From assembly GCA_964439475.1 (NCBI GenBank), contig CAYTOT010000006.1, positions 18,104-82,103 on the forward strand: a stretch of DNA of 64,000 bases, given 5' to 3'. The DNA comes from an uncultured Alcaligenaceae bacterium (GTDB lineage Bacteria > Pseudomonadota > Gammaproteobacteria > Burkholderiales > Casimicrobiaceae). The translations under genes were made by a program, and so were the position numbers. This document shows positions 1 to 64,000 of this stretch, one piece after another (position 1 is the stretch's first letter; the number at the start of each line of letters is the position of its first letter). The notes under the pieces were generated by a model. It was not told the DNA's origin, made no database searches, and saw only the letters and a list, made by a program, of their open reading frames with translations.

Positions 1-808
1 TGATCTTCGCGAATGCGACGACAGGGGGCCCGGCGGCGGGCGTAACCGTTTTCAGGTTGTTCATGCCGAACCAGCACAAGAGGCCCAGCGGGATCAGCGA
101 CAGCACCCAGGCGAAGCCGCCGTTCTGGATCCAGATCTGCGTGCCGGCCGGGATCTTGCCGAAGATCCAGCCGCTGTCCTTGGTCAGCGTCATCGGATCG
201 CCGCTCAGCGCGCCCAGCAGCGGCACCGACATCACCAGCGGGATCACGATCTGCATCGTCGTGACGCCGAAGTTCCCGAGCCCCGCATTGAGCCCGAGCG
301 CGGTGCCGCTCATGCGCTTCGGGAAGAACGTGCTGATGTTGGACATCGACGAGGCGAAGTTGCCGCCGCCCACGCCGCACCACAGCGCCATGAGCTGGAA
401 GGACCACAGCGGCCATTCGGGGTGCTGCAGCACGATGCCGGTGCCGATCGCCGGCGCGAGCAGCATCGAAGTGGTCAGGAAGATCGTGTTGCGTCCGCCC
501 GCGAGTCGGATGAAGAACGACGACGGGATGCGCATCGTCGCCCCGGAGATGCCGGCGATCGCGGTCAGCGTGAAGAGCTCGGCCTGGGTGAAGGGGAAGC
601 CGAGGTTGAGCATCTCCACGGTGATGATGCCCCACATCCCCCAGACCGCGAAGCCGCACAGCAGCGCCGGGATCGAGATCCACAGGTTGCGGTAGGCGAT
701 GCGCTTGCCGGTCGTCTCCCAGAACGTCTCGTCCTCCGGACGCCAGTCGACGATGGTGGCGCCTTGCCGCGGCGTCTTGACGGGGGGGATGTCGAGGGTG
801 GCGCTCAT
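1..808 (-). CDS. narK: NarK2/NarU-type nitrate/nitrite antiporter (MFS); runs off the window edge
   Basis: Not in the ORF track. Manual translation from the ATG at 808 gives MSATLDIPPVKTPRQGATIVDWRPEDETFWETTGKRIAYRNLWISIPALLCGFAVWGMW...GVGGGNFASSMSNISTFFPK, the NarK N-terminus and nitrate signature. The start overlaps the upstream narK stop (ATGA). Confidence 0.9.
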   Translation of the reverse strand, partial: MSATLDIPPVKTPRQGATIVDWRPEDETFWETTGKRIAYRNLWISIPALLCGFAVWGMWGIITVEMLNLGFPFTQAELFTLTAIAGISGATMRIPSSFFIRLAGGRNTIFLTTSMLLAPAIGTGIVLQHPEWPLWSFQLMALWCGVGGGNFASSMSNISTFFPKRMSGTALGLNAGLGNFGVTTMQIVIPLVMSVPLLGALSGDPMTLTKDSGWIFGKIPAGTQIWIQNGGFAWVLSLIPLGLLCWFGMNNLKTVTPAAGPPVVAFAKI

Positions 809-2091
809 CGCGACTCCCGGGCGGGGGTGAGCTGGACGGTCGAGGCATGCGGGTCGGGCGCGTGCGGTCCGATCACCTCGGTGCGCCGCACCTCGGTCCA
901 GTACATCCAGATGAGCGAGACCCACACCACGCCGTACATGAGCATGAAGGCGGAGGAGCGGATGCCGGTGATGTCCATGAGCGCGCCGAACATGATCGGC
1001 AACACGAAGCCGCCGAGGCCGCCGGCGAGCCCCACCACGCCGGAGATCACGCCAATGTTGTGTGGATAGTCGTCGGAGATGTACTTGAATACCGACGCCT
1101 TGCCGAAGGCCCAGGCGATGCCGAGCACGAAGAGCAGGATCGTGAATACCCACACGTTGAGGCCGATGTGGAAGCTGCGCGGTCCGCTGAGCGTGTCGAT
1201 GGTGAGGTTGGTCTGCGGGTAGGAGAGGATGAACAGGCACACCCAGCTCACCCACAGCACCCACCAGGTGAGCACGTGGGCGCCGTACTTGTCGGATAGC
1301 CAGCCGCCGATCGCGCGCAGCACGCCGCCGGGGAGCGAGAAGCACGCGGCGAGGAGCGCCGCCGCCCGGATGTCGAGGCCGTACTCGCCCACGTAGTACT
1401 GCACCATCCACAGCGACAGCGCGACGTAGCCGCCGAACACGATGGAGTAGTACTGGCAGTACTTCCACACCTTCGGGTCCTTGAGTGCCGCGAGCTGGTC
1501 GCGCCAGGTGACGTTGCTGTCCACGCGATGCGCCGGATCGGAGTGGCTGAACAGCCAGAACAGGAGCGCCGTGCCGAGCATGATGGCCGCGTAGACCTGC
1601 GGCACCATGGTCCAGCCGAAGGCCACGATCAGTGCCGGAGCGATGAACTTGTTGACCGCAGCGCCGGAGTTGCCCGCCCCGTAGACGCCCATCGCGAAGC
1701 CCTGCTTGTTGCGCGGGAACCAGCGGGCGACATACGGCGTGCCCACCGAGAAGGAGCCGCCGGCGAGCCCCACGAACAATCCGATGACGAGGAAGTGCCA
1801 GTACTGCGTCGCGTAGGCGAGGAGCCAGATCGGCACCACGCAGGCGAGCATGAGGACGAACATCACGATCCTGCCGCCGTACTTGTCGGTCCACATCCCG
1901 AGCGGCACGCGGATGAGCGAACCGGTGAGCACCGGCGTGGCGGTGAGCAACCCGAACTCCGTGGCATTGAGACCGAGCGCGTTGCGGATCGGAATCCCGA
2001 CGACGCCGAACATCATCCACACCATGAAGCACACGGTGAAGGCGAGCGTGCTCACCGTCAGCACCGACAGTGCCTTGAATTTCTCCGTCAT
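805..2091 (-). CDS. narK: NarK1-type nitrate/nitrite MFS transporter
   Basis: Motifs GSLIRVPLGMWTDKYGGR, GLAGGSFSVGTPYVARWF and LRAIGGWLSD, about 12 TM segments. Start placed at MTEKF with GAGG upstream. Confidence 0.92.
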   Translation of the reverse strand: MTEKFKALSVLTVSTLAFTVCFMVWMMFGVVGIPIRNALGLNATEFGLLTATPVLTGSLIRVPLGMWTDKYGGRIVMFVLMLACVVPIWLLAYATQYWHFLVIGLFVGLAGGSFSVGTPYVARWFPRNKQGFAMGVYGAGNSGAAVNKFIAPALIVAFGWTMVPQVYAAIMLGTALLFWLFSHSDPAHRVDSNVTWRDQLAALKDPKVWKYCQYYSIVFGGYVALSLWMVQYYVGEYGLDIRAAALLAACFSLPGGVLRAIGGWLSDKYGAHVLTWWVLWVSWVCLFILSYPQTNLTIDTLSGPRSFHIGLNVWVFTILLFVLGIAWAFGKASVFKYISDDYPHNIGVISGVVGLAGGLGGFVLPIMFGALMDITGIRSSAFMLMYGVVWVSLIWMYWTEVRRTEVIGPHAPDPHASTVQLTPARESR

Positions 2092-2219
2092 GATTTCTTC
2101 CTCGACCGTCCCTGGTTCATCGCTTCGTTCCGATGGTAGGTGCGGCGCACAACGGCGAACATCCCACCGTCGGCGAGGGAAAGGGGCGGCGGAAGGCGTA
2201 TCCGGGACGGGTCCCGGCA

Positions 2220-2235
2220 TACTCCGAAAGAACTA
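2220..2235. promoter_or_regulatory. Candidate NarL 7-2-7 binding site upstream of narK1
   Basis: TACTCCG-AA-AGAACTA; each heptamer matches TACYYMT / AKRRGTA at 6 of 7 positions. Lies between narL and narK1. Confidence 0.55.
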
Positions 2236-2242
2236 TGGGGCG

Positions 2243-2920
2243 TTACGAGAGGCCGTTGGCCGAGGCGATGACCGCGGCCTGGACGCGCGAGGCCACGTCG
2301 AGCTTGCGCAGCACGTGCTGCACGTGGATCTTGACCGTGGTCTCGGCGATCCCGAGTTCGCGGCCGATCTCCTTGTTGCTCTGCCCGCGCGCGATGCCGC
2401 GCAGGATTTCCTGCTCGCGCGGCGACAGCAGCGCGATGCCCGTGGGCTCCGGCTCCGGCTCGGTCGCATCGCCTCCGGCAGCGGCACGATAGGCGTCCAC
2501 GAGCTTGCCGGTCATCGCCGGCGCCACCACCGGCTCGCCCCTCGCGGCGCGCAGCACGGCCACGACGAGCTCGTCGCCTTCCATGGTCTTGAGCAGGTAG
2601 CCGCTGGCCCCGCCGCGCAGGGCGGCTTCGAGGTCGTCGGCATCCTCGCTCACCGTGAGCATGAGGATGCGCGCCGACGGCACCGCCTCGCGGAACGCGG
2701 GCAGCGCGTCCACGCCTTTGACGCCGGGCAGGTGGTTGTCGAGGAGCACGACGTCGGGCGCGAGCTCCCGGACCCGGCGCAACGCTTCACCGGCGTCGGC
2801 GGCGTCGCCCGCGACGACGATCCTCGGGTCGCTTCCGAGGAGCGCACCGAGGCCGCGCCGGAAGAGCGTGTGGTCGTCCACGATCATGACGCGGATCGCG
2901 GGCGTCGCGTGCATCGTCAT
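2243..2920 (-). CDS. narL: NarL-type response regulator (REC + LuxR HTH)
   Basis: IRVMIVDDH...DVVLLD...GYLLK...LSPREQEILRGIARGQSNKEIGRELGIAETTVKIHVQH. ATG overlaps the narX stop; this is the 3' part of the 751-aa track ORF. Confidence 0.93.
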   Translation of the reverse strand: MTMHATPAIRVMIVDDHTLFRRGLGALLGSDPRIVVAGDAADAGEALRRVRELAPDVVLLDNHLPGVKGVDALPAFREAVPSARILMLTVSEDADDLEAALRGGASGYLLKTMEGDELVVAVLRAARGEPVVAPAMTGKLVDAYRAAAGGDATEPEPEPTGIALLSPREQEILRGIARGQSNKEIGRELGIAETTVKIHVQHVLRKLDVASRVQAAVIASANGLS

Positions 2921-4830
2921 GCAACCGCCGCGACAGCGGCCTTCCCGGCCTCGACTGCCGGGATCGCCGCGCCGCGCGGCAAGGTGAGGACGATCGACGT
3001 CCCGCGGCCAGGGGCCGACTCGATGGCGAGCGTGCCGCCGATCTTCTCGGCGCGCTCGTGCATGATCCGCAGGCCCACATGGTTCTCGCCGGACTGGGCC
3101 GACGGGACGAATCCCACGCCGTCGTCGTGCACCTCGAAGCGCCACTCGGGGCCGCGGTCGACGGCAAGTCGCACGTGCTCGGCATGGGCGTGCTTGCGGA
3201 TGTTGGACAGGGCTTCCTGCACGATGTGCAGGACGTGGATCTGCACGTCGGGTGCGAGCGGCAGGCCGTGACCCTGGATAGTGAAATGCACGGCCAGGCC
3301 CGACTGGTGCTCGAACTTGCGCAGCGTGGTGCGCAGGGCCGGCTCGATGTCGGTGCCTTGCGGGCGGGTACGGAAGTGCACGAGGAGCTCGCGCACGTCG
3401 CCATAGCACTCGCGCACGCCGGTGTCGATCTCCAGGAGCACGCGTCGCGCGCCGGCGATGTCCCCCCTTTCGATCTCCTCCCGCATCAGGTGCACCTGGA
3501 TCTTGAGGAACGCCAGCGCCTGTGCGATCGAATCGTGCAGCTCGCGCGCGATGAAGGCTCGCTCCTGCGTCACCGCCGATTCCTTCGCCAGCGCGGTGAG
3601 GCGGAGATTGTCCATGGCACCGGCGAGGTGCGCGGTCATCGTCTCGAGCAGGGACCGCTCGGCGGCCCCCGGATCTACGTTGGCATGGAAGAAGAGGTCG
3701 ACTTCGCCCATGCGATGTTCGTGCAGGTGGACGGGAAGCGACACGATGCTGCCGTAGCCTGCATTCGCACAGTGCTTGATGCCCGCCGCGCGCACGTCGA
3801 CCACGGCGATGCGGCGGGCATCCGCGGCCGGCACGTGCGTGCCGCAGAAGCAGGTGCCGGCGCGCACGCATTGCTCGCCCCTGACCATCGACTCGGGAAG
3901 ACCCTCCGACGCAAGCAGCACGTACTGGTCGCCTTCCGGGGCAACCCAGCGCACCGCCACGGCGTCGGCACGCACCACCCTCGCCATGCGGCGCGCGAAT
4001 CCCGTCGCAAGCTCGTCCAGCGTCGTCGCGCTCGCGGCGAGCGCGGTCACCTCGTAGAGTGCCTGCAAGCGCTCCCGCTTCTCCTCGAGTTCCGAGGTCT
4101 TCACCGCCACCCTCGCCTCGAGGTCCCGGTACAGCGACTGCAGGTGCGCAGCCATGCTGTTGAAGCACTCGGCGAGCGAGCCGAACTCGTCGGTGGTCAC
4201 GCCCTCGACCCGGGCTCCGAAGTCGCCCTCGGCGATGCGCACGGTGGCGTGCCGCAGCCGGCTGACGGGTTCGAGCACCAGCAGGTAGCCGGTCACCAGC
4301 AGGGTGGCCGCGCCGAGCACCGCGAGCGACAGCATGGCGATCTGCAGGAGGTGCAGGAGTGCGGTCCAGCGGGCGAGATGCCGCTCGATGGCCGCCACGA
4401 GCAAGTCGATGTCGTCGGTGAAGGCTGCCGTCTGTTCGAGCAAGGCCCCCATGTCGACCGCGGAAGCCGTCGCCCACCGGGCCCGGAAGCCGCGCCATTC
4501 ACTCTCCACGGCGGCGAAACGCTCGGTGACGGCGGCATCTACCGGCATGACCAGGGGACGCTTGGCATCGCCGGAGCGGAGCAGCTCGAGTCCGTGGTCG
4601 AAATCCGCGGCCAGGGCGGGCAGCGTCTCACCGGCACGCGCGGCCACGGCGAGGGCCCAGCGGTTGGCCTGCATGCGCAGGCGTCCCGCCTCGTTCACCG
4701 CGGCACCGCCCCCATCGAGCTGCCATGAGATCCAGAGCGTGGCGACGATGGACAGGAAGCCGAGTACCGCGAACGGCGTCGCGATCACCGCGAGCTTGAA
4801 CGCGAGGGTCCACTGCTTCTGCCGGGTCAT
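2917..4830 (-). CDS. narX: NarX-type nitrate/nitrite sensor histidine kinase
   Basis: P-box-like AVNEAGRLRMQ, HAMP and GAF domains, HisKA_3 H-box ERAFIARELHDSIAQ, ATPase motifs QEALSNIRKHA and DDGVGF. Confidence 0.93.
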   Translation of the reverse strand: MTRQKQWTLAFKLAVIATPFAVLGFLSIVATLWISWQLDGGGAAVNEAGRLRMQANRWALAVAARAGETLPALAADFDHGLELLRSGDAKRPLVMPVDAAVTERFAAVESEWRGFRARWATASAVDMGALLEQTAAFTDDIDLLVAAIERHLARWTALLHLLQIAMLSLAVLGAATLLVTGYLLVLEPVSRLRHATVRIAEGDFGARVEGVTTDEFGSLAECFNSMAAHLQSLYRDLEARVAVKTSELEEKRERLQALYEVTALAASATTLDELATGFARRMARVVRADAVAVRWVAPEGDQYVLLASEGLPESMVRGEQCVRAGTCFCGTHVPAADARRIAVVDVRAAGIKHCANAGYGSIVSLPVHLHEHRMGEVDLFFHANVDPGAAERSLLETMTAHLAGAMDNLRLTALAKESAVTQERAFIARELHDSIAQALAFLKIQVHLMREEIERGDIAGARRVLLEIDTGVRECYGDVRELLVHFRTRPQGTDIEPALRTTLRKFEHQSGLAVHFTIQGHGLPLAPDVQIHVLHIVQEALSNIRKHAHAEHVRLAVDRGPEWRFEVHDDGVGFVPSAQSGENHVGLRIMHERAEKIGGTLAIESAPGRGTSIVLTLPRGAAIPAVEAGKAAVAAVA

Positions 4831-4863
4831 GCGCTATGGTGCGCCAGTTTGCCCTTCCACGTG

Positions 4864-4877
4864 TTGACTCGAGTCAA
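4864..4877. promoter_or_regulatory. FNR/DNR/NNR-family binding site
   Basis: Perfect palindrome TTGAC-TCGA-GTCAA (TTGAY-N4-RTCAA), centred about 40 nt from the narX ATG. Confidence 0.75.
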
Positions 4878-4911
4878 TCTGTAGGACGGCTCCGACAGGA
4901 GAATGGCGGTT

Positions 4912-5117
4912 GCACCGGTGGGTGCGGCGCCCGGCGCGGCCTACAGTCGAGCCGTCCTGAACATTTTCCTGCATCGGTCCACCGGCACCCTGTAGCGGGC
5001 AACTGCAGACGCCGAGCCGCCGCCCGAGGGCGGAGGCAATCCCCCCGGACAGGAAAGGCTTCTCCCGAGCCTCGTGTTCAAGACCTGGCGGCCGCCTCCA
5101 CGGGCGGCCGCTTTTTT
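4912..5117 (+). ncRNA. Candidate structured sRNA, possibly FNR-family activated
   Basis: No credible ORF. GAGAAT -10-like hexamer at 4899-4904 sits at class II spacing from the FNR box. Long-range complementarity 4954-4963/5075-5084 and 4964-4971/5050-5057. Ends in an intrinsic terminator. Confidence 0.4.
5088..5117 (+). terminator. Intrinsic terminator
   Basis: GCGGCCGCC-TCCACG-GGCGGCCGC followed by TTTTTT. Confidence 0.8.
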
Positions 5118-5194
5118 CTTCCCGCGATGGGTGCGTAGGCTTTCGCCGACAGCGCTATCCGCGTTCGTCCGACCGACGGCAGCGCACGATGCCC

Positions 5195-5296
5195 GCATGA
5201 TTGAACCGTCGCGCGTGAATGCCGGTCACCGGCACGGACTACTCCCCTGGTCCGAACGCCGACTGAAGCGGCCGCCCCATGCGGCCGCTTCTTTTT
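5195..5296 (+). ncRNA. Second candidate sRNA with C-rich loop; 5' end uncertain
   Basis: Hairpins TGCCGG-TCA-CCGGCA (5220-5234) and CGGACT-ACTCCCCT-GGTCCG (5235-5254), then a terminator. No ORF. Confidence 0.4.
5265..5296 (+). terminator. Intrinsic terminator
   Basis: 11-bp stem GAAGCGGCCGC-CCCAT-GCGGCCGCTTC followed by TTTTT. Confidence 0.8.
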
Positions 5297-5316
5297 ACTG
5301 GAGCCGTGCCCGCGCA

Positions 5317-5610
5317 TCAGCGGGCGGCAAGCAGCTTGAGCTCGAGGTCGTCCTCGCGACCGGCCGTCGCCTCGCTGCCCGCGGGCTGCAGCGCAAAGGC
5401 GAACGCGCCGAGCGTCTCCCCCGCCACGTGGGCGATCGTGTCGATCCGGTGGCGATGGGCGAAGCTGCGCAGCTGCCCCGAGCGATGCAGGTAGAGCAAC
5501 AGCGCCAGGAGGGTGCCTCCGGGAAGGACGACCTCCAACACGACATACGGACCCGCGCGCTTCATGAGCTGCATGAGGTCCTTGGCACGGGTGGCAATCC
5601 AGGCTTCCAT
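5317..5610 (-). CDS. Small membrane-associated hypothetical protein (97 aa)
   Basis: MEAWIATRAKDLMQLMKRAGPYVVLEVVLPGGTLLALLLYLHR, a hydrophobic LPGGTL motif recalled from small proteobacterial proteins. GGAG RBS upstream. Confidence 0.6.
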   Translation of the reverse strand: MEAWIATRAKDLMQLMKRAGPYVVLEVVLPGGTLLALLLYLHRSGQLRSFAHRHRIDTIAHVAGETLGAFAFALQPAGSEATAGREDDLELKLLAAR

Positions 5611-5860
5611 CGCACGACTCCTTCGTCCTTCCTGCACCGGACGATCCGGCGCTGCATCGACAGGGCGCAGTGTGCGGGCGTGGCGCTGGCCGATCGCTGA
5701 CGGATGTGCAACGCAGCACGAGTCTTCGCCCGGCGCGTGAGGGCGAAAACTATCATCTTGATAACAAAAACAAATCGGACGCCTTCCGGACGGAAAGTCG
5801 CCCGCTGCGGGACGGAAACCGCGAACCGGTCCGAAGCCCCCGGACCGGCTGACAGATCGC

Positions 5861-8272
<2,412 letters not shown>

Positions 8273-8299
8273 GGCGTGAGTGGCGTCCCGGGCGCGGCG

Positions 8300-8695
8300 T
8301 CAGGCGTGACGGTGCAGGGCGAGCACGAGGCAACCGTCTACGAGCTCGCGGGCGACGATCTCGTAGCGTCCCGGCGGAAGATCGATCGCGCGCTCGAAGC
8401 GCCCGTAGGGAATCTCGAGGCGATGGATGGTCATGCCACGGTCGGCGGGAAGCCGGCGGCCGCCGATCACCGACAGCCGCGCGCCGTCGGTGCTGACCTC
8501 GATGTCCTCGGCCGCGACGCCGGGCAGCGCCACGCGCACGACGAGCGCACGGGCATCCTCGACGATGTCGATAGGCGGCTCCCAGCAGGGGCCGCCATGG
8601 CCACGCGCCAGGGTGAAGAACTGGCGATGCAGGCGATCCGCATCGCGCAGCATCTCGATCGCCTCGCCGAAGAGGCCGGCATGGGGATTACGCAC
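8300..8695 (-). CDS. Hsp20/alpha-crystallin small heat-shock protein
   Basis: WEPPIDIVE...VRVALPGV...LEIPYGRFERAIDLP...DGCL. Confidence 0.88.
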   Translation of the reverse strand: MRNPHAGLFGEAIEMLRDADRLHRQFFTLARGHGGPCWEPPIDIVEDARALVVRVALPGVAAEDIEVSTDGARLSVIGGRRLPADRGMTIHRLEIPYGRFERAIDLPPGRYEIVARELVDGCLVLALHRHA

Positions 8696-8897
8696 GGGGA
8701 TTCCGATCGTAGGGGAACGGGAACAGTGGCATGATCAGCGTCGTAGTTGACGCCGGCAAGGGGTCATTTCAAGAGAAGCGATGGTACGCGCGCCCGGCGG
8801 CACCCCGGCCTTCGCCACTGCTGCCTCGCCACCGCCACCGCTGCCGCTGCCTCCCCACCGGTGCCGGTGCCGCTGCCTCGCCGCCCGTTCCGCTGCC

Positions 8898-9206
8898 TCA
8901 GCGCTCGCGCGAAGAGGCCTGCGCACGCTCCATCGTCGGGGTCGCGGCGAGATCGGCGAGCTCGCAGCACAATGCGTCGACACGCGATTCGAGCGTCCGG
9001 TCGCGAGCCCCCGACAGCGTGATCCCGCCGCGCATCCAATGGCCGAAGCCACCGAACTCCGGATGATCGAACTGCGCCATGGCTCCGTGGCCCTGCTCGA
9101 GCGCCGCACGCATGAGATGCACGGCGTCGCTGCTGAAGCCGTGCCTCCTGGCGATGCGACCCAGTTCCACATCGCCTTCGTCAATGAGAATCGTCATCAT
9201 GTCCAC
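8898..9206 (-). CDS. Hypothetical protein; N-terminal domain of a family usually ending in a SHOCT domain; possibly truncated
   Basis: RRHGFSSDAV...AMAQFDHPEFGGFGHWMRGG...RVDALC resembles a recalled conserved N-terminus. A Gly/Ser-type repeat continues past the stop in other frames. Confidence 0.5.
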   Translation of the reverse strand: MDMMTILIDEGDVELGRIARRHGFSSDAVHLMRAALEQGHGAMAQFDHPEFGGFGHWMRGGITLSGARDRTLESRVDALCCELADLAATPTMERAQASSRER

Positions 9207-9369
9207 CGCCTGAATCGAAATGGGTGGGACGAGCCTGCCGGTCGTTCGTGTCCTTCAACGCTCCTCGACAGGTAACGTCATTATGGACCGCTTGGCGGCG
9301 CTCGCACAGTCGGCCGCGGCCGCGAAACGACGTAGGACCGCGCATCGCGGCGATCGCGCATCGCTTCCG

Positions 9370-9518
9370 GCGCGACGCGCGCGGGACGGCTGCGCGATGC
9401 GTGCCGGGCGGCCGCGCGATGCGTGCCGGGCGGCCGCGCGATGCGTGCCGGGCGGCCGCGCGATGCACGCCGGCCGGCTGCGCGATGCACGCCGGACGGC
9501 CGTGCGATGCGCGCGTCC
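9370..9518. repeat. 22-bp tandem repeat (VNTR), about 6-7 copies
   Basis: Unit GCGCGATGCGTGCCGGGCGGCC is exact at 9392, 9414 and 9436, with variants at 9370, 9458, 9480 and 9502. No spacers. Confidence 0.92.
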
Positions 9519-9583
9519 GTCGCGGCGGAGCGTCCCCGCGTTCGGTATAGTCCGCGCAGTGAAACCAAAGCGGAGGTCGTACC

Positions 9584-9862
9584 TTGGTCACCTGTCCCCA
9601 CTGCGGCAGGCCGGCGATGACCCTCGGCCGCAAGGCCGGACTCGCACCGGGCCGGGTCATCGCCTGCCAGGCGTGCGGCAAGCCGGTGATGGCGCACTCC
9701 GCCGGCGTGTTCACCGCGCTGCTGCCGATGATCGCGGGCTTCTACTTCCTCCGGACCGCATCCGTCGCGCAGGGGATCGCAGCGATCGTCATGGGCGTGG
9801 TGGCGATGGCCTTGATCCAGACGTTCGCCATCCCGCTCGTGAAGCCGCCCGGCTCGGGCTGA
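9584..9862 (+). CDS. Small Zn-ribbon (2x CxxC) membrane protein
   Basis: CPHC and CQAC motifs followed by two hydrophobic helices. GGAGG 7 nt upstream of the TTG. Confidence 0.65.
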   Translation: MVTCPHCGRPAMTLGRKAGLAPGRVIACQACGKPVMAHSAGVFTALLPMIAGFYFLRTASVAQGIAAIVMGVVAMALIQTFAIPLVKPPGSG

Positions 9863-9940
9863 CCGGCGCGCAGCCCTCGCGCGGGTGGTAGACACGCCAC
9901 CACACCGCGAACGAACCGGAGGGGCGCCGCCGCAGCGGCG

Positions 9941-10804
9941 TCAGCGCGCGGCGCGCAGGGCCGCTGCGATCGCTGCGAAGCCTTCGGCGAGCGCGGGGTC
10001 GAGGACCCGTGCCGCGCGGTCCTGCGGCTCGACCTTGCGTGGCGCCGGAGCATCCACGACGCGCGCATTGCCCTTCGGATCCTTCACCCGGAAGCCCTTC
10101 ATCGGAAAGGCGTTGAAGGTGGTCGGCGACACCCATACGCCGTCGTAGGTCTCGTCGATGCCGAGGCGGAACGAATACTGGTTCTCGGCATTGCCCAGCG
10201 AATCGAGGTCGATGCACAACACGAGTCCCACGGCGGGCCCGCGCACCTGCAGCTCGCACCCTGCCGAACGCGCGGGGTCGGCGGCGATGCCATTGCCGTT
10301 CGCGCTCGGGGCGAAGATGGTGGTGAAGTCGAAGCGCTCGGCAAACGTGCTGATGATCTCCTCGGTGAAGAGCCACTGGCCGAGCAGCCCCTGCGGAGGA
10401 GGTCCGAAACCGAAGTCGTAGGTCTCGATCGCCGTGGTCCGCCCGCCGGGAAGCAGCACCGTGGCCGTGGTCTCGGACGAGAAGTTGATGGTGATCGTGC
10501 CGTCGCTTCCGCTCGGCGTGGTCGCCTTCCATGCGCACGAGATGCAGCGCCCGTTGCGATACTTGTCGAGCGATCCCGTGAACATCCGCCCGCCCGCGGT
10601 AAGCGGTCCGGAGGCGAGGTACCACTCCGAGTCCCCGTTCGCCTCGTAGGAGAAGATCGTCACCACGAGGATGCCGTTCTGGACGACGATGTTGAAGCCG
10701 TCGCCAGGCTCGGCAGCGTTGTTCCACAAGCCCGCATGCGGCGTGAATGCGCATGCGTTGGCGGCGAGCAGCAGTCCCGCGAACGCGGCGATGATCCCCT
10801 TCAT
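9941..10804 (-). CDS. Secreted hypothetical beta-rich protein
   Basis: Signal peptide MKGIIAAFAGLLLAANACA, then GLWNNAAEPGDGF...FSYEANGDSEWY. GGAGG RBS. Confidence 0.75.
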   Translation of the reverse strand: MKGIIAAFAGLLLAANACAFTPHAGLWNNAAEPGDGFNIVVQNGILVVTIFSYEANGDSEWYLASGPLTAGGRMFTGSLDKYRNGRCISCAWKATTPSGSDGTITINFSSETTATVLLPGGRTTAIETYDFGFGPPPQGLLGQWLFTEEIISTFAERFDFTTIFAPSANGNGIAADPARSAGCELQVRGPAVGLVLCIDLDSLGNAENQYSFRLGIDETYDGVWVSPTTFNAFPMKGFRVKDPKGNARVVDAPAPRKVEPQDRAARVLDPALAEGFAAIAAALRAAR

Positions 10805-10962
10805 GGTGCTTCCTCCCCTGTCGTTGTTGCGCACGGCGAAGCGTACGTCGTGGAAGCCGAAACGGATCGTGGGATGTTACCCCGCCGGATGGGCGTCCAG
10901 TGAACGAAACGGACGTCCGGCCGGGCCAGAACACGCCGCGGCGCCCCCCGGGCCCGCCCGGC

Positions 10963-11379
10963 CTAGTTCCGGACGCCCGTCGCGTTCCCCGCGTTCTTCC
11001 CCGGCGTGGCCCTGGCGGGAGGCGCGGGGGAGCGACGGGGCGGTTCCGCAGCGGGGGATTGCGTTCCGGCCCCGACCGAGATACCCGGCGGCATGTCACC
11101 CATCGCTTCGAGGTTGATGCGGGTATCGGAACCGGCGCCTGCGATGAACTCGAGGCGCGGGCAAGCGTCGGCCTCCATGGCGATCATGTGCTCGTTGCGC
11201 GCGCGCAGCGCCTTGCGCTCGCTGGCGCCGGCATCGCTGAGATCCACGGGCGGGAAGATGTCCCGGTAGACGACGTTGCCGCTGCGGTCGATCAGGAGAT
11301 AGCAGGTCACGGCGGCGGCGGGCGTCGCGGTGAGTGCGACGGTGGAGGCGAGCGCAACGGCGAAGATCGAACGGACCAT
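10963..11379 (-). CDS. Small secreted hypothetical protein
   Basis: Signal peptide, then VTCYLLIDRSGNVVYRDIFPPVDLS, a Cys pair and a Pro/Ala-rich tail. Confidence 0.65.
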   Translation of the reverse strand: MVRSIFAVALASTVALTATPAAAVTCYLLIDRSGNVVYRDIFPPVDLSDAGASERKALRARNEHMIAMEADACPRLEFIAGAGSDTRINLEAMGDMPPGISVGAGTQSPAAEPPRRSPAPPARATPGKNAGNATGVRN

Positions 11380-11697
11380 GAGCGAGCCCCGGTGTGCCGA
11401 ATGGGCAGATCATACCCGCGAACGCGCGAGCTTCGAGCCTGCCTGCGGCTCCGCGACGAGGGACGACGCCGACGACCGCATCGACGCACTCGCGCAGGCC
11501 GGCGTCACGCACCTCCTCCCCGGGCACCTGACGCCGCCCGGCTGACGGGCCGCGCGGGCGCTGCCGTCGCGCGCCGGCCACCGTCCCGATGCCGTTCCTT
11601 CGAGGCGGAACGCTCGGGGAACGCACCCCCGCGCAAAGTCCGTCCCGCGCAATCCCTGCGCTGCCACCGCGAAGGAAGCCCTGTGGAATCCGTTGTC

Positions 11698-12648
11698 ATG
11701 GAAGCCCCGTCGACGCGCCACGCGTCGACCACCGAACGCTATGCGACGTGCATCGAGACCAGCAAGCGCATCCGCTGGGACATCGATCGCGACGTCATCC
11801 GCGGCCGCGAGCTCGACTTTTCTAAGAAGTTCATGCCGGACGGCCTGTCCAAGGTACGCGACCTGACGTTCCTCGCGCCGTCCGAAGCCCGGTTCTTCTC
11901 GCAGGTCCAGGGCCGCACCTACGCGAACATGTTCGCGCTCGTCGAGCGCTACATAGGCGCCAAGACGATCGACCTCTCGAAGTCGCATGCGCTTGGCGAC
12001 CAGGTGGCGCTCGAAGCGCTGATCCGCTTCGCGGACGAGGAACTCAAGCACCAGCGCCTCTTCCGCAGGCTCGAGGGCATGGCGGCCAAGGGCATGCCGG
12101 AAGGCTACCGGTTCGTGCCCGATGCCAACGACGTCGCGGACGCGATACTGTCGAAATGCAACTGGGCGGTGCTCGCCTTGACGCTCGACATCGAGATCTT
12201 CTCGCAGGCCCACTATCGCGCGAGCATCGAGTCCGACACCCACCTCTCCGACCTGTGGAGGGACGTCTTCCTCTACCACTGGAAGGAGGAGTCGCAGCAC
12301 GCGATCATGGACGAGATCGAGTGGCGCGCCGAGGACGCCCGCCTGACGCCGCGCCAGCGCGACACGGGAGTCACCGAGCTGATCGCCCTGGTCGGGGCCG
12401 TCGACGGCATCGTCCAGGCGCAGGCTGCCGCCGACGCGCACTACTTCATCACGAACGCCGGCCCGGTGTACTCCGACGTCGAGCGCACCCTGATCGAGGA
12501 AGGGTTCCTGCGTGCCTACCGCTGGCAGTACGTCGTGAGCGGCGCGCAGGAGCCGCGGTTCGCCGAGGTACTGAAGGCACTGGCGACGCCTGCACAGATG
12601 GATCGCATCGGCGCGGCGCTGACGCCGATCGTCGAAGCGGCGGCGTGA
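11698..12648 (+). CDS. Ferritin-like (diiron-carboxylate) protein, AurF-like fold
   Basis: Two ExxH motifs (DEELKHQ, EESQHA) with upstream Glu residues (LVERY, DIEIFS). 3' part of the 582-aa track ORF. Confidence 0.75.
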   Translation: MEAPSTRHASTTERYATCIETSKRIRWDIDRDVIRGRELDFSKKFMPDGLSKVRDLTFLAPSEARFFSQVQGRTYANMFALVERYIGAKTIDLSKSHALGDQVALEALIRFADEELKHQRLFRRLEGMAAKGMPEGYRFVPDANDVADAILSKCNWAVLALTLDIEIFSQAHYRASIESDTHLSDLWRDVFLYHWKEESQHAIMDEIEWRAEDARLTPRQRDTGVTELIALVGAVDGIVQAQAAADAHYFITNAGPVYSDVERTLIEEGFLRAYRWQYVVSGAQEPRFAEVLKALATPAQMDRIGAALTPIVEAAA

Positions 12649-12650
12649 CC

Positions 12651-13424
12651 ATGGCGACGCGCATCCCCTCGGTCGTGATGCTGCACGCGAGTGCGAGCTC
12701 GGCGCGCCAGTGGCAACCGCTCGCCGCGGCGCTGGCGCCGGAATGTCGCGTGCACGCGATCGACCTGCATGGCCACGGCGAGCGATCGCCGTGGCGGGAC
12801 GCACGTCCCCTCTCGCTTGCGGACGAGGTGGCCCTCGTGGTGCCGCTTCTCGCCCGAGAGGGAGACGTGCACCTGGTCGGCCACTCCTACGGCGGCGCGG
12901 TCGCGCTCAAGGTCGCCGCGATGTATCCCCGGCAGGTGCGCAGCCTGACGGTGTACGAGCCGGTGATGTTCCGCTGGCTCGTCGCCGCGCGGGCGGCGGA
13001 AGTCGCCGACGTGATCGGTGTGGCCGACGCCATTCGCCGTCACCTGGCGCTCGGGGCCGCCGCCGATGCCGCGCAGGTGTTCATCGACTTCTGGTCGGGG
13101 CAAGGCGCGTGGCAGTCGATGGCTGCGCCGCGCCGTGAGTCGATCGTCGCCCGCATGGAATCGGTGGCGGCACACTTCGCGGCCCTGCTGGCCGAGCCGC
13201 TCGCGGTGAGCGACATCGCACGCCTCGGCATCCCCACGATGGTGCTCACCGGCGCCCGCACCGTGCCCGTGATGCATCGGATGGCGACGATGCTGCGAGG
13301 TGCGCTGCATGCGCGCCATCGCGAAGTGGCAGGGGCCGGTCACATGGGCCCGATGACTCACGCGGATCTCGTGAATCGGGAGATACTCGGCTTCCTCGAA
13401 GCGGACGCGCGTCTCGCGGCATGA
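12651..13424 (+). CDS. Alpha/beta hydrolase
   Basis: MLHASASS oxyanion region, nucleophile motif GHSYGG, C-terminal GHMGP. Starts 3 nt after the ferritin-like gene. Confidence 0.88.
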   Translation: MATRIPSVVMLHASASSARQWQPLAAALAPECRVHAIDLHGHGERSPWRDARPLSLADEVALVVPLLAREGDVHLVGHSYGGAVALKVAAMYPRQVRSLTVYEPVMFRWLVAARAAEVADVIGVADAIRRHLALGAAADAAQVFIDFWSGQGAWQSMAAPRRESIVARMESVAAHFAALLAEPLAVSDIARLGIPTMVLTGARTVPVMHRMATMLRGALHARHREVAGAGHMGPMTHADLVNREILGFLEADARLAA

Positions 13425-13460
13425 CGGTGCGGTGGAACGGGGCGGTCCGGATACCGTCGG

Positions 13461-14633
13461 CTAGCGCCGGGCGAGGCCGAGAGCGAACGTCACGGATAGC
13501 AGGGCGGCGACCGTGGCGAGCGCGAATGCACCGTTGGGCCCGAAGCGCTCGATGAGCGCGCCGCCGAGCGCCATCCCGCAGCCCACGCCGGTGACGATCG
13601 CCGTCTGCGACCAGGTGAACGCCTCGGTGACGTAGATCGACGGCGCATAGCGGGACACGAGCAGTGTCGCGCCGGTGAGCGACGGCGCGATCATGAGGCC
13701 GGCGAGGAAGGCGAGCACCGCGAGCCCCCACGGATTGATGGTGAAGAGGTGCAGCGCCAGCGGCACCGCCAGCAGGCCGACCGACAGCGGAATCTGGCGC
13801 TCGACCGGGCGGGACAGGTGCATCGCACCGTAGGCGAGCCCGCCCAGCGCGCTGCCCACCGAACACACCGCGATCAGCGCCGGTCCCCATGCCGCGATGT
13901 CGATGGCCCCGGCAAAGCCGGGATAGCCGACCTCGATCGTGCCGAACGACACGGCCAGCGCGAACGTGGTCGCGTAGAGCACCAGGAGCTTGCGTGTGCG
14001 CAGGGGGCCAAGCAGGTCGCGTGCAACCGTGACGGGTGCCTTCCACCAGCGCAAGCCGCCGGAGGCCACCAGCAGCGGAACCGCGCACAGGGTGAACAGG
14101 AAGGCGAGCAGGTGCGCGGCGCGCGGCGTGGCCACCGCCACCAGCCAGCCCACCAGTGCGGGCCCCAGCGTGAAGGTCAGCTCGATGCCGACGGAGTCGA
14201 TCGCGTAGGCCGTGCGCCGGCGGGACTCGTCCTCGAACCGGTAGCGCCACAGCGTGCGGACCAGTGTCGGAATCGGCGGCGTGAACGCGCCGGTGGCGAT
14301 CGCGGCGACAAGGATCGACGCTCGCGTCAGATCGAGCGGGCCGGCGAAGTAGACGAGGAGGATCGCGGCGGGCGCCACCAGCGCGGTCACCGCCAGCACG
14401 CCGTAGGGCCCACGCCGGTCGATGATCCGCCCGAACACGGGCGCCATCGCCGCGGTGGCCACCATCTGCGCGCCGACCACGCTGCCGGCGAAGGCGATCG
14501 ACCCGGTCAGTGCCTGGACGTGCAGGAGCGTGGCAAGGCCGAGCGTGCCGATCGGCAAGCGCGCGAGGAACGCGAGCGCGGTGAACCGCGGCACGCCCGG
14601 CGCGGCGAAAAGCGTCGTGTATGCGGAGAGCAA
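13461..14633 (-). CDS. MFS transporter; start uncertain
   Basis: About 12 TM segments with motif A FGRIIDRRG. TTG start inferred within the 1014-aa track ORF. Confidence 0.8.
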   Translation of the reverse strand: MLSAYTTLFAAPGVPRFTALAFLARLPIGTLGLATLLHVQALTGSIAFAGSVVGAQMVATAAMAPVFGRIIDRRGPYGVLAVTALVAPAAILLVYFAGPLDLTRASILVAAIATGAFTPPIPTLVRTLWRYRFEDESRRRTAYAIDSVGIELTFTLGPALVGWLVAVATPRAAHLLAFLFTLCAVPLLVASGGLRWWKAPVTVARDLLGPLRTRKLLVLYATTFALAVSFGTIEVGYPGFAGAIDIAAWGPALIAVCSVGSALGGLAYGAMHLSRPVERQIPLSVGLLAVPLALHLFTINPWGLAVLAFLAGLMIAPSLTGATLLVSRYAPSIYVTEAFTWSQTAIVTGVGCGMALGGALIERFGPNGAFALATVAALLSVTFALGLARR

Positions 14634-14909
14634 GACGGGGACGTCGAGGCTGGTCGCGGCCGATGCCGCGCGAGCGCGAATCCTAGCAGCGAGCCGTCCG
14701 ACGATGCATCCGGCCTGCCATGCCCCGCTTGCTAGAATCCGGCCTCGACGGCCGGAAGCGGCCATGAGCCCCAGGACAGGATTTGCGAGCAGATGCAGCG
14801 TCATCACGACGGCGGGCCCGCCGGCAGTTGCGGCAGGACCTGCCTTGCGGGCGGCCTTCGGCCGCCGCTTCACCCCGCCGGGCCTGACCGACGTCCCGGG
14901 ACGTCCCTC

Positions 14910-16562
14910 GTGTTGAGGACATTCATCTCGATCGTGCTCGCGACACTCGTCGCGGGGACGTGCGTCCTCGCCGCTCCCGAGGCGCTCGCCGCGAGCGGTG
15001 TCCCGGAAACGCCCGCCACCGAGGCGTACGTGGCCAAGCACGCTCTCGTGCCCGAGGCGGTGGTCGTGTTCAACCGGCCGATCGTGACCTTCCGGTCGCC
15101 GCTCCTGTCGACATCCGTCGAACGCCGCGCCGAGGCGGCGTCCGAGCGGATCCGGACGATGCTCGCCAAGCCTGGCGAGCACCGGGTCACCGTCGAGAAC
15201 GAGGCGCAGGGAAGCGTCGTGAAGATCGACGGGGAACTCGCGTTCGGCATCGTCAACGACGACGTCGAGGGACTCGGCCCGGAGGCACTCGCCGGGGCGG
15301 CCGCCGACGCCGCGCGCTCCCTCGAGACGGTGATTGCCGAGATGAGCGAGGCGCGCGATCCGCGCGCGATCCTGCGATCGGTGGGCTGGACGCTCGCGGC
15401 AACCGCGCTCTGGCTCGCGCTGCTCTGGGCCACGTTCCGGATCATGAACGGCACATCGAGGCGCATCGCCGCCTACGCGGAGCGCAAGGGCGCGGACCTT
15501 CACCGTGCGAGCGCCGAGATCGTCAATCGCGACCAGGTCGTCTCGATCGCCAGGGGGGTGACGCGCGTTCTGTTCTGGATCGTCGCGCTGCTCGTCACCT
15601 ACCAATGGCTGGGTTACGCGCTGACGCGCTTTCCGTACACGCGACCCTGGGGCGAAGGGCTCGCGCACTTCCTCGTCGACACCTTCTTCGGGATGCTGTC
15701 GTCGATCGCGAACTCGATCCCCGGCCTCGTCGTGGCGATCGTCGTCTTCGTCATCGCCCGGCTGGTGCAACGCCTGCTCCAGCGATTCTTCGACAGCGTG
15801 CAGTCGCAGCGTCTGCGCGTCTCGTGGATCGACGCCGATTCGGCGCAGCCCACGCGGCGGCTCGTCATCATCGCCGTATGGCTGTTCGCGGCGGCCATGG
15901 CGTATCCCTACCTTCCGGGCGCGGGGACCGATGCGTTCAAGGGCCTCACCGTGCTGCTGGGCCTCATGGTGTCGGTCGGCGCGTCCGGGATCGTGGGGCA
16001 GGCCGCGAGCGGGCTGATCCTCATGTACACGCACACCTACCGCGCCGGCGACTTCGTGCGTGTCGGCGACCACGAGGGGACGGTGGCATCGCTCGGGCTC
16101 TTCACGACGCGGGTGCGCACCGGCATGGGTGAGGAGCTGACCTTCCCCAACGCGATGGTGCTCGGCGTGGTCACGAAGAACTACTCGCGCTCGGTGCGCC
16201 ACCCAGGCTTCGTCGTCGACGCCTCCGTGACGATCGGCTACGACACGCCCTGGCGCCAGGTCCACGCCATGCTGATCGAGGCAGCGCGGCGCACCGACGG
16301 CGTGCTCGCCGACCCGCGTCCGATCGTCTTCCAGGTGGCGCTGTCGGACTTCTACGTCGAGTACAAGCTGGTATGCCAGGCGCTGCCGGCCGATCCGCGC
16401 CCGCGGGCGCTCGTCGTTTCGGCCCTGCTCGAGCACATCCAGGACGTGTTCAACGAGAACGGCGTGCAGATCATGTCGCCGCACTACCTGGACGATCCGG
16501 AACACGCGAAGGTCGTGCCGAAGGGCGACTGGTACGCCCCGCCGGCGAAGCCGCCGGCCTGA
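14910..16562 (+). CDS. MscS-family mechanosensitive channel with large periplasmic N-domain
   Basis: Signal/TM segment, then GLILMYTHTYRAGDFVRVGDHEGTV...TRVRT...FPNA...VTIGYDTPW...FNENGVQIMSPHY. Confidence 0.88.
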   Translation: MLRTFISIVLATLVAGTCVLAAPEALAASGVPETPATEAYVAKHALVPEAVVVFNRPIVTFRSPLLSTSVERRAEAASERIRTMLAKPGEHRVTVENEAQGSVVKIDGELAFGIVNDDVEGLGPEALAGAAADAARSLETVIAEMSEARDPRAILRSVGWTLAATALWLALLWATFRIMNGTSRRIAAYAERKGADLHRASAEIVNRDQVVSIARGVTRVLFWIVALLVTYQWLGYALTRFPYTRPWGEGLAHFLVDTFFGMLSSIANSIPGLVVAIVVFVIARLVQRLLQRFFDSVQSQRLRVSWIDADSAQPTRRLVIIAVWLFAAAMAYPYLPGAGTDAFKGLTVLLGLMVSVGASGIVGQAASGLILMYTHTYRAGDFVRVGDHEGTVASLGLFTTRVRTGMGEELTFPNAMVLGVVTKNYSRSVRHPGFVVDASVTIGYDTPWRQVHAMLIEAARRTDGVLADPRPIVFQVALSDFYVEYKLVCQALPADPRPRALVVSALLEHIQDVFNENGVQIMSPHYLDDPEHAKVVPKGDWYAPPAKPPA

Positions 16563-16583
16563 GTGGCGCTGCTATCGCCATCC

Positions 16584-16827
16584 CTACACGGCGAGCAGCC
16601 CCCGCACGTTGCCGGCGTCCATGTCGGCGCCGATGCCCTGCGCGACCACCTCGCCGCGCGACATCACGACATAGTGGTCGGCGAGCGACTTCGCGAAGTC
16701 GTAGTACTGCTCGACCAGCAGGATCGTCATCTCGCCGCTGCTCGTGAGAATCGAGCTTCGCGCGCAGCGTCGGCCACACGCGCTTGTCCGCCTTCCTCGC
16801 GAGCTCGAGGTTCTCGAACACGCTGTG
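16584..16827 (-). pseudogene. Deletion scar of urea ABC ATPase genes (internal urtD piece fused to the urtE 3' end)
   Basis: One frame reads HSVFENLELARKADKRVWPTLRAKLDSHEQR (UrtD-like). An adjacent frame continues GEMTILLVEQYYDFAKSLADHYVVMSRGEVVAQG...LLAV* (UrtE C-terminus). No Walker A and no start. Confidence 0.7.
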
Positions 16828-16926
16828 ACGGCGCCAGGTGTCGTGAGCTGCGCCCGCGCGCCTTCGCCGACGTCGACGGCGAGACGCAAGTGATCGCCAC
16901 TCCGCGATGGAGGTAGTATCGAGAGC

Positions 16927-17136
16927 ATGAACGATGCCGACCAGATCGCCCGCCTGACGCACGAGATCGAGGAGGCCGAGCTCTACGAGATCAGGCTGCG
17001 GGCATGCATCGTCGCCATCCGCGACGAACTCGCCGCCGGCCGCACGGCGCGCGCGCTGTCGCTTTGCAACGAGGCACTGAGCGAGTTCGACAACCAGGCG
17101 GACGTCGTCGCGCCGTCCCCGGAACGATCCGGATAG
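16927..17136 (+). CDS. Small helical hypothetical protein (69 aa)
   Basis: GGAGG upstream, GC-biased codons, amphipathic helices. Confidence 0.5.
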   Translation: MNDADQIARLTHEIEEAELYEIRLRACIVAIRDELAAGRTARALSLCNEALSEFDNQADVVAPSPERSG

Positions 17137-17256
17137 GCCCGGGCGCGGCGGGATGGCTGCTTCGGCGGGGCCACGGAGGCGATCCGGCCCGGTCCGCCTC
17201 CCGGTTGTGGCGGCCCCGGCGATCCCAGCCGGTTCCGCATTCGCTAGACTCTCGTC

Positions 17257-17997
17257 GTGTTGCGCGCGATCCTGTCCGACGTCCACGCCAACCTCGAGGC
17301 GCTCGAGGCCTGTCTCGCCCACGCGCGGTCGAGAGGCGCCACGGGCCATGCCTTCCTCGGCGATCTCGTCGGCTACGGCGCGGACGCCGCGGCCGTCGTC
17401 GAGCGCGTGATGCAGCTCGCGTCCGACGGGGCGGTGACGATCAAGGGCAACCACGACGCCGCGATCGAGAAGCGGGACAGCTACTTCAACCACGATGCAC
17501 ACGCGGCGCTGGACTGGGCCGCGAAGACGCTCTCCGACGCGCAGAAGCGCTTCCTCGCGGGCCTGCCGCTGGTCGCCGAAACCCCGTCGGCCTGCTTCGT
17601 GCATGCGTCGGCACGGTCACCGGCGCATTGGACCTACGTCGACAGTCCGGGCGCCGCGGAGATCTGCACGAGGGCCGCCGTTGCGGCGGTGACTTTCTGC
17701 GGCCACGTGCACGACCAGAAGCTCTATTTCGGACAGCCTGATGGGCACATGACGACGTTCACCCCGGTCGCGGGCGTGAACATCCCGGTGAAGGGGCGGC
17801 GCCGCTGGGTCGCCATCGTCGGGTCGGTCGGCCAGCCGCGAGATCGCAACCCGGCGGCCGGCTACGCGCTCTTCGACGACGAGACGCGCGAACTGACCTT
17901 CTTCCGGGTGCCGTACGACCATCACGCGGCCGCGCGCAAGGTGCGAGAGGCGGGATTGCCGGGCAGCCTCGCCTGGCGGATCGAAGCGGGGATCTGA
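17257..17997 (+). CDS. Calcineurin-like metallophosphoesterase
   Basis: SDVHAN, GDLVGYG, GNHD, HAS, GHVH and VGSVGQPRD motifs. Confidence 0.92.
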   Translation: MLRAILSDVHANLEALEACLAHARSRGATGHAFLGDLVGYGADAAAVVERVMQLASDGAVTIKGNHDAAIEKRDSYFNHDAHAALDWAAKTLSDAQKRFLAGLPLVAETPSACFVHASARSPAHWTYVDSPGAAEICTRAAVAAVTFCGHVHDQKLYFGQPDGHMTTFTPVAGVNIPVKGRRRWVAIVGSVGQPRDRNPAAGYALFDDETRELTFFRVPYDHHAAARKVREAGLPGSLAWRIEAGI

Positions 17998-17998
17998 C

Positions 17999-19435
17999 GT
18001 GCCGACGCTGATCACCACCGGCGACACGATCGACGGCTACACCGTCGGCGCGCGCCTGCACGAGGGCGGCAACGGCTACATCTTCCATGCGACCGCCGAT
18101 CCGGAGCGCGATCCCGGATTTCCGCTGGTGATGAAGGTGCCCGGCGTGGGTCCGGGAGAGCCCGCGCTCGGCGTCGTCAGCTTCGAGATCGAAAGCATGA
18201 TCCTTCCGCGGCTCAGGAGCCGCCACGTGCCGCGCGTCGCCGCCGTCGGTGCGGACCCGATGCGGCCCTACATCGTCATGGAAGCCATCGAGGGCACAGG
18301 CGTCGCGGACCTCGTCGAGCGTGCGCCGTTGCCCGCATCGGAGGTCGCGGATCTCGGCGCGGCACTCGCCGACGCCCTCCTCGACGTGCACCGGCAGAAC
18401 GTCGTCCACCACGACATCAAGCCGGAGAACTTCATCCTGAGCGATGGCGCGGCGGTGCTGATCGACTTCGGCCTCGCGCGGCACGCGGAACTGCCCGACC
18501 TCATCGAGGAGCACCGGGGACTGCTGGGTGCCGGTTCGGCGGCGTACGTCTCTCCCGAGCAGCTTGCCGGCACCCGTGGCGACCCCCGCAGCGATCTCTT
18601 CGGCCTGGGAGTCCTGCTCTATCAACTGGCAACGGGTGCGACGCCTTTCGGCGAGCCCGAGACCTTCGAGGGTCTCCTGGACCGTCGCTGGCGCGTACCG
18701 CCGCCGCCACGCGCGATCGTCGACAGCATTCCCGCCTGGCTGCAGGAAGTGATCCTGCTCTGCCTCGAGCCCGACCCGCGTGAGCGCTATCCGTCGGCGG
18801 GGCACGTGGCCTTCGACCTCCGGCATCCGGACGAGGTGAAGCTCACGGCCCGGTCGGAACGCACGGAGTCCGCCGGATTGGGTGAACAACTTCGCAACTG
18901 GTGGCAGGCGAAGGGCGCGCGCGCGGTCACCGTCAGCCCGCGCACGGCGCTATCGCGGATGCCCGTGGTCGTCGTCGCGATCGACACCGCGCACATCGAC
19001 GATCCGCGACACGAGGCGCTGCGCCGCGTGGTGGGCAAGGTCCTGGCGGCCAACGACGACTACCGGCTGCTCCTCGTCTCCGCGATCGAGGCGGCACCGC
19101 TGGGAGAAGGGAGCGCGCTCGACCAGAGCGCGTCCGGCCGCCTGCTCGCCCACCGCCACCTGCTCCGGGCGTGGTTCGCACCGCTCGGGCGCCCGCCGGA
19201 GAAGACCTCGCTCCACGTCGTCGAGTCGTCCGATCCCGCGGACACGATCCTCGGCATGGCGCGCGCCAACAACGCCGACCTGATCGTGCTCGGTGCGCCA
19301 GCGCCGCGCGAACGCACGCTCGCATGGTGGCGATCGACCGCATCGACCGTCGCCGCCGAAGCCCCCTGCAGCGTGCACCTGGTGCGGCTGCCGGGTGCGG
19401 CGCCACCGCCCCCTGCCGCGGCCGACCCGGCTTGA
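17999..19435 (+). CDS. Hanks-type Ser/Thr kinase fused to a C-terminal universal stress protein (USP) domain
   Basis: VMKVP Lys, HHDIKPEN, DFGLA, AYVSPEQ and RSDLFGLG motifs. C-terminal VVVAID...ADLIVLGA...ASTVAAEAPCSVHLV. Confidence 0.92.
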   Translation: MPTLITTGDTIDGYTVGARLHEGGNGYIFHATADPERDPGFPLVMKVPGVGPGEPALGVVSFEIESMILPRLRSRHVPRVAAVGADPMRPYIVMEAIEGTGVADLVERAPLPASEVADLGAALADALLDVHRQNVVHHDIKPENFILSDGAAVLIDFGLARHAELPDLIEEHRGLLGAGSAAYVSPEQLAGTRGDPRSDLFGLGVLLYQLATGATPFGEPETFEGLLDRRWRVPPPPRAIVDSIPAWLQEVILLCLEPDPRERYPSAGHVAFDLRHPDEVKLTARSERTESAGLGEQLRNWWQAKGARAVTVSPRTALSRMPVVVVAIDTAHIDDPRHEALRRVVGKVLAANDDYRLLLVSAIEAAPLGEGSALDQSASGRLLAHRHLLRAWFAPLGRPPEKTSLHVVESSDPADTILGMARANNADLIVLGAPAPRERTLAWWRSTASTVAAEAPCSVHLVRLPGAAPPPPAAADPA

Positions 19436-19693
19436 GAGCGTGCCGCCGTCAGGCGATCACCTCGATGGCCAGATGGAAAATTGGCCAGGGACACAAGCGG
19501 GCAGCGCGGGCCGCCTGTCAGTCGGCAGTCTTTGCGAATCCACGCAGCCACGGCTCAAGGTGTGCGATGTCGAATGTGCTCGACTCGAACATCTCGATCA
19601 TCTCCGCGTGGATTTGCATCGGCGCACGCTGCAAGCGCCACACCACTCGCGTTGCCCGCTTCCCGGATCGCCGGGCCGTGACTACGAAAGGCG

Positions 19694-20014
19694 TTAGGCG
19701 GCCTCCAGCAGGCGCTTGTCGATTGGCTGGATGTCCGCAAGCCGGTCCTGATCTATGGCGATCTCCCACAGGTCACGCGCCGCCTGCATGCGAAGCCAGA
19801 TCTCCGGGGTACCACGCAGCAGCTTGGCGACGCGCGCGGCCATCTCTGGCGTCATCGACCGCTTGCCGTGTAGGAGCTCGGACACACTGAGCCGCGACAC
19901 GCCAAGGCGTTGTGCGAACGCGGTCTGCGTCATCTTGAGCGCAGGCAGCACGTCCTCGCGAAGAATCTCGCCAGGGTGCGTCGGCGCGCGCTGGCGGTCT
20001 CGTAGGCTAGGCAT
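19694..20014 (-). CDS. higA: HigA-family antitoxin (HTH XRE)
   Basis: PTHPGEILREDVL...TQTAFAQRLGVSRLSVSELLHGKRSMTPEMA...WLRMQ. Confidence 0.92.
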   Translation of the reverse strand: MPSLRDRQRAPTHPGEILREDVLPALKMTQTAFAQRLGVSRLSVSELLHGKRSMTPEMAARVAKLLRGTPEIWLRMQAARDLWEIAIDQDRLADIQPIDKRLLEAA

Positions 20015-20295
20015 CAGTGATAATCCTCCAGGTCGACATTAGTCGCGTCTTCGCCATCGAATTGAAACGTGATTCGGCGATTGCCGGTAACCGTGACCGC
20101 ATACGTGCCTGCGCGGTCGCCTTTCAGGCCGTGAAACTTGTACCCCGGGATGCTCATATCCTCAGGTTTCACGGCCACATCAAGCGCGTCGAGCATGCGT
20201 CGAATCCGATCGCCGAACTGCGCCGGAATCCCGCGATGATCATCGCGTCGGAAGAATCGCTCGAGCCCGGAGTGTCGGAATCGCTTGATCATCAC
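20014..20295 (-). CDS. higB: HigB/RelE-family toxin (plasmid maintenance killer type)
   Basis: MIKRFRHSGLERFF...PGYKFHGLKGDRAGTYAVTVTGNRRITFQF...VDLEDYH. Overlaps the higA start. Confidence 0.92.
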   Translation of the reverse strand: MMIKRFRHSGLERFFRRDDHRGIPAQFGDRIRRMLDALDVAVKPEDMSIPGYKFHGLKGDRAGTYAVTVTGNRRITFQFDGEDATNVDLEDYH

Positions 20296-20307
20296 TAGAT
20301 ATGCGAG

Positions 20308-20336
20308 ACATTACGACGTAATCCGATGGATGTCAA
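20308..20336 (-). promoter_or_regulatory. sigma70 promoter of higBA with overlapping operator
   Basis: TTGACA-17 nt-TAATGT on the minus strand. Inverted repeat ATTACG-N-CGTAAT (20310-20322) overlaps the -10. Confidence 0.8.
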
Positions 20337-20356
20337 CAGTGCGATAGCAGCTTGGC

Positions 20357-21592
20357 TCATCGCGATGACTTCGTCATGGCCAAGACCTGCGCGCCGTCGC
20401 GCGCGGCGATCAGCTGGATTTCGTACCACCGCATGAGCTCGCGCCGCATCTCGACTCGTTGCGCGCGGTCATAGGCGGCAGTGACCTTATTCCCGATCAC
20501 ATGATCTAGTTGCGCCTCGACGGCCAGCATGTCCTTGCCGGCGTCGCCCGCCCACGAATTCAGCACGGAACGCCACGAGTGCGGCGAGTGCTTCCCGCCG
20601 AGGTCGAGCGCGCGACGGTAGAACTTCTCGACGGCCTCGCGTGTGATATGCCCCTCGCCTCGCGGTGCCGGACATACGTGCAGCGCCTCGTCGCCATCCG
20701 CGCGGCGCCACTCCCGCATCTGTCCGAGTAGCACCGGCGGTATCGGCACGACGTGCGGCCCGCGCTTCTCGTCCTTGCGTTTCATGCGCTCACGAGGGAT
20801 CGCCCAGGTACCGGCCTTCAAATCCACTTCCGCCCACGTCGCCGGGACAATCTCGCCGATGCGCTGCGCGGTGAACGCGGCCAGTAGGTGCGCCCGCCGC
20901 ACTCCGCGCGCCACGTCGGCCTTGTCGGCAGCGCGGAGGATGGTGCCGACGCCTGCATGGTCCAGCACGGCAGGGTAATGCTCGCGCTCGGTCCTCCGTC
21001 GGCGGCCCATCGTTATGGGGTTGCCTGCGATCAGACCTTCCTCCACCGCGCGATTCAGGATCGCCCAAAGCCGCTGGCGGACCTTGCGCGCCATGTCGGG
21101 CGCCCTCCGGTCAACACGGCGCAGCACAGGGGCAGCGATTGCAGCGGTGAGTGCCGAGATGGGTAGCCCGTCAAGGTCGCGCAGATGGTTGCGCAGGCTC
21201 GATTCCACTTCGCGTTGATAGCCCGCCGTCCATTTCGCCTCGCGCGCCTCGGAGCGCATCCAGTCGGCGGCCACCTTGGCGAAAGTATCCTCGGTCGCGG
21301 CCGCTCGGGTGGCGACGGTGATGCGCTTCTCGGCGGCGACGTTGCGCCCCGCCTCCACCAGACTCCGCGCTTCGTCGGCCCGGGCCCGGGCCCAGGCGAG
21401 CCCTTGAACGTCGCTCGCGCGTCCGAGGGTGGCGATAGTCTCCCGGCCGTTGTGCCGGTAGCGCAGTTGCCACGTCCGCACGCCCGAGGGGGGCACGAAC
21501 AGGTAGCGCCCGTCGCCGTCGCGCAGGCGGTAAACCTTCTCGGCGGGCTTCGCGGCCCGGACCTTCACGTCTGTGAGCAGATAGCGCGCCAT
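20357..21592 (-). CDS. P4/IntA-like tyrosine integrase
   Basis: Arm-binding N-domain (LTDVKVRAAKPAEKVYRLRDGDG); catalytic R (AQRIGE), HSWR, LDH and AAYDR. Confidence 0.95.
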   Translation of the reverse strand: MARYLLTDVKVRAAKPAEKVYRLRDGDGRYLFVPPSGVRTWQLRYRHNGRETIATLGRASDVQGLAWARARADEARSLVEAGRNVAAEKRITVATRAAATEDTFAKVAADWMRSEAREAKWTAGYQREVESSLRNHLRDLDGLPISALTAAIAAPVLRRVDRRAPDMARKVRQRLWAILNRAVEEGLIAGNPITMGRRRRTEREHYPAVLDHAGVGTILRAADKADVARGVRRAHLLAAFTAQRIGEIVPATWAEVDLKAGTWAIPRERMKRKDEKRGPHVVPIPPVLLGQMREWRRADGDEALHVCPAPRGEGHITREAVEKFYRRALDLGGKHSPHSWRSVLNSWAGDAGKDMLAVEAQLDHVIGNKVTAAYDRAQRVEMRRELMRWYEIQLIAARDGAQVLAMTKSSR

Positions 21593-21617
21593 GGGTAATC
21601 CTCAAAGGGGGAATCCG

Positions 21618-21663
21618 TTACCCGTCGCCACCCATTACCCGCCGGTACCCATTTCGTTACCCG
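21618..21663. repeat. Clustered TTACCCG heptamers, candidate integrase arm-type sites
   Basis: TTACCCG at 21618, 21635 and 21657 and GTACCCA at 21645, between the integrase start and the att site. Confidence 0.6.
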
Positions 21664-21730
21664 CTCGGATGCCGGATGCTGGCGGATGGTGGCGAACACA
21701 TGCGAACTATAGTAAACAATGACTTAGAAC

Positions 21731-21758
21731 GAAAAACCCGCCTCGCGGGCGGGTTCTC
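21731..21758 (-). terminator. Intrinsic terminator downstream of tmRNA
   Basis: Minus strand reads GAGAACCCGCC-CGCGA-GGCGGGTTTTTC. Confidence 0.8.
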
Positions 21759-21769
21759 ATAGTGCAAAA

Positions 21770-22147
21770 TGGTGGAGGTGGCGAGAATCGAACTCGCGTC
21801 CGAAGACGTTCCACAGTCAGGACTACATGCTTAGTCTCGTCATTGTGCTCTCGTCACCCAACCGTTGACGGACAGACGGCGGAGCAACCAGTCACCTTGT
21901 TTTGACGTCTCACCCAAGTGACCCGGGCGGACGCGATCGCTCGAAATGTCCCTGCCGCAGCTACGGTGTCGCCACCTTCGCTACCCGGGCTGAGCGCCGC
22001 CCGGTGCAGGGTCCGGCGGGATTAAGCCGCCAGAGCGTAGTTTTCGTCGTTCGCAGTTAAGTTTGCGAGTGTCAGGGTTTTACGAGGACTAACACCTCGG
22101 CATGCCCCAAGCTGCTTCACAGCCCCCGTCGAGACCAGTTCACCCCC
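21770..22147 (-). ncRNA. ssrA: tmRNA
   Basis: 5' GGGGGUG pairs with 3' CACCUCC-ACCA; T-arm GAGUUCGAUUCUC; tag ORF at 22022-22054 encodes ANDENYALAA*. Confidence 0.98.
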
Positions 22148-22250
22148 GGTTCGGACGAGCCGCGATCAAGGGCGACCGCGGCATTCGATTGATTGTATCA
22201 AACTGAGGGCGCGACGCCCATGTTCAAGAGGCCTGGCCCGCTCCCGCCCC

Positions 22251-23288
22251 TCACTGGCGCGACCCGGGCGCGACGGGGTGGCTGCTCGCGACCCGCGGCG
22301 CGACCGCGTTTCCGCTTCCGATCACCACCTCCACGCGGCGATTGCGCTGCCGGCCTTCGGCGGTGTCGTTGCTGGCCACCGGAAATGCCGCGCCGTAGCC
22401 GCGAGTGACGATCCGATTGCCCTGTATCCCCGCGTCCATCAGCGCCGCCCGCACGGCATCTGCGCGTCGCTCCGAGAGCGCCTTGTTGATCGCGTCGTCG
22501 CCCACGCTATCGGTAAAGCCTTCGATGGCGATCGTGCGCTCGGGATACTCGCGCAGGAGCGTCGCGATGCGCGCGACGAGCCGCACGCCGCCGGGACGAA
22601 GCCCGGCGCTGCCGGCATCGAACAGCACATCGTTCATCGTGATGACGGTGCCGCGCTCCGACTTCGCTGCGTAGAGCTCGCGCAATTCCGCGTCGATCCA
22701 CTCGTTGCGCGGCTGCGCGCCGCGCGCCCGCAGCCGCGCGTACTCCGCGCTCTGCTGCGACAGGACGGCCTGACGCCGCGCGGCCTCCGCCTGATCCTGC
22801 GTCTGCGCTGGCGCTGGCGCCGGAGCGGGCACCTCCGCCGGCGCCTGCGCACTGCGTGCCGCCTCGGCCTGCATGCTCGCAAGCTGCGCGTCGCGGCCGG
22901 CAGCCGTCGCCTCGGCGGAGCGAGCCTCGGCCTTCATTCCCTGCTGCCCGCTCGTCGCTGGCGCCGCCTTCTGCTCGGCCTCTCGCCGCTCTGCCGTCTC
23001 GCGCGCGGCAGCGGCGCGCTGCCGCGCGAGGTGGGCGAGGTTGCGCACTTCGGTGGTGTCGCCATCCTTCCGGAAGAGCGACTCCGCGCGCCTGTAGGTA
23101 TCGACGGCGTCCTTGAGCTCCGCACCGGCGTACGCGCTCACGGTCGGCGTTGACTGCGCGTGATCGACGGCGCTGCGCGCCTTGTCGAGCTCCGCGGGGC
23201 GCGGCGCCGTGGTGCTGCACGCCCCGAGCGCGAACGCCAGGACGAGCGCCGGCGTCGCTCGAAAGAAACCTCTGGGCAGGAGCTTCAT
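22251..23288 (-). CDS. OmpA-family lipoprotein with N-terminal DUF4398-like helical domain
   Basis: Lipobox LGAC, Ala-rich coiled coil, OmpA C-domain (VLFDAGS, IEGFTDSVG, NKALSERRA, GRQRNRRVEV). Confidence 0.88.
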   Translation of the reverse strand: MKLLPRGFFRATPALVLAFALGACSTTAPRPAELDKARSAVDHAQSTPTVSAYAGAELKDAVDTYRRAESLFRKDGDTTEVRNLAHLARQRAAAARETAERREAEQKAAPATSGQQGMKAEARSAEATAAGRDAQLASMQAEAARSAQAPAEVPAPAPAPAQTQDQAEAARRQAVLSQQSAEYARLRARGAQPRNEWIDAELRELYAAKSERGTVITMNDVLFDAGSAGLRPGGVRLVARIATLLREYPERTIAIEGFTDSVGDDAINKALSERRADAVRAALMDAGIQGNRIVTRGYGAAFPVASNDTAEGRQRNRRVEVVIGSGNAVAPRVASSHPVAPGSRQ

Positions 23289-23545
23289 GCGCGCCTCCGT
23301 GATCCGATCCCGGCGGGTGCCGTTGCGCAACGACTTCGCGAAACCTGCCAACGCCCGGCCCGGGACCTGCAACTGTATCGGAAAAGCCGGCCGCCCCGGT
23401 GCAAGGACGCAGGCACGGGAACCGCGTCGCCGGTGGCGAGCGATGCGGGCCCGTCCGTCGTCCGAATCAGGCAGCACGGGGTACGTGCGGCGCCCACGTC
23501 CGCAGCGGACGGTAGAATGGCCGCCCCGCTTCAAGGTCGCGCACG

Positions 23546-24994
23546 ATGCCATACCTCGTTCCAGTCATCCTCTCCGGCGGCGCGGGCACGCGTCTGTGGC
23601 CCTTGTCCCGCGAGGCGGCGCCCAAGCCGTTCATGCCCTTGCCCGACGGCGACACGCTGCTCGGCAAGACCGCCCTGCGCGCCATGCAGCTTCCCGGTGT
23701 CAGCGGCCTCGTCACGGTCACCAATCGCGACCTCTACTTCCATACCAAGGACGTCTATGCCGGACTCGGCGATAGCGAGCCGCGCGATGCCGCGTACCTG
23801 CTCGAGCCGTTCGGCCGCAATACGGCGCCCGCCGTGGCGGTCGCTGCGCACCTGGTGCGCGCGCGTCATGGCGACGACGCGGTGATGCTCGTCCTCGCCG
23901 CAGACCACCTGATACGCGACCAGGCGGCGTTCGCGAGCGCGGTCGCGCGAGCGGTCGAACTCGCCCGCGACGGCCTCCTCGTGACGTTCGGCATCACGCC
24001 CACGCTTCCGGAGACCGGCTTCGGCTACGTGGAGTGCGGCGAGCCGCTGGGCGCACGGGCGTTCCGCGCGATGGGATTCGTGGAGAAGCCGCAGCTCGCC
24101 CGTGCCCGCGAGTTCGTGGCCGCCGGAACGCACGTCTGGAATTCGGGAATGTTCGCCTTCACCCCCGGGACGCTCCTCGCGGCCTGCGAACGCCATGCGC
24201 CGGCCATCGCGCAAGCGGCGCGCGCGGTGTGGCAGCCGCTCGCGTCGCACGCCGGAGACGCGATGCTGGAGATCGACGCCGCCACCTTCGCCAGCGCACC
24301 CGATGTCTCGATCGACTACGCGATCATGGAGAAGGCGGCCACCGATGGCGAGGTCGCGGTCGTGCGCGGCGACTTCGACTGGAGCGACGTCGGTTCGTGG
24401 CAGGCGGTATCGGAGCTCACGCAGGCCGACGCCGACGGCAACCGCGGCAGCGGCGAGCGCGTGGCCATCGCCACGCGGGGCACGTTCGTCCATTCCGAAG
24501 ATCGGGTCGTGGCCACGATCGGTGTCGAGAACCTCGTGATCGTCGATACCCCCGACGCCGTGCTCGTCGCGCATCGCGACCATCTGCAGCGAGTGAAGGA
24601 GGTGGTGGGCGAGCTGAAGGCGCGCGGCCACGAGACCTACAAGGTGCATCGCACCGTGGCGCGTCCGTGGGGCACGTATACCGTCCTCGAAGAGGGCCCC
24701 GGCTTCAAGATCAAGCGCATCGAGGTCAAGCCCGGCGGGCAGCTCTCGCTCCAGCTGCATCATCATCGCAGCGAACACTGGGTCGTGCTGCGCGGCACGG
24801 CGCGCGTCACGTCCGGCGAGCGCGTGTTCGACCTGCCGGCCGGCGAATCGGCCTTCATCCCGGTGGAGACGAAGCACCGCCTGGAGAATCCCGGCCGCGA
24901 GGTGCTCGCCATCATCGAGGTGGCATGCGGCGACTACATCGGCGAAGACGACATCGTCCGCTTCGAGGACCGCTACGGCCGCGTGGCCGTCTGA
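23546..24994 (+). CDS. manC: Mannose-1-phosphate guanylyltransferase / mannose-6-phosphate isomerase
   Basis: ILSGGAGTRLWPLSR...PKPF, LEPFGRNTAPA, WNSGMF, WSDVGSW and cupin RPWG...LSLQLHHHRSEHW. Confidence 0.95.
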   Translation: MPYLVPVILSGGAGTRLWPLSREAAPKPFMPLPDGDTLLGKTALRAMQLPGVSGLVTVTNRDLYFHTKDVYAGLGDSEPRDAAYLLEPFGRNTAPAVAVAAHLVRARHGDDAVMLVLAADHLIRDQAAFASAVARAVELARDGLLVTFGITPTLPETGFGYVECGEPLGARAFRAMGFVEKPQLARAREFVAAGTHVWNSGMFAFTPGTLLAACERHAPAIAQAARAVWQPLASHAGDAMLEIDAATFASAPDVSIDYAIMEKAATDGEVAVVRGDFDWSDVGSWQAVSELTQADADGNRGSGERVAIATRGTFVHSEDRVVATIGVENLVIVDTPDAVLVAHRDHLQRVKEVVGELKARGHETYKVHRTVARPWGTYTVLEEGPGFKIKRIEVKPGGQLSLQLHHHRSEHWVVLRGTARVTSGERVFDLPAGESAFIPVETKHRLENPGREVLAIIEVACGDYIGEDDIVRFEDRYGRVAV

Positions 24995-25036
24995 GGGGCC
25001 CGCGGGCGCGCGAGGACGCGCCTGCGTGCTCGCCCG

Positions 25037-25705
25037 CTACCCTCGACGCGGCGCCCCATGGCCGCGGCGCTCGAGGTCGGCGAGGAGGCGATCGAGGTTG
25101 GCGTGAGCCTGGGCGCCGTAGCGGTCGCTGAAATACGCGGTGCGGAAGAAGCGTCGACGGCGGCGCAACTCGGACAGGAACTTCCACTGGCCGCGATGGT
25201 ACTCGGCGTCGCCCACGCTCGCGAACTCGCGGCGCAGCCGGCGTGAATTGCGGGCAAACGCGCCCCACGTGCCGCCGAACCCGGCGAGATCGATGTCGTC
25301 GATGAAGCGCGCGTCGGAGGTGCGCGGCGCCTGCCTGCGCTCGGTGGCGAGGATCAGCGCCACGACCCGCCGCCTGAGCGCGACCGCCGCACCCCCGGCC
25401 CGGGTGACGAAGAACTCGGCACTTCGCCGCTCGTTCGAGGGATCCCCGGGCACATAGACGACGTCGTGAAACCACAGGGCGAGTTCCACCGCATCCGGAT
25501 CGTCGAGGCGTGAGGCGACCTCGTCGAAACGAAGCAGGCAGTCGTCGATGTGACGCATGTTGTGGAACGCCCGCCCGGGTCCGTCGAGATGGGCAGCGAG
25601 GTCGCGATAGACCGTCCGCGCCGCGGGCGACGGCGGCATCGCCACGCAGCGCCCCCACAGCAAGCCGAAGCGTTGCGCGTTCGCGCGGCCCAGCCTCATG
25701 GCCAT
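25037..25705 (-). CDS. Predicted HD-superfamily metal-dependent phosphohydrolase (COG4339-like)
   Basis: RAFHNMRHI, ALWFHDVVY, NERRSA and IDDIDLAGFG motifs. Confidence 0.8.
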   Translation of the reverse strand: MAMRLGRANAQRFGLLWGRCVAMPPSPAARTVYRDLAAHLDGPGRAFHNMRHIDDCLLRFDEVASRLDDPDAVELALWFHDVVYVPGDPSNERRSAEFFVTRAGGAAVALRRRVVALILATERRQAPRTSDARFIDDIDLAGFGGTWGAFARNSRRLRREFASVGDAEYHRGQWKFLSELRRRRRFFRTAYFSDRYGAQAHANLDRLLADLERRGHGAPRRG

Positions 25706-25908
25706 TCGGGATGAGCTCTCTCGTCTTGCATGGCGCAGGGTTCCTTGCGCGGCGTCGCGCGCGGTGTGTCCGCGCGATGCCGGGTGGCGGTCGGTAGCGC
25801 GACTTTACGGGATCGCCCCGCACGAGGAAAGGCCGGGCACGAGTACCGGCAGCCGTGCGACAATCCGCGCGCGGACGTCCTGCCCTGGCGTCCGGGAGCG
25901 CACGTCCC

Positions 25909-26385
25909 ATGTTCGGCTTCCTCAGGCTCAAGTCGGATCACCCGCGCTCCGCGCAACTGCGCGGCCTCGGCCTCTTCGCCCTCCTCTCGCCGCGCGAGCT
26001 TCGCGTGATCGACGGGCTGCTCCACGAGCGCAGCTACCTCGCCGGCGAGATCGTGTTCGACGAGGGCGAGGAGGGTCAGGCGCTCTACGTCGTACTGCGC
26101 GGCACGGTCCTCATCTGCCGCCAGGGCGCTCCCGGCCACGGCCGCATCGCCGAGATCCCGGCAGGAGCGATGTTCGGCGAACTCGCCCTGCTCGACGGCG
26201 CGCCGCGAACCGCGCAGGCACGCGCCCTCGACGACTGCGTGCTGGCGGCGCTCTCCCGGACCGACTTCAACCGCCTCGTGGATACGCACGCCGGCATCGC
26301 CTCGCGGATCGCGCTGCAGCTCGCGCGCGACCTCGGGCAGAAGCTCGTGGCCACGAACGTCGCGCCAGCCTCGCGCCCCCTTTGA
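25909..26385 (+). CDS. Stand-alone cyclic nucleotide-binding domain protein
   Basis: IVFDEGEEGQALYVVLRG and phosphate-binding cassette FGELALLDGAPRTA. No HTH. Confidence 0.88.
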   Translation: MFGFLRLKSDHPRSAQLRGLGLFALLSPRELRVIDGLLHERSYLAGEIVFDEGEEGQALYVVLRGTVLICRQGAPGHGRIAEIPAGAMFGELALLDGAPRTAQARALDDCVLAALSRTDFNRLVDTHAGIASRIALQLARDLGQKLVATNVAPASRPL

Positions 26386-27500
26386 AGAGCGACTACTTTC
26401 TCGGTGGCCCCCTCGTCTGGCTGGTGACGATCGCGATCACCACGCTGCTGCTCGTCGCGTCGACCCAGGCGCTGTGGCTCGTGGTGCCGTTGCTCATCGC
26501 GATCCTGCTCCACTACATGCTGGTCCCCGTGGTGCGCCGGCTGGCGCTCACGGGAATGGGCCGGGAAAGCGCCGCCGCCATCGTCGCCGGGCTCGCCCTG
26601 CTCGTGGTGGTCGCCATCCTCTGGCCGCTCCTGCCCTGGCTCGCGGCGCAGTCGCTGGCGGGACAGGAGACGCTCTCGCGGTATCTCGATGGCGGACGCA
26701 CCCTCGCCGACCGCACCTTCGCCACCCTGGAGGCGCAGTTCGCCTTCCTCGCTCGACTCGACTTCCACGCCGAGATGATGCGCCGCCTGGGTGAGCTTGA
26801 CACGGTCATGCAGCAAAAGGTCCGCGAGGCCCTCGTTGCCGCCGCGGTCTCGCTGCCCTCCCTGCTGCTCGCGCCGTTCTTCGCCTTCTTCCTCCTGCGC
26901 GAAGGCCAGGTCTTCACCAAGCTCGTGATCGGAGGCATTCCGAACGCTTTCTTCGAACGTGCGATCTACATGTTCGAGCGCGTGGACACCACGGCGCGCA
27001 ACTACTTCGCCGGGCTTCTCAAGCTGACCGCCATCGATACCGCGGTCCTCGGCCTGGGCCTTTGGATGGTGGGCGTGCCCAACCCCTTCGTGATCGCGCT
27101 CGCCGCTGCGCTCATGGAATGGGTGCCGGTGGTGGGCTCGCTCGCGGGCTGCGTCCTCGCGATCCTGGTCGCGGCGACCAGCAATCCGAGCGATCCGTGG
27201 ATCCTGTACGGCGTGCTCGCGGTGTTCGCCGCGAATCGCATGCTCGACAACTTCATCTTCATCCCGCTCACCGTCGGTCGCAGCATCCGGATGCATCCGT
27301 TGCCTACCGTGCTCATGGTCTTCATCGGGGGTGCTGTCGCCGGTATTCCGGGGCTCATCCTCGCGCTGCCGCTCGCAGGCGTGGTGAGCGCCGTCGTGGG
27401 AACGGTCGCCGGCATCGTGCACGACCCGCGCCTGCGTGCGCGCAATGCGTACGCGAAGGCCTTGCTGCACAAGCACGTGAATGCCGACCTGACGCTGTAG
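26382..27500 (+). CDS. AI-2E (PerM) family transporter
   Basis: Multiple TM segments; WVPVVGS, NFIFIPLTVGRSIRMHPLPTVL and GGAVAGIPGLILALP. TTG overlaps the upstream stop (TTGA). Confidence 0.88.
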   Translation: MKSDYFLGGPLVWLVTIAITTLLLVASTQALWLVVPLLIAILLHYMLVPVVRRLALTGMGRESAAAIVAGLALLVVVAILWPLLPWLAAQSLAGQETLSRYLDGGRTLADRTFATLEAQFAFLARLDFHAEMMRRLGELDTVMQQKVREALVAAAVSLPSLLLAPFFAFFLLREGQVFTKLVIGGIPNAFFERAIYMFERVDTTARNYFAGLLKLTAIDTAVLGLGLWMVGVPNPFVIALAAALMEWVPVVGSLAGCVLAILVAATSNPSDPWILYGVLAVFAANRMLDNFIFIPLTVGRSIRMHPLPTVLMVFIGGAVAGIPGLILALPLAGVVSAVVGTVAGIVHDPRLRARNAYAKALLHKHVNADLTL

Positions 27501-27576
27501 GAGCTGCGTTGCGCCGCGCGCCCGCGGCGCCGCGGGCGGCCCCAGGCGAGGCCGTCCCGCGACGGCCCGGCGGACG

Positions 27577-28380
27577 CTAGGCCTCTCCCTTCCCCCAATC
27601 CGCCTCGTAGGCGCGCTCTCGCGTATCGACGACGCTGTGCCGGATCTCGACCGGCGTGTCGTGGTAGGTATAGGCGATGCGGTCGATCACCAGCACCGGC
27701 ATGCCGACGGCGATACCGAGCGCACGCGCCGACGTCCGGTCCGCCTCGCGCGCCGCGAGTCGCTCGTGCGTGCGCACGACGTTGACCCCGTAGCTCGTCT
27801 GGTAGAGGCTGTAGATCGTGCTGTCGCGCTGGCCGAAGCGCGCCGCGGTGAGGCCGGGAAAACGCGCCGCCTCGATGACGATGGTGTCGAGCACGGTGCG
27901 TTGCCCTGCGAGGCTCAGGAGATTGGTGATGCGCAGCACCTTCGCCCCCGGCGCGATGGCGAGAGCGCCGGCTTCGGCGGCAGTGGCGGTTCCGCGCACG
28001 AACGCGAGCAGGCGCGGCGCGGGCAACTCGCGCGAGCCATCGCGCTCGACGATGTGGAAGAAATGATAGCGGTTGCGCGCCGGCCCGTGCAGCGCGACGA
28101 AGGTGCCGAGGCCCTGGCGGCGCACCAGGATCCGCTCGGCGACCAGTTCGTCGGTGGCCTTGCGCAGCGTGCCGATGCTGACCCCGAAGCGGCTCGCGAG
28201 CCGCGCCTGGTCGGGCAGCGCGCTTCCTGGTGTCCATTCGCCTGCGATGAGCGCCGCCGTGATCGCCGCCTTCACCGCCTTGTAGCGCGGCAGTTCCCGC
28301 ACGCCGGCCCGCGCGGCGAGCGCTTCCGGACTGCCGCGGGCGCGGCCACGAGGACGATCGGGTCCACGCAACATATGCAT
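27577..28380 (-). CDS. GntR (HutC/UTRA) transcriptional regulator; start uncertain
   Basis: YKAVKAAI...GEWTPGSALPDQARLASRFGVSIGTLRKA...RRQGLGTFV, followed by a UTRA domain. Confidence 0.92.
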   Translation of the reverse strand: MHMLRGPDRPRGRARGSPEALAARAGVRELPRYKAVKAAITAALIAGEWTPGSALPDQARLASRFGVSIGTLRKATDELVAERILVRRQGLGTFVALHGPARNRYHFFHIVERDGSRELPAPRLLAFVRGTATAAEAGALAIAPGAKVLRITNLLSLAGQRTVLDTIVIEAARFPGLTAARFGQRDSTIYSLYQTSYGVNVVRTHERLAAREADRTSARALGIAVGMPVLVIDRIAYTYHDTPVEIRHSVVDTRERAYEADWGKGEA

Positions 28381-28381
28381 A

Positions 28382-28428
28382 TCATCTAGATGACCTGGTT
28401 GACATGCTAGCACGGCGCGGCGCACAAT
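28382..28428 (+). promoter_or_regulatory. GntR operator palindrome and divergent sigma70 promoter for the suy operon
   Basis: Perfect palindrome TCATCTAGATGA (28382-28393), then TTGACA (28399-28404) and CACAAT (28423-28428). Confidence 0.6.
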
Positions 28429-28511
28429 CCACCCCATCCCGTGCCCGGCAGCCTCGCATCCAGCGGATCGCTGCGCCGCCACGGGCATCCATTCCACCAG
28501 AGGAGTTGAGC

Positions 28512-28793
28512 GTGATCGATTTCGTGGTGCACGACGAGGGTGATTCCGCCGGCGTCGTCGTCGTCGAGGGAGTCAAGGCCGGTGCCAAGCTCCAGGGCTG
28601 GATCATGGACCAGGACAAGGACCTGAACGTGACCGCGCTTTCGGACATCCCCATCGGGCACAAGCTCGCGATCAAGCCGCTCGCGGCCGACGCCACCGTG
28701 ATCAAGTACGGCGTCGACATCGGGCGCACCGTCGCGCCGATCAAGGTGGGCGAGCACCTGCACGTCCACAACGTCAAGACCAAGCGCTGGTAG
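28512..28793 (+). CDS. suyA: SAF-domain small subunit, (R)-sulfolactate sulfo-lyase alpha-like
   Basis: [13 protein letters not shown]...VIKYGVDIG...[26 protein letters not shown] before the GTG. Confidence 0.8.
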
Positions 28794-28801
28794 GAGGCGC
28801 C

Positions 28802-29971
28802 ATGAACCTCGCGAATGCGACATTCCGCGGCTACCTCCGCGACAACGGGCGCGTCGGCGTCCGCAACCACGTGATCGTGCTGCCGGTCGACGACATCTCC
28901 AACGCCGCCGCAGAGGCGGTGGCGCGCAACATCATGGGTACGATGGCGCTGCCGCACCCATACGGCCGCCTGCAGTTCGGCGCGGATCTGGAGCTCCACT
29001 TCCGGACGCTCATCGGAACCGGGGCGAACCCCAACGTCGCCGCGGTCATCGTCATCGGCATCGAGCCGGGCTGGACGAAGCGCGTGGTCGACGGCATCGC
29101 CCGGACCGGGAAGCCCGTGGAGGGTTTCTGGATCGAGCAGAACGGCGACATCGCGACCATCGCCAAGGCCTCGCGCAAGGCCAAGGAGTTCGTGCACTAC
29201 GCGACCGCCCTCGACCGCGTCGAGCGGCCGCTCTCCGACCTGTGGGTGTCGACCAAGTGCGGCGAGTCCGACACCACCTCCGGCTGCGGCTCCAATCCGA
29301 CAGTCGGCAACGCCTTCGACAAGATGTACCCGCACAAGGTGACCCTCTGCTTCGGCGAGACGACGGAGATCACCGGAGGCGAACACATCGTCGCGGCGCG
29401 CTGCGCGACGCCCAAGGTCCGCGACGAGTTCATGGCGATGTTCAACCGCTACCAGGAAGTCATCGATCGCTTCAAGACCAGCGACCTCTCCGAGTCGCAG
29501 CCGACCAAGGGTAACATCGAGGGGGGGCTGACAACGATCGAGGAGAAGGCACTCGGCAACATCCAGAAGATCGGGCGCGTCTGCAAGGTCGATGGCGTGC
29601 TCGACAAGGCCGAGACGCCGACCCATCCGGGCCTGTGGTTCATGGACTCGTCGTCGGCCGCGGCCGAGATGGTCACGCTGTGCGCCGCATCGGGCTACGT
29701 CGTCCACTTCTTCCCCACTGGGCAGGGCAACGTGATCGGCAACCCCATCCTGCCGGTGATCAAGCTGTGCGCCAACCCGCGGACCGTGCGCACCATGAGC
29801 GAGCACATCGACGTCGACGTCTCGGCACTGCTGCGCCGCGAGATGTCGCCCGACCAGGCGGGCGACGCCCTGCTCGCCAGCATGTTCGCCACGGCCAACG
29901 GACGCCATACGGCGGCCGAGGTGCTCGGTCACCGCGAGTTCGTGCTCACCCGGCTGTACGAAAGCGCATAG
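28802..29971 (+). CDS. suyB: UxaA-family (R)-sulfolactate sulfo-lyase beta subunit-like
   Basis: [50 protein letters not shown] and FPTGQGN. Split SAF + UxaA layout. Confidence 0.82.
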
Positions 29972-30052
29972 CGAGTCCGCGCTGCAACGGTTCCGCGCGG
30001 CCGGCGGCGTTGCCGGCCGCGACGAGGTGTCTTGTCATCCAAGGAGGGCATC

Positions 30053-31063
30053 ATGCGCTACCGAAATCTCATTGCAGCGGCGCTGTCGGCCGGACTCATC
30101 GCGGGGGTTGCCGCGCCCGCAGCCGCGGAGATGCAGGAGATCCACGCTGCCAAGCAGTACGGGATCAGCTATCTCGGCTTGATGGTGATGGAGAACCACA
30201 AGCTCTTCGAGAAGCATGCCAAGGCGGCGGGCCTGGGCGACGCCAAGGTCGTCTGGAGCACCTTCTCCAGCGGCAGCGTGATGAACGACGCCCTGCTGTC
30301 CGGCAACCTGCAGTTCGCCGCCGAGGGGGTGGGACCGTTCGTCACGTTGTGGGCGAAGACCAACGGCAACATCGGCGTCAAAGGCGTGAGCGCGATGAAC
30401 TCCATGCCGCTCTACCTCAACACGCGCAATCCCAACGTGAAGACCATCAAGGACTTCACCGACAAGGACAAGATCGCGCTGCCGGCGGTGAAGGTGTCGA
30501 TCCAGGCGGTCACGCTGCAGATGGCGGCCGCCCAGGCCTTCGGCCAGGAGAACGCGAACAGGCTGGATTCGCTGACGGTGTCGATGTCGCATCCGCAGGG
30601 CATGATCGCGCTCCTCTCCGGAAAGGGCGAGATCACCGCGCACCTCACGTCACCGCCCTACCAGTACCAGGAGCTGAAGGACAAGAGCATCCATCGCGTG
30701 TTCAGCTCGTACGACGTCCTCGGCGGGCCAGCCACGTTCAACGTGATCGCCACGACCTCCAAGTTCCGCAACGAGAACCCCAAGACCTACAAGGCGTTCT
30801 TCGATGCCTTCAAGGAGGCGACCGACTGGATCAATGCGAACAGGAAGGACGCCGCCGAGCTCTACCTGACCATGTCGAAGGACAAGTCCAGCGTGGGCGA
30901 CATCATGGAGATCCTCAACGATCCCGACATCAAGTACACGCTCACGCCGAACAACATCATGAAGTACGTCGAGTTCATGCACAAGATCGGCTCGATCAAG
31001 GTGACACCCGCGTCGTGGAAGGACATGTTCTTCGACAGCGCGCATGACCTGAAGGGCAGCTAG
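30053..31063 (+). CDS. NitT/TauT-family ABC substrate-binding protein
   Basis: Signal peptide; QYGISYLGL, MNDALLSG, SHPQGMIALLSG and HLTSPPY. Confidence 0.88.
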   Translation: MRYRNLIAAALSAGLIAGVAAPAAAEMQEIHAAKQYGISYLGLMVMENHKLFEKHAKAAGLGDAKVVWSTFSSGSVMNDALLSGNLQFAAEGVGPFVTLWAKTNGNIGVKGVSAMNSMPLYLNTRNPNVKTIKDFTDKDKIALPAVKVSIQAVTLQMAAAQAFGQENANRLDSLTVSMSHPQGMIALLSGKGEITAHLTSPPYQYQELKDKSIHRVFSSYDVLGGPATFNVIATTSKFRNENPKTYKAFFDAFKEATDWINANRKDAAELYLTMSKDKSSVGDIMEILNDPDIKYTLTPNNIMKYVEFMHKIGSIKVTPASWKDMFFDSAHDLKGS

Positions 31064-31141
31064 TGCAGGCGTCGGCGCGGGCGCGGCCCTGCCGTCGCGG
31101 CAGCGGGGGGATCGTCGTGGGCGGCGCGGAGGCTCGCTGAC

Positions 31142-31933
31142 ATGCCCGCGCCGCCCACACCCGTGCCGCTTCTGGACGTGCGCGGCGTCACGCTGCAGTA
31201 CAAGACCAAGGAGCACCTGGTGACGGCCACCTATCGGGTCGACTTCCAGGTGTACCGGTCGGATCGTTTCGTGATGCTCGGGCCGTCGGGCTGCGGCAAG
31301 TCGACGCTGCTGAAGGCGGTGGGCGGCTACATGACGCCGACCGAAGGCGAGATGCGCCTCAACGGCGAGGTGATCCGCAAGCCCGGCGCCGACCGCATGA
31401 TGGTGTTCCAGGAGTTCGACCAGCTCCTGCCGTGGAAGACCGTCAAGGAGAACGTGATGTTCGCGCTGACGGCGAGCGGGAAGCTGAAGGGCAGGCAGGC
31501 CGAGGACAAGGCCATGCAGTACATCGAGAAGGTGAACCTCACCAAGTTCGCCGACAGCTTCCCGCACACGCTTTCCGGTGGAATGAAGCAGCGGGTGGCG
31601 ATTGCCCGCGGCATGGCGATGGAACCCGAGATCCTGCTGATGGACGAGCCGTTCGCGGCGCTGGACGCGCTTACCCGGCGCAAGATGCAGGAGGAGCTGC
31701 TGCAGCTCTGGGACGACACGCACTTCACCGTGCTCTTCGTCACGCACTCGATCCCGGAGGCGGTCCTGCTCGGCAACCGCATCCTGCTGCTTTCGCCGCA
31801 TCCCGGCCAGGTCAAGGCGGAGTTGAACAGCGACGGGCACGACCGCACGTCCAGCGACGGCAAGACGCTATCGGACCGCATCCAGGACATGCTCTTCGCC
31901 GACGCGATCGAAGAGGAGGCCACGCATGCCTGA
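31142..31933 (+). CDS. NitT/TauT ABC ATP-binding protein
   Basis: GPSGCGKST, LSGGMKQR and LLMDEPFAALD. Confidence 0.95.
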   Translation: MPAPPTPVPLLDVRGVTLQYKTKEHLVTATYRVDFQVYRSDRFVMLGPSGCGKSTLLKAVGGYMTPTEGEMRLNGEVIRKPGADRMMVFQEFDQLLPWKTVKENVMFALTASGKLKGRQAEDKAMQYIEKVNLTKFADSFPHTLSGGMKQRVAIARGMAMEPEILLMDEPFAALDALTRRKMQEELLQLWDDTHFTVLFVTHSIPEAVLLGNRILLLSPHPGQVKAELNSDGHDRTSSDGKTLSDRIQDMLFADAIEEEATHA

Positions 31934-32801
31934 AGCCGGAGCGACGATGATCGAGCGTCCGGAGTTCGTACGCACGGTCGAGACCGAGGCCTACGGGGTC
32001 GTGCAGAAGCCGCTCACGACGTGGGAGAAGATCTACGACAACGGCGCGGCGCGCAAGACCTTCCTGCTGCTGGTGATGGTGGTGGCATGGGAAGCCTACG
32101 CGCGATGGCTCAACAGCCCGCTGCTGTTCCCGACGTTCGGAGCGACCGTAAGGGCGTTCTACGACGCGATTGCGAGCGGGGTGCTGCCGCACCGCACGTG
32201 GTTCTCGATCAAGGTGCTGCTGCAGGGCTATGCCATCGGACTGGTGCTGGCCGCGCTGCTCACCGCCTTCGCGACCGCCACCCGGATCGGCACCGATCTC
32301 CTCGAAACCCTGACCTCGATGTTCAATCCGCTGCCGTCGATAGCGCTGCTGCCGCTCGCGCTCATCTGGTTCGGGCTGGGCAACGGCAGCCTCATCTTCG
32401 TGCTGATCCACTCGGTGCTGTGGTCGGTCGCGCTCAACACGCATACGGGCTTCAAGGCGGTCAGCCAGACACTGCGCATGGTGGGACGCAACTACGGACT
32501 CACGGGGCCGCGCTACATCATGAAGATCCTGATACCGGCCGCGTTTCCGAGCATCCTCACCGGACTCAAGATCGGCTGGGCATTCGCCTGGCGCACGTTG
32601 ATCGCGGCGGAGCTGGTCTTCGGCGTTTCGTCGGGCTCGGGCGGGCTTGGGTGGTACATCTACGAGAACAAGAACCAGCTCGAGATTCCGGCCGTGTTCG
32701 CGGGGCTGTTCACGGTGATCATCATCGGGCTCGTGGTGGAGAACCTGATCTTCCACCGCATCGAGGCGAGCACCATACGGAAGTGGGGCATGCAGACCTG
32801 A
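31926..32801 (+). CDS. NitT/TauT ABC permease
   Basis: PLPSIALLPL, EAA-like MVGRNYGL and WAFAWRTLIAAELV. Confidence 0.93.
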   Translation: MPEAGATMIERPEFVRTVETEAYGVVQKPLTTWEKIYDNGAARKTFLLLVMVVAWEAYARWLNSPLLFPTFGATVRAFYDAIASGVLPHRTWFSIKVLLQGYAIGLVLAALLTAFATATRIGTDLLETLTSMFNPLPSIALLPLALIWFGLGNGSLIFVLIHSVLWSVALNTHTGFKAVSQTLRMVGRNYGLTGPRYIMKILIPAAFPSILTGLKIGWAFAWRTLIAAELVFGVSSGSGGLGWYIYENKNQLEIPAVFAGLFTVIIIGLVVENLIFHRIEASTIRKWGMQT

Positions 32802-32805
32802 CGCC

Positions 32806-33741
32806 ATGGCGCATATCGTCATCACCGAGTTCATGGATGTCCCTGCCGTCGAGGCGCTGCAGCAGCGCCATGACGTCGTGTACCGGCCTTCGCTCGTCGA
32901 CGAGCCGCAGACACTGCGCCAGGCGGTGGCAGGCGCCGATGCGCTGATCGTGCGCAATCGCACGCGGGTCGACACCGCGCTGCTGGATGCCGCACCCCAC
33001 CTGCGCGTCGTCGGGCGCCTGGGTGTGGGGCTCGACAACATCGACGTTGCCGCCTGCGGGTTGCGCGGCATCGAGGTGATCCCCGCGACGGGCGCGAACG
33101 CACTGGCGGTAGCGGAGTACGTGATCGGCACGGCCATGCTGCTGCTCCGGGGCGCGTATCGCTCCACGGACGACGTCGCCGCGGGACGCTGGCCGCGCGC
33201 GGCGCTTTCCGAGGGCCGGGAGATCCACGGCAAGACGCTCGGGCTCGTGGGATTCGGCGCCATCGGTCGCCTGACCGCCGAACTGGCGCGCGCGCTCGGC
33301 ATGCGGATCGTCGCCCACGACCCCGCGATCGATCGCGGCGCGCCGGCCTGGCGCGAGCACGGCGCCGAGCCGCTCGCGCTCGACGACGTGTTCGCCGGTG
33401 CCGACGCGGTCAGCCTGCACGTTCCGCTCATGGACTCGACGCGCAACCTCGTCGATGCGCGCCGGCTCGCACTGATGAAGTCCGGCGCGGTGCTGATCAA
33501 TACGGCGCGCGGCGGCATCGTCGACGAGACGGCACTCGCCGCAGCGCTTCGCGCCGACGCGCTCGGCGGCGCTGCGCTGGACGTCTTCGCCGGCGAGCCG
33601 CTCGCGGCGGGCTCGCCCCTCGCCGGTGCCCCGAACCTCGTCCTCACGCCGCACATCGCAGGCGTCACCGCGGAGTCGAACGAGCGCGTGAGCCGGATGA
33701 TCGCCGAGCGCGTCGCCGCCGCGCTCGCCGCCGCGCGATAG
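32806..33741 (+). CDS. slcC: D-2-hydroxyacid dehydrogenase, (S)-sulfolactate dehydrogenase SlcC-like
   Basis: N-terminus MAHIVITEFMD recalled from SlcC; GRLGVGLDNID, GFGAIG, INTARG, LDVF..EP and TPHIAG; sulfonate gene context. Confidence 0.72.
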   Translation: MAHIVITEFMDVPAVEALQQRHDVVYRPSLVDEPQTLRQAVAGADALIVRNRTRVDTALLDAAPHLRVVGRLGVGLDNIDVAACGLRGIEVIPATGANALAVAEYVIGTAMLLLRGAYRSTDDVAAGRWPRAALSEGREIHGKTLGLVGFGAIGRLTAELARALGMRIVAHDPAIDRGAPAWREHGAEPLALDDVFAGADAVSLHVPLMDSTRNLVDARRLALMKSGAVLINTARGGIVDETALAAALRADALGGAALDVFAGEPLAAGSPLAGAPNLVLTPHIAGVTAESNERVSRMIAERVAAALAAAR

Positions 33742-33844
33742 CGGGCCGCGCGGCACCCGTGGCGCCCGCTGCGCCCTCCCCTCCCGGGGCTCCTGCCGCG
33801 CGCACTCCCGCGGCACCGCTCGACAAGCATCTGCGCGGCTGACG

Positions 33845-34603
33845 TTGCCGGCATGGTCACTGCCGTTCGACCCGGCAGCCATTGCGGCGGCCGGTGCGAT
33901 CGTCCTCGTCGCCTATGTCGTGTTCGGGATGACGGGCTTCGGCTCGTCGATCGCCGCCGCGCCCTTCCTGGTCCTCCTGTTTCCGCTCACGTTCGCAGTG
34001 CCCATGATGGTGATCCTCGACCTGTGCTGCGGATCGCTGCTGGCACTGCGCACGCGGCGCGAAGCAGCGTGGCGCGAGCTCGCGAGGCTTGCACCATGGA
34101 TCGCGCTGGGCATGCTCTTGGGGGTCACGCTGCTGGTCAACGCACCCGAGCGCGTGCTGCTCACCCTGCTCGCGCTGTTCGTGCTGGGCTACCTCGCGCG
34201 CAGCCACCTCGCCGCCCCCACCCGCACCCCGCTCTCCACGCGCTGGGCGAGCACGTTCGGCATGTTCGGCGGCGTGTTCACGGCCCTCTACGGAACCGGC
34301 GGCCCGATCCTGCTCGTCTACCTTGCGCGACGCCTCGCCGATGCGCGCGCGCTGCGCGCGACGATGGGCATGCTGATCCTGCTGACCGCCGTGGCCCGCG
34401 TCCCGCTGTTTGCCGGCGCAGACCTGTTCGCACAACCCGGCCTCGTCGCCCTGTGCGCCGCGCTGATCCCCGTTGGGCTCCTGGGGCTCTGGATCGGCAG
34501 CCGCCTCCACCATAGATTGCCGCCGCGACAGGTGATGCTGACCATGCACGCCGTCCTGCTGGCCGGCGCGATCAATCTCCTCTACAGGGTGCTGGTCGCC
34601 TGA
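33845..34603 (+). CDS. TauE/SafE sulfite exporter
   Basis: GMTGFGSSIAAAP and GVFTALYGTGGP motifs, about 8 TM segments. Confidence 0.88.
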   Translation: MPAWSLPFDPAAIAAAGAIVLVAYVVFGMTGFGSSIAAAPFLVLLFPLTFAVPMMVILDLCCGSLLALRTRREAAWRELARLAPWIALGMLLGVTLLVNAPERVLLTLLALFVLGYLARSHLAAPTRTPLSTRWASTFGMFGGVFTALYGTGGPILLVYLARRLADARALRATMGMLILLTAVARVPLFAGADLFAQPGLVALCAALIPVGLLGLWIGSRLHHRLPPRQVMLTMHAVLLAGAINLLYRVLVA

Positions 34604-36348
34604 ACGAGCGTATGGCCGGGCTGCACACGGGAAAAACGCACCGGTTCGAAGCCGATCTCGAACTCGCCGCCTTCGCGGCGCACGACGGTGAACGTCGAGG
34701 CCGCAAGATCGCCCGCCTGCGGGAAGTCGGTACGAAAGTGCGCCCCGCGCGAGTCCTCGCGCGCCAGCGCTGCGGTGGCGATGGCCTTGCTCACGTCGAT
34801 CAGGCTCGCGAGGTTGAGCCAGTCGTGCCAGGTGGGATTGAAGCCCCTGTCGCCATCGGCCACGCCGATGCGCGCGAGCTCGCCTTCCAGGATGCCCAGC
34901 GTCGACAGCGCACGCCGCAGTCCCGCAGCATCACGCACGATGCCGACGTCGTCCCACATGCACGCATAGAGCGCCCCGCGCACCGGTTCGAGCGACCCCG
35001 GCGCGGAGGCGAACGGCGCCTCGTGCCGCGCGACGCTCGCCGCGATCGCCGCGTCGTCGGGCTCGTGCAGGCGTCCGTGCTCCCGCACCCATGCCGCCAT
35101 GCTGTCGCCGGCGATCCCGCCGAAGACCGTGGAGTTCGCCACCCCGTTGCCGCCGAGACGGTTGGCGCCGTGCACGCCGCCGGTGTCCTCGCCGGCGGCG
35201 AAGAGCCCCGCGAGCGCCGTCGTGCAGTCGGGCGCGAAGCGCACGCCGCCCATCATGTAGTGCGCCGTGGGAACGACCTCGACCCGCCCGCCGGCGAGAT
35301 CGAAGCCGCAGTCCGCGCAGCGCTCGACCATGCCCTTGAACTGGCGGCGCACGTTGTTCGCGCCCAGGTGCCGCATGTCGATCCATACGCCGCCATGCGG
35401 GGTCACGCGCCCTGCGCGCATCTCGGCGTCGATGGCGCGCGACACCACGTCGCGCGTGGCGCGCTCGCCGTTCGGATCGTGGTGATGCATGAAGCGCTCG
35501 CCGAGCCCGTTGACGAGGTGGCCGCCCGCGCCGCGCAGTCCTTCCTCGAGCACGGTGCCGGTCATGCGGGTGTGCGTGCCGGCGAGCAGCCCCGTGGGGT
35601 GGAACTGCACCATCTCCATGTCGCGCAGCGAGAGTCCCGCGCGCAGCGCCATGGCGAGCCCGTCGCAGCTCTTGTCGCCCGACGGGGTGTGATAGCGGTA
35701 CATGGTAGGGCCGCCGCCGGTGGCGAGCAGGACCGCCTTCGCCTGCACGAAGACGAAGTCGCCGCGCGGCATGTCGATCATCAGCACGCCGGCCAGCGCG
35801 TCGCCCCCGGGCGTCTTCACGAGCTCGATTGCACGGTGGTCCTCGAGGCGCGCGATGTCGCGCGCCCACACCTGTTCGGCGAGGCGATTGATGATCTCGA
35901 TGCCGGTCAGGTCCCCCTTGTGCACGGTGCGATCGAAGGTCTGGCCCGCGAATGCCTTCTGATGCACGCTGCCGTCGGGATTGCGGTCGAAGAAGCAGCC
36001 GAGCTCGTTCTCCAGCTCGCGGATGCGCACCACTGCGCCGTTCACCAGCGTCCACGCGAGGTCCTGGTCGGCGAGCCACTTGGAGCCCTCGATCGTGTCC
36101 ATGAAGTGGCGCTCGATCGAGTCGCCGGGGGCGAGCGCCACGTTGTAGCCGCCCTGGACCATGCGCGTGCAGCCGCACTTGCCGAGCAGCCCCTTCACCG
36201 CCACGGTGATCGCGAGCTCGGGCGCCGCGGCGTGCGCGTGCAGCGCGGCGAAGAGCCCCGCGCCCCCCGAGCCCAGGATCAGGATGTCGGTGGACAGGCG
36301 ACGGACCGGCGTGGCTCCTTCGCCCGCGGGGACGCCCTGCGGCCTCAC
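34582..36348 (-). CDS. Succinate dehydrogenase / fumarate reductase-like flavoprotein (paralog)
   Basis: GSGGAG, CTRMVQGG, QFHPTG, RDVVSR, PTAHYMMGG and HGANRLGGN. GTG overlaps the upstream stop; 3' end overlaps tauE convergently. Confidence 0.9.
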   Translation of the reverse strand: MRPQGVPAGEGATPVRRLSTDILILGSGGAGLFAALHAHAAAPELAITVAVKGLLGKCGCTRMVQGGYNVALAPGDSIERHFMDTIEGSKWLADQDLAWTLVNGAVVRIRELENELGCFFDRNPDGSVHQKAFAGQTFDRTVHKGDLTGIEIINRLAEQVWARDIARLEDHRAIELVKTPGGDALAGVLMIDMPRGDFVFVQAKAVLLATGGGPTMYRYHTPSGDKSCDGLAMALRAGLSLRDMEMVQFHPTGLLAGTHTRMTGTVLEEGLRGAGGHLVNGLGERFMHHHDPNGERATRDVVSRAIDAEMRAGRVTPHGGVWIDMRHLGANNVRRQFKGMVERCADCGFDLAGGRVEVVPTAHYMMGGVRFAPDCTTALAGLFAAGEDTGGVHGANRLGGNGVANSTVFGGIAGDSMAAWVREHGRLHEPDDAAIAASVARHEAPFASAPGSLEPVRGALYACMWDDVGIVRDAAGLRRALSTLGILEGELARIGVADGDRGFNPTWHDWLNLASLIDVSKAIATAALAREDSRGAHFRTDFPQAGDLAASTFTVVRREGGEFEIGFEPVRFSRVQPGHTLVQATSTL

Positions 36349-36959
36349 GGCGCCTTCACGCCGAGCGCCGCGAGCACGCTGGCGCGCTTCGCCGCGGCGG
36401 CGTCGCGCACCGCCTCGTAGAGACTGCCGCCGACGCTGTCCATGCCGACGAGCAGCGGTCCGAAGTCGCGGATGCGAAACTTCCACAGCGACTCGGGATT
36501 CAGGTCGTCGAGGTCGACGTCCTCGATGGCCTCGATCCACGTCGTTTCGAGCGCCGCGGTGCCGCCGACGATCGCGAGGTAGACGCCACCGAGATCGCGG
36601 AACGCCGCAGCGGAGGCCTCGCGCAAGCCCCCCTTGCCGACGATCGCCCGCACCCCGTAACGCTCGAGCAGCGGGCGGGTGAAGCGCTCCATGCGGTCCG
36701 ACGTGGTGGTGCCGATGCACACCGGCGCGTATCCCGCCGGATTGGCCGCGTCGGGTGTGACCTTGCGCACGTTCGGCGCGGTGTGAATCACCGCGTGACC
36801 GGCGAGGTCGAAGCGCGTCGTGCGTCCGCGGTCGAACATGTGGATCTGCGTGGCGTCGCGGATGCCGTACAGGGTGTTCTGCAGCGTGACGGTATCGCCG
36901 ACGCGAAGGCTGCGCGCCGTCGCCTCGTCGATCGGCATGCGAAGGTCATGGTGAGCCAT
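36345..36959 (-). CDS. Class I fumarate hydratase / tartrate dehydratase beta-like subunit
   Basis: LRVGDTVTL...IRDATQ...GTTTSDRM...IVGKGG...GPLLVGMDSVGGSLY. Confidence 0.9.
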   Translation of the reverse strand: MAHHDLRMPIDEATARSLRVGDTVTLQNTLYGIRDATQIHMFDRGRTTRFDLAGHAVIHTAPNVRKVTPDAANPAGYAPVCIGTTTSDRMERFTRPLLERYGVRAIVGKGGLREASAAAFRDLGGVYLAIVGGTAALETTWIEAIEDVDLDDLNPESLWKFRIRDFGPLLVGMDSVGGSLYEAVRDAAAAKRASVLAALGVKAP

Positions 36960-36978
36960 CGTCGGTGTTCTCCGCGGA

Positions 36979-37857
36979 TCAGTAGCCGAAGGTCACGCCC
37001 GCTGGCGTGAACGTCGCCGAGGCGCGCCGCGCCGAGTGGCATTGCATGTTGACCGCCACGGGGTTCATCGTGATGTGCGTCGCCGCGAGTTCGACGTGCA
37101 CCGCGAAGGCAGTGGCATCTCCGCCCAGGCCCTGCGGGCCGACACCCAGCGCATTCACCGCCGCGCTGAGCGCAGTCTCGAGCGGGGCGCCCTCGGGATC
37201 GGCGCAGCGCGTTCCCAGCGCCCGCGTCGCCGCCCGCTTGGCGAGCGCGACGCACAGGTCGGAGGTGCCGCCGATGCCCACGCCGACGATGGTGGGTGGA
37301 CAGGTCTTGCCGCCCGCTGCGAGCACGCAGTCGACCACGAAGGTCTTGACCGCATCGACACCCTCGGCAGGAATCGCCATGCGCAGGAACGAGTTGTTCT
37401 CCGAGCCGCTCCCCTTGGGGATCATGAGGAGGCGCAACGTCTCCTCCTCGTCGACGAAATCGACGTGGATCACGGGAACCTCGGTGCCGCAGGACGTCTG
37501 CTCGTTGCGCCGCGTCAGCGGATGCACGACCGACGAGCGCAGCGGGTGCTCGCGGGTGGCGCGCGCGCATCCTTCGCGGATCGCTGCCTTGAGCGCGACA
37601 CCGTCGACCTCGACGTGGCGGCCGATCTCGACGTTGTAGATGGGGATTCCGGTGTCCTGGCACAGGAGGTTGTTGCGCGCCTCCGCGACCGCGATGTTGG
37701 TGACCATCGTGCCGAGGACCCGCTGCGCCGTGGCGTCAGTCTCCCGCGCCGTGAGTGTGGTGAAGCCTTCCTTGATGTCGGGAGGCAGCATCTTGAGCGC
37801 CCGGATGTAGAGCTCACGGCTCGCATCCTCGACGGCGGCAGGGTCGATCTTCATCAT
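36979..37857 (-). CDS. Class I fumarate hydratase / tartrate dehydratase alpha-like subunit (Fe-S)
   Basis: Three cluster Cys motifs (LLCQDTG, GGKTCPP, VNMQCHS) plus PKGSGSEN. Confidence 0.9.
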   Translation of the reverse strand: MMKIDPAAVEDASRELYIRALKMLPPDIKEGFTTLTARETDATAQRVLGTMVTNIAVAEARNNLLCQDTGIPIYNVEIGRHVEVDGVALKAAIREGCARATREHPLRSSVVHPLTRRNEQTSCGTEVPVIHVDFVDEEETLRLLMIPKGSGSENNSFLRMAIPAEGVDAVKTFVVDCVLAAGGKTCPPTIVGVGIGGTSDLCVALAKRAATRALGTRCADPEGAPLETALSAAVNALGVGPQGLGGDATAFAVHVELAATHITMNPVAVNMQCHSARRASATFTPAGVTFGY

Positions 37858-37894
37858 CGTCCTCTCGCAAGGGATCGCGCCGGCCGTGAACGCG

Positions 37895-38266
37895 TCATCG
37901 CCACAGGGCCAGCGCGAAGACGAGTCCGGCGGCCAGCCCGGCGGCGCAAGCACCGGCGATCCAGTCCTTGCGCAGGCCCGACCACGGCCGGAACTCGATG
38001 AGGAGCAGGCGTAGCCCGCCCGCCATGTGCAGCGTCAGGAGCACCACGAGCCCCCATTCCGCGATCTTGAAGAGCGGCCGGTCGGCAAAGCGCAGGAAGC
38101 CGTCGAGGGCCGCATCGCCGCGCAGTGCCGTCGACAGCGCCAGGAAGTGCAGCGGCAGGAACACCGCGAGCGCGATGCCCGAGAGCCGGTGCACGAGATA
38201 CGCCCACCACGCCGGATGCGCGTGCGCGCGCGCATCGCTGCGCCGCATCGGCCTGCCGGCGCTCAT
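37895..38266 (-). CDS. SdhC-like membrane anchor (cytochrome b)
   Basis: LVHRLSGIAL...LHF...LHMAGGLRLLL, three TM segments. Confidence 0.85.
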   Translation of the reverse strand: MSAGRPMRRSDARAHAHPAWWAYLVHRLSGIALAVFLPLHFLALSTALRGDAALDGFLRFADRPLFKIAEWGLVVLLTLHMAGGLRLLLIEFRPWSGLRKDWIAGACAAGLAAGLVFALALWR

Positions 38267-38658
38267 CCGATCACCATCGCGTAGACCGCGGTCATGCCGA
38301 GTGCGGCGAGGATCCAGGCCAGCGCTCCGGCACAGGCATTGGCGACGCGGCTCGACAGGCCGACCCACTCCTCGCCGATGCGGGCGAGCCCGATGGGCGC
38401 GTGCACGGCGGCAGCAACGACGAACACGGCATAGAACGCGCCGAAGGCGACGCTGCCGCGGGTCCGTGCGAGCAGTGACTCGGCGGAAAGTCCCGAGCGC
38501 ACCGCGTACACGATGGTGACCAGGTGCACGAGCACGCACACCGCCAGCACCATCGCCGAGATGCGCTGCCAGTACCAGCGGCGCGCCTCGCGAACCGGGT
38601 CGTGCGGGGCCGGGTGATACGCCCGGACAGGGCCGGCGGGGCTGCCTTGCGCGCTCAC
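38263..38658 (-). CDS. SdhD-like membrane anchor
   Basis: WYWQRISAMVL...VHL...VHAPIGL, three TM segments. 3' part of the 447-aa track ORF. Confidence 0.82.
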   Translation of the reverse strand: MSAQGSPAGPVRAYHPAPHDPVREARRWYWQRISAMVLAVCVLVHLVTIVYAVRSGLSAESLLARTRGSVAFGAFYAVFVVAAAVHAPIGLARIGEEWVGLSSRVANACAGALAWILAALGMTAVYAMVIG

Positions 38659-39395
38659 GGCTCGAGTTCCCCGCGCAGCGCGGCGCGCGCCGTGACGCGC
38701 TTCAGGCCGGCGATCGCGGCGGTGGGCGAGATGTGCTTCGGGCAGCGTTCGGTGCAGGAACCCTGCGTGTGGCAGACGTGGCAGCCCGCGTCGCCCGCGA
38801 CCGCGCGCAGCCTCTCCTTGCCCGCGACGTCGCGCTCGTCGTTGACGAGCGTCCACGCGCGGTTGAGCGCCGCCGGGCCGAGGTAGTCGGGACGCCACGC
38901 GACGACGTCGCAGGATGCGTAGCAGGCGCCGCAGCCGATGCACTCGATGCCCGCGTCGACCGCCTTGCGCGCCACCGAATCCGGCGTGACCCGGGCAAAC
39001 TCGTCCACCCGCGTGCGCGTGCCGCTGAAGCGCCCGCGCGCCGCCGCCCACTTGTCGAAGAACACGCGCATGTCCGTCACGAGGTCCTTGACGAGGGGCA
39101 GGTTGGCGAGCGGCGCGAGTTCGAGGCGCCCATCGGCAGCGACCTCCGCGACGTGGGTGCGGCAGGTCCAGCGGGCGCGTCCGTTGACCGTCATCGCGCA
39201 GGAGCCGCACATGCCGACCCGGCAGGCGAAGCGGTACGCGAGCGACGGCTCCAGATTGCGCTGGACATAGGTGACGACGTCGAGCACCGTCTGGCTCGCA
39301 CGCCGCGGCACGTCGTAGGCGGCGAATGCGCCATCGCGGCGCCCGCGCCAGATCGACACGCGCAACGTGGCACCCTGTCCATCCTCCTCGCTCAT
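38655..39395 (-). CDS. SdhB/FrdB-like iron-sulfur subunit
   Basis: CRVGMCGSC...C, CIGCGACYASC and CHTQGSCTERCP. Confidence 0.93.
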   Translation of the reverse strand: MSEEDGQGATLRVSIWRGRRDGAFAAYDVPRRASQTVLDVVTYVQRNLEPSLAYRFACRVGMCGSCAMTVNGRARWTCRTHVAEVAADGRLELAPLANLPLVKDLVTDMRVFFDKWAAARGRFSGTRTRVDEFARVTPDSVARKAVDAGIECIGCGACYASCDVVAWRPDYLGPAALNRAWTLVNDERDVAGKERLRAVAGDAGCHVCHTQGSCTERCPKHISPTAAIAGLKRVTARAALRGELEP

Positions 39396-39466
39396 GTTGC
39401 CATTGTCCGCCTCCCCAACACTCAAGGAAAGCGAAATCTTCCGTACGTGAGATAAAGTATCGCTTT

Positions 39467-40351
39467 ATGTCATCGATCCGCAGCCTGCGCCTCTTCGTTG
39501 CCGCCGCTCGCGGCGGGAGCTTTGCTGCTGCCGGCAAGGCGATGGGCCTCACCGCCGCCGCGGTCGGCCTGCAGATGAAGGCGCTCGAGACCGACCTCGG
39601 TGTCACGTTGTTCGATCGCGGTCCGCGCAGCGTCGTGCTGAACAGCGCCGGCCGCAGGGCGCTTGCCGGCGTCGAGGACCTGATCGCGCGCTACGAAGCT
39701 CTGGCGGCGGGCGCCGATGGCGCACTGTCCGGTACGCTGGTGATGGGCGCGCTCGTCTCGGCGCTGATGGGCGCGTTCGCCGACGCGCTGTGGACGGTGC
39801 GCCACGCGCATCCGCGCCTCGACGTGCGCCTCTTCGCCGGCAAGTCGCGCGATTTCGCCGCGCGGGTGGCCGACGGCGAGCTCGACGCCGCGATCGTCGT
39901 GCGCGCCCCCTACCGGCTCCCCGCGAGTCTCGCGTGGACACCGTTGTACGCGGAGCCGATGGTGCTCATCGTGCCGCGCCGGCCACACTTCGTCCTGCCT
40001 CGCGGCGCGACGCGCATCCTCGCCGAGGCGCCGTTCATCCGCTTCGACCGCAACGCGTGGACCGGGTACCTCGTGCGTCGGGTGCTGCGCCAGGCGGGCG
40101 CCCGCGTCCGCGACGACATGGAACTCGACTCGGTCGAGGCGATCGTCGAGCTGGTGCGCGGCGGCTTCGGGGTGTCGATCGTGCCGCAGCTCGCCAACGT
40201 CGACTGGAGCGCCGATCGCGCGCTGCGCATCGTGCCGGTGCCCGGCGTCGATGTCGCCCGCGAGGTGGGCCTGCTCGAACGCACGCGCCACCCCCGCATG
40301 CAGGCGACCGCTGCGATCAAGGATTGCTTCGTGACGCGGGCAATCGGCTAA
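39467..40351 (+). CDS. LysR-family regulator, divergent from the sdh/fum-like operon
   Basis: LRLFVAAARGGSFAAAG...AVGLQMKALETDLGVTLFDR. AT-rich AAAG-N5-CTTT type repeats upstream. Confidence 0.93.
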   Translation: MSSIRSLRLFVAAARGGSFAAAGKAMGLTAAAVGLQMKALETDLGVTLFDRGPRSVVLNSAGRRALAGVEDLIARYEALAAGADGALSGTLVMGALVSALMGAFADALWTVRHAHPRLDVRLFAGKSRDFAARVADGELDAAIVVRAPYRLPASLAWTPLYAEPMVLIVPRRPHFVLPRGATRILAEAPFIRFDRNAWTGYLVRRVLRQAGARVRDDMELDSVEAIVELVRGGFGVSIVPQLANVDWSADRALRIVPVPGVDVAREVGLLERTRHPRMQATAAIKDCFVTRAIG

Positions 40352-40477
40352 CGGGGGCCGCCGGCGCACGACGCATCGTGGTGGGTCGCGGACCGAGGCG
40401 CACTCCGTGCGTATCGTCGCCGCAGGTGACGGACCCGTCCGGCAACCGGCTGCGGCAGCGCCACGACCCGCGAGCAG

Positions 40478-40714
40478 CTAGGCGGGAACGTCGGGATCGA
40501 GTTCGCGAACCAGACGTGCGATCTGGTCCTTGAGCAGCAGCTTGCGGCGCTTCATGCGACGCACGGCAAGCTCGTCGGAGTCGGGCGAGTGCTGGATCTG
40601 CTCGATGGCGCTATCGAGATCCCGATGCTCGAGCTGCAGGACCGCCAGGCGTTCCTGGAGCGCCACGCGGGCCGGGTCACCGATGCTCATGCCTGCGAAC
40701 TCGTCGTCGTTCAC
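40478..40714 (-). CDS. DUF465/YdcH-family small coiled-coil protein; start uncertain
   Basis: LQLEHRDLDSAI...RRMKRRKLLLKDQIARL. Confidence 0.82.
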   Translation of the reverse strand: MNDDEFAGMSIGDPARVALQERLAVLQLEHRDLDSAIEQIQHSPDSDELAVRRMKRRKLLLKDQIARLVRELDPDVPA

Positions 40715-40838
40715 TCGATCCTCGCGATCCGCATCCCGTCTCGCCTCTCCTGCTGTCGGAGTTCCGGCAGCAACGTGAGCCCGGTATGCACGAGTATATG
40801 CCGCCGGCCCAGGTTCGGGACGCCGGTATAATTGCGGC

Positions 40839-43800
40839 TTGAACACCGTTTCGTCGCCGTCCTTCGGCGCGGCTGCCGTGGCGGACACGGCTGCTTCTGA
40901 CGCCGCCGTCCACGCGCATCCTGCGGTCGCGCTCCCCGACCTCGTCCACGAGTTGCCCGATCCGGGCCGGCGCAGCAGCGCAGGCCCGTTCGCCGGCTCG
41001 GCCGACGCGCTGGCGCTCGCCCTCCTCGCCCGCCGCGCCGGGAACGAGAAGCGGATGCTCGCGATCGTGAGCGCGGAGCCGCGATCGGCCCAGCGCCTCG
41101 CCGAAGAGCTGCCGTGGTTCGCGCCGGAGCTCCGCGTGGCGATGCTCCCCGATTGGGAGACGCTGCCCTACGACCACTTCTCGCCGCACCAGGACCTCGT
41201 GTCCGAGCGGTTGGCGACGCTGTGGCGCATTGCGCGCGGCGAGTGCGACGTCGTGGTCGTGGCCGCCACCACGGCGCTCTATCGTCTCGCCCCGCCGTCG
41301 TACCTCGCGGCGTTCACGTTCTTCCTGCGCCAGGGCACCACGCTCGACGTCGAGGCGCTGCGCTCGCAACTGGCGCTGGCGGGCTACTCCCACGTGACGC
41401 AGGTGGTGTCGCCGGGTGAGTTCAGCGTCCGTGGCGGACTCATCGATCTCTTTCCGATGGGGTCGCCGCTGCCGTATCGCATCGATCTCTTCGGCAACGA
41501 TGTCGAATCGATCAAGACCTTCGACGTCGACACGCAGCGCACGATCTATCCCGTTTCCGAGATTCGCCTCCTGCCGGCGCGCGAGTTTCCGCTCGACGAC
41601 GCGGGCCGCACCCGTTTCCGCAGCCGGTATCGCGAGACGTTCGAGGGCGATCCTTCGAAGTCGGCCCTGTACAAGGACGTGAGCAACGGCGTCGTCCCCG
41701 GCGGCGTCGAGTACTACCTGCCGCTGTTCTTCGAGCGCACCGCGACCGTCGCCGACTACCTGCCGCCGGGCGCGGTGGTCACGCTGCACGGCGACGTGCA
41801 CGCCGCCATCGATCGGTTCTGGCAGGACACCGAGTCGCGCTACCGGCTGCTGCGCGGCGACAAGGGGCGGCCGCTGCTTTCGCCGGCCGAGCTCTTCCTC
41901 CCGCTCGATGCCTTCAACGGCATGGTCAAGGCGTTCGGACGCATCGAGATCGCGGCCGGCAGCGGCGGGCCGACCGTGCCCCTGCCGCCGGTCAGCGTGG
42001 ACCGCCGCGCCGACGACCCGCTCGCGGCCCTCAAGCGCTACCTCGAGGCCACGCCGCACAAGGTGGCGGTGGTGGCCGAGAGCGCAGGCCGCCGCGAGAC
42101 GATGCAGCAGTACTTCGCCGAGTACGGGCTCACGCCGCCGATCGCCGACGGTTTCGCTGCGCTCCTCGCCGCCGATGACCGGGTGGTGCTGCTCGCAGCC
42201 CCGATCGCCGCCGGCTTCGAGTGGCCCGAGGGCGACATCGCATTCGTCACCGAGACGGAGCTGTACGCCGGCGCCGTCCGCCGCACGGCACGCGAAGCGC
42301 GCAAGCGCAGCAATGTCGATGCGATGGTGCGCGACCTGTCGGAGGTGCGCATCGGCGATCCCGTGGTGCACGAGGAGCACGGCATCGGCCGCTACCTGGG
42401 GCTGCTCACGCTCGACCTCGGCGACGGCCCCAACGAGTTCCTGCAACTCGTGTACGCCAACGACGCCAAGCTCTACGTGCCGGTGTCGAACCTGCACCTC
42501 ATCAGCCGCTACAGCGGGGCGTCGCCGGACAGCGCTCCGCTGCATGAGTTGGGCAGCGGCCAGTGGGAAAAGGCGAAGAAGCGGGCGGCCGAGCAGGCCC
42601 ACGACACCGCTGCCGAGCTCCTCAATCTCTACGCGCAGCGCGCCGCGCGCAAGGGCCATGCGTTCGGCCTGAAGCCTCACGACTACGAGGCCTTCGCCGA
42701 AGGCTTCGGATTCGAGGAAACCCCCGACCAGACCGCGGCGATCGAGGCCGTGGTCAAGGACATGACCTCCGGCAAGGCGATGGATCGCCTGGTGTGCGGC
42801 GACGTCGGCTTCGGCAAGACCGAGGTCGCGCTGCGCGCCGCGTTCGTGGCGCTCGCCGACGGCAAGCAGGTGGCGCTGCTGGTGCCCACCACGCTGCTTG
42901 CCGAGCAGCACTTCCAGACCTTCTCCGACCGCTTCGCCGACTTCCCCGTGCGCCTCGCGGAGCTGTCGCGCTTTCGCACCGGCAAGGAGACGAAGGCCGC
43001 GATCGAGGGGCTGGCCGCCGGCAAGATCGATCTCGTGATCGGCACCCACAAGCTCATCCAGGGCGACGTGAAGTTCAAGGACCTGGGGCTCGTGATCATC
43101 GACGAGGAGCATCGCTTCGGCGTGCGGCAGAAGGAGCTCCTGAAGCGGCTGCGCGCCGAAGTCGACGTGCTCACGCTCACCGCGACACCGATCCCGCGCA
43201 CGCTCGCGATGTCGCTCGAAGGCATCCGCGACTTCTCGGTCATCGCGACCGCGCCCGAGCGCCGGCTCGCGATCAAGACGTTCGTGTCGTCGTACTCGCC
43301 CGGCATCGTGCGCGAAGCCGCGCTGCGCGAGCTGAAGCGCGGCGGCCAGATCTACTTCCTGCACAACGAGGTGGACACCATCGCCACCCGCGCCGACGCG
43401 CTCGCGAAGCTCCTGCCGGAGGCGCGCATCGCGGTCGCGCACGGGCAGATGGCGGAGCGCGAGCTCGAGCACGTGATGCGGGACTTCTATCAGCAGCGCG
43501 TCAACCTGCTCCTTTGCTCGACCATCATCGAGACCGGCATCGACGTGCCCACCGCGAATACGATCGTCATCGACCGTGCCGATCGCTTCGGCCTCGCCCA
43601 GTTGCATCAGCTCCGCGGTCGCGTGGGACGCTCTCATCACCAGGCCTACGCGTACCTGCTCACACCACCCGCCGACGCCCTGTCCGCGCAGGCCAGGAAG
43701 CGCCTCGAAGCCATCCAGATGATGGAGGACCTGGGCTCCGGCTTCTACCTCGCGATGCACGACCTCGAGATCCGCGGCGCCGGCGAGGTGCTCGGCGACG

Positions 43801-44345
43801 AGCAGTCGGGGGAGATGCAGGAAGTGGGCTTCCAGCTCTACAACGACATGCTGCGCGCCTCGGTGTCGGCATTGAAGGCGGGCCGCGAGCCCGACTTGAC
43901 CGAGCCGCTCGGCGTGACCACCGAGATCAACCTGCACACGCCGGCGCTCTTGCCCGAGCGCTACTGCGCCGACGTGCACGAGCGGCTCGTCCTCTACAAG
44001 CGGCTCGCGAGTGCGGAGGACGTGGGCGAGGTGACCACGATCCAGGAGGAGCTCGTCGACCGCTTCGGACCCACGCCCGACCAGGCGCAGGCGCTGCTGG
44101 CAAGCCATCGGCTGCGCCTCCTCGCCAGGCCGCTCGGCGTGCGCAAGGTCGACGCCGGGCCCGAGCGCACCACGATCCAGTTCGTGAAGCATCCGCCGTT
44201 CGATCCCGGCAAGCTCATTCTTCTCGTACAGAAGGACGGCCGCATCCGTTTCGCCGGGCCGGATCGCATCCGCATCGAGCACGCGGCACCGGGGCTCGTG
44301 GAGCGGATCGCTCTCGTGCGCGAGTTCCTCGCGAAGCTCGGCTGA
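40839..44345 (+). CDS. mfd: Transcription-repair coupling factor
   Basis: DWETLPYD, RGGLIDLFP, CarD/RID domain, GDVGFGKTEVA, DEEHRFGV, QLRGRVGR and TRCF C-terminus. Confidence 0.98.
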   Translation: MNTVSSPSFGAAAVADTAASDAAVHAHPAVALPDLVHELPDPGRRSSAGPFAGSADALALALLARRAGNEKRMLAIVSAEPRSAQRLAEELPWFAPELRVAMLPDWETLPYDHFSPHQDLVSERLATLWRIARGECDVVVVAATTALYRLAPPSYLAAFTFFLRQGTTLDVEALRSQLALAGYSHVTQVVSPGEFSVRGGLIDLFPMGSPLPYRIDLFGNDVESIKTFDVDTQRTIYPVSEIRLLPAREFPLDDAGRTRFRSRYRETFEGDPSKSALYKDVSNGVVPGGVEYYLPLFFERTATVADYLPPGAVVTLHGDVHAAIDRFWQDTESRYRLLRGDKGRPLLSPAELFLPLDAFNGMVKAFGRIEIAAGSGGPTVPLPPVSVDRRADDPLAALKRYLEATPHKVAVVAESAGRRETMQQYFAEYGLTPPIADGFAALLAADDRVVLLAAPIAAGFEWPEGDIAFVTETELYAGAVRRTAREARKRSNVDAMVRDLSEVRIGDPVVHEEHGIGRYLGLLTLDLGDGPNEFLQLVYANDAKLYVPVSNLHLISRYSGASPDSAPLHELGSGQWEKAKKRAAEQAHDTAAELLNLYAQRAARKGHAFGLKPHDYEAFAEGFGFEETPDQTAAIEAVVKDMTSGKAMDRLVCGDVGFGKTEVALRAAFVALADGKQVALLVPTTLLAEQHFQTFSDRFADFPVRLAELSRFRTGKETKAAIEGLAAGKIDLVIGTHKLIQGDVKFKDLGLVIIDEEHRFGVRQKELLKRLRAEVDVLTLTATPIPRTLAMSLEGIRDFSVIATAPERRLAIKTFVSSYSPGIVREAALRELKRGGQIYFLHNEVDTIATRADALAKLLPEARIAVAHGQMAERELEHVMRDFYQQRVNLLLCSTIIETGIDVPTANTIVIDRADRFGLAQLHQLRGRVGRSHHQAYAYLLTPPADALSAQARKRLEAIQMMEDLGSGFYLAMHDLEIRGAGEVLGDEQSGEMQEVGFQLYNDMLRASVSALKAGREPDLTEPLGVTTEINLHTPALLPERYCADVHERLVLYKRLASAEDVGEVTTIQEELVDRFGPTPDQAQALLASHRLRLLARPLGVRKVDAGPERTTIQFVKHPPFDPGKLILLVQKDGRIRFAGPDRIRIEHAAPGLVERIALVREFLAKLG

Positions 44346-44464
44346 GCCCCTGCCACGCGTGACATGCAGCACGCATCGCGTCCCACGACACGCCACGTCG
44401 CAGCACGGCACGACGCGCGGGGCAGCCTGACACGCTGCCGCGCACCGATGCACCGCCCGCCACG

Positions 44465-45406
44465 ATGAACGCGCGCGATCGCCTGCCGCCGCCGGTGCGC
44501 TTCATCCTGCGCGACTGGCTGTCCGCCAATCACGTGCTCCTGTCCGGCCCCGACGGCAACGTGCTCGTCGATTCGGGCTACGTCACGCACGCGCCCCGCA
44601 CGCTGTCGCTGCTGCGCTCACCGCAGGGCATCGGCGAGGCGCCGCTGACGCTCCTCGTCAACACGCACGGACACTCCGATCACGTCGGCGGCAACGCCGC
44701 GATCAGGCAGGCCTATGGATGCCCGATCGCCTTTCCCGCCGCGGAAGCGCCGCTGGTCGACGCGTGGGACACGCAGGCGCTGCTCTACGACTACGCGGAC
44801 CAGGACATCGCCCGCTTTGCCGTGGACCAGCGCATCGAAGCCGGCAGCGTGCACGGCTGGGGGGGCCTCGAATGGCGGGCGCTGGCCGCACCCGGCCACG
44901 ACATGGGCGCGCTGGTGTTCTTCAATCCGGAGCACCGGATCCTGATCTCGGGTGACGCGTTGTGGGAAAACGGCTACGGCTTCGTGATGCCGCAGGTCGT
45001 GGAGCCGCCTGCGCTCGACGCGCAGCGCGCCACCCTCGACATGATCGCAGCCCTCGACGCGAGGCTCGTGATCCCCGGACACGGCGACGTCTTCTCCGAG
45101 GTGAACGCGGCGCTCGATCGCGCGTATCGCCGCACCGATGCGTTCGCCGTCGACGACGCGCGCATGGCGCGCTACGCGCTCAAGGTCAACCTCATGTTCC
45201 ACCTTCTGGGCGGACGGGCGCTGGCGCTCGCCGATCTGCCGGACTACGTCACCCGCGTGGGCATCTACCGGGACCTCAACGCCGCCGTGCTGCGCCTCGA
45301 GCCCGCGGCGCTCGCGGAGCTGCTGGTGACCGAGTTGACGCGCAGCGGCGCCGTGCGCGTCGAGGCCGGGTACCTGATGCAGGCCGATGCACCGGGAACC
45401 AAATGA
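44465..45406 (+). CDS. MBL-fold metallo-hydrolase
   Basis: THGHSDHVGG, APGHD, ISGDAL and IPGHG. Confidence 0.9.
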   Translation: MNARDRLPPPVRFILRDWLSANHVLLSGPDGNVLVDSGYVTHAPRTLSLLRSPQGIGEAPLTLLVNTHGHSDHVGGNAAIRQAYGCPIAFPAAEAPLVDAWDTQALLYDYADQDIARFAVDQRIEAGSVHGWGGLEWRALAAPGHDMGALVFFNPEHRILISGDALWENGYGFVMPQVVEPPALDAQRATLDMIAALDARLVIPGHGDVFSEVNAALDRAYRRTDAFAVDDARMARYALKVNLMFHLLGGRALALADLPDYVTRVGIYRDLNAAVLRLEPAALAELLVTELTRSGAVRVEAGYLMQADAPGTK

Positions 45407-45519
45407 TCCGCGCCGGCCTCTGTTGTCGTGGCTGCGCCGTATTGCCCACCTTTGCGGACCGGGTTCGGCCCCACCCCACCCGCGAGCCGCCCCTTCCACG
45501 TATCTCTCTGGAGCACTCG

Positions 45520-45984
45520 ATGAAGAAGAATGTCGTCCCGATCGCCTGCGCATTGGCCGTGTTGTCCGCCTTCCCCATGCTGGCGGGCGCACAGGACGTG
45601 AAGCCAGACCGCGCGATCGAGTACCGGCAGGGGGTCTTTCAGGCCATGGGCTGGAATCTCTTCGGCATCCTGGGCCCGATGGCGAAGGGCGAGATCCCGT
45701 ACAACAAGGACAAGGCCGTCAAGGCGGCCACCTGGCTCCACGAACTCGCCATGATGCCGTACGACGGCTTCATCCCCGGCTCCGATACGGGGGCGCCCAC
45801 CAAGGCGAAGCCGGAGATCTGGAAGGATCGCGCCAAGTTCGACAAGCTCGCGCACGACATGCAGGCAGAGACGCTCAAGCTGGTGAGTGCGGCGCAGACC
45901 GGCGATGCCGGGGCGCTGCGCACCGCCGTCGCCGCGACGGGGCGCGCTTGCTCGAACTGCCACGACGATTTCCGCAGCAAGTAG
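45520..45984 (+). CDS. Cytochrome c' (class II cytochrome c)
   Basis: Signal peptide, IEYRQG, KAKPEIW and C-terminal CSNCHDDFR. Confidence 0.92.
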   Translation: MKKNVVPIACALAVLSAFPMLAGAQDVKPDRAIEYRQGVFQAMGWNLFGILGPMAKGEIPYNKDKAVKAATWLHELAMMPYDGFIPGSDTGAPTKAKPEIWKDRAKFDKLAHDMQAETLKLVSAAQTGDAGALRTAVAATGRACSNCHDDFRSK

Positions 45985-46011
45985 GCGGCCGCGCCGCCGC
46001 GGCCCCCAAAC

Positions 46012-46686
46012 CTAGAAGCGCTTCACGAGCCACCAGATCGCCGCCGCGCACGCGGCGAGCAGGATGATCGCGAGCACGTTCGACGCCAGTGCCGCCTCGG
46101 GATCGGCGGCGTGCTGCGGCAGGCGCTTGCGGCCATGCACCATCGGCGCGACGAGGTTGTCGCGCAGGAAGGCGAGATAGACGAGCACCGCCGTGATGTG
46201 GGCGCCCGCGAGAGCGAGCACGACCCACCACCCGCGGCGGTGCAGCGAACTGATCGCATCCGACAGGTCCTTGGTGATTTTCTTCGCCAGGGGGCCCTCG
46301 GCGAGGATGTCGTCGTTGGTGAAGAGCCCGGTCCCTGCCTGGAAGAGCAGCGCGAGAAGCAGGGCGATCACCATCCATCCACCGATGGGGTTGTGGGTGG
46401 CGTGGGTCGCGCGCGGCGGCCGCACGAAGGACCGCAGGTAGGCGCGCACGGCCCGGGGGCCGCGCACGAACGACGAGAAACGCGCGTTCCGACTGCCGAC
46501 GAATCCCCACAGGATGCGGAAGACCACGAGCGCGAGCAGCGTCTCACCGAAGCGCATGTGCCAGTCCAGCCACTCGTTGCCGACGAGACCGGTGCTGACC
46601 AGCAGGATCAGCAGCAAGACGATAGCCCAGTGCACCACGCGCACGGGCCAGTCCCAGACGGGTACTGCGATGCGGTCTTCGCTCAT
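46012..46686 (-). CDS. Cytochrome b (HupC/CybB-like di-heme membrane protein)
   Basis: VWDWPVRVVHW, WHMRFG, RILWGFVG, HNPIGGW, LH and HITAV. Confidence 0.88.
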   Translation of the reverse strand: MSEDRIAVPVWDWPVRVVHWAIVLLLILLVSTGLVGNEWLDWHMRFGETLLALVVFRILWGFVGSRNARFSSFVRGPRAVRAYLRSFVRPPRATHATHNPIGGWMVIALLLALLFQAGTGLFTNDDILAEGPLAKKITKDLSDAISSLHRRGWWVVLALAGAHITAVLVYLAFLRDNLVAPMVHGRKRLPQHAADPEAALASNVLAIILLAACAAAIWWLVKRF

Positions 46687-46708
46687 GGCGCCAGTGTACG
46701 CAAGCGCG

Positions 46709-47311
46709 TCAGCGGGGTAGCGACGAGACGAAGGTGTTGATCCCGTTGAGCAGCATCTGCACCGCCACGGCCGTAAGCACCAGTCCCATCAGACGCTCGA
46801 GCGCACCGATCGCGCGGTCGCCCAACACGGCCTGCAACCGGGAGGCCCCGAGCAGCACGACGGTGGTGAGCGCCATGGCGATGGTCACCGCCAGCACCCA
46901 GGTGGGCAGGTGCGCGGGATCGCGCGAGGCCATGAGCATCACCGTCGCGAGCGCCGACGGGCCGGCGATCGACGGTATCGCGAGCGGCACCAGGAACGGT
47001 TCGCCGTCGCGCATCTCGCCGAAGACGCCGTCCGGATGCGGGAACACCATGCGCAGCGCGATGAGGAACAGGATGATGCCGCCCGCGATCGACAGCGACA
47101 CGTCGGTGAGCTGCAGCCACTGCATGAACGTGCGCCCGCCCGCCATGAACGCGAGCAGGATCACGTAGGCGAACACGCATTCGCGGAGCACGACGACGGC
47201 ATGGCGCTGGTGCGGCACCCGCGCGAGCGCCGAGATCACCAGCGGTATGTTGCCGAAGGGATCGAGCACCAGCACGAGCAGGATCGTGGCGGAGAAGAGG
47301 TCCATGTTCAT
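46709..47311 (-). CDS. MarC-family membrane protein
   Basis: LDPFGNIP, AGGIILFLIAL, VPLAIPSIAGP and ERLMGLVL. Confidence 0.92.
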   Translation of the reverse strand: MNMDLFSATILLVLVLDPFGNIPLVISALARVPHQRHAVVVLRECVFAYVILLAFMAGGRTFMQWLQLTDVSLSIAGGIILFLIALRMVFPHPDGVFGEMRDGEPFLVPLAIPSIAGPSALATVMLMASRDPAHLPTWVLAVTIAMALTTVVLLGASRLQAVLGDRAIGALERLMGLVLTAVAVQMLLNGINTFVSSLPR

Positions 47312-47319
47312 GATCGTGG

Positions 47320-48645
47320 TCAGTGCAGCTTGATGCGCGGCTCGAGGCGCTCGCGCAGGAAGCGTCCGATGGTATCGAAGATCACGCGGACCCACCCGTG
47401 GATCGCGACCTGGTGCAGCTTGTACAGCGAGTTGTACATGAGGCGCGCGACGAGACCCTGGATCAGCAGGTTGCCGCCGATGAGCCGGCCCATGAGGCTG
47501 CCGACCGCCGAGAGCTCGCCGAGCGACACCAGCGAGCCGAAGTCGTGGAAGCGGAACTCGGGCAGCGGCTGGCCGGCAAGGCGGGCGCGCAGCGACTTCG
47601 CGAGCAGCGTCGCCTGCTGGTGGGCCACCTGGGCACGTGGCGGCAGCAGCGCGCCCTCTTGATGGCCGAGCCATGGCGCGGCCGCGCCGTCGCCGAAGGC
47701 GAAGATGTCCGGATCGCGAGTCGTCTGCAGGGTCGGACCGACCACGAGCTGATTCGCACGATTGACCTCGAGACCGTCGAGGTCGCGCTGCAAGGGCGGC
47801 GCCATGATGCCTGCCGCCCACACGATGAGGTCTGCGGGGAAGTGCTCGCCAGTGGCCGTGTGCACGCCATCCGCGTCGATCCGCGTCACGCGGGCGCCGA
47901 CATGCACACCGATGTCGAGGCGGTGCAGGAGCTCGCCCGCGGCGGCGGCGACGTCCTCCGACAGCGGCGGCAGGATGCGCGAGTACGCCTCGAGGATGGT
48001 GATGCGCACGTCGCGCGAGGGGTCGAGGTGATCGAGGCCGTAGGCTGCGAGAACCCGCGTGGTCTGCCGGATCTCGGCAGCGAGCTCCACGCCCGTCGCA
48101 CCCGCCCCGATGATGACGATGCGCACCTTCTGCGCTTCGCCGGTCGCCGCGCGGACGTCGGCGCGCGCGCATGCGGCGAGCAACTGGAGGTGGAAGCGCT
48201 TGGCATCGGCGAGCGTGTCGAGCGAGACGGGGTGCTCGCTCGCCCCCGGCACGCCGAAATCGTTGCCGACACTGCCGAGGCACAGGACCAGCGTGTCGTA
48301 AGGCAGCGTGCGCGGCGGCAGGACCTCCTTCCCGTCGAGCCCGGTCACCGCATCGATGCCGATCTCCTTGCGCGTGCGATCGAGCCGGCACAGCGCACCC
48401 TGGCGGAACCGGAAGCGGTGCCAGTAGGCGATCGCCAGATAGTCGAGCGCGTGCGCGTCGGGGTCCATGCGGCCCGCGGCCACCTCGTGCAGGAGCGGCT
48501 TCCACACGTGCGTGGCGTTGCGATCGACGAGCGTCACCTGCACGTCGCCGCTGCGCCGGTAGCGATTGCCGAGCGCCGTGGCGAGCGGCAGGCCGCCGGC
48601 GCCCCCGCCGACGATGACGATGCGATGCGGCGCCTTCGAGGCCAT
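47320..48645 (-). CDS. ndh: Type II NADH:quinone oxidoreductase-like FAD/NAD oxidoreductase
   Basis: IVIVGGGAGG, HVWKPLLHEVAAG, IIGAGATGVELAAE, WAAG, FAFGD and PPRAQVAHQQ. Confidence 0.88.
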   Translation of the reverse strand: MASKAPHRIVIVGGGAGGLPLATALGNRYRRSGDVQVTLVDRNATHVWKPLLHEVAAGRMDPDAHALDYLAIAYWHRFRFRQGALCRLDRTRKEIGIDAVTGLDGKEVLPPRTLPYDTLVLCLGSVGNDFGVPGASEHPVSLDTLADAKRFHLQLLAACARADVRAATGEAQKVRIVIIGAGATGVELAAEIRQTTRVLAAYGLDHLDPSRDVRITILEAYSRILPPLSEDVAAAAGELLHRLDIGVHVGARVTRIDADGVHTATGEHFPADLIVWAAGIMAPPLQRDLDGLEVNRANQLVVGPTLQTTRDPDIFAFGDGAAAPWLGHQEGALLPPRAQVAHQQATLLAKSLRARLAGQPLPEFRFHDFGSLVSLGELSAVGSLMGRLIGGNLLIQGLVARLMYNSLYKLHQVAIHGWVRVIFDTIGRFLRERLEPRIKLH

Positions 48646-48712
48646 GTCGGACACGGCTAGCGCCGGCATCCAGGTGACAGCAGGCGCGGGCGGCCGATGT
48701 CGCACGTCGATG

Positions 48713-49288
48713 TCATGTGCCTCCCGTCCACGCCACACCCGCGCGGCGCCACGCCTCCACGTTGCTCTTCAGCGCATAGTCGTAGAGGGCCACGCGGTCG
48801 GCGAGCATCTCGCTCGTCACCGACAGCGGCGTGGCGGGCTCGAGCGTCACGTGCGCGTCGGCATCGCCAGCGGCAACGACCACGTCCATTCCCGCGCGAC
48901 GCGCGATGCGGATCATCGCAGCGTTCTCGGCGAGGCAGTGCATGTACAGGCGCGGCACCCGGCGATTGCGGACATGCTCGGCGGCGCGTGTCACGAGCGC
49001 CTCGCCGATGCCGCGGCGGCGGGCCTGCGACGCGACCGACACCCCGAGCTCCGCGAGATCGTCAGCGAAGGCGACATGCGCGGCGCCCACGAGGGAGAGC
49101 GCCTCGCCGTACACGCCGAAGATCGTGTCCACCTCGAAGTCGATGCGTGCGACGTAGGCTTCGATCGCGACGCTGGACAGCGACGACCCGAAGCGCAGCC
49201 GCACGTCGTCTCCTTCCAGTGCAAGCAGGTGTGCAAGGTAGGTTTCGCGCGCGTTGCCGCGCAGGTGCTGGACGGGCAGCGCGGTCAT
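48713..49288 (-). CDS. GNAT-family acetyltransferase
   Basis: RLRFG, AELGVSV, RRRGIGEAL and ENAAMIRIARRAG. Confidence 0.85.
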   Translation of the reverse strand: MTALPVQHLRGNARETYLAHLLALEGDDVRLRFGSSLSSVAIEAYVARIDFEVDTIFGVYGEALSLVGAAHVAFADDLAELGVSVASQARRRGIGEALVTRAAEHVRNRRVPRLYMHCLAENAAMIRIARRAGMDVVVAAGDADAHVTLEPATPLSVTSEMLADRVALYDYALKSNVEAWRRAGVAWTGGT

Positions 49289-49316
49289 GATCGTGATCGG
49301 CGGCACATGGGTGCCT

Positions 49317-51062
49317 CTACCTGCCGACGACGGCGCCTTCGCGCCGCGGGTCCGCACCGCCGATCCACCCGTCGCGGGTGCGCACGATCGCCTGCGTGCC
49401 GCTCGTCATCTCGATGGTGACGACGTCCGCACCGAGCGCACGCAACCTGGGCGCGAGCGCCGCGACCGCGGTGCCTGCTTCCAGCTCGGTCGGTCCGTTG
49501 CGGCTGCCGAAGTTGGGCAGCGCCACCGCCGCCTGGGGATCGAGGTTCCAGTCGATGATCGCAAGAAGCGTCTTCGCGACGTAGTTGATTATCGAGCTGC
49601 CGCCTGGCGAGCCGGCGACGATGGCCACCCGCCCGCGGACATCGTAGGCGATGGTCGGCGCCATCGACGAGCGCGGCCGCTTGCCGCCTTCCACGCGATT
49701 GGCCACGGGCTTGCCGTTCTCCTCGGGAACGAACGAGAAATCGGTGAGCTCGTTGTTGAGCAGGAAGCCGCCCGCCGTCATCAGGCGGCTGCCGAACTGG
49801 TTCTCGATCGTCGTCGTCATCGCCACCGCATTGCCGTAGCGATCCACGATGGAGATGTGAGACGTCGACGGCAGGTCGAGTGCCGCATCCTGTCCCCACG
49901 CGGCCTTGTCGAGCACGCGCGCGGGCGGCTCGCCGGGCTGTGCGCGCCCCATGCTCGAGTCGGCGCGGATGAGGCGCGACCGCGCGCGCAGGTAGTCGTC
50001 GTCGAGCAACCAGGTGGGCGCGCGATAGAAGGCGGGGTCGGCCTCGTACACGCCGCGGTCGGCGAACGCGAGCCGGCCTGCCTCGCTCATGAAGTGCACG
50101 CTCCAGAACGACGCGGGACCCATCGAGGCGATGTCGTAGGGTTCGAGCATCCTGAGCATCTGCAGGATCGTGATCGTTCCCGACGACGGCAGCGGCATGC
50201 CGCAGATGCGATACCCGCGATAGCCATCGCACAGCGGCGCACGCTCGACCGCGCGATAGCCGGCGAGGTCGGCAAGCGTCATGTCGCCGGGATTCGCCGC
50301 GCCCTGCACCGTGTCGACGATGTCCTGCGCGATGGCGCCGGTGTAGAACGCCGCCGCGCCGCCCTTGGCCACCGCACGCAACGTGCGTGCGTAAGCGGGA
50401 TTGCGCAGGACCGCGCCGACCGGCAGCGGCTTGCCGTCGCTGCCGCTGAAGTAGGCGCGCATCCGCGGCTGCGTCATGTAACGCTCCCCGGCGAGAAGGC
50501 CGTGCAGGCGCGGCGACACCGCAAAGCCTCCTTCCGCCAGCGCGATCGCGTCGTCGAAGAGTCGTGCCCAGGCAAGTCGCCCGTGCTTGCGATGCGCCGC
50601 TTCGAGCATGCGCAGCGTGCCGGGCACGCCTACCGACCGCCCTCCCACCACCGCATCGAAGAAGGGCATCGGCTTGCCGTCGCGCAGGAAGCGATCAGGT
50701 CGCGCGGCGGCGGGAGCCGTCTCGCGCCCGTCCCAGGCGATGAGCTTGCCTCGGCGCGCGTCGTGCACCAGCAGGAAAGCGCCGCCCCCGATCCCGGAGG
50801 ACTGCGGCTCGACGAGCCCCAGCACCATCTGCACCGCCACCGCCGCGTCGACCGCATTGCCGCCCGCGGCGAGGATGCGGTGGCCGGCCGCCACGGCCAG
50901 CGGATTCGCGGCGGCGACCATCCAGTGACGGCTCGTGACCGCTTCCTTGGCCGTCCAGCCGGATGCGCTCTCGGGGGCCGGCCGCGCGAATGCGGCGGCA
51001 GCAGCCGCCGCCGCGAGCAGGCCGACGATCAGGCAGCGGACGCGGTGGCCGGGATCGTGCAT
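49317..51062 (-). CDS. ggt: Gamma-glutamyltransferase
   Basis: AANPLA, EPQSSGIGGG, DGRETAP, autocatalytic TSHISIVD, LNNELTDF, RPRSSMAP and GSPGG. Confidence 0.95.
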   Translation of the reverse strand: MHDPGHRVRCLIVGLLAAAAAAAAFARPAPESASGWTAKEAVTSRHWMVAAANPLAVAAGHRILAAGGNAVDAAVAVQMVLGLVEPQSSGIGGGAFLLVHDARRGKLIAWDGRETAPAAARPDRFLRDGKPMPFFDAVVGGRSVGVPGTLRMLEAAHRKHGRLAWARLFDDAIALAEGGFAVSPRLHGLLAGERYMTQPRMRAYFSGSDGKPLPVGAVLRNPAYARTLRAVAKGGAAAFYTGAIAQDIVDTVQGAANPGDMTLADLAGYRAVERAPLCDGYRGYRICGMPLPSSGTITILQMLRMLEPYDIASMGPASFWSVHFMSEAGRLAFADRGVYEADPAFYRAPTWLLDDDYLRARSRLIRADSSMGRAQPGEPPARVLDKAAWGQDAALDLPSTSHISIVDRYGNAVAMTTTIENQFGSRLMTAGGFLLNNELTDFSFVPEENGKPVANRVEGGKRPRSSMAPTIAYDVRGRVAIVAGSPGGSSIINYVAKTLLAIIDWNLDPQAAVALPNFGSRNGPTELEAGTAVAALAPRLRALGADVVTIEMTSGTQAIVRTRDGWIGGADPRREGAVVGR

Positions 51063-51086
51063 CGGCGGATTGTAAGCTCCCGCCGA

Positions 51087-52478
51087 TCACCAGGCGCCGC
51101 GATGCTCCGGTATCCGCGTCACCAAGGGCAGTGCCGTGAACAGCAGCAGTCCCGCCACCGCATAGATCCAGCCCTGAACGTGGCCGGGGTCGGCAGAGCG
51201 GGCGAGGATCGCGGTGACGATCGACACCGTAGTGATCGACCCGACCTGCAAGGAGGCGGTGCGCAGCGCGGCCAGGATCGACGCGTGATCCGGTGCCAGT
51301 TGCAGACCCGCAATGCGGCTCGGCGGGTTGATGGTGCCGCGGCCGGCACCCACCAGGAATGCCGAGATTGCGAGCCACGTGTAGGCGGGCACGCCGGCGA
51401 CCGGCTCGATCGCGAGCAGGAGCAGCCCGACCGCGATCACGCTGCCGCCCACGTACAGCGGCGGCCGGTGACCGGTGTAGCGCAGCGCCAGCGCCGAGGT
51501 GGCCGACAGCGCGATCGCGGCCAGCCCCTGCGCGATGAGCAGCGTCCCTGCGCGCAGTGCATCGATGCCGTAGCGGTGCGTCGCATACAGCGGCAGGAGC
51601 ATCAGCACGCCATTGGTGACGCCTCCGTAGAGCATGTTCAGGAGATTGACCGGACCGAACCCCGCGCCATGGATCCACCGCGGCGCGATGAAGGGATCGT
51701 CGCTGCGGCCGACGTGGCGCAGGAACCTCCAGAACGCGAGCCCGGTGACGAGGGCCGGCACCACGAACGCGGCCGACGCGAGCGAGGCGTCCTCCTCGCC
51801 CATGTACGTCGCCGCCAGCATGCCCGCGAGCAGGGTGACGCCGAGGAGCGCCATGCCGATGACGTCCATCCCGCGGTGCGCGGAGTCCCGCCGCGGGACG
51901 TCGCGCGGAATGTAGCGCAAGGAGAGCAGGATGATCGCCGCGCCGATCGGCACGTTGACGAAGAACACGCCTCGCCAGGTCCAGTAGGTCACGAACAGCC
52001 CGCCGAAGAACGGACCGATCATCGCGCCGATCGGAAAGATGCTGCCGAACAGGCTCACCGCGCGATCGCGCGCGTCGCCGAAGTGATCGACGATGATCCC
52101 GGTAGCGGAAGGCGTGAAGCCCGCCCCGCCGGCCGCCTGCAGCACGCGCAGCGCGATGAGCACGAAGATGTCGTCGGCGAGCCCGCACAGGAGCGATGCC
52201 GTGGTGAACGCGGCGACGGAGCCCAGGAACACCTTGCGGCGGCCGTAACGTTCGCTGAGCTTGCCGCTGATCGGCAGCATCAGCACGAAGCCGAGCGAAT
52301 AGGCCGTGATGGTCCACCCGGCCCAGTTGATCGTCGTTCCGAGTCCCTGCTGCAGCGAGCCCAGCGCCGTCGCGACGATCGTCGCGTCGACCGACATCAT
52401 GAGCAGCGCAAGCGCCACGATCGAGAACACCGGCACCCGGCGGATCGGCCGCGCGGTGTGGTCTCCACTCACGCCCAT
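51087..52478 (-). CDS. DHA2-type (14-TM) MFS efflux transporter
   Basis: DATIVATAL, GKLSERYGRR, LRVLQAAGG, GPFFGG and WRGVFFVNVPIG. Confidence 0.9.
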   Translation of the reverse strand: MGVSGDHTARPIRRVPVFSIVALALLMMSVDATIVATALGSLQQGLGTTINWAGWTITAYSLGFVLMLPISGKLSERYGRRKVFLGSVAAFTTASLLCGLADDIFVLIALRVLQAAGGAGFTPSATGIIVDHFGDARDRAVSLFGSIFPIGAMIGPFFGGLFVTYWTWRGVFFVNVPIGAAIILLSLRYIPRDVPRRDSAHRGMDVIGMALLGVTLLAGMLAATYMGEEDASLASAAFVVPALVTGLAFWRFLRHVGRSDDPFIAPRWIHGAGFGPVNLLNMLYGGVTNGVLMLLPLYATHRYGIDALRAGTLLIAQGLAAIALSATSALALRYTGHRPPLYVGGSVIAVGLLLLAIEPVAGVPAYTWLAISAFLVGAGRGTINPPSRIAGLQLAPDHASILAALRTASLQVGSITTVSIVTAILARSADPGHVQGWIYAVAGLLLFTALPLVTRIPEHRGAW

Positions 52479-52521
52479 CGCACCGCGCATCACGGGCTCC
52501 GGGCGAGCCGACGCGGGTCGG

Positions 52522-53481
52522 CTAGCGTCCCCAGCGCAGCGCCAGCGGATCGACCTCGGCGGCGAGTTCGAGCAATCCCGCGCGCGTGGCCGGATGCAAG
52601 GGCTCCAGCGGGTGGCGAACCAAATCGCTCGCAATCACACCGCCCGCCATCATCACCGCCTTGGTCGCCCGCAACCCGCACTGCCGATTCTCGTAGTTGA
52701 TCAGAGGCAGGATACGCTCGTACGCCTTGGCAGCCTCCTTGCGGCGGCCGGCGCGATGGTGGACAACCACCGGCTTGATGAGGTCGGGCAACAATGCGCT
52801 CGACATGGTGCCGGTGGCGCCGGCATCGAGGTCGGCCATCAGCGTGATCGATTCCTCGCCGTCGAACGGCCCCTCGAAGAGGCCGCCTCCGGCCTCGATG
52901 AGGCCCCGGAGCTTTCCGGCCGTGCCCGGCGTCTCGATCTTGCAATAGCGGAGCGCCGGCACGGAGCGCGCCAGCTCGACGATGAACGGCACCGTGAGCT
53001 GCACGCCCGACAGCGGCGCGTCCTGCAGCATGATCGGCAGTCCGCAGGCATCCGCCACCCGCCCGAAATGCTCGACCATGCCCGTCTCGCCCGCCCGCAG
53101 CGCGGTGCCGTGATACGGCGGCATGAGCATGATCATCGCCGCTCCCAGCGCTTGCGCCTTGCGCGCACGGGCCGCCGCGATGTCGGTGGAGAAGTGGCTG
53201 CAGGTCACCACCACCGGTACGCGGCCGGCCACCTGCGCGAGGCAGACCTCGGTCAGCGTGTCGCGCTCGGCGTCGGAGAGCAGGAACTGCTCGGAATAGT
53301 TGGCGAGGATGCAGATGCCGTCCACGCCCTGATCGATCATGCAGTCGATGACCCGGCGCTGACCGTCGACGTCGAGGGCGCCGGTGGCGGTGAACGGCGT
53401 GGGCGCCACCGGCACGACGCCGGCCAGCGGTTGCGTCGCCGTCGACGCGGGAGAATTCGATGGGGTCGGGTGAGGGGTCAC
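52522..53481 (-). CDS. DHDPS-family 2-keto-3-deoxy-L-arabinonate dehydratase-like
   Basis: PTPF...LDVDGQRRVIDCMIDQGVDGICILANYSEQF, MPPYHG, CKIET and DGEESITL. Immediately downstream of a pentonate dehydratase. Confidence 0.8.
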   Translation of the reverse strand: MTPHPTPSNSPASTATQPLAGVVPVAPTPFTATGALDVDGQRRVIDCMIDQGVDGICILANYSEQFLLSDAERDTLTEVCLAQVAGRVPVVVTCSHFSTDIAAARARKAQALGAAMIMLMPPYHGTALRAGETGMVEHFGRVADACGLPIMLQDAPLSGVQLTVPFIVELARSVPALRYCKIETPGTAGKLRGLIEAGGGLFEGPFDGEESITLMADLDAGATGTMSSALLPDLIKPVVVHHRAGRRKEAAKAYERILPLINYENRQCGLRATKAVMMAGGVIASDLVRHPLEPLHPATRAGLLELAAEVDPLALRWGR

Positions 53482-53503
53482 GGGATCTCTCTGCAAGGAA
53501 CGT

Positions 53504-55228
53504 TCAGTGGTTGTCGCGGGGCACCGACGCCCCGCTGCGACCCACGAGGAAATCGAAGTCGACGCCGTCGCTCGCCTGCAGCACGTGATCGACGTAGAGC
53601 TTCACATAGCCGCGCTCGCCGTGCGATGCCGGCGGTTGCCATGCGGCACGGCGACGCGCGAGCTCGGCATCGTCGACAGCGAGATGCAGCTTGCGGGCCG
53701 GGACGTCGAGCGTGATGAGGTCGCCGCTTTGCACCAGCGCCAGCGGGCCGCCGGCCGCCGCCTCCGGTGCGGTGTGCAGCACCACTGTGCCGTACGCCGT
53801 CCCCGACATGCGTGCGTCCGAGATGCGCACGAGGTCGGTGATGCCGCGCTTCAGGAGCTTGGGCGGCAGCGGCATGTTGCCGACCTCCGCCATTCCCGGA
53901 TAGCCCTTCGGCCCGCAGTACTTGAGCACCATCACCGAGTTCTCGTCGATGTCGAGGGCGTCGTCGTTGATGCGCGCATGCAGGTCCTCGATCGACTCGA
54001 ACACGACGGCGCGCCCGGTATGGGTCAAGAGGTGCGGCGACGCCGCCGAGGGCTTGATGATCGCACCGTCCGGGGCGAGGTTGCCGCGCAGCACCGCGAT
54101 GCCTGCGTCGGCCTTGAACGGCGAATCCCAGGCGTGGATCACGTCGCGCTTCCAGCATTTCGCTTCGGCATTGTTCTGCCACAGGCTGCGGCCGTTGACG
54201 GTCAGCGCATCACGGTGAAGCAGTCCCTGCTCCGCCAGCTCGCGGATCACCACCGGCAGTCCGCCCGCCTCGAAGAAGTCCTCCATGAGGTACTTGCCCG
54301 ACGGCATGAGATCGACGAGGCATGACAGGCCGCGCCCGAGGCGATCCCAGTCGTCGAGGCCGAGCGGGATGCCGACCCGCCGTGCGATCGCGATCAGGTG
54401 CACGACCGCATTGGTGGAGCCGCCGATGCCGGCGTTGACGCGGATGGCATTCTCGAACGCCTCGCGCGTAAGGATCCTCGACAGCAGCATGTCCTCGCGC
54501 ACCATCTCGACGATGCGCCGCCCCGCCTCGCGCGCGATCAGGTTGCGGCGCGCGTCGACGGCGGGAATGGCCGCGTTGCCCGGCAGGCCAACGCCGAGCG
54601 CCTCGACCATGCACGCCATCGTCGATGCCGTGCCCATCGTCATGCAATGGCCGTGCGAGCGGTGCATGTCGGCTTCGGCCTCGTGGAACTCGGCGAGCGT
54701 GATCTGTCCCGAGCGCAACTGCTCGCTCATCGAGATGGTGTTGGTGCCCGAGCCGATGGGCGTCCCGCAATGGATGCCGCGCAGCATCGGACCGCCCGAC
54801 ACGCCGATGGTCGGGATGTCGACGCTCGCCGCGCCCATCAGCAGCGACGGCGTGGTCTTGTCGCAGCCCATCAGCAGCACGACGCCGTCGAGCGGGTTGG
54901 CGCGGATCGCCTCCTCGACGTCCATGGACGCCAGGTTGCGAAAGAGCATCGCCGTCGGACGCATCATCGTCTCGCCCAGCGACAGCACCGGAAACTCGAG
55001 CGGGAAGCCGCCCGCGTCGAGCACCCCCCAGCGGACGTGCTCGGCGATCGTGCGGAAGTGCGAATTGCAGGGGGTCAACTCCGACCAGGTGTTGCAGATG
55101 CCGATGACCGGCCGGCCCTGGAACTGATCCTGCGGAAAGCCGCGGTTCTTGAGCCACGAGCGGTAGTAGAAGCCCATCTTGTCCTGGCGCGCGAACCAGG
55201 CCTCGCTGCGCAGCTTGCGCTTGCTCAT
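53504..55228 (-). CDS. IlvD/Edd-family dehydratase, L-arabinonate dehydratase-like
   Basis: LRSEAWF, RPVIGICNTWSELTPCN, GCDKTTP, CMTMGTASTM, GGSTN and SDARMSGTAYG. Confidence 0.9.
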   Translation of the reverse strand: MSKRKLRSEAWFARQDKMGFYYRSWLKNRGFPQDQFQGRPVIGICNTWSELTPCNSHFRTIAEHVRWGVLDAGGFPLEFPVLSLGETMMRPTAMLFRNLASMDVEEAIRANPLDGVVLLMGCDKTTPSLLMGAASVDIPTIGVSGGPMLRGIHCGTPIGSGTNTISMSEQLRSGQITLAEFHEAEADMHRSHGHCMTMGTASTMACMVEALGVGLPGNAAIPAVDARRNLIAREAGRRIVEMVREDMLLSRILTREAFENAIRVNAGIGGSTNAVVHLIAIARRVGIPLGLDDWDRLGRGLSCLVDLMPSGKYLMEDFFEAGGLPVVIRELAEQGLLHRDALTVNGRSLWQNNAEAKCWKRDVIHAWDSPFKADAGIAVLRGNLAPDGAIIKPSAASPHLLTHTGRAVVFESIEDLHARINDDALDIDENSVMVLKYCGPKGYPGMAEVGNMPLPPKLLKRGITDLVRISDARMSGTAYGTVVLHTAPEAAAGGPLALVQSGDLITLDVPARKLHLAVDDAELARRRAAWQPPASHGERGYVKLYVDHVLQASDGVDFDFLVGRSGASVPRDNH

Positions 55229-55348
55229 TTCAAGTTCCTGTCGTTGATGGTCATTCCTCCAGTGTATCGATTGCCTTCCATGATCCGCCCAGATATTCGC
55301 CGCCCGAGCCGCAAACGCGGCATGCGCACTCCACGATCAGCATGTTCA

Positions 55349-56731
55349 TCAGATGGCGTCATCGAGCATGGGACGATCGGAATGCCACCCCATCTGCTCA
55401 CAAAGCCGTTCGCTGATCGCAAGAAGCTCCAGATCGCTCCCCACGGGCCCGGTTACCTGGATACCCATGGGTCGTCCCGGCTGCGACCAACCACAGGGGA
55501 TGGTCACCGAAGGCCACCCGAGGATGCTGATGATGTAGGTGGACAGCCATACCTCGAGCGGATCGTCGATCTTCCGCCCCCCGATCATCTTCGGGTTCAG
55601 CTGACCTGCCTCGATGCCTGAAATCTGGGAGGTTGGCATGATGAATACGTCGATATCGTCGAAGAAGGCCTGGTTCTCCCGCCAGGCCCTCGTGCGCAAC
55701 TGTCCCCCAAGGCCCAGATACTCGCTGGAGAGCGTTCGCGCCCAGCGCATGAACTCAAACAGGTGGGTGTTGTGTCTTTCGATGATCGGCAGATCGTCCG
55801 CACTGTAGGTGGCCAGCGCGCGCAACGCCCTCAGAGGTCGAATCGCGTCGATCGCGGCGTCCACATGGGGAGACCGATGGATCACGTTATGCCCCGCCTT
55901 GGAAAGACTCTCCATGCAACGAGAGAAGGCGTCCCGGACCTCGTCTGCCAGGGCGATTCTGCCGTGCAGATCATCCGAACTGCCGATCCTGAGGGCACGG
56001 GAAGACGATGAACACGGCCGATCACACGGCACCGACTGCTGTGCCAGTTGCAGCCATAGGGATAGATCGCGGATATCACGCGACATTGCGCCGATGACTT
56101 CGATCGAATCATCGACCCAGCCGTGGGGATCCCTGGAGATACGGCCACTGCTAGGCCGGAGGCCGAACACACCACACCACGCCGCCGGCCCACGCACCGA
56201 TCCCCCGAGATCCGTACCCAGTGCGAGGGCGCACATCCCGCTGGCGACAGCAACAGCCGAGCCGCCACTGGATCCCCCGCTGCTCAAGCGAGGATTCCAC
56301 GGATTGCAAGTCGTGCCTCCAACGGTACTGCTCGTATCCGAATAGGCAGCGTATGCAGGGGTGTTCGTCTTCCCGATGACGATTGCGCCCGCGCGCTCCA
56401 GGCGTTCAACCGCTCTGCAACTCGACATGGCGGGCGCACTCGCCAAGGTTACGCCGTTGCTCGTCACGCTACCCGCCACATCCAGGACATCCTTCACCGC
56501 GAGCGTCACCCCGTGAAGCGAACTTCTGACCTTCCCTCGCCGCAGTTCCGCCGTCAGCCGTGCCGCCTGCTCCCGTGCGCGCTCTTCGGAAACCGAGATG
56601 AAAGCATGCAACACATGGTCGTGCGCACGAATCTGCGCCAGATTGGCCTCCAGGAGTTCGACTGGACTGAGCTGTCCGGACCGGAACAAGCCGTTCAACG
56701 CATGAACGGGAAGAAACGGCATATCGGGCAT
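55349..56731 (-). CDS. Amidase signature family enzyme
   Basis: AVKD Lys, GGSSGGSAVAV and GTDLGGSVRGPA (Ser-cisSer-Lys triad). Confidence 0.92.
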   Translation of the reverse strand: MPDMPFLPVHALNGLFRSGQLSPVELLEANLAQIRAHDHVLHAFISVSEERAREQAARLTAELRRGKVRSSLHGVTLAVKDVLDVAGSVTSNGVTLASAPAMSSCRAVERLERAGAIVIGKTNTPAYAAYSDTSSTVGGTTCNPWNPRLSSGGSSGGSAVAVASGMCALALGTDLGGSVRGPAAWCGVFGLRPSSGRISRDPHGWVDDSIEVIGAMSRDIRDLSLWLQLAQQSVPCDRPCSSSSRALRIGSSDDLHGRIALADEVRDAFSRCMESLSKAGHNVIHRSPHVDAAIDAIRPLRALRALATYSADDLPIIERHNTHLFEFMRWARTLSSEYLGLGGQLRTRAWRENQAFFDDIDVFIMPTSQISGIEAGQLNPKMIGGRKIDDPLEVWLSTYIISILGWPSVTIPCGWSQPGRPMGIQVTGPVGSDLELLAISERLCEQMGWHSDRPMLDDAI

Positions 56732-56772
56732 CGATTCGAGGCCTCTTTCGCGAGATTCCCTGCCTCGGCTCG

Positions 56773-57855
56773 TCAGCCTGCGGCCGGCATCACGACGACA
56801 CTCTCAGGGGGGATCTCGAGACTCAGTCTCTCGCCCATCGCGAAGCGGACCTTCCCAAGATACTGGGCCCTGATGGCGACCCCGTTGCAGTCGATGAAGT
56901 AGTCCTTCAACGCGCCGGAGAAGACCATATCCCTGACCACTCCAGACCAAGCGTGGGGGCCCGACGACGGCATCGCAGGTCGTAGCATCACGCTTTCCGG
57001 TCGCGCCATGACGGATACCCTGTCGCCAACCAGGAACTTCTGGTCCGGCGGCAAAGCGCAGATGAGCGGACCCGCCTTCGTCTCGATCCGGATCCCGCCC
57101 TCGGTCCGTTCTTGCACGGTTCCATCCAATATGTTCGCCAAACCCACGAACTGCGCAACGAACAGGCTCTTCGGACGCTCATAGAGTTCGGCAGGGGTCG
57201 CGACCTGTTCTACCTTGCCATCCCGCATGACCGCAACGCGGTCACCCAGCGTGAAGGCTTCCTCTTGATTGTGAGTGACATAGATCCCCGTTAGGTTGGA
57301 TTCCTGGTGAATCCTCCGCAGCTCGAAGCGCATCGCCTCGCGGAGGCTCGCGTCCAGATTGCTGAGCGGCTCATCGAACAGGACGACCTTGGGCTTCGTG
57401 GCCAAGGCGCGGGCCACCGATACCCGCTGTTGCTGGCCTCCGCTGAGCTCACTTGGATAGCGACCCTCGTAGCCGCTCATCTCGACGAAGCGCAACATCT
57501 CCTCGATGCGCGCCTGGCTGTCCGCCTTCGACATCTTGTGCTTGCGCAGGCCGTAGCCGATGTTGTCGGACACTGTCATATGGGGCCACAGGGCATAGCT
57601 TTGGAACACCATGCCCATGTCCCGTTCCTCCGGCGGGGAAAAGGCCTCCGTCGAGGAGATCACCTTGTCATTGAGCAAGATCCGACCGCTGCTGGGCCTT
57701 TCCAGACCACCGATCATGCGCAACGTCGTCGTCTTGCCGCACCCGCTGGGTCCGAGCAATGCAAGGATCTCGCCCTTCGTCACCTCCAGGTCCAGTTCAT
57801 GGACTGCCGCAACGGAGCCGAATTGCTTACCGACGCCTTCCAGGCGCAAGAACAT
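56773..57855 (-). CDS. PotA/FbpC-like ABC ATP-binding protein with TOBE domain
   Basis: GPSGCGKTT, LSGGQQQR, LFDEPLSNLD and YVTHNQEEA. Confidence 0.95.
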   Translation of the reverse strand: MFLRLEGVGKQFGSVAAVHELDLEVTKGEILALLGPSGCGKTTTLRMIGGLERPSSGRILLNDKVISSTEAFSPPEERDMGMVFQSYALWPHMTVSDNIGYGLRKHKMSKADSQARIEEMLRFVEMSGYEGRYPSELSGGQQQRVSVARALATKPKVVLFDEPLSNLDASLREAMRFELRRIHQESNLTGIYVTHNQEEAFTLGDRVAVMRDGKVEQVATPAELYERPKSLFVAQFVGLANILDGTVQERTEGGIRIETKAGPLICALPPDQKFLVGDRVSVMARPESVMLRPAMPSSGPHAWSGVVRDMVFSGALKDYFIDCNGVAIRAQYLGKVRFAMGERLSLEIPPESVVVMPAAG

Positions 57856-58028
57856 GCTTGCCGCTCCCTACACCACGATGTCCCGCCCTTCCGCAACCAA
57901 CTGAAGGGCATGAGTCTTGCGCGGGCAACCCGCAAGAGAAAGTGTTCGCACGGCCTCACTTCGACACCGCGACCCGAGGAGGATGCAGCTAAGGCCGAAG
58001 CCTTGGTTCCGCCGGGTCGCGGCGCAGA

Positions 58029-59084
58029 TCACTGACGCATGATCTTGGTGAACTCCCGCACCACTTCCGCGCGATGCTTGCTGATCGCTTCCGCATCGGC
58101 AGGGATGACGTTGATGTCCGCGACGGTCTTGCCATCCGGGAACTTGAAGTCGACCTTCTTGCTGACCGGCACCAGCGACACCACCTTGGAGATGACGTCC
58201 TGCCCCTTGGCACTCGTTGCCCAGGCTGCGAAATCCTTCGCCACCTGGTTGGACTCCTTCGCGATCACGCCCAGCGTCTGCTCTCCGGCGACGACACCCT
58301 CCTTGGGCCAATTCCACGCCACCTTCTCGCCGCGCTTCATCGGGGCGGTGAGATAGAACGTGAACTGAATGCCGATCGGACGCTCGCCACTGATCACCAG
58401 ATCCCGGATCGCGCCATGTCCTGTGGTCAGCTTGGGGTCATTCTTCTTGATATCGCGGAAATAGTCCCAGCCATACGGCTTCTTGCCCTTCAGCTTGTCC
58501 GTGATGAGCCAGAAGAAATTGTGAATGCCGGCCGAACTGCGGGGGTCGGCGAAGGCGATCTGCCCCTTGTACTCGCTCTTCAGCAGGTCCGCATAGGACT
58601 GAGGTGCCGCCTGCGCCGAGTATTTGTTGGTGTTGTAGCTGAGGACATACAGCACAAAACCGACCGGCACCAATCGCTTGTAGTCCCCCTGCTTCACCGA
58701 GTCGAGCATGTCCTCATAGTGGGCGTTGGAGATCTGCTCCAGGAGCTTGGGGCTCTCGCGAGAAAGAACCAGCAACTGCGGCTTGTCGAACCAGAGAATG
58801 TCGGCCTTGGGTGTCCCTGCCTTCACCTCGATCCTGGTCTGTGCCATGAGCTCTTCGACGGGACTGTCCAACACCTTCGCCGAGACCGGCTTGCCATAGT
58901 CCTTCGAGAATTCTGCGACCACGGCCTCTGCCTGATCGCGTGGAATCCCCGAGTAGATGTTCAGAACATTGGCATCCGCGGAAAGGGCCGGACCCGTCGC
59001 GAGGATCGCGGCGGCGCCGGCAATGGCCATCCCTAGCTTGCGCAGGCATCTCGGGCTCCGCTTAAGAAGTGCCTCTTTCATCAT
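58029..59084 (-). CDS. ABC substrate-binding protein (FbpA/PotD-like cluster)
   Basis: Signal peptide, LNIYSG, ADILW, YKGQIAFADPRSS and WPKEG. GAGGAGG RBS. Confidence 0.88.
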   Translation of the reverse strand: MMKEALLKRSPRCLRKLGMAIAGAAAILATGPALSADANVLNIYSGIPRDQAEAVVAEFSKDYGKPVSAKVLDSPVEELMAQTRIEVKAGTPKADILWFDKPQLLVLSRESPKLLEQISNAHYEDMLDSVKQGDYKRLVPVGFVLYVLSYNTNKYSAQAAPQSYADLLKSEYKGQIAFADPRSSAGIHNFFWLITDKLKGKKPYGWDYFRDIKKNDPKLTTGHGAIRDLVISGERPIGIQFTFYLTAPMKRGEKVAWNWPKEGVVAGEQTLGVIAKESNQVAKDFAAWATSAKGQDVISKVVSLVPVSKKVDFKFPDGKTVADINVIPADAEAISKHRAEVVREFTKIMRQ

Positions 59085-59106
59085 CAACTCCTCCTCATTG
59101 AAGACA

Positions 59107-60816
59107 TCACCTTGCTCTGGATCGTGACAACACCCCATAAACCAGCGACAACACAATGGCAACCGCACCGAAGATCAACACTGCCATTGCCGACGCGCCT
59201 TGCAACCCGCCCGAGCCATTCCAGCGCGTCAACAGGGCGGTGGAGACCACCTGCGTATCGGCGGATTGCAACATGATGGAAATGGACAGTTCGGGGAAGC
59301 ACAGAATCGCCACCAGTAGCGCCGTGGATACCAACGATCCTCTGATCAAAGGCAGATCCACGTCCCTCATCGTCCGCAGCCGGCCGCTCCCGCACATGCG
59401 GGCCGCTTCCGAGAGCTCGGGTGAGATCTGCAGCAACCCCGTCTGGATTCCGCGGACGCCGAACGCCAGAAAATGGCCGACATAGGCGACCGCAAGGATG
59501 GCGAGGGTGCCGACGAACCCAAGCACCCGAAGGGGCGGATTGATGTAGGTAAGGAGAACCGCGATGCCGAAGGCCGTGCCTGCGAGGCCCAGCGGCAAGA
59601 TGGACAGATAGTCAATGGGCGCCTGCAACCGGGTCCTCATTCGGACCAGCACGTAACCTGCAGCAACCCCCAGGACCACGACACCGATCGCAGACACGAC
59701 CGAGAGAATGACGCTGTTGACCAGGGATGCGCGAGTGAAGTCGTCCGTGAAGAGTTCGATGTAGTGCGTCAACGTCAAGTTGTCAGCCGACAAGCCGTGC
59801 GTGATGTTGCGGGTGACAGATACGTACAGTAGCGTTGCGTAGGGCAGAACGAATGCGATGAGGCCGTACACGAACACCAGAAAGACGATCAGATATTTCC
59901 ATCGTCCAATGGGAAACAGATCGGATCTGGACCCTCTGGTACCGACAGTGATGTAGCGCTTCTGCGCGGTGATGGATCGTCTGTAGACGGCCACGGCGAT
60001 CAGCGCGATGACCGTCACCGCAAGCGATAGGACCGACGCGGTCTTCAGATCGTTGACCACGAGGATCGCCTGCCTGATCGCCACCGACACCACGTCTATC
60101 CCCAGGATCTGCGGAATGCCGTAGAAGGAAAGGGAGATGGTGAATGTCAGGATGAACCCGGACAGGAGCGCCGGGGTCAGCAGACGGAGCGTGACACTGA
60201 AGAAGGTGCTGACCATGTTCGCACCGGCCATTCGGCTCGCTTCTTCAAGACTGGTGTCCATGTTCGAAAGCGAGGGGAGTAACTGCAGCACGCAGATGCC
60301 GATCCCCATGGGAACGCTCAACAGGACGAAGCCGGCGTCGCTGAAGATGTTGAGGGGTCCGGTGGCGTCGCCTAGGCCGAACAACGCCCTCAGAAGCTCG
60401 TTGACGATTCCCGAATTGGGCCCGAGCAGAACGATGTATGCGAACGCAGTCAGGAAGCCGGGGCTAATGATCGAAATCATGACGATCCCCCGGAGCGTCT
60501 TCTTGAACGGCATCGAGGTGCGGCCCAAGCCGAACGAAAATATCACACCGAACAACAAACTGAAGACGGCCACCAGAAAGGAGAGCCACACCGTGTTGAT
60601 GATGACATCGACGTTATAGGCGTCTTCGGCCGCGTTGATGAAGTTTCCGAGCGTGAAACCTCGCTCGGCGTCGGTGAACGCCTCGAAGAACAGCCATAAC
60701 AGCGGAAGAACGGTGAGGAACGCCAGGATCGCAAGGACCACGATCGGAAACGTAGCGGCCCAGAAGGACCTGTCCTCGGAGGCCTGGCGGCCAGTGCCTT
60801 TCCTCGAGATTGCCAT
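59107..60816 (-). CDS. FbpB-like double-domain ABC permease
   Basis: Two EAA loops (LEEASRMAGA, LSEAARMCGS), about 12 TM segments. Confidence 0.92.
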   Translation of the reverse strand: MAISRKGTGRQASEDRSFWAATFPIVVLAILAFLTVLPLLWLFFEAFTDAERGFTLGNFINAAEDAYNVDVIINTVWLSFLVAVFSLLFGVIFSFGLGRTSMPFKKTLRGIVMISIISPGFLTAFAYIVLLGPNSGIVNELLRALFGLGDATGPLNIFSDAGFVLLSVPMGIGICVLQLLPSLSNMDTSLEEASRMAGANMVSTFFSVTLRLLTPALLSGFILTFTISLSFYGIPQILGIDVVSVAIRQAILVVNDLKTASVLSLAVTVIALIAVAVYRRSITAQKRYITVGTRGSRSDLFPIGRWKYLIVFLVFVYGLIAFVLPYATLLYVSVTRNITHGLSADNLTLTHYIELFTDDFTRASLVNSVILSVVSAIGVVVLGVAAGYVLVRMRTRLQAPIDYLSILPLGLAGTAFGIAVLLTYINPPLRVLGFVGTLAILAVAYVGHFLAFGVRGIQTGLLQISPELSEAARMCGSGRLRTMRDVDLPLIRGSLVSTALLVAILCFPELSISIMLQSADTQVVSTALLTRWNGSGGLQGASAMAVLIFGAVAIVLSLVYGVLSRSRAR

Positions 60817-60878
60817 CCTAGATGCCTCGCATGCCCCTGGTTGGCCTTACGTCCGGCGCTGCGTCGGGACCGAGCGCT

Positions 60879-61937
60879 TCAGCTCCGCGACGCAGCGCGA
60901 TCGGCTTGCCGCTGCCGTCTTCGCGCGGCCATTCGTGCAGCGAGCAGCAGCGAAGCGCGGGTGGCGCCGATGTTGGCGACGCCCTTGCCGGCGATCTCGT
61001 AGGCGGTTCCATGCGCGGCGGTGCAGATCGGGAACGGAAGGCCCCCCATCAGCGTCACGCCACGATCGAATCCCATCAGCTTCATCGCGATCTGCCCCTG
61101 GTCGTGATACATCGTGACCACGGCGTCGAAGGCGCCCGAGCGTGCGCGCACGAACACGGTATCGGAAGGGAACGGGCCATCGGCCGCGATGCCGTCGCGG
61201 CGCGCGTCGGCGATGGCGGGACCGATGACGTCGATCTCCTCGCGGCCGAAGGCTCCGCCGTCACCGGCGTGCGGGTTCAGCGCGGCGACCGCGATCCGCG
61301 GGGTCGCCACCTCGGCATCGCGCAGCGAACGGTCGGTCAGCCGGATGGCTTCGAGCACCGCCTCCCGCGTGATCTGCGACGCCACGGCCGACAGCGGGAT
61401 GTGCGATGTCACCCGGGCGTTCCACAGGCCTTCGAGGATGTTGAATTCGCTTGCCGGGCCCGGCAGGCCGAGCACCTCCAGCGAATAGCCGATCTCGTCG
61501 TCGTAGCCCGGGTGCGCGGCGCGCATCGCCGACTTGTTGAAGGGTGTGAAGCACACGGCGTCGGCGCGGCCGCTGTTCGCGAGTTCGAGGCAGGTACGGA
61601 AGTTCTGCAGCGCGAACTCGCCCCCCTTGCGGGTCGCGACCGCGCGCTCGATGCTCGCTGGATCGAGGTTGCCCAGGTCGATGAAGGCCGGCCTCGCGCC
61701 CACGCCGGCATCGGGAACATCGCCATGCTCATGCCATTCGACCGCCAGCGGGACCCCCGCCACCTTGGCTCCGGCTTCGAGGACCCGCCGGTCGCCGACG
61801 GCCAGGATGCGTGCCGCGTCGAGCACGTCGGGCAGGCCGAGCACCTTCGCGGTCAGCTCCGGGCTGATGCCCGCCGGATCGCCCATCGCGAGCGCAATGA
61901 CAGGGCGGGGATCGGTCGACGCAGCGGGATGTGTCAA
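60879..61937 (-). CDS. PdxA-family dehydrogenase (PdxA2-like)
   Basis: AMGDPAGISPE, TPFNK, TSHIPL, NPHAG, MYHDQG and TAAHGTAYEIAGKG. Confidence 0.9.
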   Translation of the reverse strand: MTHPAASTDPRPVIALAMGDPAGISPELTAKVLGLPDVLDAARILAVGDRRVLEAGAKVAGVPLAVEWHEHGDVPDAGVGARPAFIDLGNLDPASIERAVATRKGGEFALQNFRTCLELANSGRADAVCFTPFNKSAMRAAHPGYDDEIGYSLEVLGLPGPASEFNILEGLWNARVTSHIPLSAVASQITREAVLEAIRLTDRSLRDAEVATPRIAVAALNPHAGDGGAFGREEIDVIGPAIADARRDGIAADGPFPSDTVFVRARSGAFDAVVTMYHDQGQIAMKLMGFDRGVTLMGGLPFPICTAAHGTAYEIAGKGVANIGATRASLLLAARMAARRRQRQADRAASRS

Positions 61938-61953
61938 TCAGCGCTCCTCCTGA

Positions 61954-61969
61954 ATGCTGCATGCAGCAT
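61954..61969. promoter_or_regulatory. Perfect 16-bp palindrome, candidate operator of the divergent GntR
   Basis: ATGCTGCATGCAGCAT between the pdxA-like gene and gntR. Confidence 0.6.
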
Positions 61970-62036
61970 GTTGCGCACAACTGTGCCACCCGGATGTGCT
62001 AAAGTCAATCCTGATGAAAGCATTGGCGTATTGCCC

Positions 62037-62729
62037 ATGACGACCGCCCTCCAAGGCGATGGCGTCCTCGTCGAGGACAGCACGATCGTTCCGCTGAGCC
62101 GGCGCTCACTGCACGACGAACTGGTCGAGCGTGTCCGCGACATGATCATCGAAGGGCAGCTCCCGCCCCTGTCGAGAATCCACGAGGGACAGCTCGGCAA
62201 GGCGCTCGGCGTGTCACGCACGCCGCTGCGCGAAGCGCTCAAGTACCTCGCAAGCGAAGGCCTGCTGGAACTCGTACCCGGCCGCGGTGCCGTCGTGCGC
62301 AAGCTGACCCCGAAGGACGTCCGCGACATGCTCGACGTGCTCGGTGCGATCGAGACGCTGGGTGGCCGTTTGGCCTGCCGCAACGCGACCGATGCGCAGA
62401 TCGCGGGCCTGCGCCGCCTGCACGACGAGATGATGGTGCTCTACCACGCACGCAACCGCCTCGAGTACTACCGGCGCAACCAGGCCATCCACTCCGGGAT
62501 CGCCCAGCTTTCGGGCAACGCGCTGCTCGCGTCGACGCACCAGGTGATCCAGGCGCGCTTGAAGCGCATCCGCTTCATCGGCAACGAGGAGCCGGACAAG
62601 TGGGCGGGCGCGGTCGCCGAGCACGAGGAGATGATCGCGGCGCTCGAGGCCCGCGACGAGGCAAGGCTCGCGGAGGTGATCGCGCGCCACCTCGAGCAGA
62701 CGTGGGTGCGGGTCGTCGACAAGGTCTAG
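62037..62729 (+). CDS. GntR (FCD) transcriptional regulator
   Basis: LHDELVERVRDMIIEG...LGVSRTPLREAL, followed by an FCD domain (NQAIH...EHEEMI). Confidence 0.93.
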   Translation: MTTALQGDGVLVEDSTIVPLSRRSLHDELVERVRDMIIEGQLPPLSRIHEGQLGKALGVSRTPLREALKYLASEGLLELVPGRGAVVRKLTPKDVRDMLDVLGAIETLGGRLACRNATDAQIAGLRRLHDEMMVLYHARNRLEYYRRNQAIHSGIAQLSGNALLASTHQVIQARLKRIRFIGNEEPDKWAGAVAEHEEMIAALEARDEARLAEVIARHLEQTWVRVVDKV

Positions 62730-62730
62730 C

Positions 62731-63864
62731 TCAGGGACCCCGATCGCGAACCCTGGGCGCCAGCGATAGCAGCTTCACGAGCTGCGCCTGGCGCCGAACG
62801 CCGACCTTGGCGAACACGTGATGCAAATGCGTGCGCGCGGTATTGAGCGTGATGGCGAGCCACTCGGCCAGTTCCTCGATCGACCTGCCTTCCGCCAGCG
62901 CATGCGCCACCTTGGCCTCCATCGGTGTCAACGCAAAGAGCTCGATCAATCGCTGTTCTGGCAATGCCGCACCGCCCTCCGGAGACACGACGACCACCAG
63001 TGCCAGCGGTCCGGCACACAGGTCGATCCGCAGCGCGGATTCAGGCGACAACGGGAGCACGAGCACCTGCTGAACGTCCTGGGTCGCATCCCGGCGAACG
63101 CCCAAGGCACCTCCGGCGGCGCCGGACGTCCGCGTCGCCCGGGAGATCAGGCGTAGCAGATCCTGGGCGACGCGTGGCACGCTGCTGGTGAGTCGTCCTC
63201 CGGCTGCGCCCAGGACATCCGATACACGCAGGAGTGCGTCCCCCGCACCGCTCGTGAAGTGGATTCGTGCCTGCGCGTCGGTCACGAAGATCGGATAGTC
63301 CAGCTGATCGAGCACCGATGCCGTAGCCGAAGCCCGGAGCTGCAGTTGCCGTGCGCGTACGAAAAGACCGGCGGCGCGCTGGATGTGCGGCAGGAGTCCC
63401 GTGAGCACGTCGCGCTCCTTGCCGCGGTACTCACCGCGCTCCGGCGCGCGCAGCAGGCCCATCAGCGGCACCAGACCGGCACTGGAACGCGCCCGCATCC
63501 CGGCGCGATAGCGAACGCCGTTGCGTGTCAGGAAGTCGGCATAGAACTCGCTGCGCGAGATGGTGCCCGCGTCCAGGTGCTCGTGGCAGAGGACCCAGCG
63601 GTCGTGAGGGAGCGCCAGGGCGACGTTGCGCAACGGATCGAGTGATCCATAGTGCGCTGCGTACTCGTCGCCCGCCCCCGCCGGAAAGCTCGCCGAGATC
63701 GCGGAGAACGCGCCGCGATCGCGGTCCACCTCCCAGAGGAGGAACTGACCGCCATCCGCGTTGATCATCCGGGAGAGGCCATCCATGAAGCGCACCCACG
63801 CTCCGGGGTCGAGGATCGCCTCGTACAGCTCACCCAGCAACAGCTGCATCGCCTCGAGCCCCAT
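62731..63864 (-). CDS. Helix-turn-helix LuxR-type regulator with N-terminal GAF/PAS-like region
   Basis: LYEAILDPGAW N-terminus; C-terminal LTPMEAKVAHALAEG...TARTHLHHVFAKVGVRRQAQLV. Confidence 0.88.
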   Translation of the reverse strand: MGLEAMQLLLGELYEAILDPGAWVRFMDGLSRMINADGGQFLLWEVDRDRGAFSAISASFPAGAGDEYAAHYGSLDPLRNVALALPHDRWVLCHEHLDAGTISRSEFYADFLTRNGVRYRAGMRARSSAGLVPLMGLLRAPERGEYRGKERDVLTGLLPHIQRAAGLFVRARQLQLRASATASVLDQLDYPIFVTDAQARIHFTSGAGDALLRVSDVLGAAGGRLTSSVPRVAQDLLRLISRATRTSGAAGGALGVRRDATQDVQQVLVLPLSPESALRIDLCAGPLALVVVVSPEGGAALPEQRLIELFALTPMEAKVAHALAEGRSIEELAEWLAITLNTARTHLHHVFAKVGVRRQAQLVKLLSLAPRVRDRGP

Positions 63865-64000
63865 ACGCCTTCCCCCTGCGTATGCCTCCGCGCAGACTGC
63901 CTTGGATTGCCAACCGTCACTCGCGTCGCCGGCGACGGAGCGGCATTCCTTTGGCAAAGCCAACGCTACTTTGCTTCAGACCCGAACCCCGCCGCCTCAC

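Follow-up and report, generated by a model that had tools for sequence, protein, structure and literature searches.

Complex II- and fumarase-like paralogs beside sulfolactate sulfo-lyase genes in an uncultured Alcaligenaceae bacterium: a candidate route for 3-sulfopropionate degradation

Why would a bacterium keep copies of succinate dehydrogenase (SDH) and fumarase next to the genes that split sulfolactate? This question was raised by positions 27577-40351 of the window, the 64-kb stretch of DNA analyzed here. We consider it somewhat probable that the region encodes a C3-sulfonate catabolic route leading from 3-sulfopropionate through sulfoacrylate and (R)-sulfolactate to pyruvate and sulfite. 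Such a route would copy the TCA steps from succinate to fumarate to malate, with 3-sulfopropionate as a succinate look-alike.

Gene content and layout of the locus

Genes were called using Pfam and NCBIfam profile scans, and starts were set by inspection of start codons. All 15 of 15 genes were found intact, with open frames of normal length, in two convergent operons whose regulators (GntR and LysR) each diverge from their operon:

27577..28380, minus: GntR/UTRA-family regulator, SuyR-like (PF00392+PF07702), divergent from suyA; start picked at ATG 28380
28512..28793, plus: SuyA, predicted sulfolactate sulfo-lyase small subunit (93 aa); GTG start at 28512, with a GAGGAG Shine-Dalgarno sequence ahead of it
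28802..29971, plus: SuyB, predicted (2R)-sulfolactate sulfo-lyase large subunit (PF04295+PF20629)
~30053-31063, plus: periplasmic binding protein of a NitT/TauT-type ABC importer, SsuA/NMT1-type (PF13379, NMT1_2; TIGR01728 SsuA below cutoff)
31142..31933, plus: ABC transporter ATPase (PF00005)
31926..32801, plus: ABC transporter permease (PF00528)
32806..33741, plus: D-isomer-specific 2-hydroxyacid dehydrogenase, SlcC-like; candidate (S)-sulfolactate dehydrogenase (PF00389+PF02826)
33845..34603, plus: TauE/SafE-family anion permease; candidate sulfite exporter (PF01925)
34582..36348, minus: SdhA-like flavoprotein; candidate 3-sulfopropionate dehydrogenase catalytic subunit (PF00890+PF02910)
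36345..36959, minus: class I (Fe-S) fumarase-like beta subunit; candidate sulfoacrylate hydratase (PF05683)
36979..37857, minus: class I fumarase-like hydratase alpha subunit (PF05681)
37895..38266, minus: SdhC-like membrane anchor, cytochrome b556 type (PF01127; TIGR02970)
38263..38658, minus: SdhD-like membrane anchor (PF01127 match in frame)
38655..39395, minus: SdhB-like iron-sulfur subunit (PF13085 and 4Fe-4S dicluster families; TIGR00384)
39467..40351, plus: LysR-family regulator, divergent from the sdhB-like gene (PF00126+PF03466); start placed at ATG 39467

The scans bore out the gene content, the two convergent operons with their own regulators and the overlap between tauE and the sdhA-like gene that an earlier note on this DNA had described. 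The overlap joins the two 3' ends over 22 bp (34582-34603), and the sdhA-like gene starts at a GTG that shares bases with the fumarase beta stop codon. An overlap of the sdhB-like and lysR reading frames was only apparent, as these ORFs had been drawn over-long; their real starts lie ~71 bp apart. Upstream, the locus is bordered by genes for an AI-2E transporter, ManC and an OmpA-like protein; those for Mfd and a metallo-beta-lactamase-fold protein follow downstream. As had been claimed, no TCA gene was present among these nearest flanking genes. Pfam scans detected no CoA ligase or CoA transferase gene in the cluster, and no second SdhA, ComC, TctC or TPP-enzyme homolog was found within the 64-kb window.

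Conservation with sulfolactate genes and the proposed route

Loci with the SdhA-like protein were gathered from 80 species, mostly aerobic Burkholderiales, and 39 of these loci had full 10-kb flanks. Bordetella petrii, Curvibacter delicatus, Massilia niastensis and Paraburkholderia diazotrophica are among the species that carry the cluster. FumA-FumB-SdhA were nearly always contiguous across the 80 loci. At least one sulfolactate-module gene (SuyAB, ComC-like, SlcC-like or TauE) lay beside this core in 36 of the 39 full-flank loci, specifically a ComC-like Ldh_2 gene in 31, SuyB in 26 (the other 13 had no SuyB within 10 kb) and TauE in 14. Among all 80 loci, homologs of the GntR/UTRA regulator, of TauE and of the LysR regulator in the matching divergent position were found in 27, 24 and 21, respectively. 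Gene orders varied widely: SuyB was upstream on the same strand in 21 loci and downstream in 8, and 6 loci had it on the opposite strand. A single operon was frequent (GntR|SuyA-SuyB-(TPP)-SdhB-D-C-...-FumA-FumB-SdhA-...-Ldh2), and ComA (phosphosulfolactate synthase family) was enclosed in some of these operons, as was a second TauE. Dozens of species carry this gene set around the SdhA-like gene, so chance does not explain the arrangement. The earlier note had named a failure of the two operons to be co-conserved as grounds for giving up its reading; the association instead persisted through many gene orders. A functional link between the SDH/fumarase paralogs and the sulfolactate genes is thus well supported by comparative sequence data.

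The sulfolactate side of the locus resembles known modules. SuyA aligned end to end with SuyA of Cupriavidus pinatubonensis, in addition to weak matches to the SAF domain and to the N-terminus of galactarate dehydratase. SuyB shares 79.5% identity with its counterpart in the hpsN-hpsO-MFS-hpsP-suyAB (hpsRNOUP-suyAB) cluster of C. pinatubonensis, and is predicted to be the known sulfolactate lyase. The C. pinatubonensis protein itself nests among the SDH-linked SuyBs (74-95% identity to them, compared to 70-100% among themselves), so sulfolactate appears to be a shared node. By analogy, the SDH/fumarase pair would take the place of HpsNOP, which serves DHPS. The SlcC/ComC-SuyAB-TauE module of Chromohalobacter salexigens, Paracoccus spp. 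and C. pinatubonensis likewise has split SuyA and SuyB, a GntR/UTRA regulator beside suyA (the same family pair adjoins suyA in P. wurundjeri), an SlcC-family dehydrogenase and TauE. The feeder differs, being a complex II paralog and a class I fumarase paralog here rather than HpsNOP or a sulfosugar pathway, and ComC, the partner of SlcC, is absent from the window. The label "slcC-like" held at the family level, as both domains are common to the validated C. salexigens SlcC, but not beyond it, the top NCBIfam match being PGDH, below cutoff.

Because the SDH/fumarase pair adjoins and co-travels with the sulfolactate-splitting genes, it most likely turns 3-sulfopropionate into sulfolactate. In the proposed route, the ABC system would import a sulfonate-carboxylate that is most likely 3-sulfopropionate. 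This compound would be oxidized at C2-C3 to (E)-3-sulfoacrylate by a membrane-bound paralog of complex II, made up of the SdhA-like flavoprotein, the heme b SdhC/D-like anchors and an SdhB-like subunit bearing three Fe-S clusters, with quinone taking up the electrons. The two-subunit [4Fe-4S] fumarase-like hydratase would then add water to give 3-sulfolactate; if fumarase stereochemistry is kept, the product would be the (2R) isomer, which SuyAB uses as its substrate and which corresponds geometrically to L-malate. SuyAB would eliminate sulfite to leave pyruvate, TauE would export the sulfite, and the SlcC-like dehydrogenase would connect (S)-sulfolactate and sulfopyruvate. GntR would govern the lyase/transport operon and LysR the dehydrogenase/hydratase operon. 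We infer 3-sulfopropionate as the substrate, the oxidative direction, the regiochemistry and stereochemistry of hydration, and the ligands of the regulators.

The complex II paralog and its direction

The subunits were compared to E. coli SdhCDAB-type succinate:quinone oxidoreductase, with which the cluster shares all four subunits. The SdhB-like subunit matched TIGR00384 (188 bits) and has all 10 cluster cysteines invariant. The SdhC-like anchor scored 57.2 bits against TIGR02970 (cutoff 52.3) and conserves the heme ligand His84 as well as Arg31, and the heme ligand His71 of the SdhD-like anchor is invariant. The flavoprotein is ~35% identical to E. coli SdhA, FrdA and NadB. The catalytic residues H242, R286, H354 and R399 are invariant, with Q50 and F119 also kept; the flavoprotein is predicted to be a divergent SdhA/FrdA type with a complete catalytic set. 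Three further features, invariant in 53 family members, set it apart from the E. coli enzyme: the histidine that carries covalent FAD (8-alpha-FAD in SdhA/FrdA) is Cys, Thr254 is Glu, and a 6-residue inserted loop bears a Thr-Arg pair. The last two changes suggest that one carboxylate-binding site was remodeled. The gene order also differs (B-D-C-(fumarase alpha, beta)-A), and the paralog is linked to sulfonate genes rather than TCA genes.

The loss of the FAD-carrying histidine bears on direction, as complex II needs this residue to oxidize succinate. In E. coli FrdA, His44 variants reportedly lose the covalent link and succinate oxidation while keeping fumarate reduction. Because the histidine is Cys here, the enzyme may favor reduction, and the invariant Cys tells against simple oxidation of the succinate dehydrogenase type. 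A bias toward reduction may be avoided if the Cys forms an S-cysteinyl flavin or if the potential of the sulfonate couple is lower.

The pathway could accordingly run in reverse, as an analogue of fumarate respiration in which the hydratase dehydrates sulfolactate to sulfoacrylate, the complex II paralog acts as a quinol:sulfoacrylate reductase and 3-sulfopropionate is the electron sink. The absence of the histidine from all 53 family members fits this reading, as non-covalent flavoenzymes of the SdhA/FrdA family are typically reductases. TauE might then export 3-sulfopropionate, a role proposed for TauE in E. gilvus (PMC11489063). We nevertheless regard this direction as unlikely. The position equivalent to SdhA-Q50/FrdA-E49 is Gln in 53 of 53 members, the residue found in SdhA, where FrdA has Glu. 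The anchors belong to the heme b-binding SdhCD type and retain both His ligands, and the flavin could sit on the invariant Cys. Furthermore, the hosts are mainly aerobic, and the module is tied to uptake systems as well as to SuyAB, already a consumer of sulfolactate.

The oxidative route could alternatively act on another sulfonated acid, such as sulfosuccinate, which would pass through sulfofumarate to hydroxysulfosuccinate and lose its sulfonate either at that stage or once oxidation and decarboxylation had produced sulfopyruvate and sulfolactate. This chemistry is feasible for the same enzyme families, TctC-type (tricarboxylate-family) binding proteins are used in many loci, and the invariant Arg loop of the flavoprotein could hold a third anionic group. 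The exchange of Thr254 for Glu, however, costs a carboxylate-binding residue, so that both carboxylate sites are not kept. SuyB also cannot be told apart from the DHPS-cluster sulfolactate lyase, the conserved ComC-like, SlcC-like and ComA-like partners are C3 sulfolactate/sulfopyruvate enzymes, and extra steps would be required, making this substrate improbable.

It is quite improbable that these are ordinary dicarboxylate enzymes (a second SDH/fumarase, L-tartrate dehydratase, or methylsuccinate/mesaconate enzymes) or an L-aspartate-/cysteate-oxidase-like flavoprotein that merely adjoin sulfonate genes. Homologs do carry database names such as "fumarate reductase flavoprotein subunit", "L-aspartate oxidase" and "FAD-binding protein", the hydratase alpha subunit clears an NCBIfam fumarate hydratase cutoff (NF004885, 299.5 bits, cutoff 276), and a few loci from Alphaproteobacteria lack sulfonate genes within range. 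Nevertheless, the sulfolactate genes are co-conserved despite heavy rearrangement, TCA neighbors are absent, and the flavoprotein falls below every NCBIfam equivalog cutoff, including those of SdhA, FrdA and NadB. It has Phe where NadB has its amino-group-binding Glu, and is accompanied by Fe-S and anchor subunits that NadB lacks. The SDH-like and fumarase-like genes are paralogs rather than housekeeping TCA genes; their functional wiring to SuyAB and TauE, as first proposed for this locus, is strongly supported by the co-conservation across ~80 species and by the paralog-specific active-site changes.

The hydratase and precedents for the chemistry

For both hydratase subunits, the nearest solved structure is the M. 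jannaschii fumarate hydratase (PDB 7XKY, chains A and B for alpha and beta, respectively). The alpha subunit retains the three cluster cysteines (CQD, CPP, QCH) and the beta subunit the RD, TTSxR and GKGG motifs, as in this family of two-subunit class I fumarate hydratases and L-tartrate dehydratases (TtdAB). In contrast to that family, the genes here are always embedded between sdh-like genes, beta has a 6-aa insertion and scores below NCBIfam cutoffs, and the presumed substrate has a sulfonate replacing one carboxylate. Because comparison of both subunits revealed no obvious substrate-site change relative to true fumarases, specificity is not readable at this level.

Water could in principle enter at C3 of sulfoacrylate instead, yielding 3-hydroxy-3-sulfopropionate and, spontaneously, sulfite and malonate semialdehyde, with SuyAB handling imported sulfolactate only. 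Although alpha-hydroxysulfonates are aldehyde bisulfite adducts that dissociate spontaneously, and a third of the full-flank loci have TauE and/or a TPP enzyme yet no SuyB, this is very improbable, as the class I mechanism puts the C1 carboxylate and C2 hydroxyl on the cluster iron with conserved residues, SuyAB lies within the same operon in many species, and no malonate-semialdehyde dehydrogenase recurs in the loci.

The preferred route, from 3-sulfopropionate to sulfolactate, was also compared to published chemistry. The earlier note had suspected that similar reactions were already known from sulfonate-respiring anaerobes. The searchable literature does not support this, as a 2024 paper and a 2026 review describe 3-sulfopropionate degradation as unreported or unclear. 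The exception concerns an aerobe: a thesis by J. Mayer, cited in PMC11489063, gives a route from homotaurine through 3-sulfopropionate and sulfoacrylate to sulfolactate in Roseovarius nubinhibens ISM. The intermediates are those proposed here, with neither enzymes nor genes named in the accessible text. Beyond that citation, no description of a 3-sulfopropionate route via SDH/fumarase paralogs was found in the searchable literature. Sulfoacrylate itself is a real metabolite and a substrate of aspartase/fumarase superfamily enzymes that handle fumarate (PMC9457059). XcbC/XcbD of bacterial coenzyme M biosynthesis thus provide a precedent for sulfoacrylate as a fumarate analogue handled by fumarate-type enzymes, although their families are unrelated (theirs have the class II fold) and their pathway is biosynthetic, whereas the one proposed here would be catabolic.

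Gene content of the region and a candidate route

Reading frames in the window, where G+C is about 70% and raw ORF lists are noisy, were picked by third-position GC and then checked with Pfam and NCBIfam. By these checked frames, the region 27577-40351 holds 15 genes, all intact. The gene content and arrangement described in an earlier note on this DNA proved accurate, while its ORF boundaries were over-long.

Genes of the region 27577-40351
Divergent from suyA: GntR/UTRA regulator
28512-28793, plus strand: suyA, 93 aa
28802-29971, plus strand: suyB, 389 aa, adjoining suyA
Between suyB and the ABC ATPase gene, plus strand: SsuA/NMT1-type binding protein
3' of the binding-protein gene, plus strand: ABC ATPase, then permease
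32806-33741, plus strand: D-2-hydroxyacid dehydrogenase of the SlcC family (PF00389 and PF02826)
33845-34603, plus strand: tauE, PF01925 membrane protein encoded with desulfonation genes, candidate sulfite exporter
34582-36348, minus strand: sdhA-like
36345-36959, minus strand: class I fumarase beta
36979-37857, minus strand: class I fumarase alpha
37895-38266, minus strand: sdhC-like
38263-38658, minus strand: sdhD-like
38655-39395, minus strand: sdhB-like
39467-40351, plus strand, divergent from the sdhB-like gene: LysR regulator

Start and stop codons overlap at several gene junctions, for instance between fumarase beta and the sdhA-like gene. The two operons are convergent, with the 3' ends of tauE and the sdhA-like gene sharing 22 bp (34582-34603). 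This overlap leaves no terminator space between the operons, so transcription from each side may enter the other. The region is flanked by genes for an AI-2E transporter, ManC, an OmpA-like protein, Mfd, and a metallo-beta-lactamase-fold protein. The lack of TCA neighbors on which the earlier note had relied was upheld, with no TCA genes among the flanking genes. Across the 64-kb window, no ComC (the Ldh_2 dehydrogenase), TPP-enzyme, TctC, sulfatase, TRAP, or second SdhA gene was found.

The most likely route for these enzymes would lead from 3-sulfopropionate through (E)-3-sulfoacrylate and 3-sulfolactate to pyruvate and sulfite. 3-Sulfopropionate is succinate with a sulfonate in place of one carboxylate. 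The complex II paralog would oxidize it to sulfoacrylate, passing the electrons to quinone, and a [4Fe-4S] hydratase would turn sulfoacrylate into sulfolactate. We favor this substrate because no other C3 sulfonate would yield sulfolactate by the combined action of an SdhA-type C-C dehydrogenase and a hydratase of the fumarase type. The SuyAB substrate, (2R)-sulfolactate, is by CIP priority the isomer that matches L-(S)-malate in geometry, so a hydratase with the stereochemistry of fumarase would need no racemase, which fits the absence of ComC from the window. Sulfoacrylate is a proven metabolite, handled by fumarate-type enzymes in bacterial coenzyme M synthesis (PMC9457059). The conversion of 3-sulfopropionate to sulfoacrylate and sulfolactate is attributed to Roseovarius nubinhibens in a thesis cited in PMC11489063, in the cited text of which the enzymes are not named.

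The complex II paralog and the hydratase

The flavoprotein combines FAD_binding_2 and Succ_DH_flav_C domains and lies below every NCBIfam equivalog cutoff. Its top match is TfrA (491.6 bits, cutoff 718), and it reaches 325 bits with sdhA_forward (cutoff 727) and 340 bits with nadB (cutoff about 452). Identity to E. coli SdhA, FrdA, and NadB is 34-35%. When 53 members of the family were aligned with their E. coli counterparts (residue numbers follow E. coli SdhA), no variation (53/53) was seen at the catalytic and substrate positions H242, R286, H354, and R399, and Q50, a Glu in FrdA, was retained. The window flavoprotein shares its domains and these four residues with SdhA and FrdA, but differs from them at the covalent-FAD histidine and at Thr254, as well as in its equivalog score. 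The histidine that carries FAD through an 8-alpha-N3-histidyl bond (H45 in E. coli SdhA, H44 in FrdA) is replaced by an invariant Cys in the motif GK[CS]GCTRMVQGG. Without exception in the 53 members, Glu stands in for Thr254 (FrdA Thr244) of the dicarboxylate-binding hinge loop. This HPTG...EG loop is also longer by six residues, an insertion that is invariant in the family and includes a fixed Thr-Arg. The closest solved structure is the SdhA of mycobacterial Sdh1, which does have the FAD histidine. Judged from the alignment, one half of the substrate pocket of the complex is remodeled, as would be expected had one of the carboxylate sites been adapted to a sulfonate.

The other subunits resemble those of complex II in that the SdhB-like protein keeps all ten cluster cysteines and the heme b histidines (SdhC H84, SdhD H71) are retained in the two membrane anchors. 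From these sequence features, the complex looks competent for electron transfer to quinone. NadB was rejected as the identity of the flavoprotein on three grounds: at position F119, where NadB has an amino-group-binding Glu, Phe is found in 53/53 members; SdhB/C/D-like partners are encoded; and the nadB score is below cutoff. A NadB-like cysteate oxidase was likewise rejected on the Phe and on the Fe-S and anchor subunits, and it would also leave the fumarase-like genes without a role.

The chief reservation about the direction of the reaction is the absence of the flavin histidine. When the covalent flavin bond of E. coli fumarate reductase is lost, succinate oxidation is reportedly abolished and fumarate reduction spared, and with this histidine missing throughout the family the complex could operate in reverse as a sulfoacrylate reductase, analogous to fumarate respiration. 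Several features speak against reversal: a Gln at position 50 as in SdhA, anchors of the heme b type, encoded uptake systems, and hosts that are mostly aerobic. The flavin might also be bound by the invariant Cys. We keep oxidation of 3-sulfopropionate as the preferred direction. That this oxidizing complex II paralog and a sulfoacrylate hydratase form the first enzymatically assigned CoA-independent mineralization route for 3-sulfopropionate, with an FAD that may be S-cysteinyl or non-covalent, has in our judgment about an even chance of being correct.

The hydratase belongs to the Fumerase and Fumerase_C families and keeps three cluster cysteines and the QD, RD, TTSxR, and GKGG motifs. Its alpha subunit passes the NF004885 cutoff, its beta subunit falls short of its NCBIfam cutoffs, and the closest solved structure is the two-subunit fumarase of M. 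jannaschii (7XKY). Comparison with solved fumarases gave no clue to substrate specificity: every known ligand and catalytic motif is conserved, so specificity is unreadable from the sequence. Context argues against fumarate/L-malate as the physiological substrate, given that the hydratase genes always lie within the sdh-like/sulfolactate cluster.

Sulfolactate as a node and its conservation in related loci

SuyAB is heteromeric, with the UxaA/GarD fold split into the small SuyA (93 aa) and the large SuyB (389 aa), and is the only heteromeric member of its superfamily (PMC6336799). SuyB matches PF04295 and PF20629 and SuyA has no confident Pfam match, in agreement with Table S2 of PMC12421959; the only PDB relative of SuyB is galactarate dehydratase 6U7L. 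The window enzyme is predicted to catalyze the Fe2+-dependent cleavage of (R)-sulfolactate to pyruvate and sulfite. Its SuyB is 79.5% identical to that on a C. pinatubonensis plasmid, where suyB stands directly 3' of hpsN-hpsO-MFS-hpsP-suyA. This is the hpsRNOUP-suyAB cluster, in which HpsN produces (R)-sulfolactate and SuyAB cleaves it (PMC11382572). The C. pinatubonensis SuyB is 74-95% identical to the SDH-linked SuyBs, which are 70-100% identical among themselves, and these values give no sign of functional divergence of the SDH-linked lyases.

The validated SlcC, ComC, and SuyB of C. salexigens belong to the same Pfam families as the proteins of the window and related loci (PMC12421959, Table S2). 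Published work already regards SlcC/ComC-SuyAB-TauE as a shared module fed by various upstream pathways, and in the present family the paralogs of complex II and fumarase take the upstream position. The SlcC/ComC racemase pair is incomplete in the window, where the SlcC-family gene is present and the PF02615 dehydrogenase absent. In locus L001, a Casimicrobiaceae MAG and the closest relative among the matches listed, a ComC-like Ldh_2 gene lies between tauE and the SlcC-like gene (~12500-13600); the corresponding slot in the window (33741-33845) measures only ~100 bp. Sulfosuccinate or another sulfonated acid is an improbable substrate for the upstream module, being a poorer match to the C3-specific partners and needing additional steps.

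Close homologs of the flavoprotein number in the thousands, ~75-90% identical and mostly from Burkholderiales, under the database names 'FAD-binding protein', 'fumarate reductase flavoprotein subunit', and 'L-aspartate oxidase'. Family-specific peptide patterns were matched in at least ~600 species genomes (one genome per species). The best 80 of these matches, mainly Burkholderiales, were analyzed with 10-kb flanks, which were complete in 39 (full loci); the closest among the matches listed are Casimicrobiaceae MAGs. Co-occurrence was scored by tblastn with the window proteins, and locus ORFs were also clustered; the counts rest on tblastn because our own gene calls in the loci, made by ORF length and GC3, were crude.

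Throughout the best 80 of at least 600 matches, FumA-FumB-SdhA are almost always contiguous, with SdhB-D-C ahead. Among the full loci, SuyB was detected in 26/39, SuyA in 27/39, TauE in 14/39, the SlcC-like dehydrogenase in 14/39, and the ComC-like Ldh_2 protein, whose top NCBIfam match is L-sulfolactate dehydrogenase, in 31/39 (L001 included). The placement of SuyAB in the best 80 varies: in 21 loci it lies upstream on the same strand, in 8 it is downstream, and 6 show the convergent arrangement seen in the window. A one-operon layout, GntR | SuyA-SuyB-(TPP enzyme)-SdhB-D-C-(sulfatase)-TctC-FumA-FumB-SdhA-(TctC)-ComC-like, occurs in many species, and transporter types (ABC, TctC, TAXI-TRAP) interchange among related loci. 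In eight loci (L023, L048, L056, L057, L060, L064, L073, and L079; e.g., L064:5842-7251 and L056:3180-4776), a gene for a cytoplasmic Cys-type sulfatase-family protein sits within the operon between the sdhC-like gene and tctC, and a few of these operons also contain a ComA (phosphosulfolactate synthase family) gene and a second TauE.

The TPP enzyme (550 aa) recurs in 26 of the 80 loci, often between suyB and the sdhB-like gene (examples are L073:2711-4363, L010, L004, L046, and L036). Its top matches are of the acetolactate synthase, 2-hydroxyacyl-CoA lyase, and oxalyl-CoA decarboxylase types, all below cutoff, and Xsc (sulfoacetaldehyde acetyltransferase) was rejected at 156-173 bits against cutoffs of 620-676. 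Some loci carry SdhA-like-TctC-TPP-TauE with no SuyAB within reach, and some relatives appear to replace SuyAB with the TPP enzyme, which may be a desulfonating enzyme acting on sulfopyruvate. For loci without SuyAB, hydration might instead occur at C3 and give an unstable alpha-hydroxysulfonate that releases sulfite directly. Four alphaproteobacterial loci (L054, L071, L077, and L080) have SdhB-D-C-SdhA followed by a fumarase ~33% identical to that of the window, with nitroreductase-like, aconitase-X-like, and EamA neighbors and a large protein of unknown function. No sulfonate genes were found within reach in these four, and flavoprotein identity in this variant cluster is ~71%; it may have a different substrate, and the flavoprotein family may not be uniform in this respect.

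At least one of SuyB, ComC-like, SlcC-like, and TauE is present in 36/39 full loci from the best 80. The earlier note had made its proposal depend on co-conservation, and sulfolactate genes do accompany the paralogs, in varied gene orders; a partnership that survives such wide rearrangement is a classic signature of one pathway. With these counts, it is very unlikely that the paralogs are ordinary dicarboxylate enzymes in a purely coincidental neighborhood.

Sources, earlier reports, and other features of the window

3-Sulfopropionate is excreted by bacteria after nitrogen removal from homotaurine and is produced by gut and other anaerobes from sulfoquinovose and DHPS. The 3-sulfopropyl skeleton is also present in common synthetic buffers and sulfobetaine detergents. 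The literature searched, with most subscription journals outside it, contained no paper in which the catabolism of 3-sulfopropionate or sulfoacrylate is linked to particular enzymes, and a 2024 paper describes 3-sulfopropionate degradation as unreported, save for the thesis. The suggestion that similar chemistry may already have been reported in sulfonate-respiring anaerobes was not borne out by this literature, in which a 2026 review calls the 3-sulfopropionate mechanism in Bilophila unclear. The finding is a variation on three known kinds, namely complex II, the class I fumarases, and the pathway of SuyAB.

If correct, the proposed route would close a gap in the organosulfur cycle, supply a marker gene set for metagenomes, and represent the recruitment of complex II and an Fe-S fumarase as a whole for the sulfonate analogue of succinate. 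It would also provide a naturally occurring test of what the covalent flavin bond does in complex II enzymes, and correct a widespread misannotation as 'L-aspartate oxidase' or 'fumarate reductase flavoprotein'. An explicitly open question would become a testable gene set, carried by many cultured strains. Candidate carriers in culture, taken from the genome scan, are Bordetella petrii, Bordetella sputigena, Curvibacter delicatus NBRC 14919, Massilia niastensis DSM 21313, Paraburkholderia diazotrophica, Paraburkholderia domus, Parapusillimonas granuli LMG 24012, Imbroritus primus LMG 32992, and Polynucleobacter campilacus; the flavoprotein homologs add Cupriavidus basilensis.

Elsewhere in the window, the ~3.3 kb at 11409-14736 contained no ORF passing the GC3 filter and no Rfam family match. 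A tmRNA gene (21770-22147, minus strand; tag ANDENYALAA) directly adjoins a tyrosine integrase gene (20357-21601, minus strand), and G+C falls to 0.64 around the pair; 20357-22147 has the look of an insertion at ssrA, either a genomic island or what is left of a prophage. Between 54000 and 60000, G+C is 0.60-0.65 with a strong negative GC skew, compared with ~0.70 elsewhere, and this stretch may be foreign DNA.
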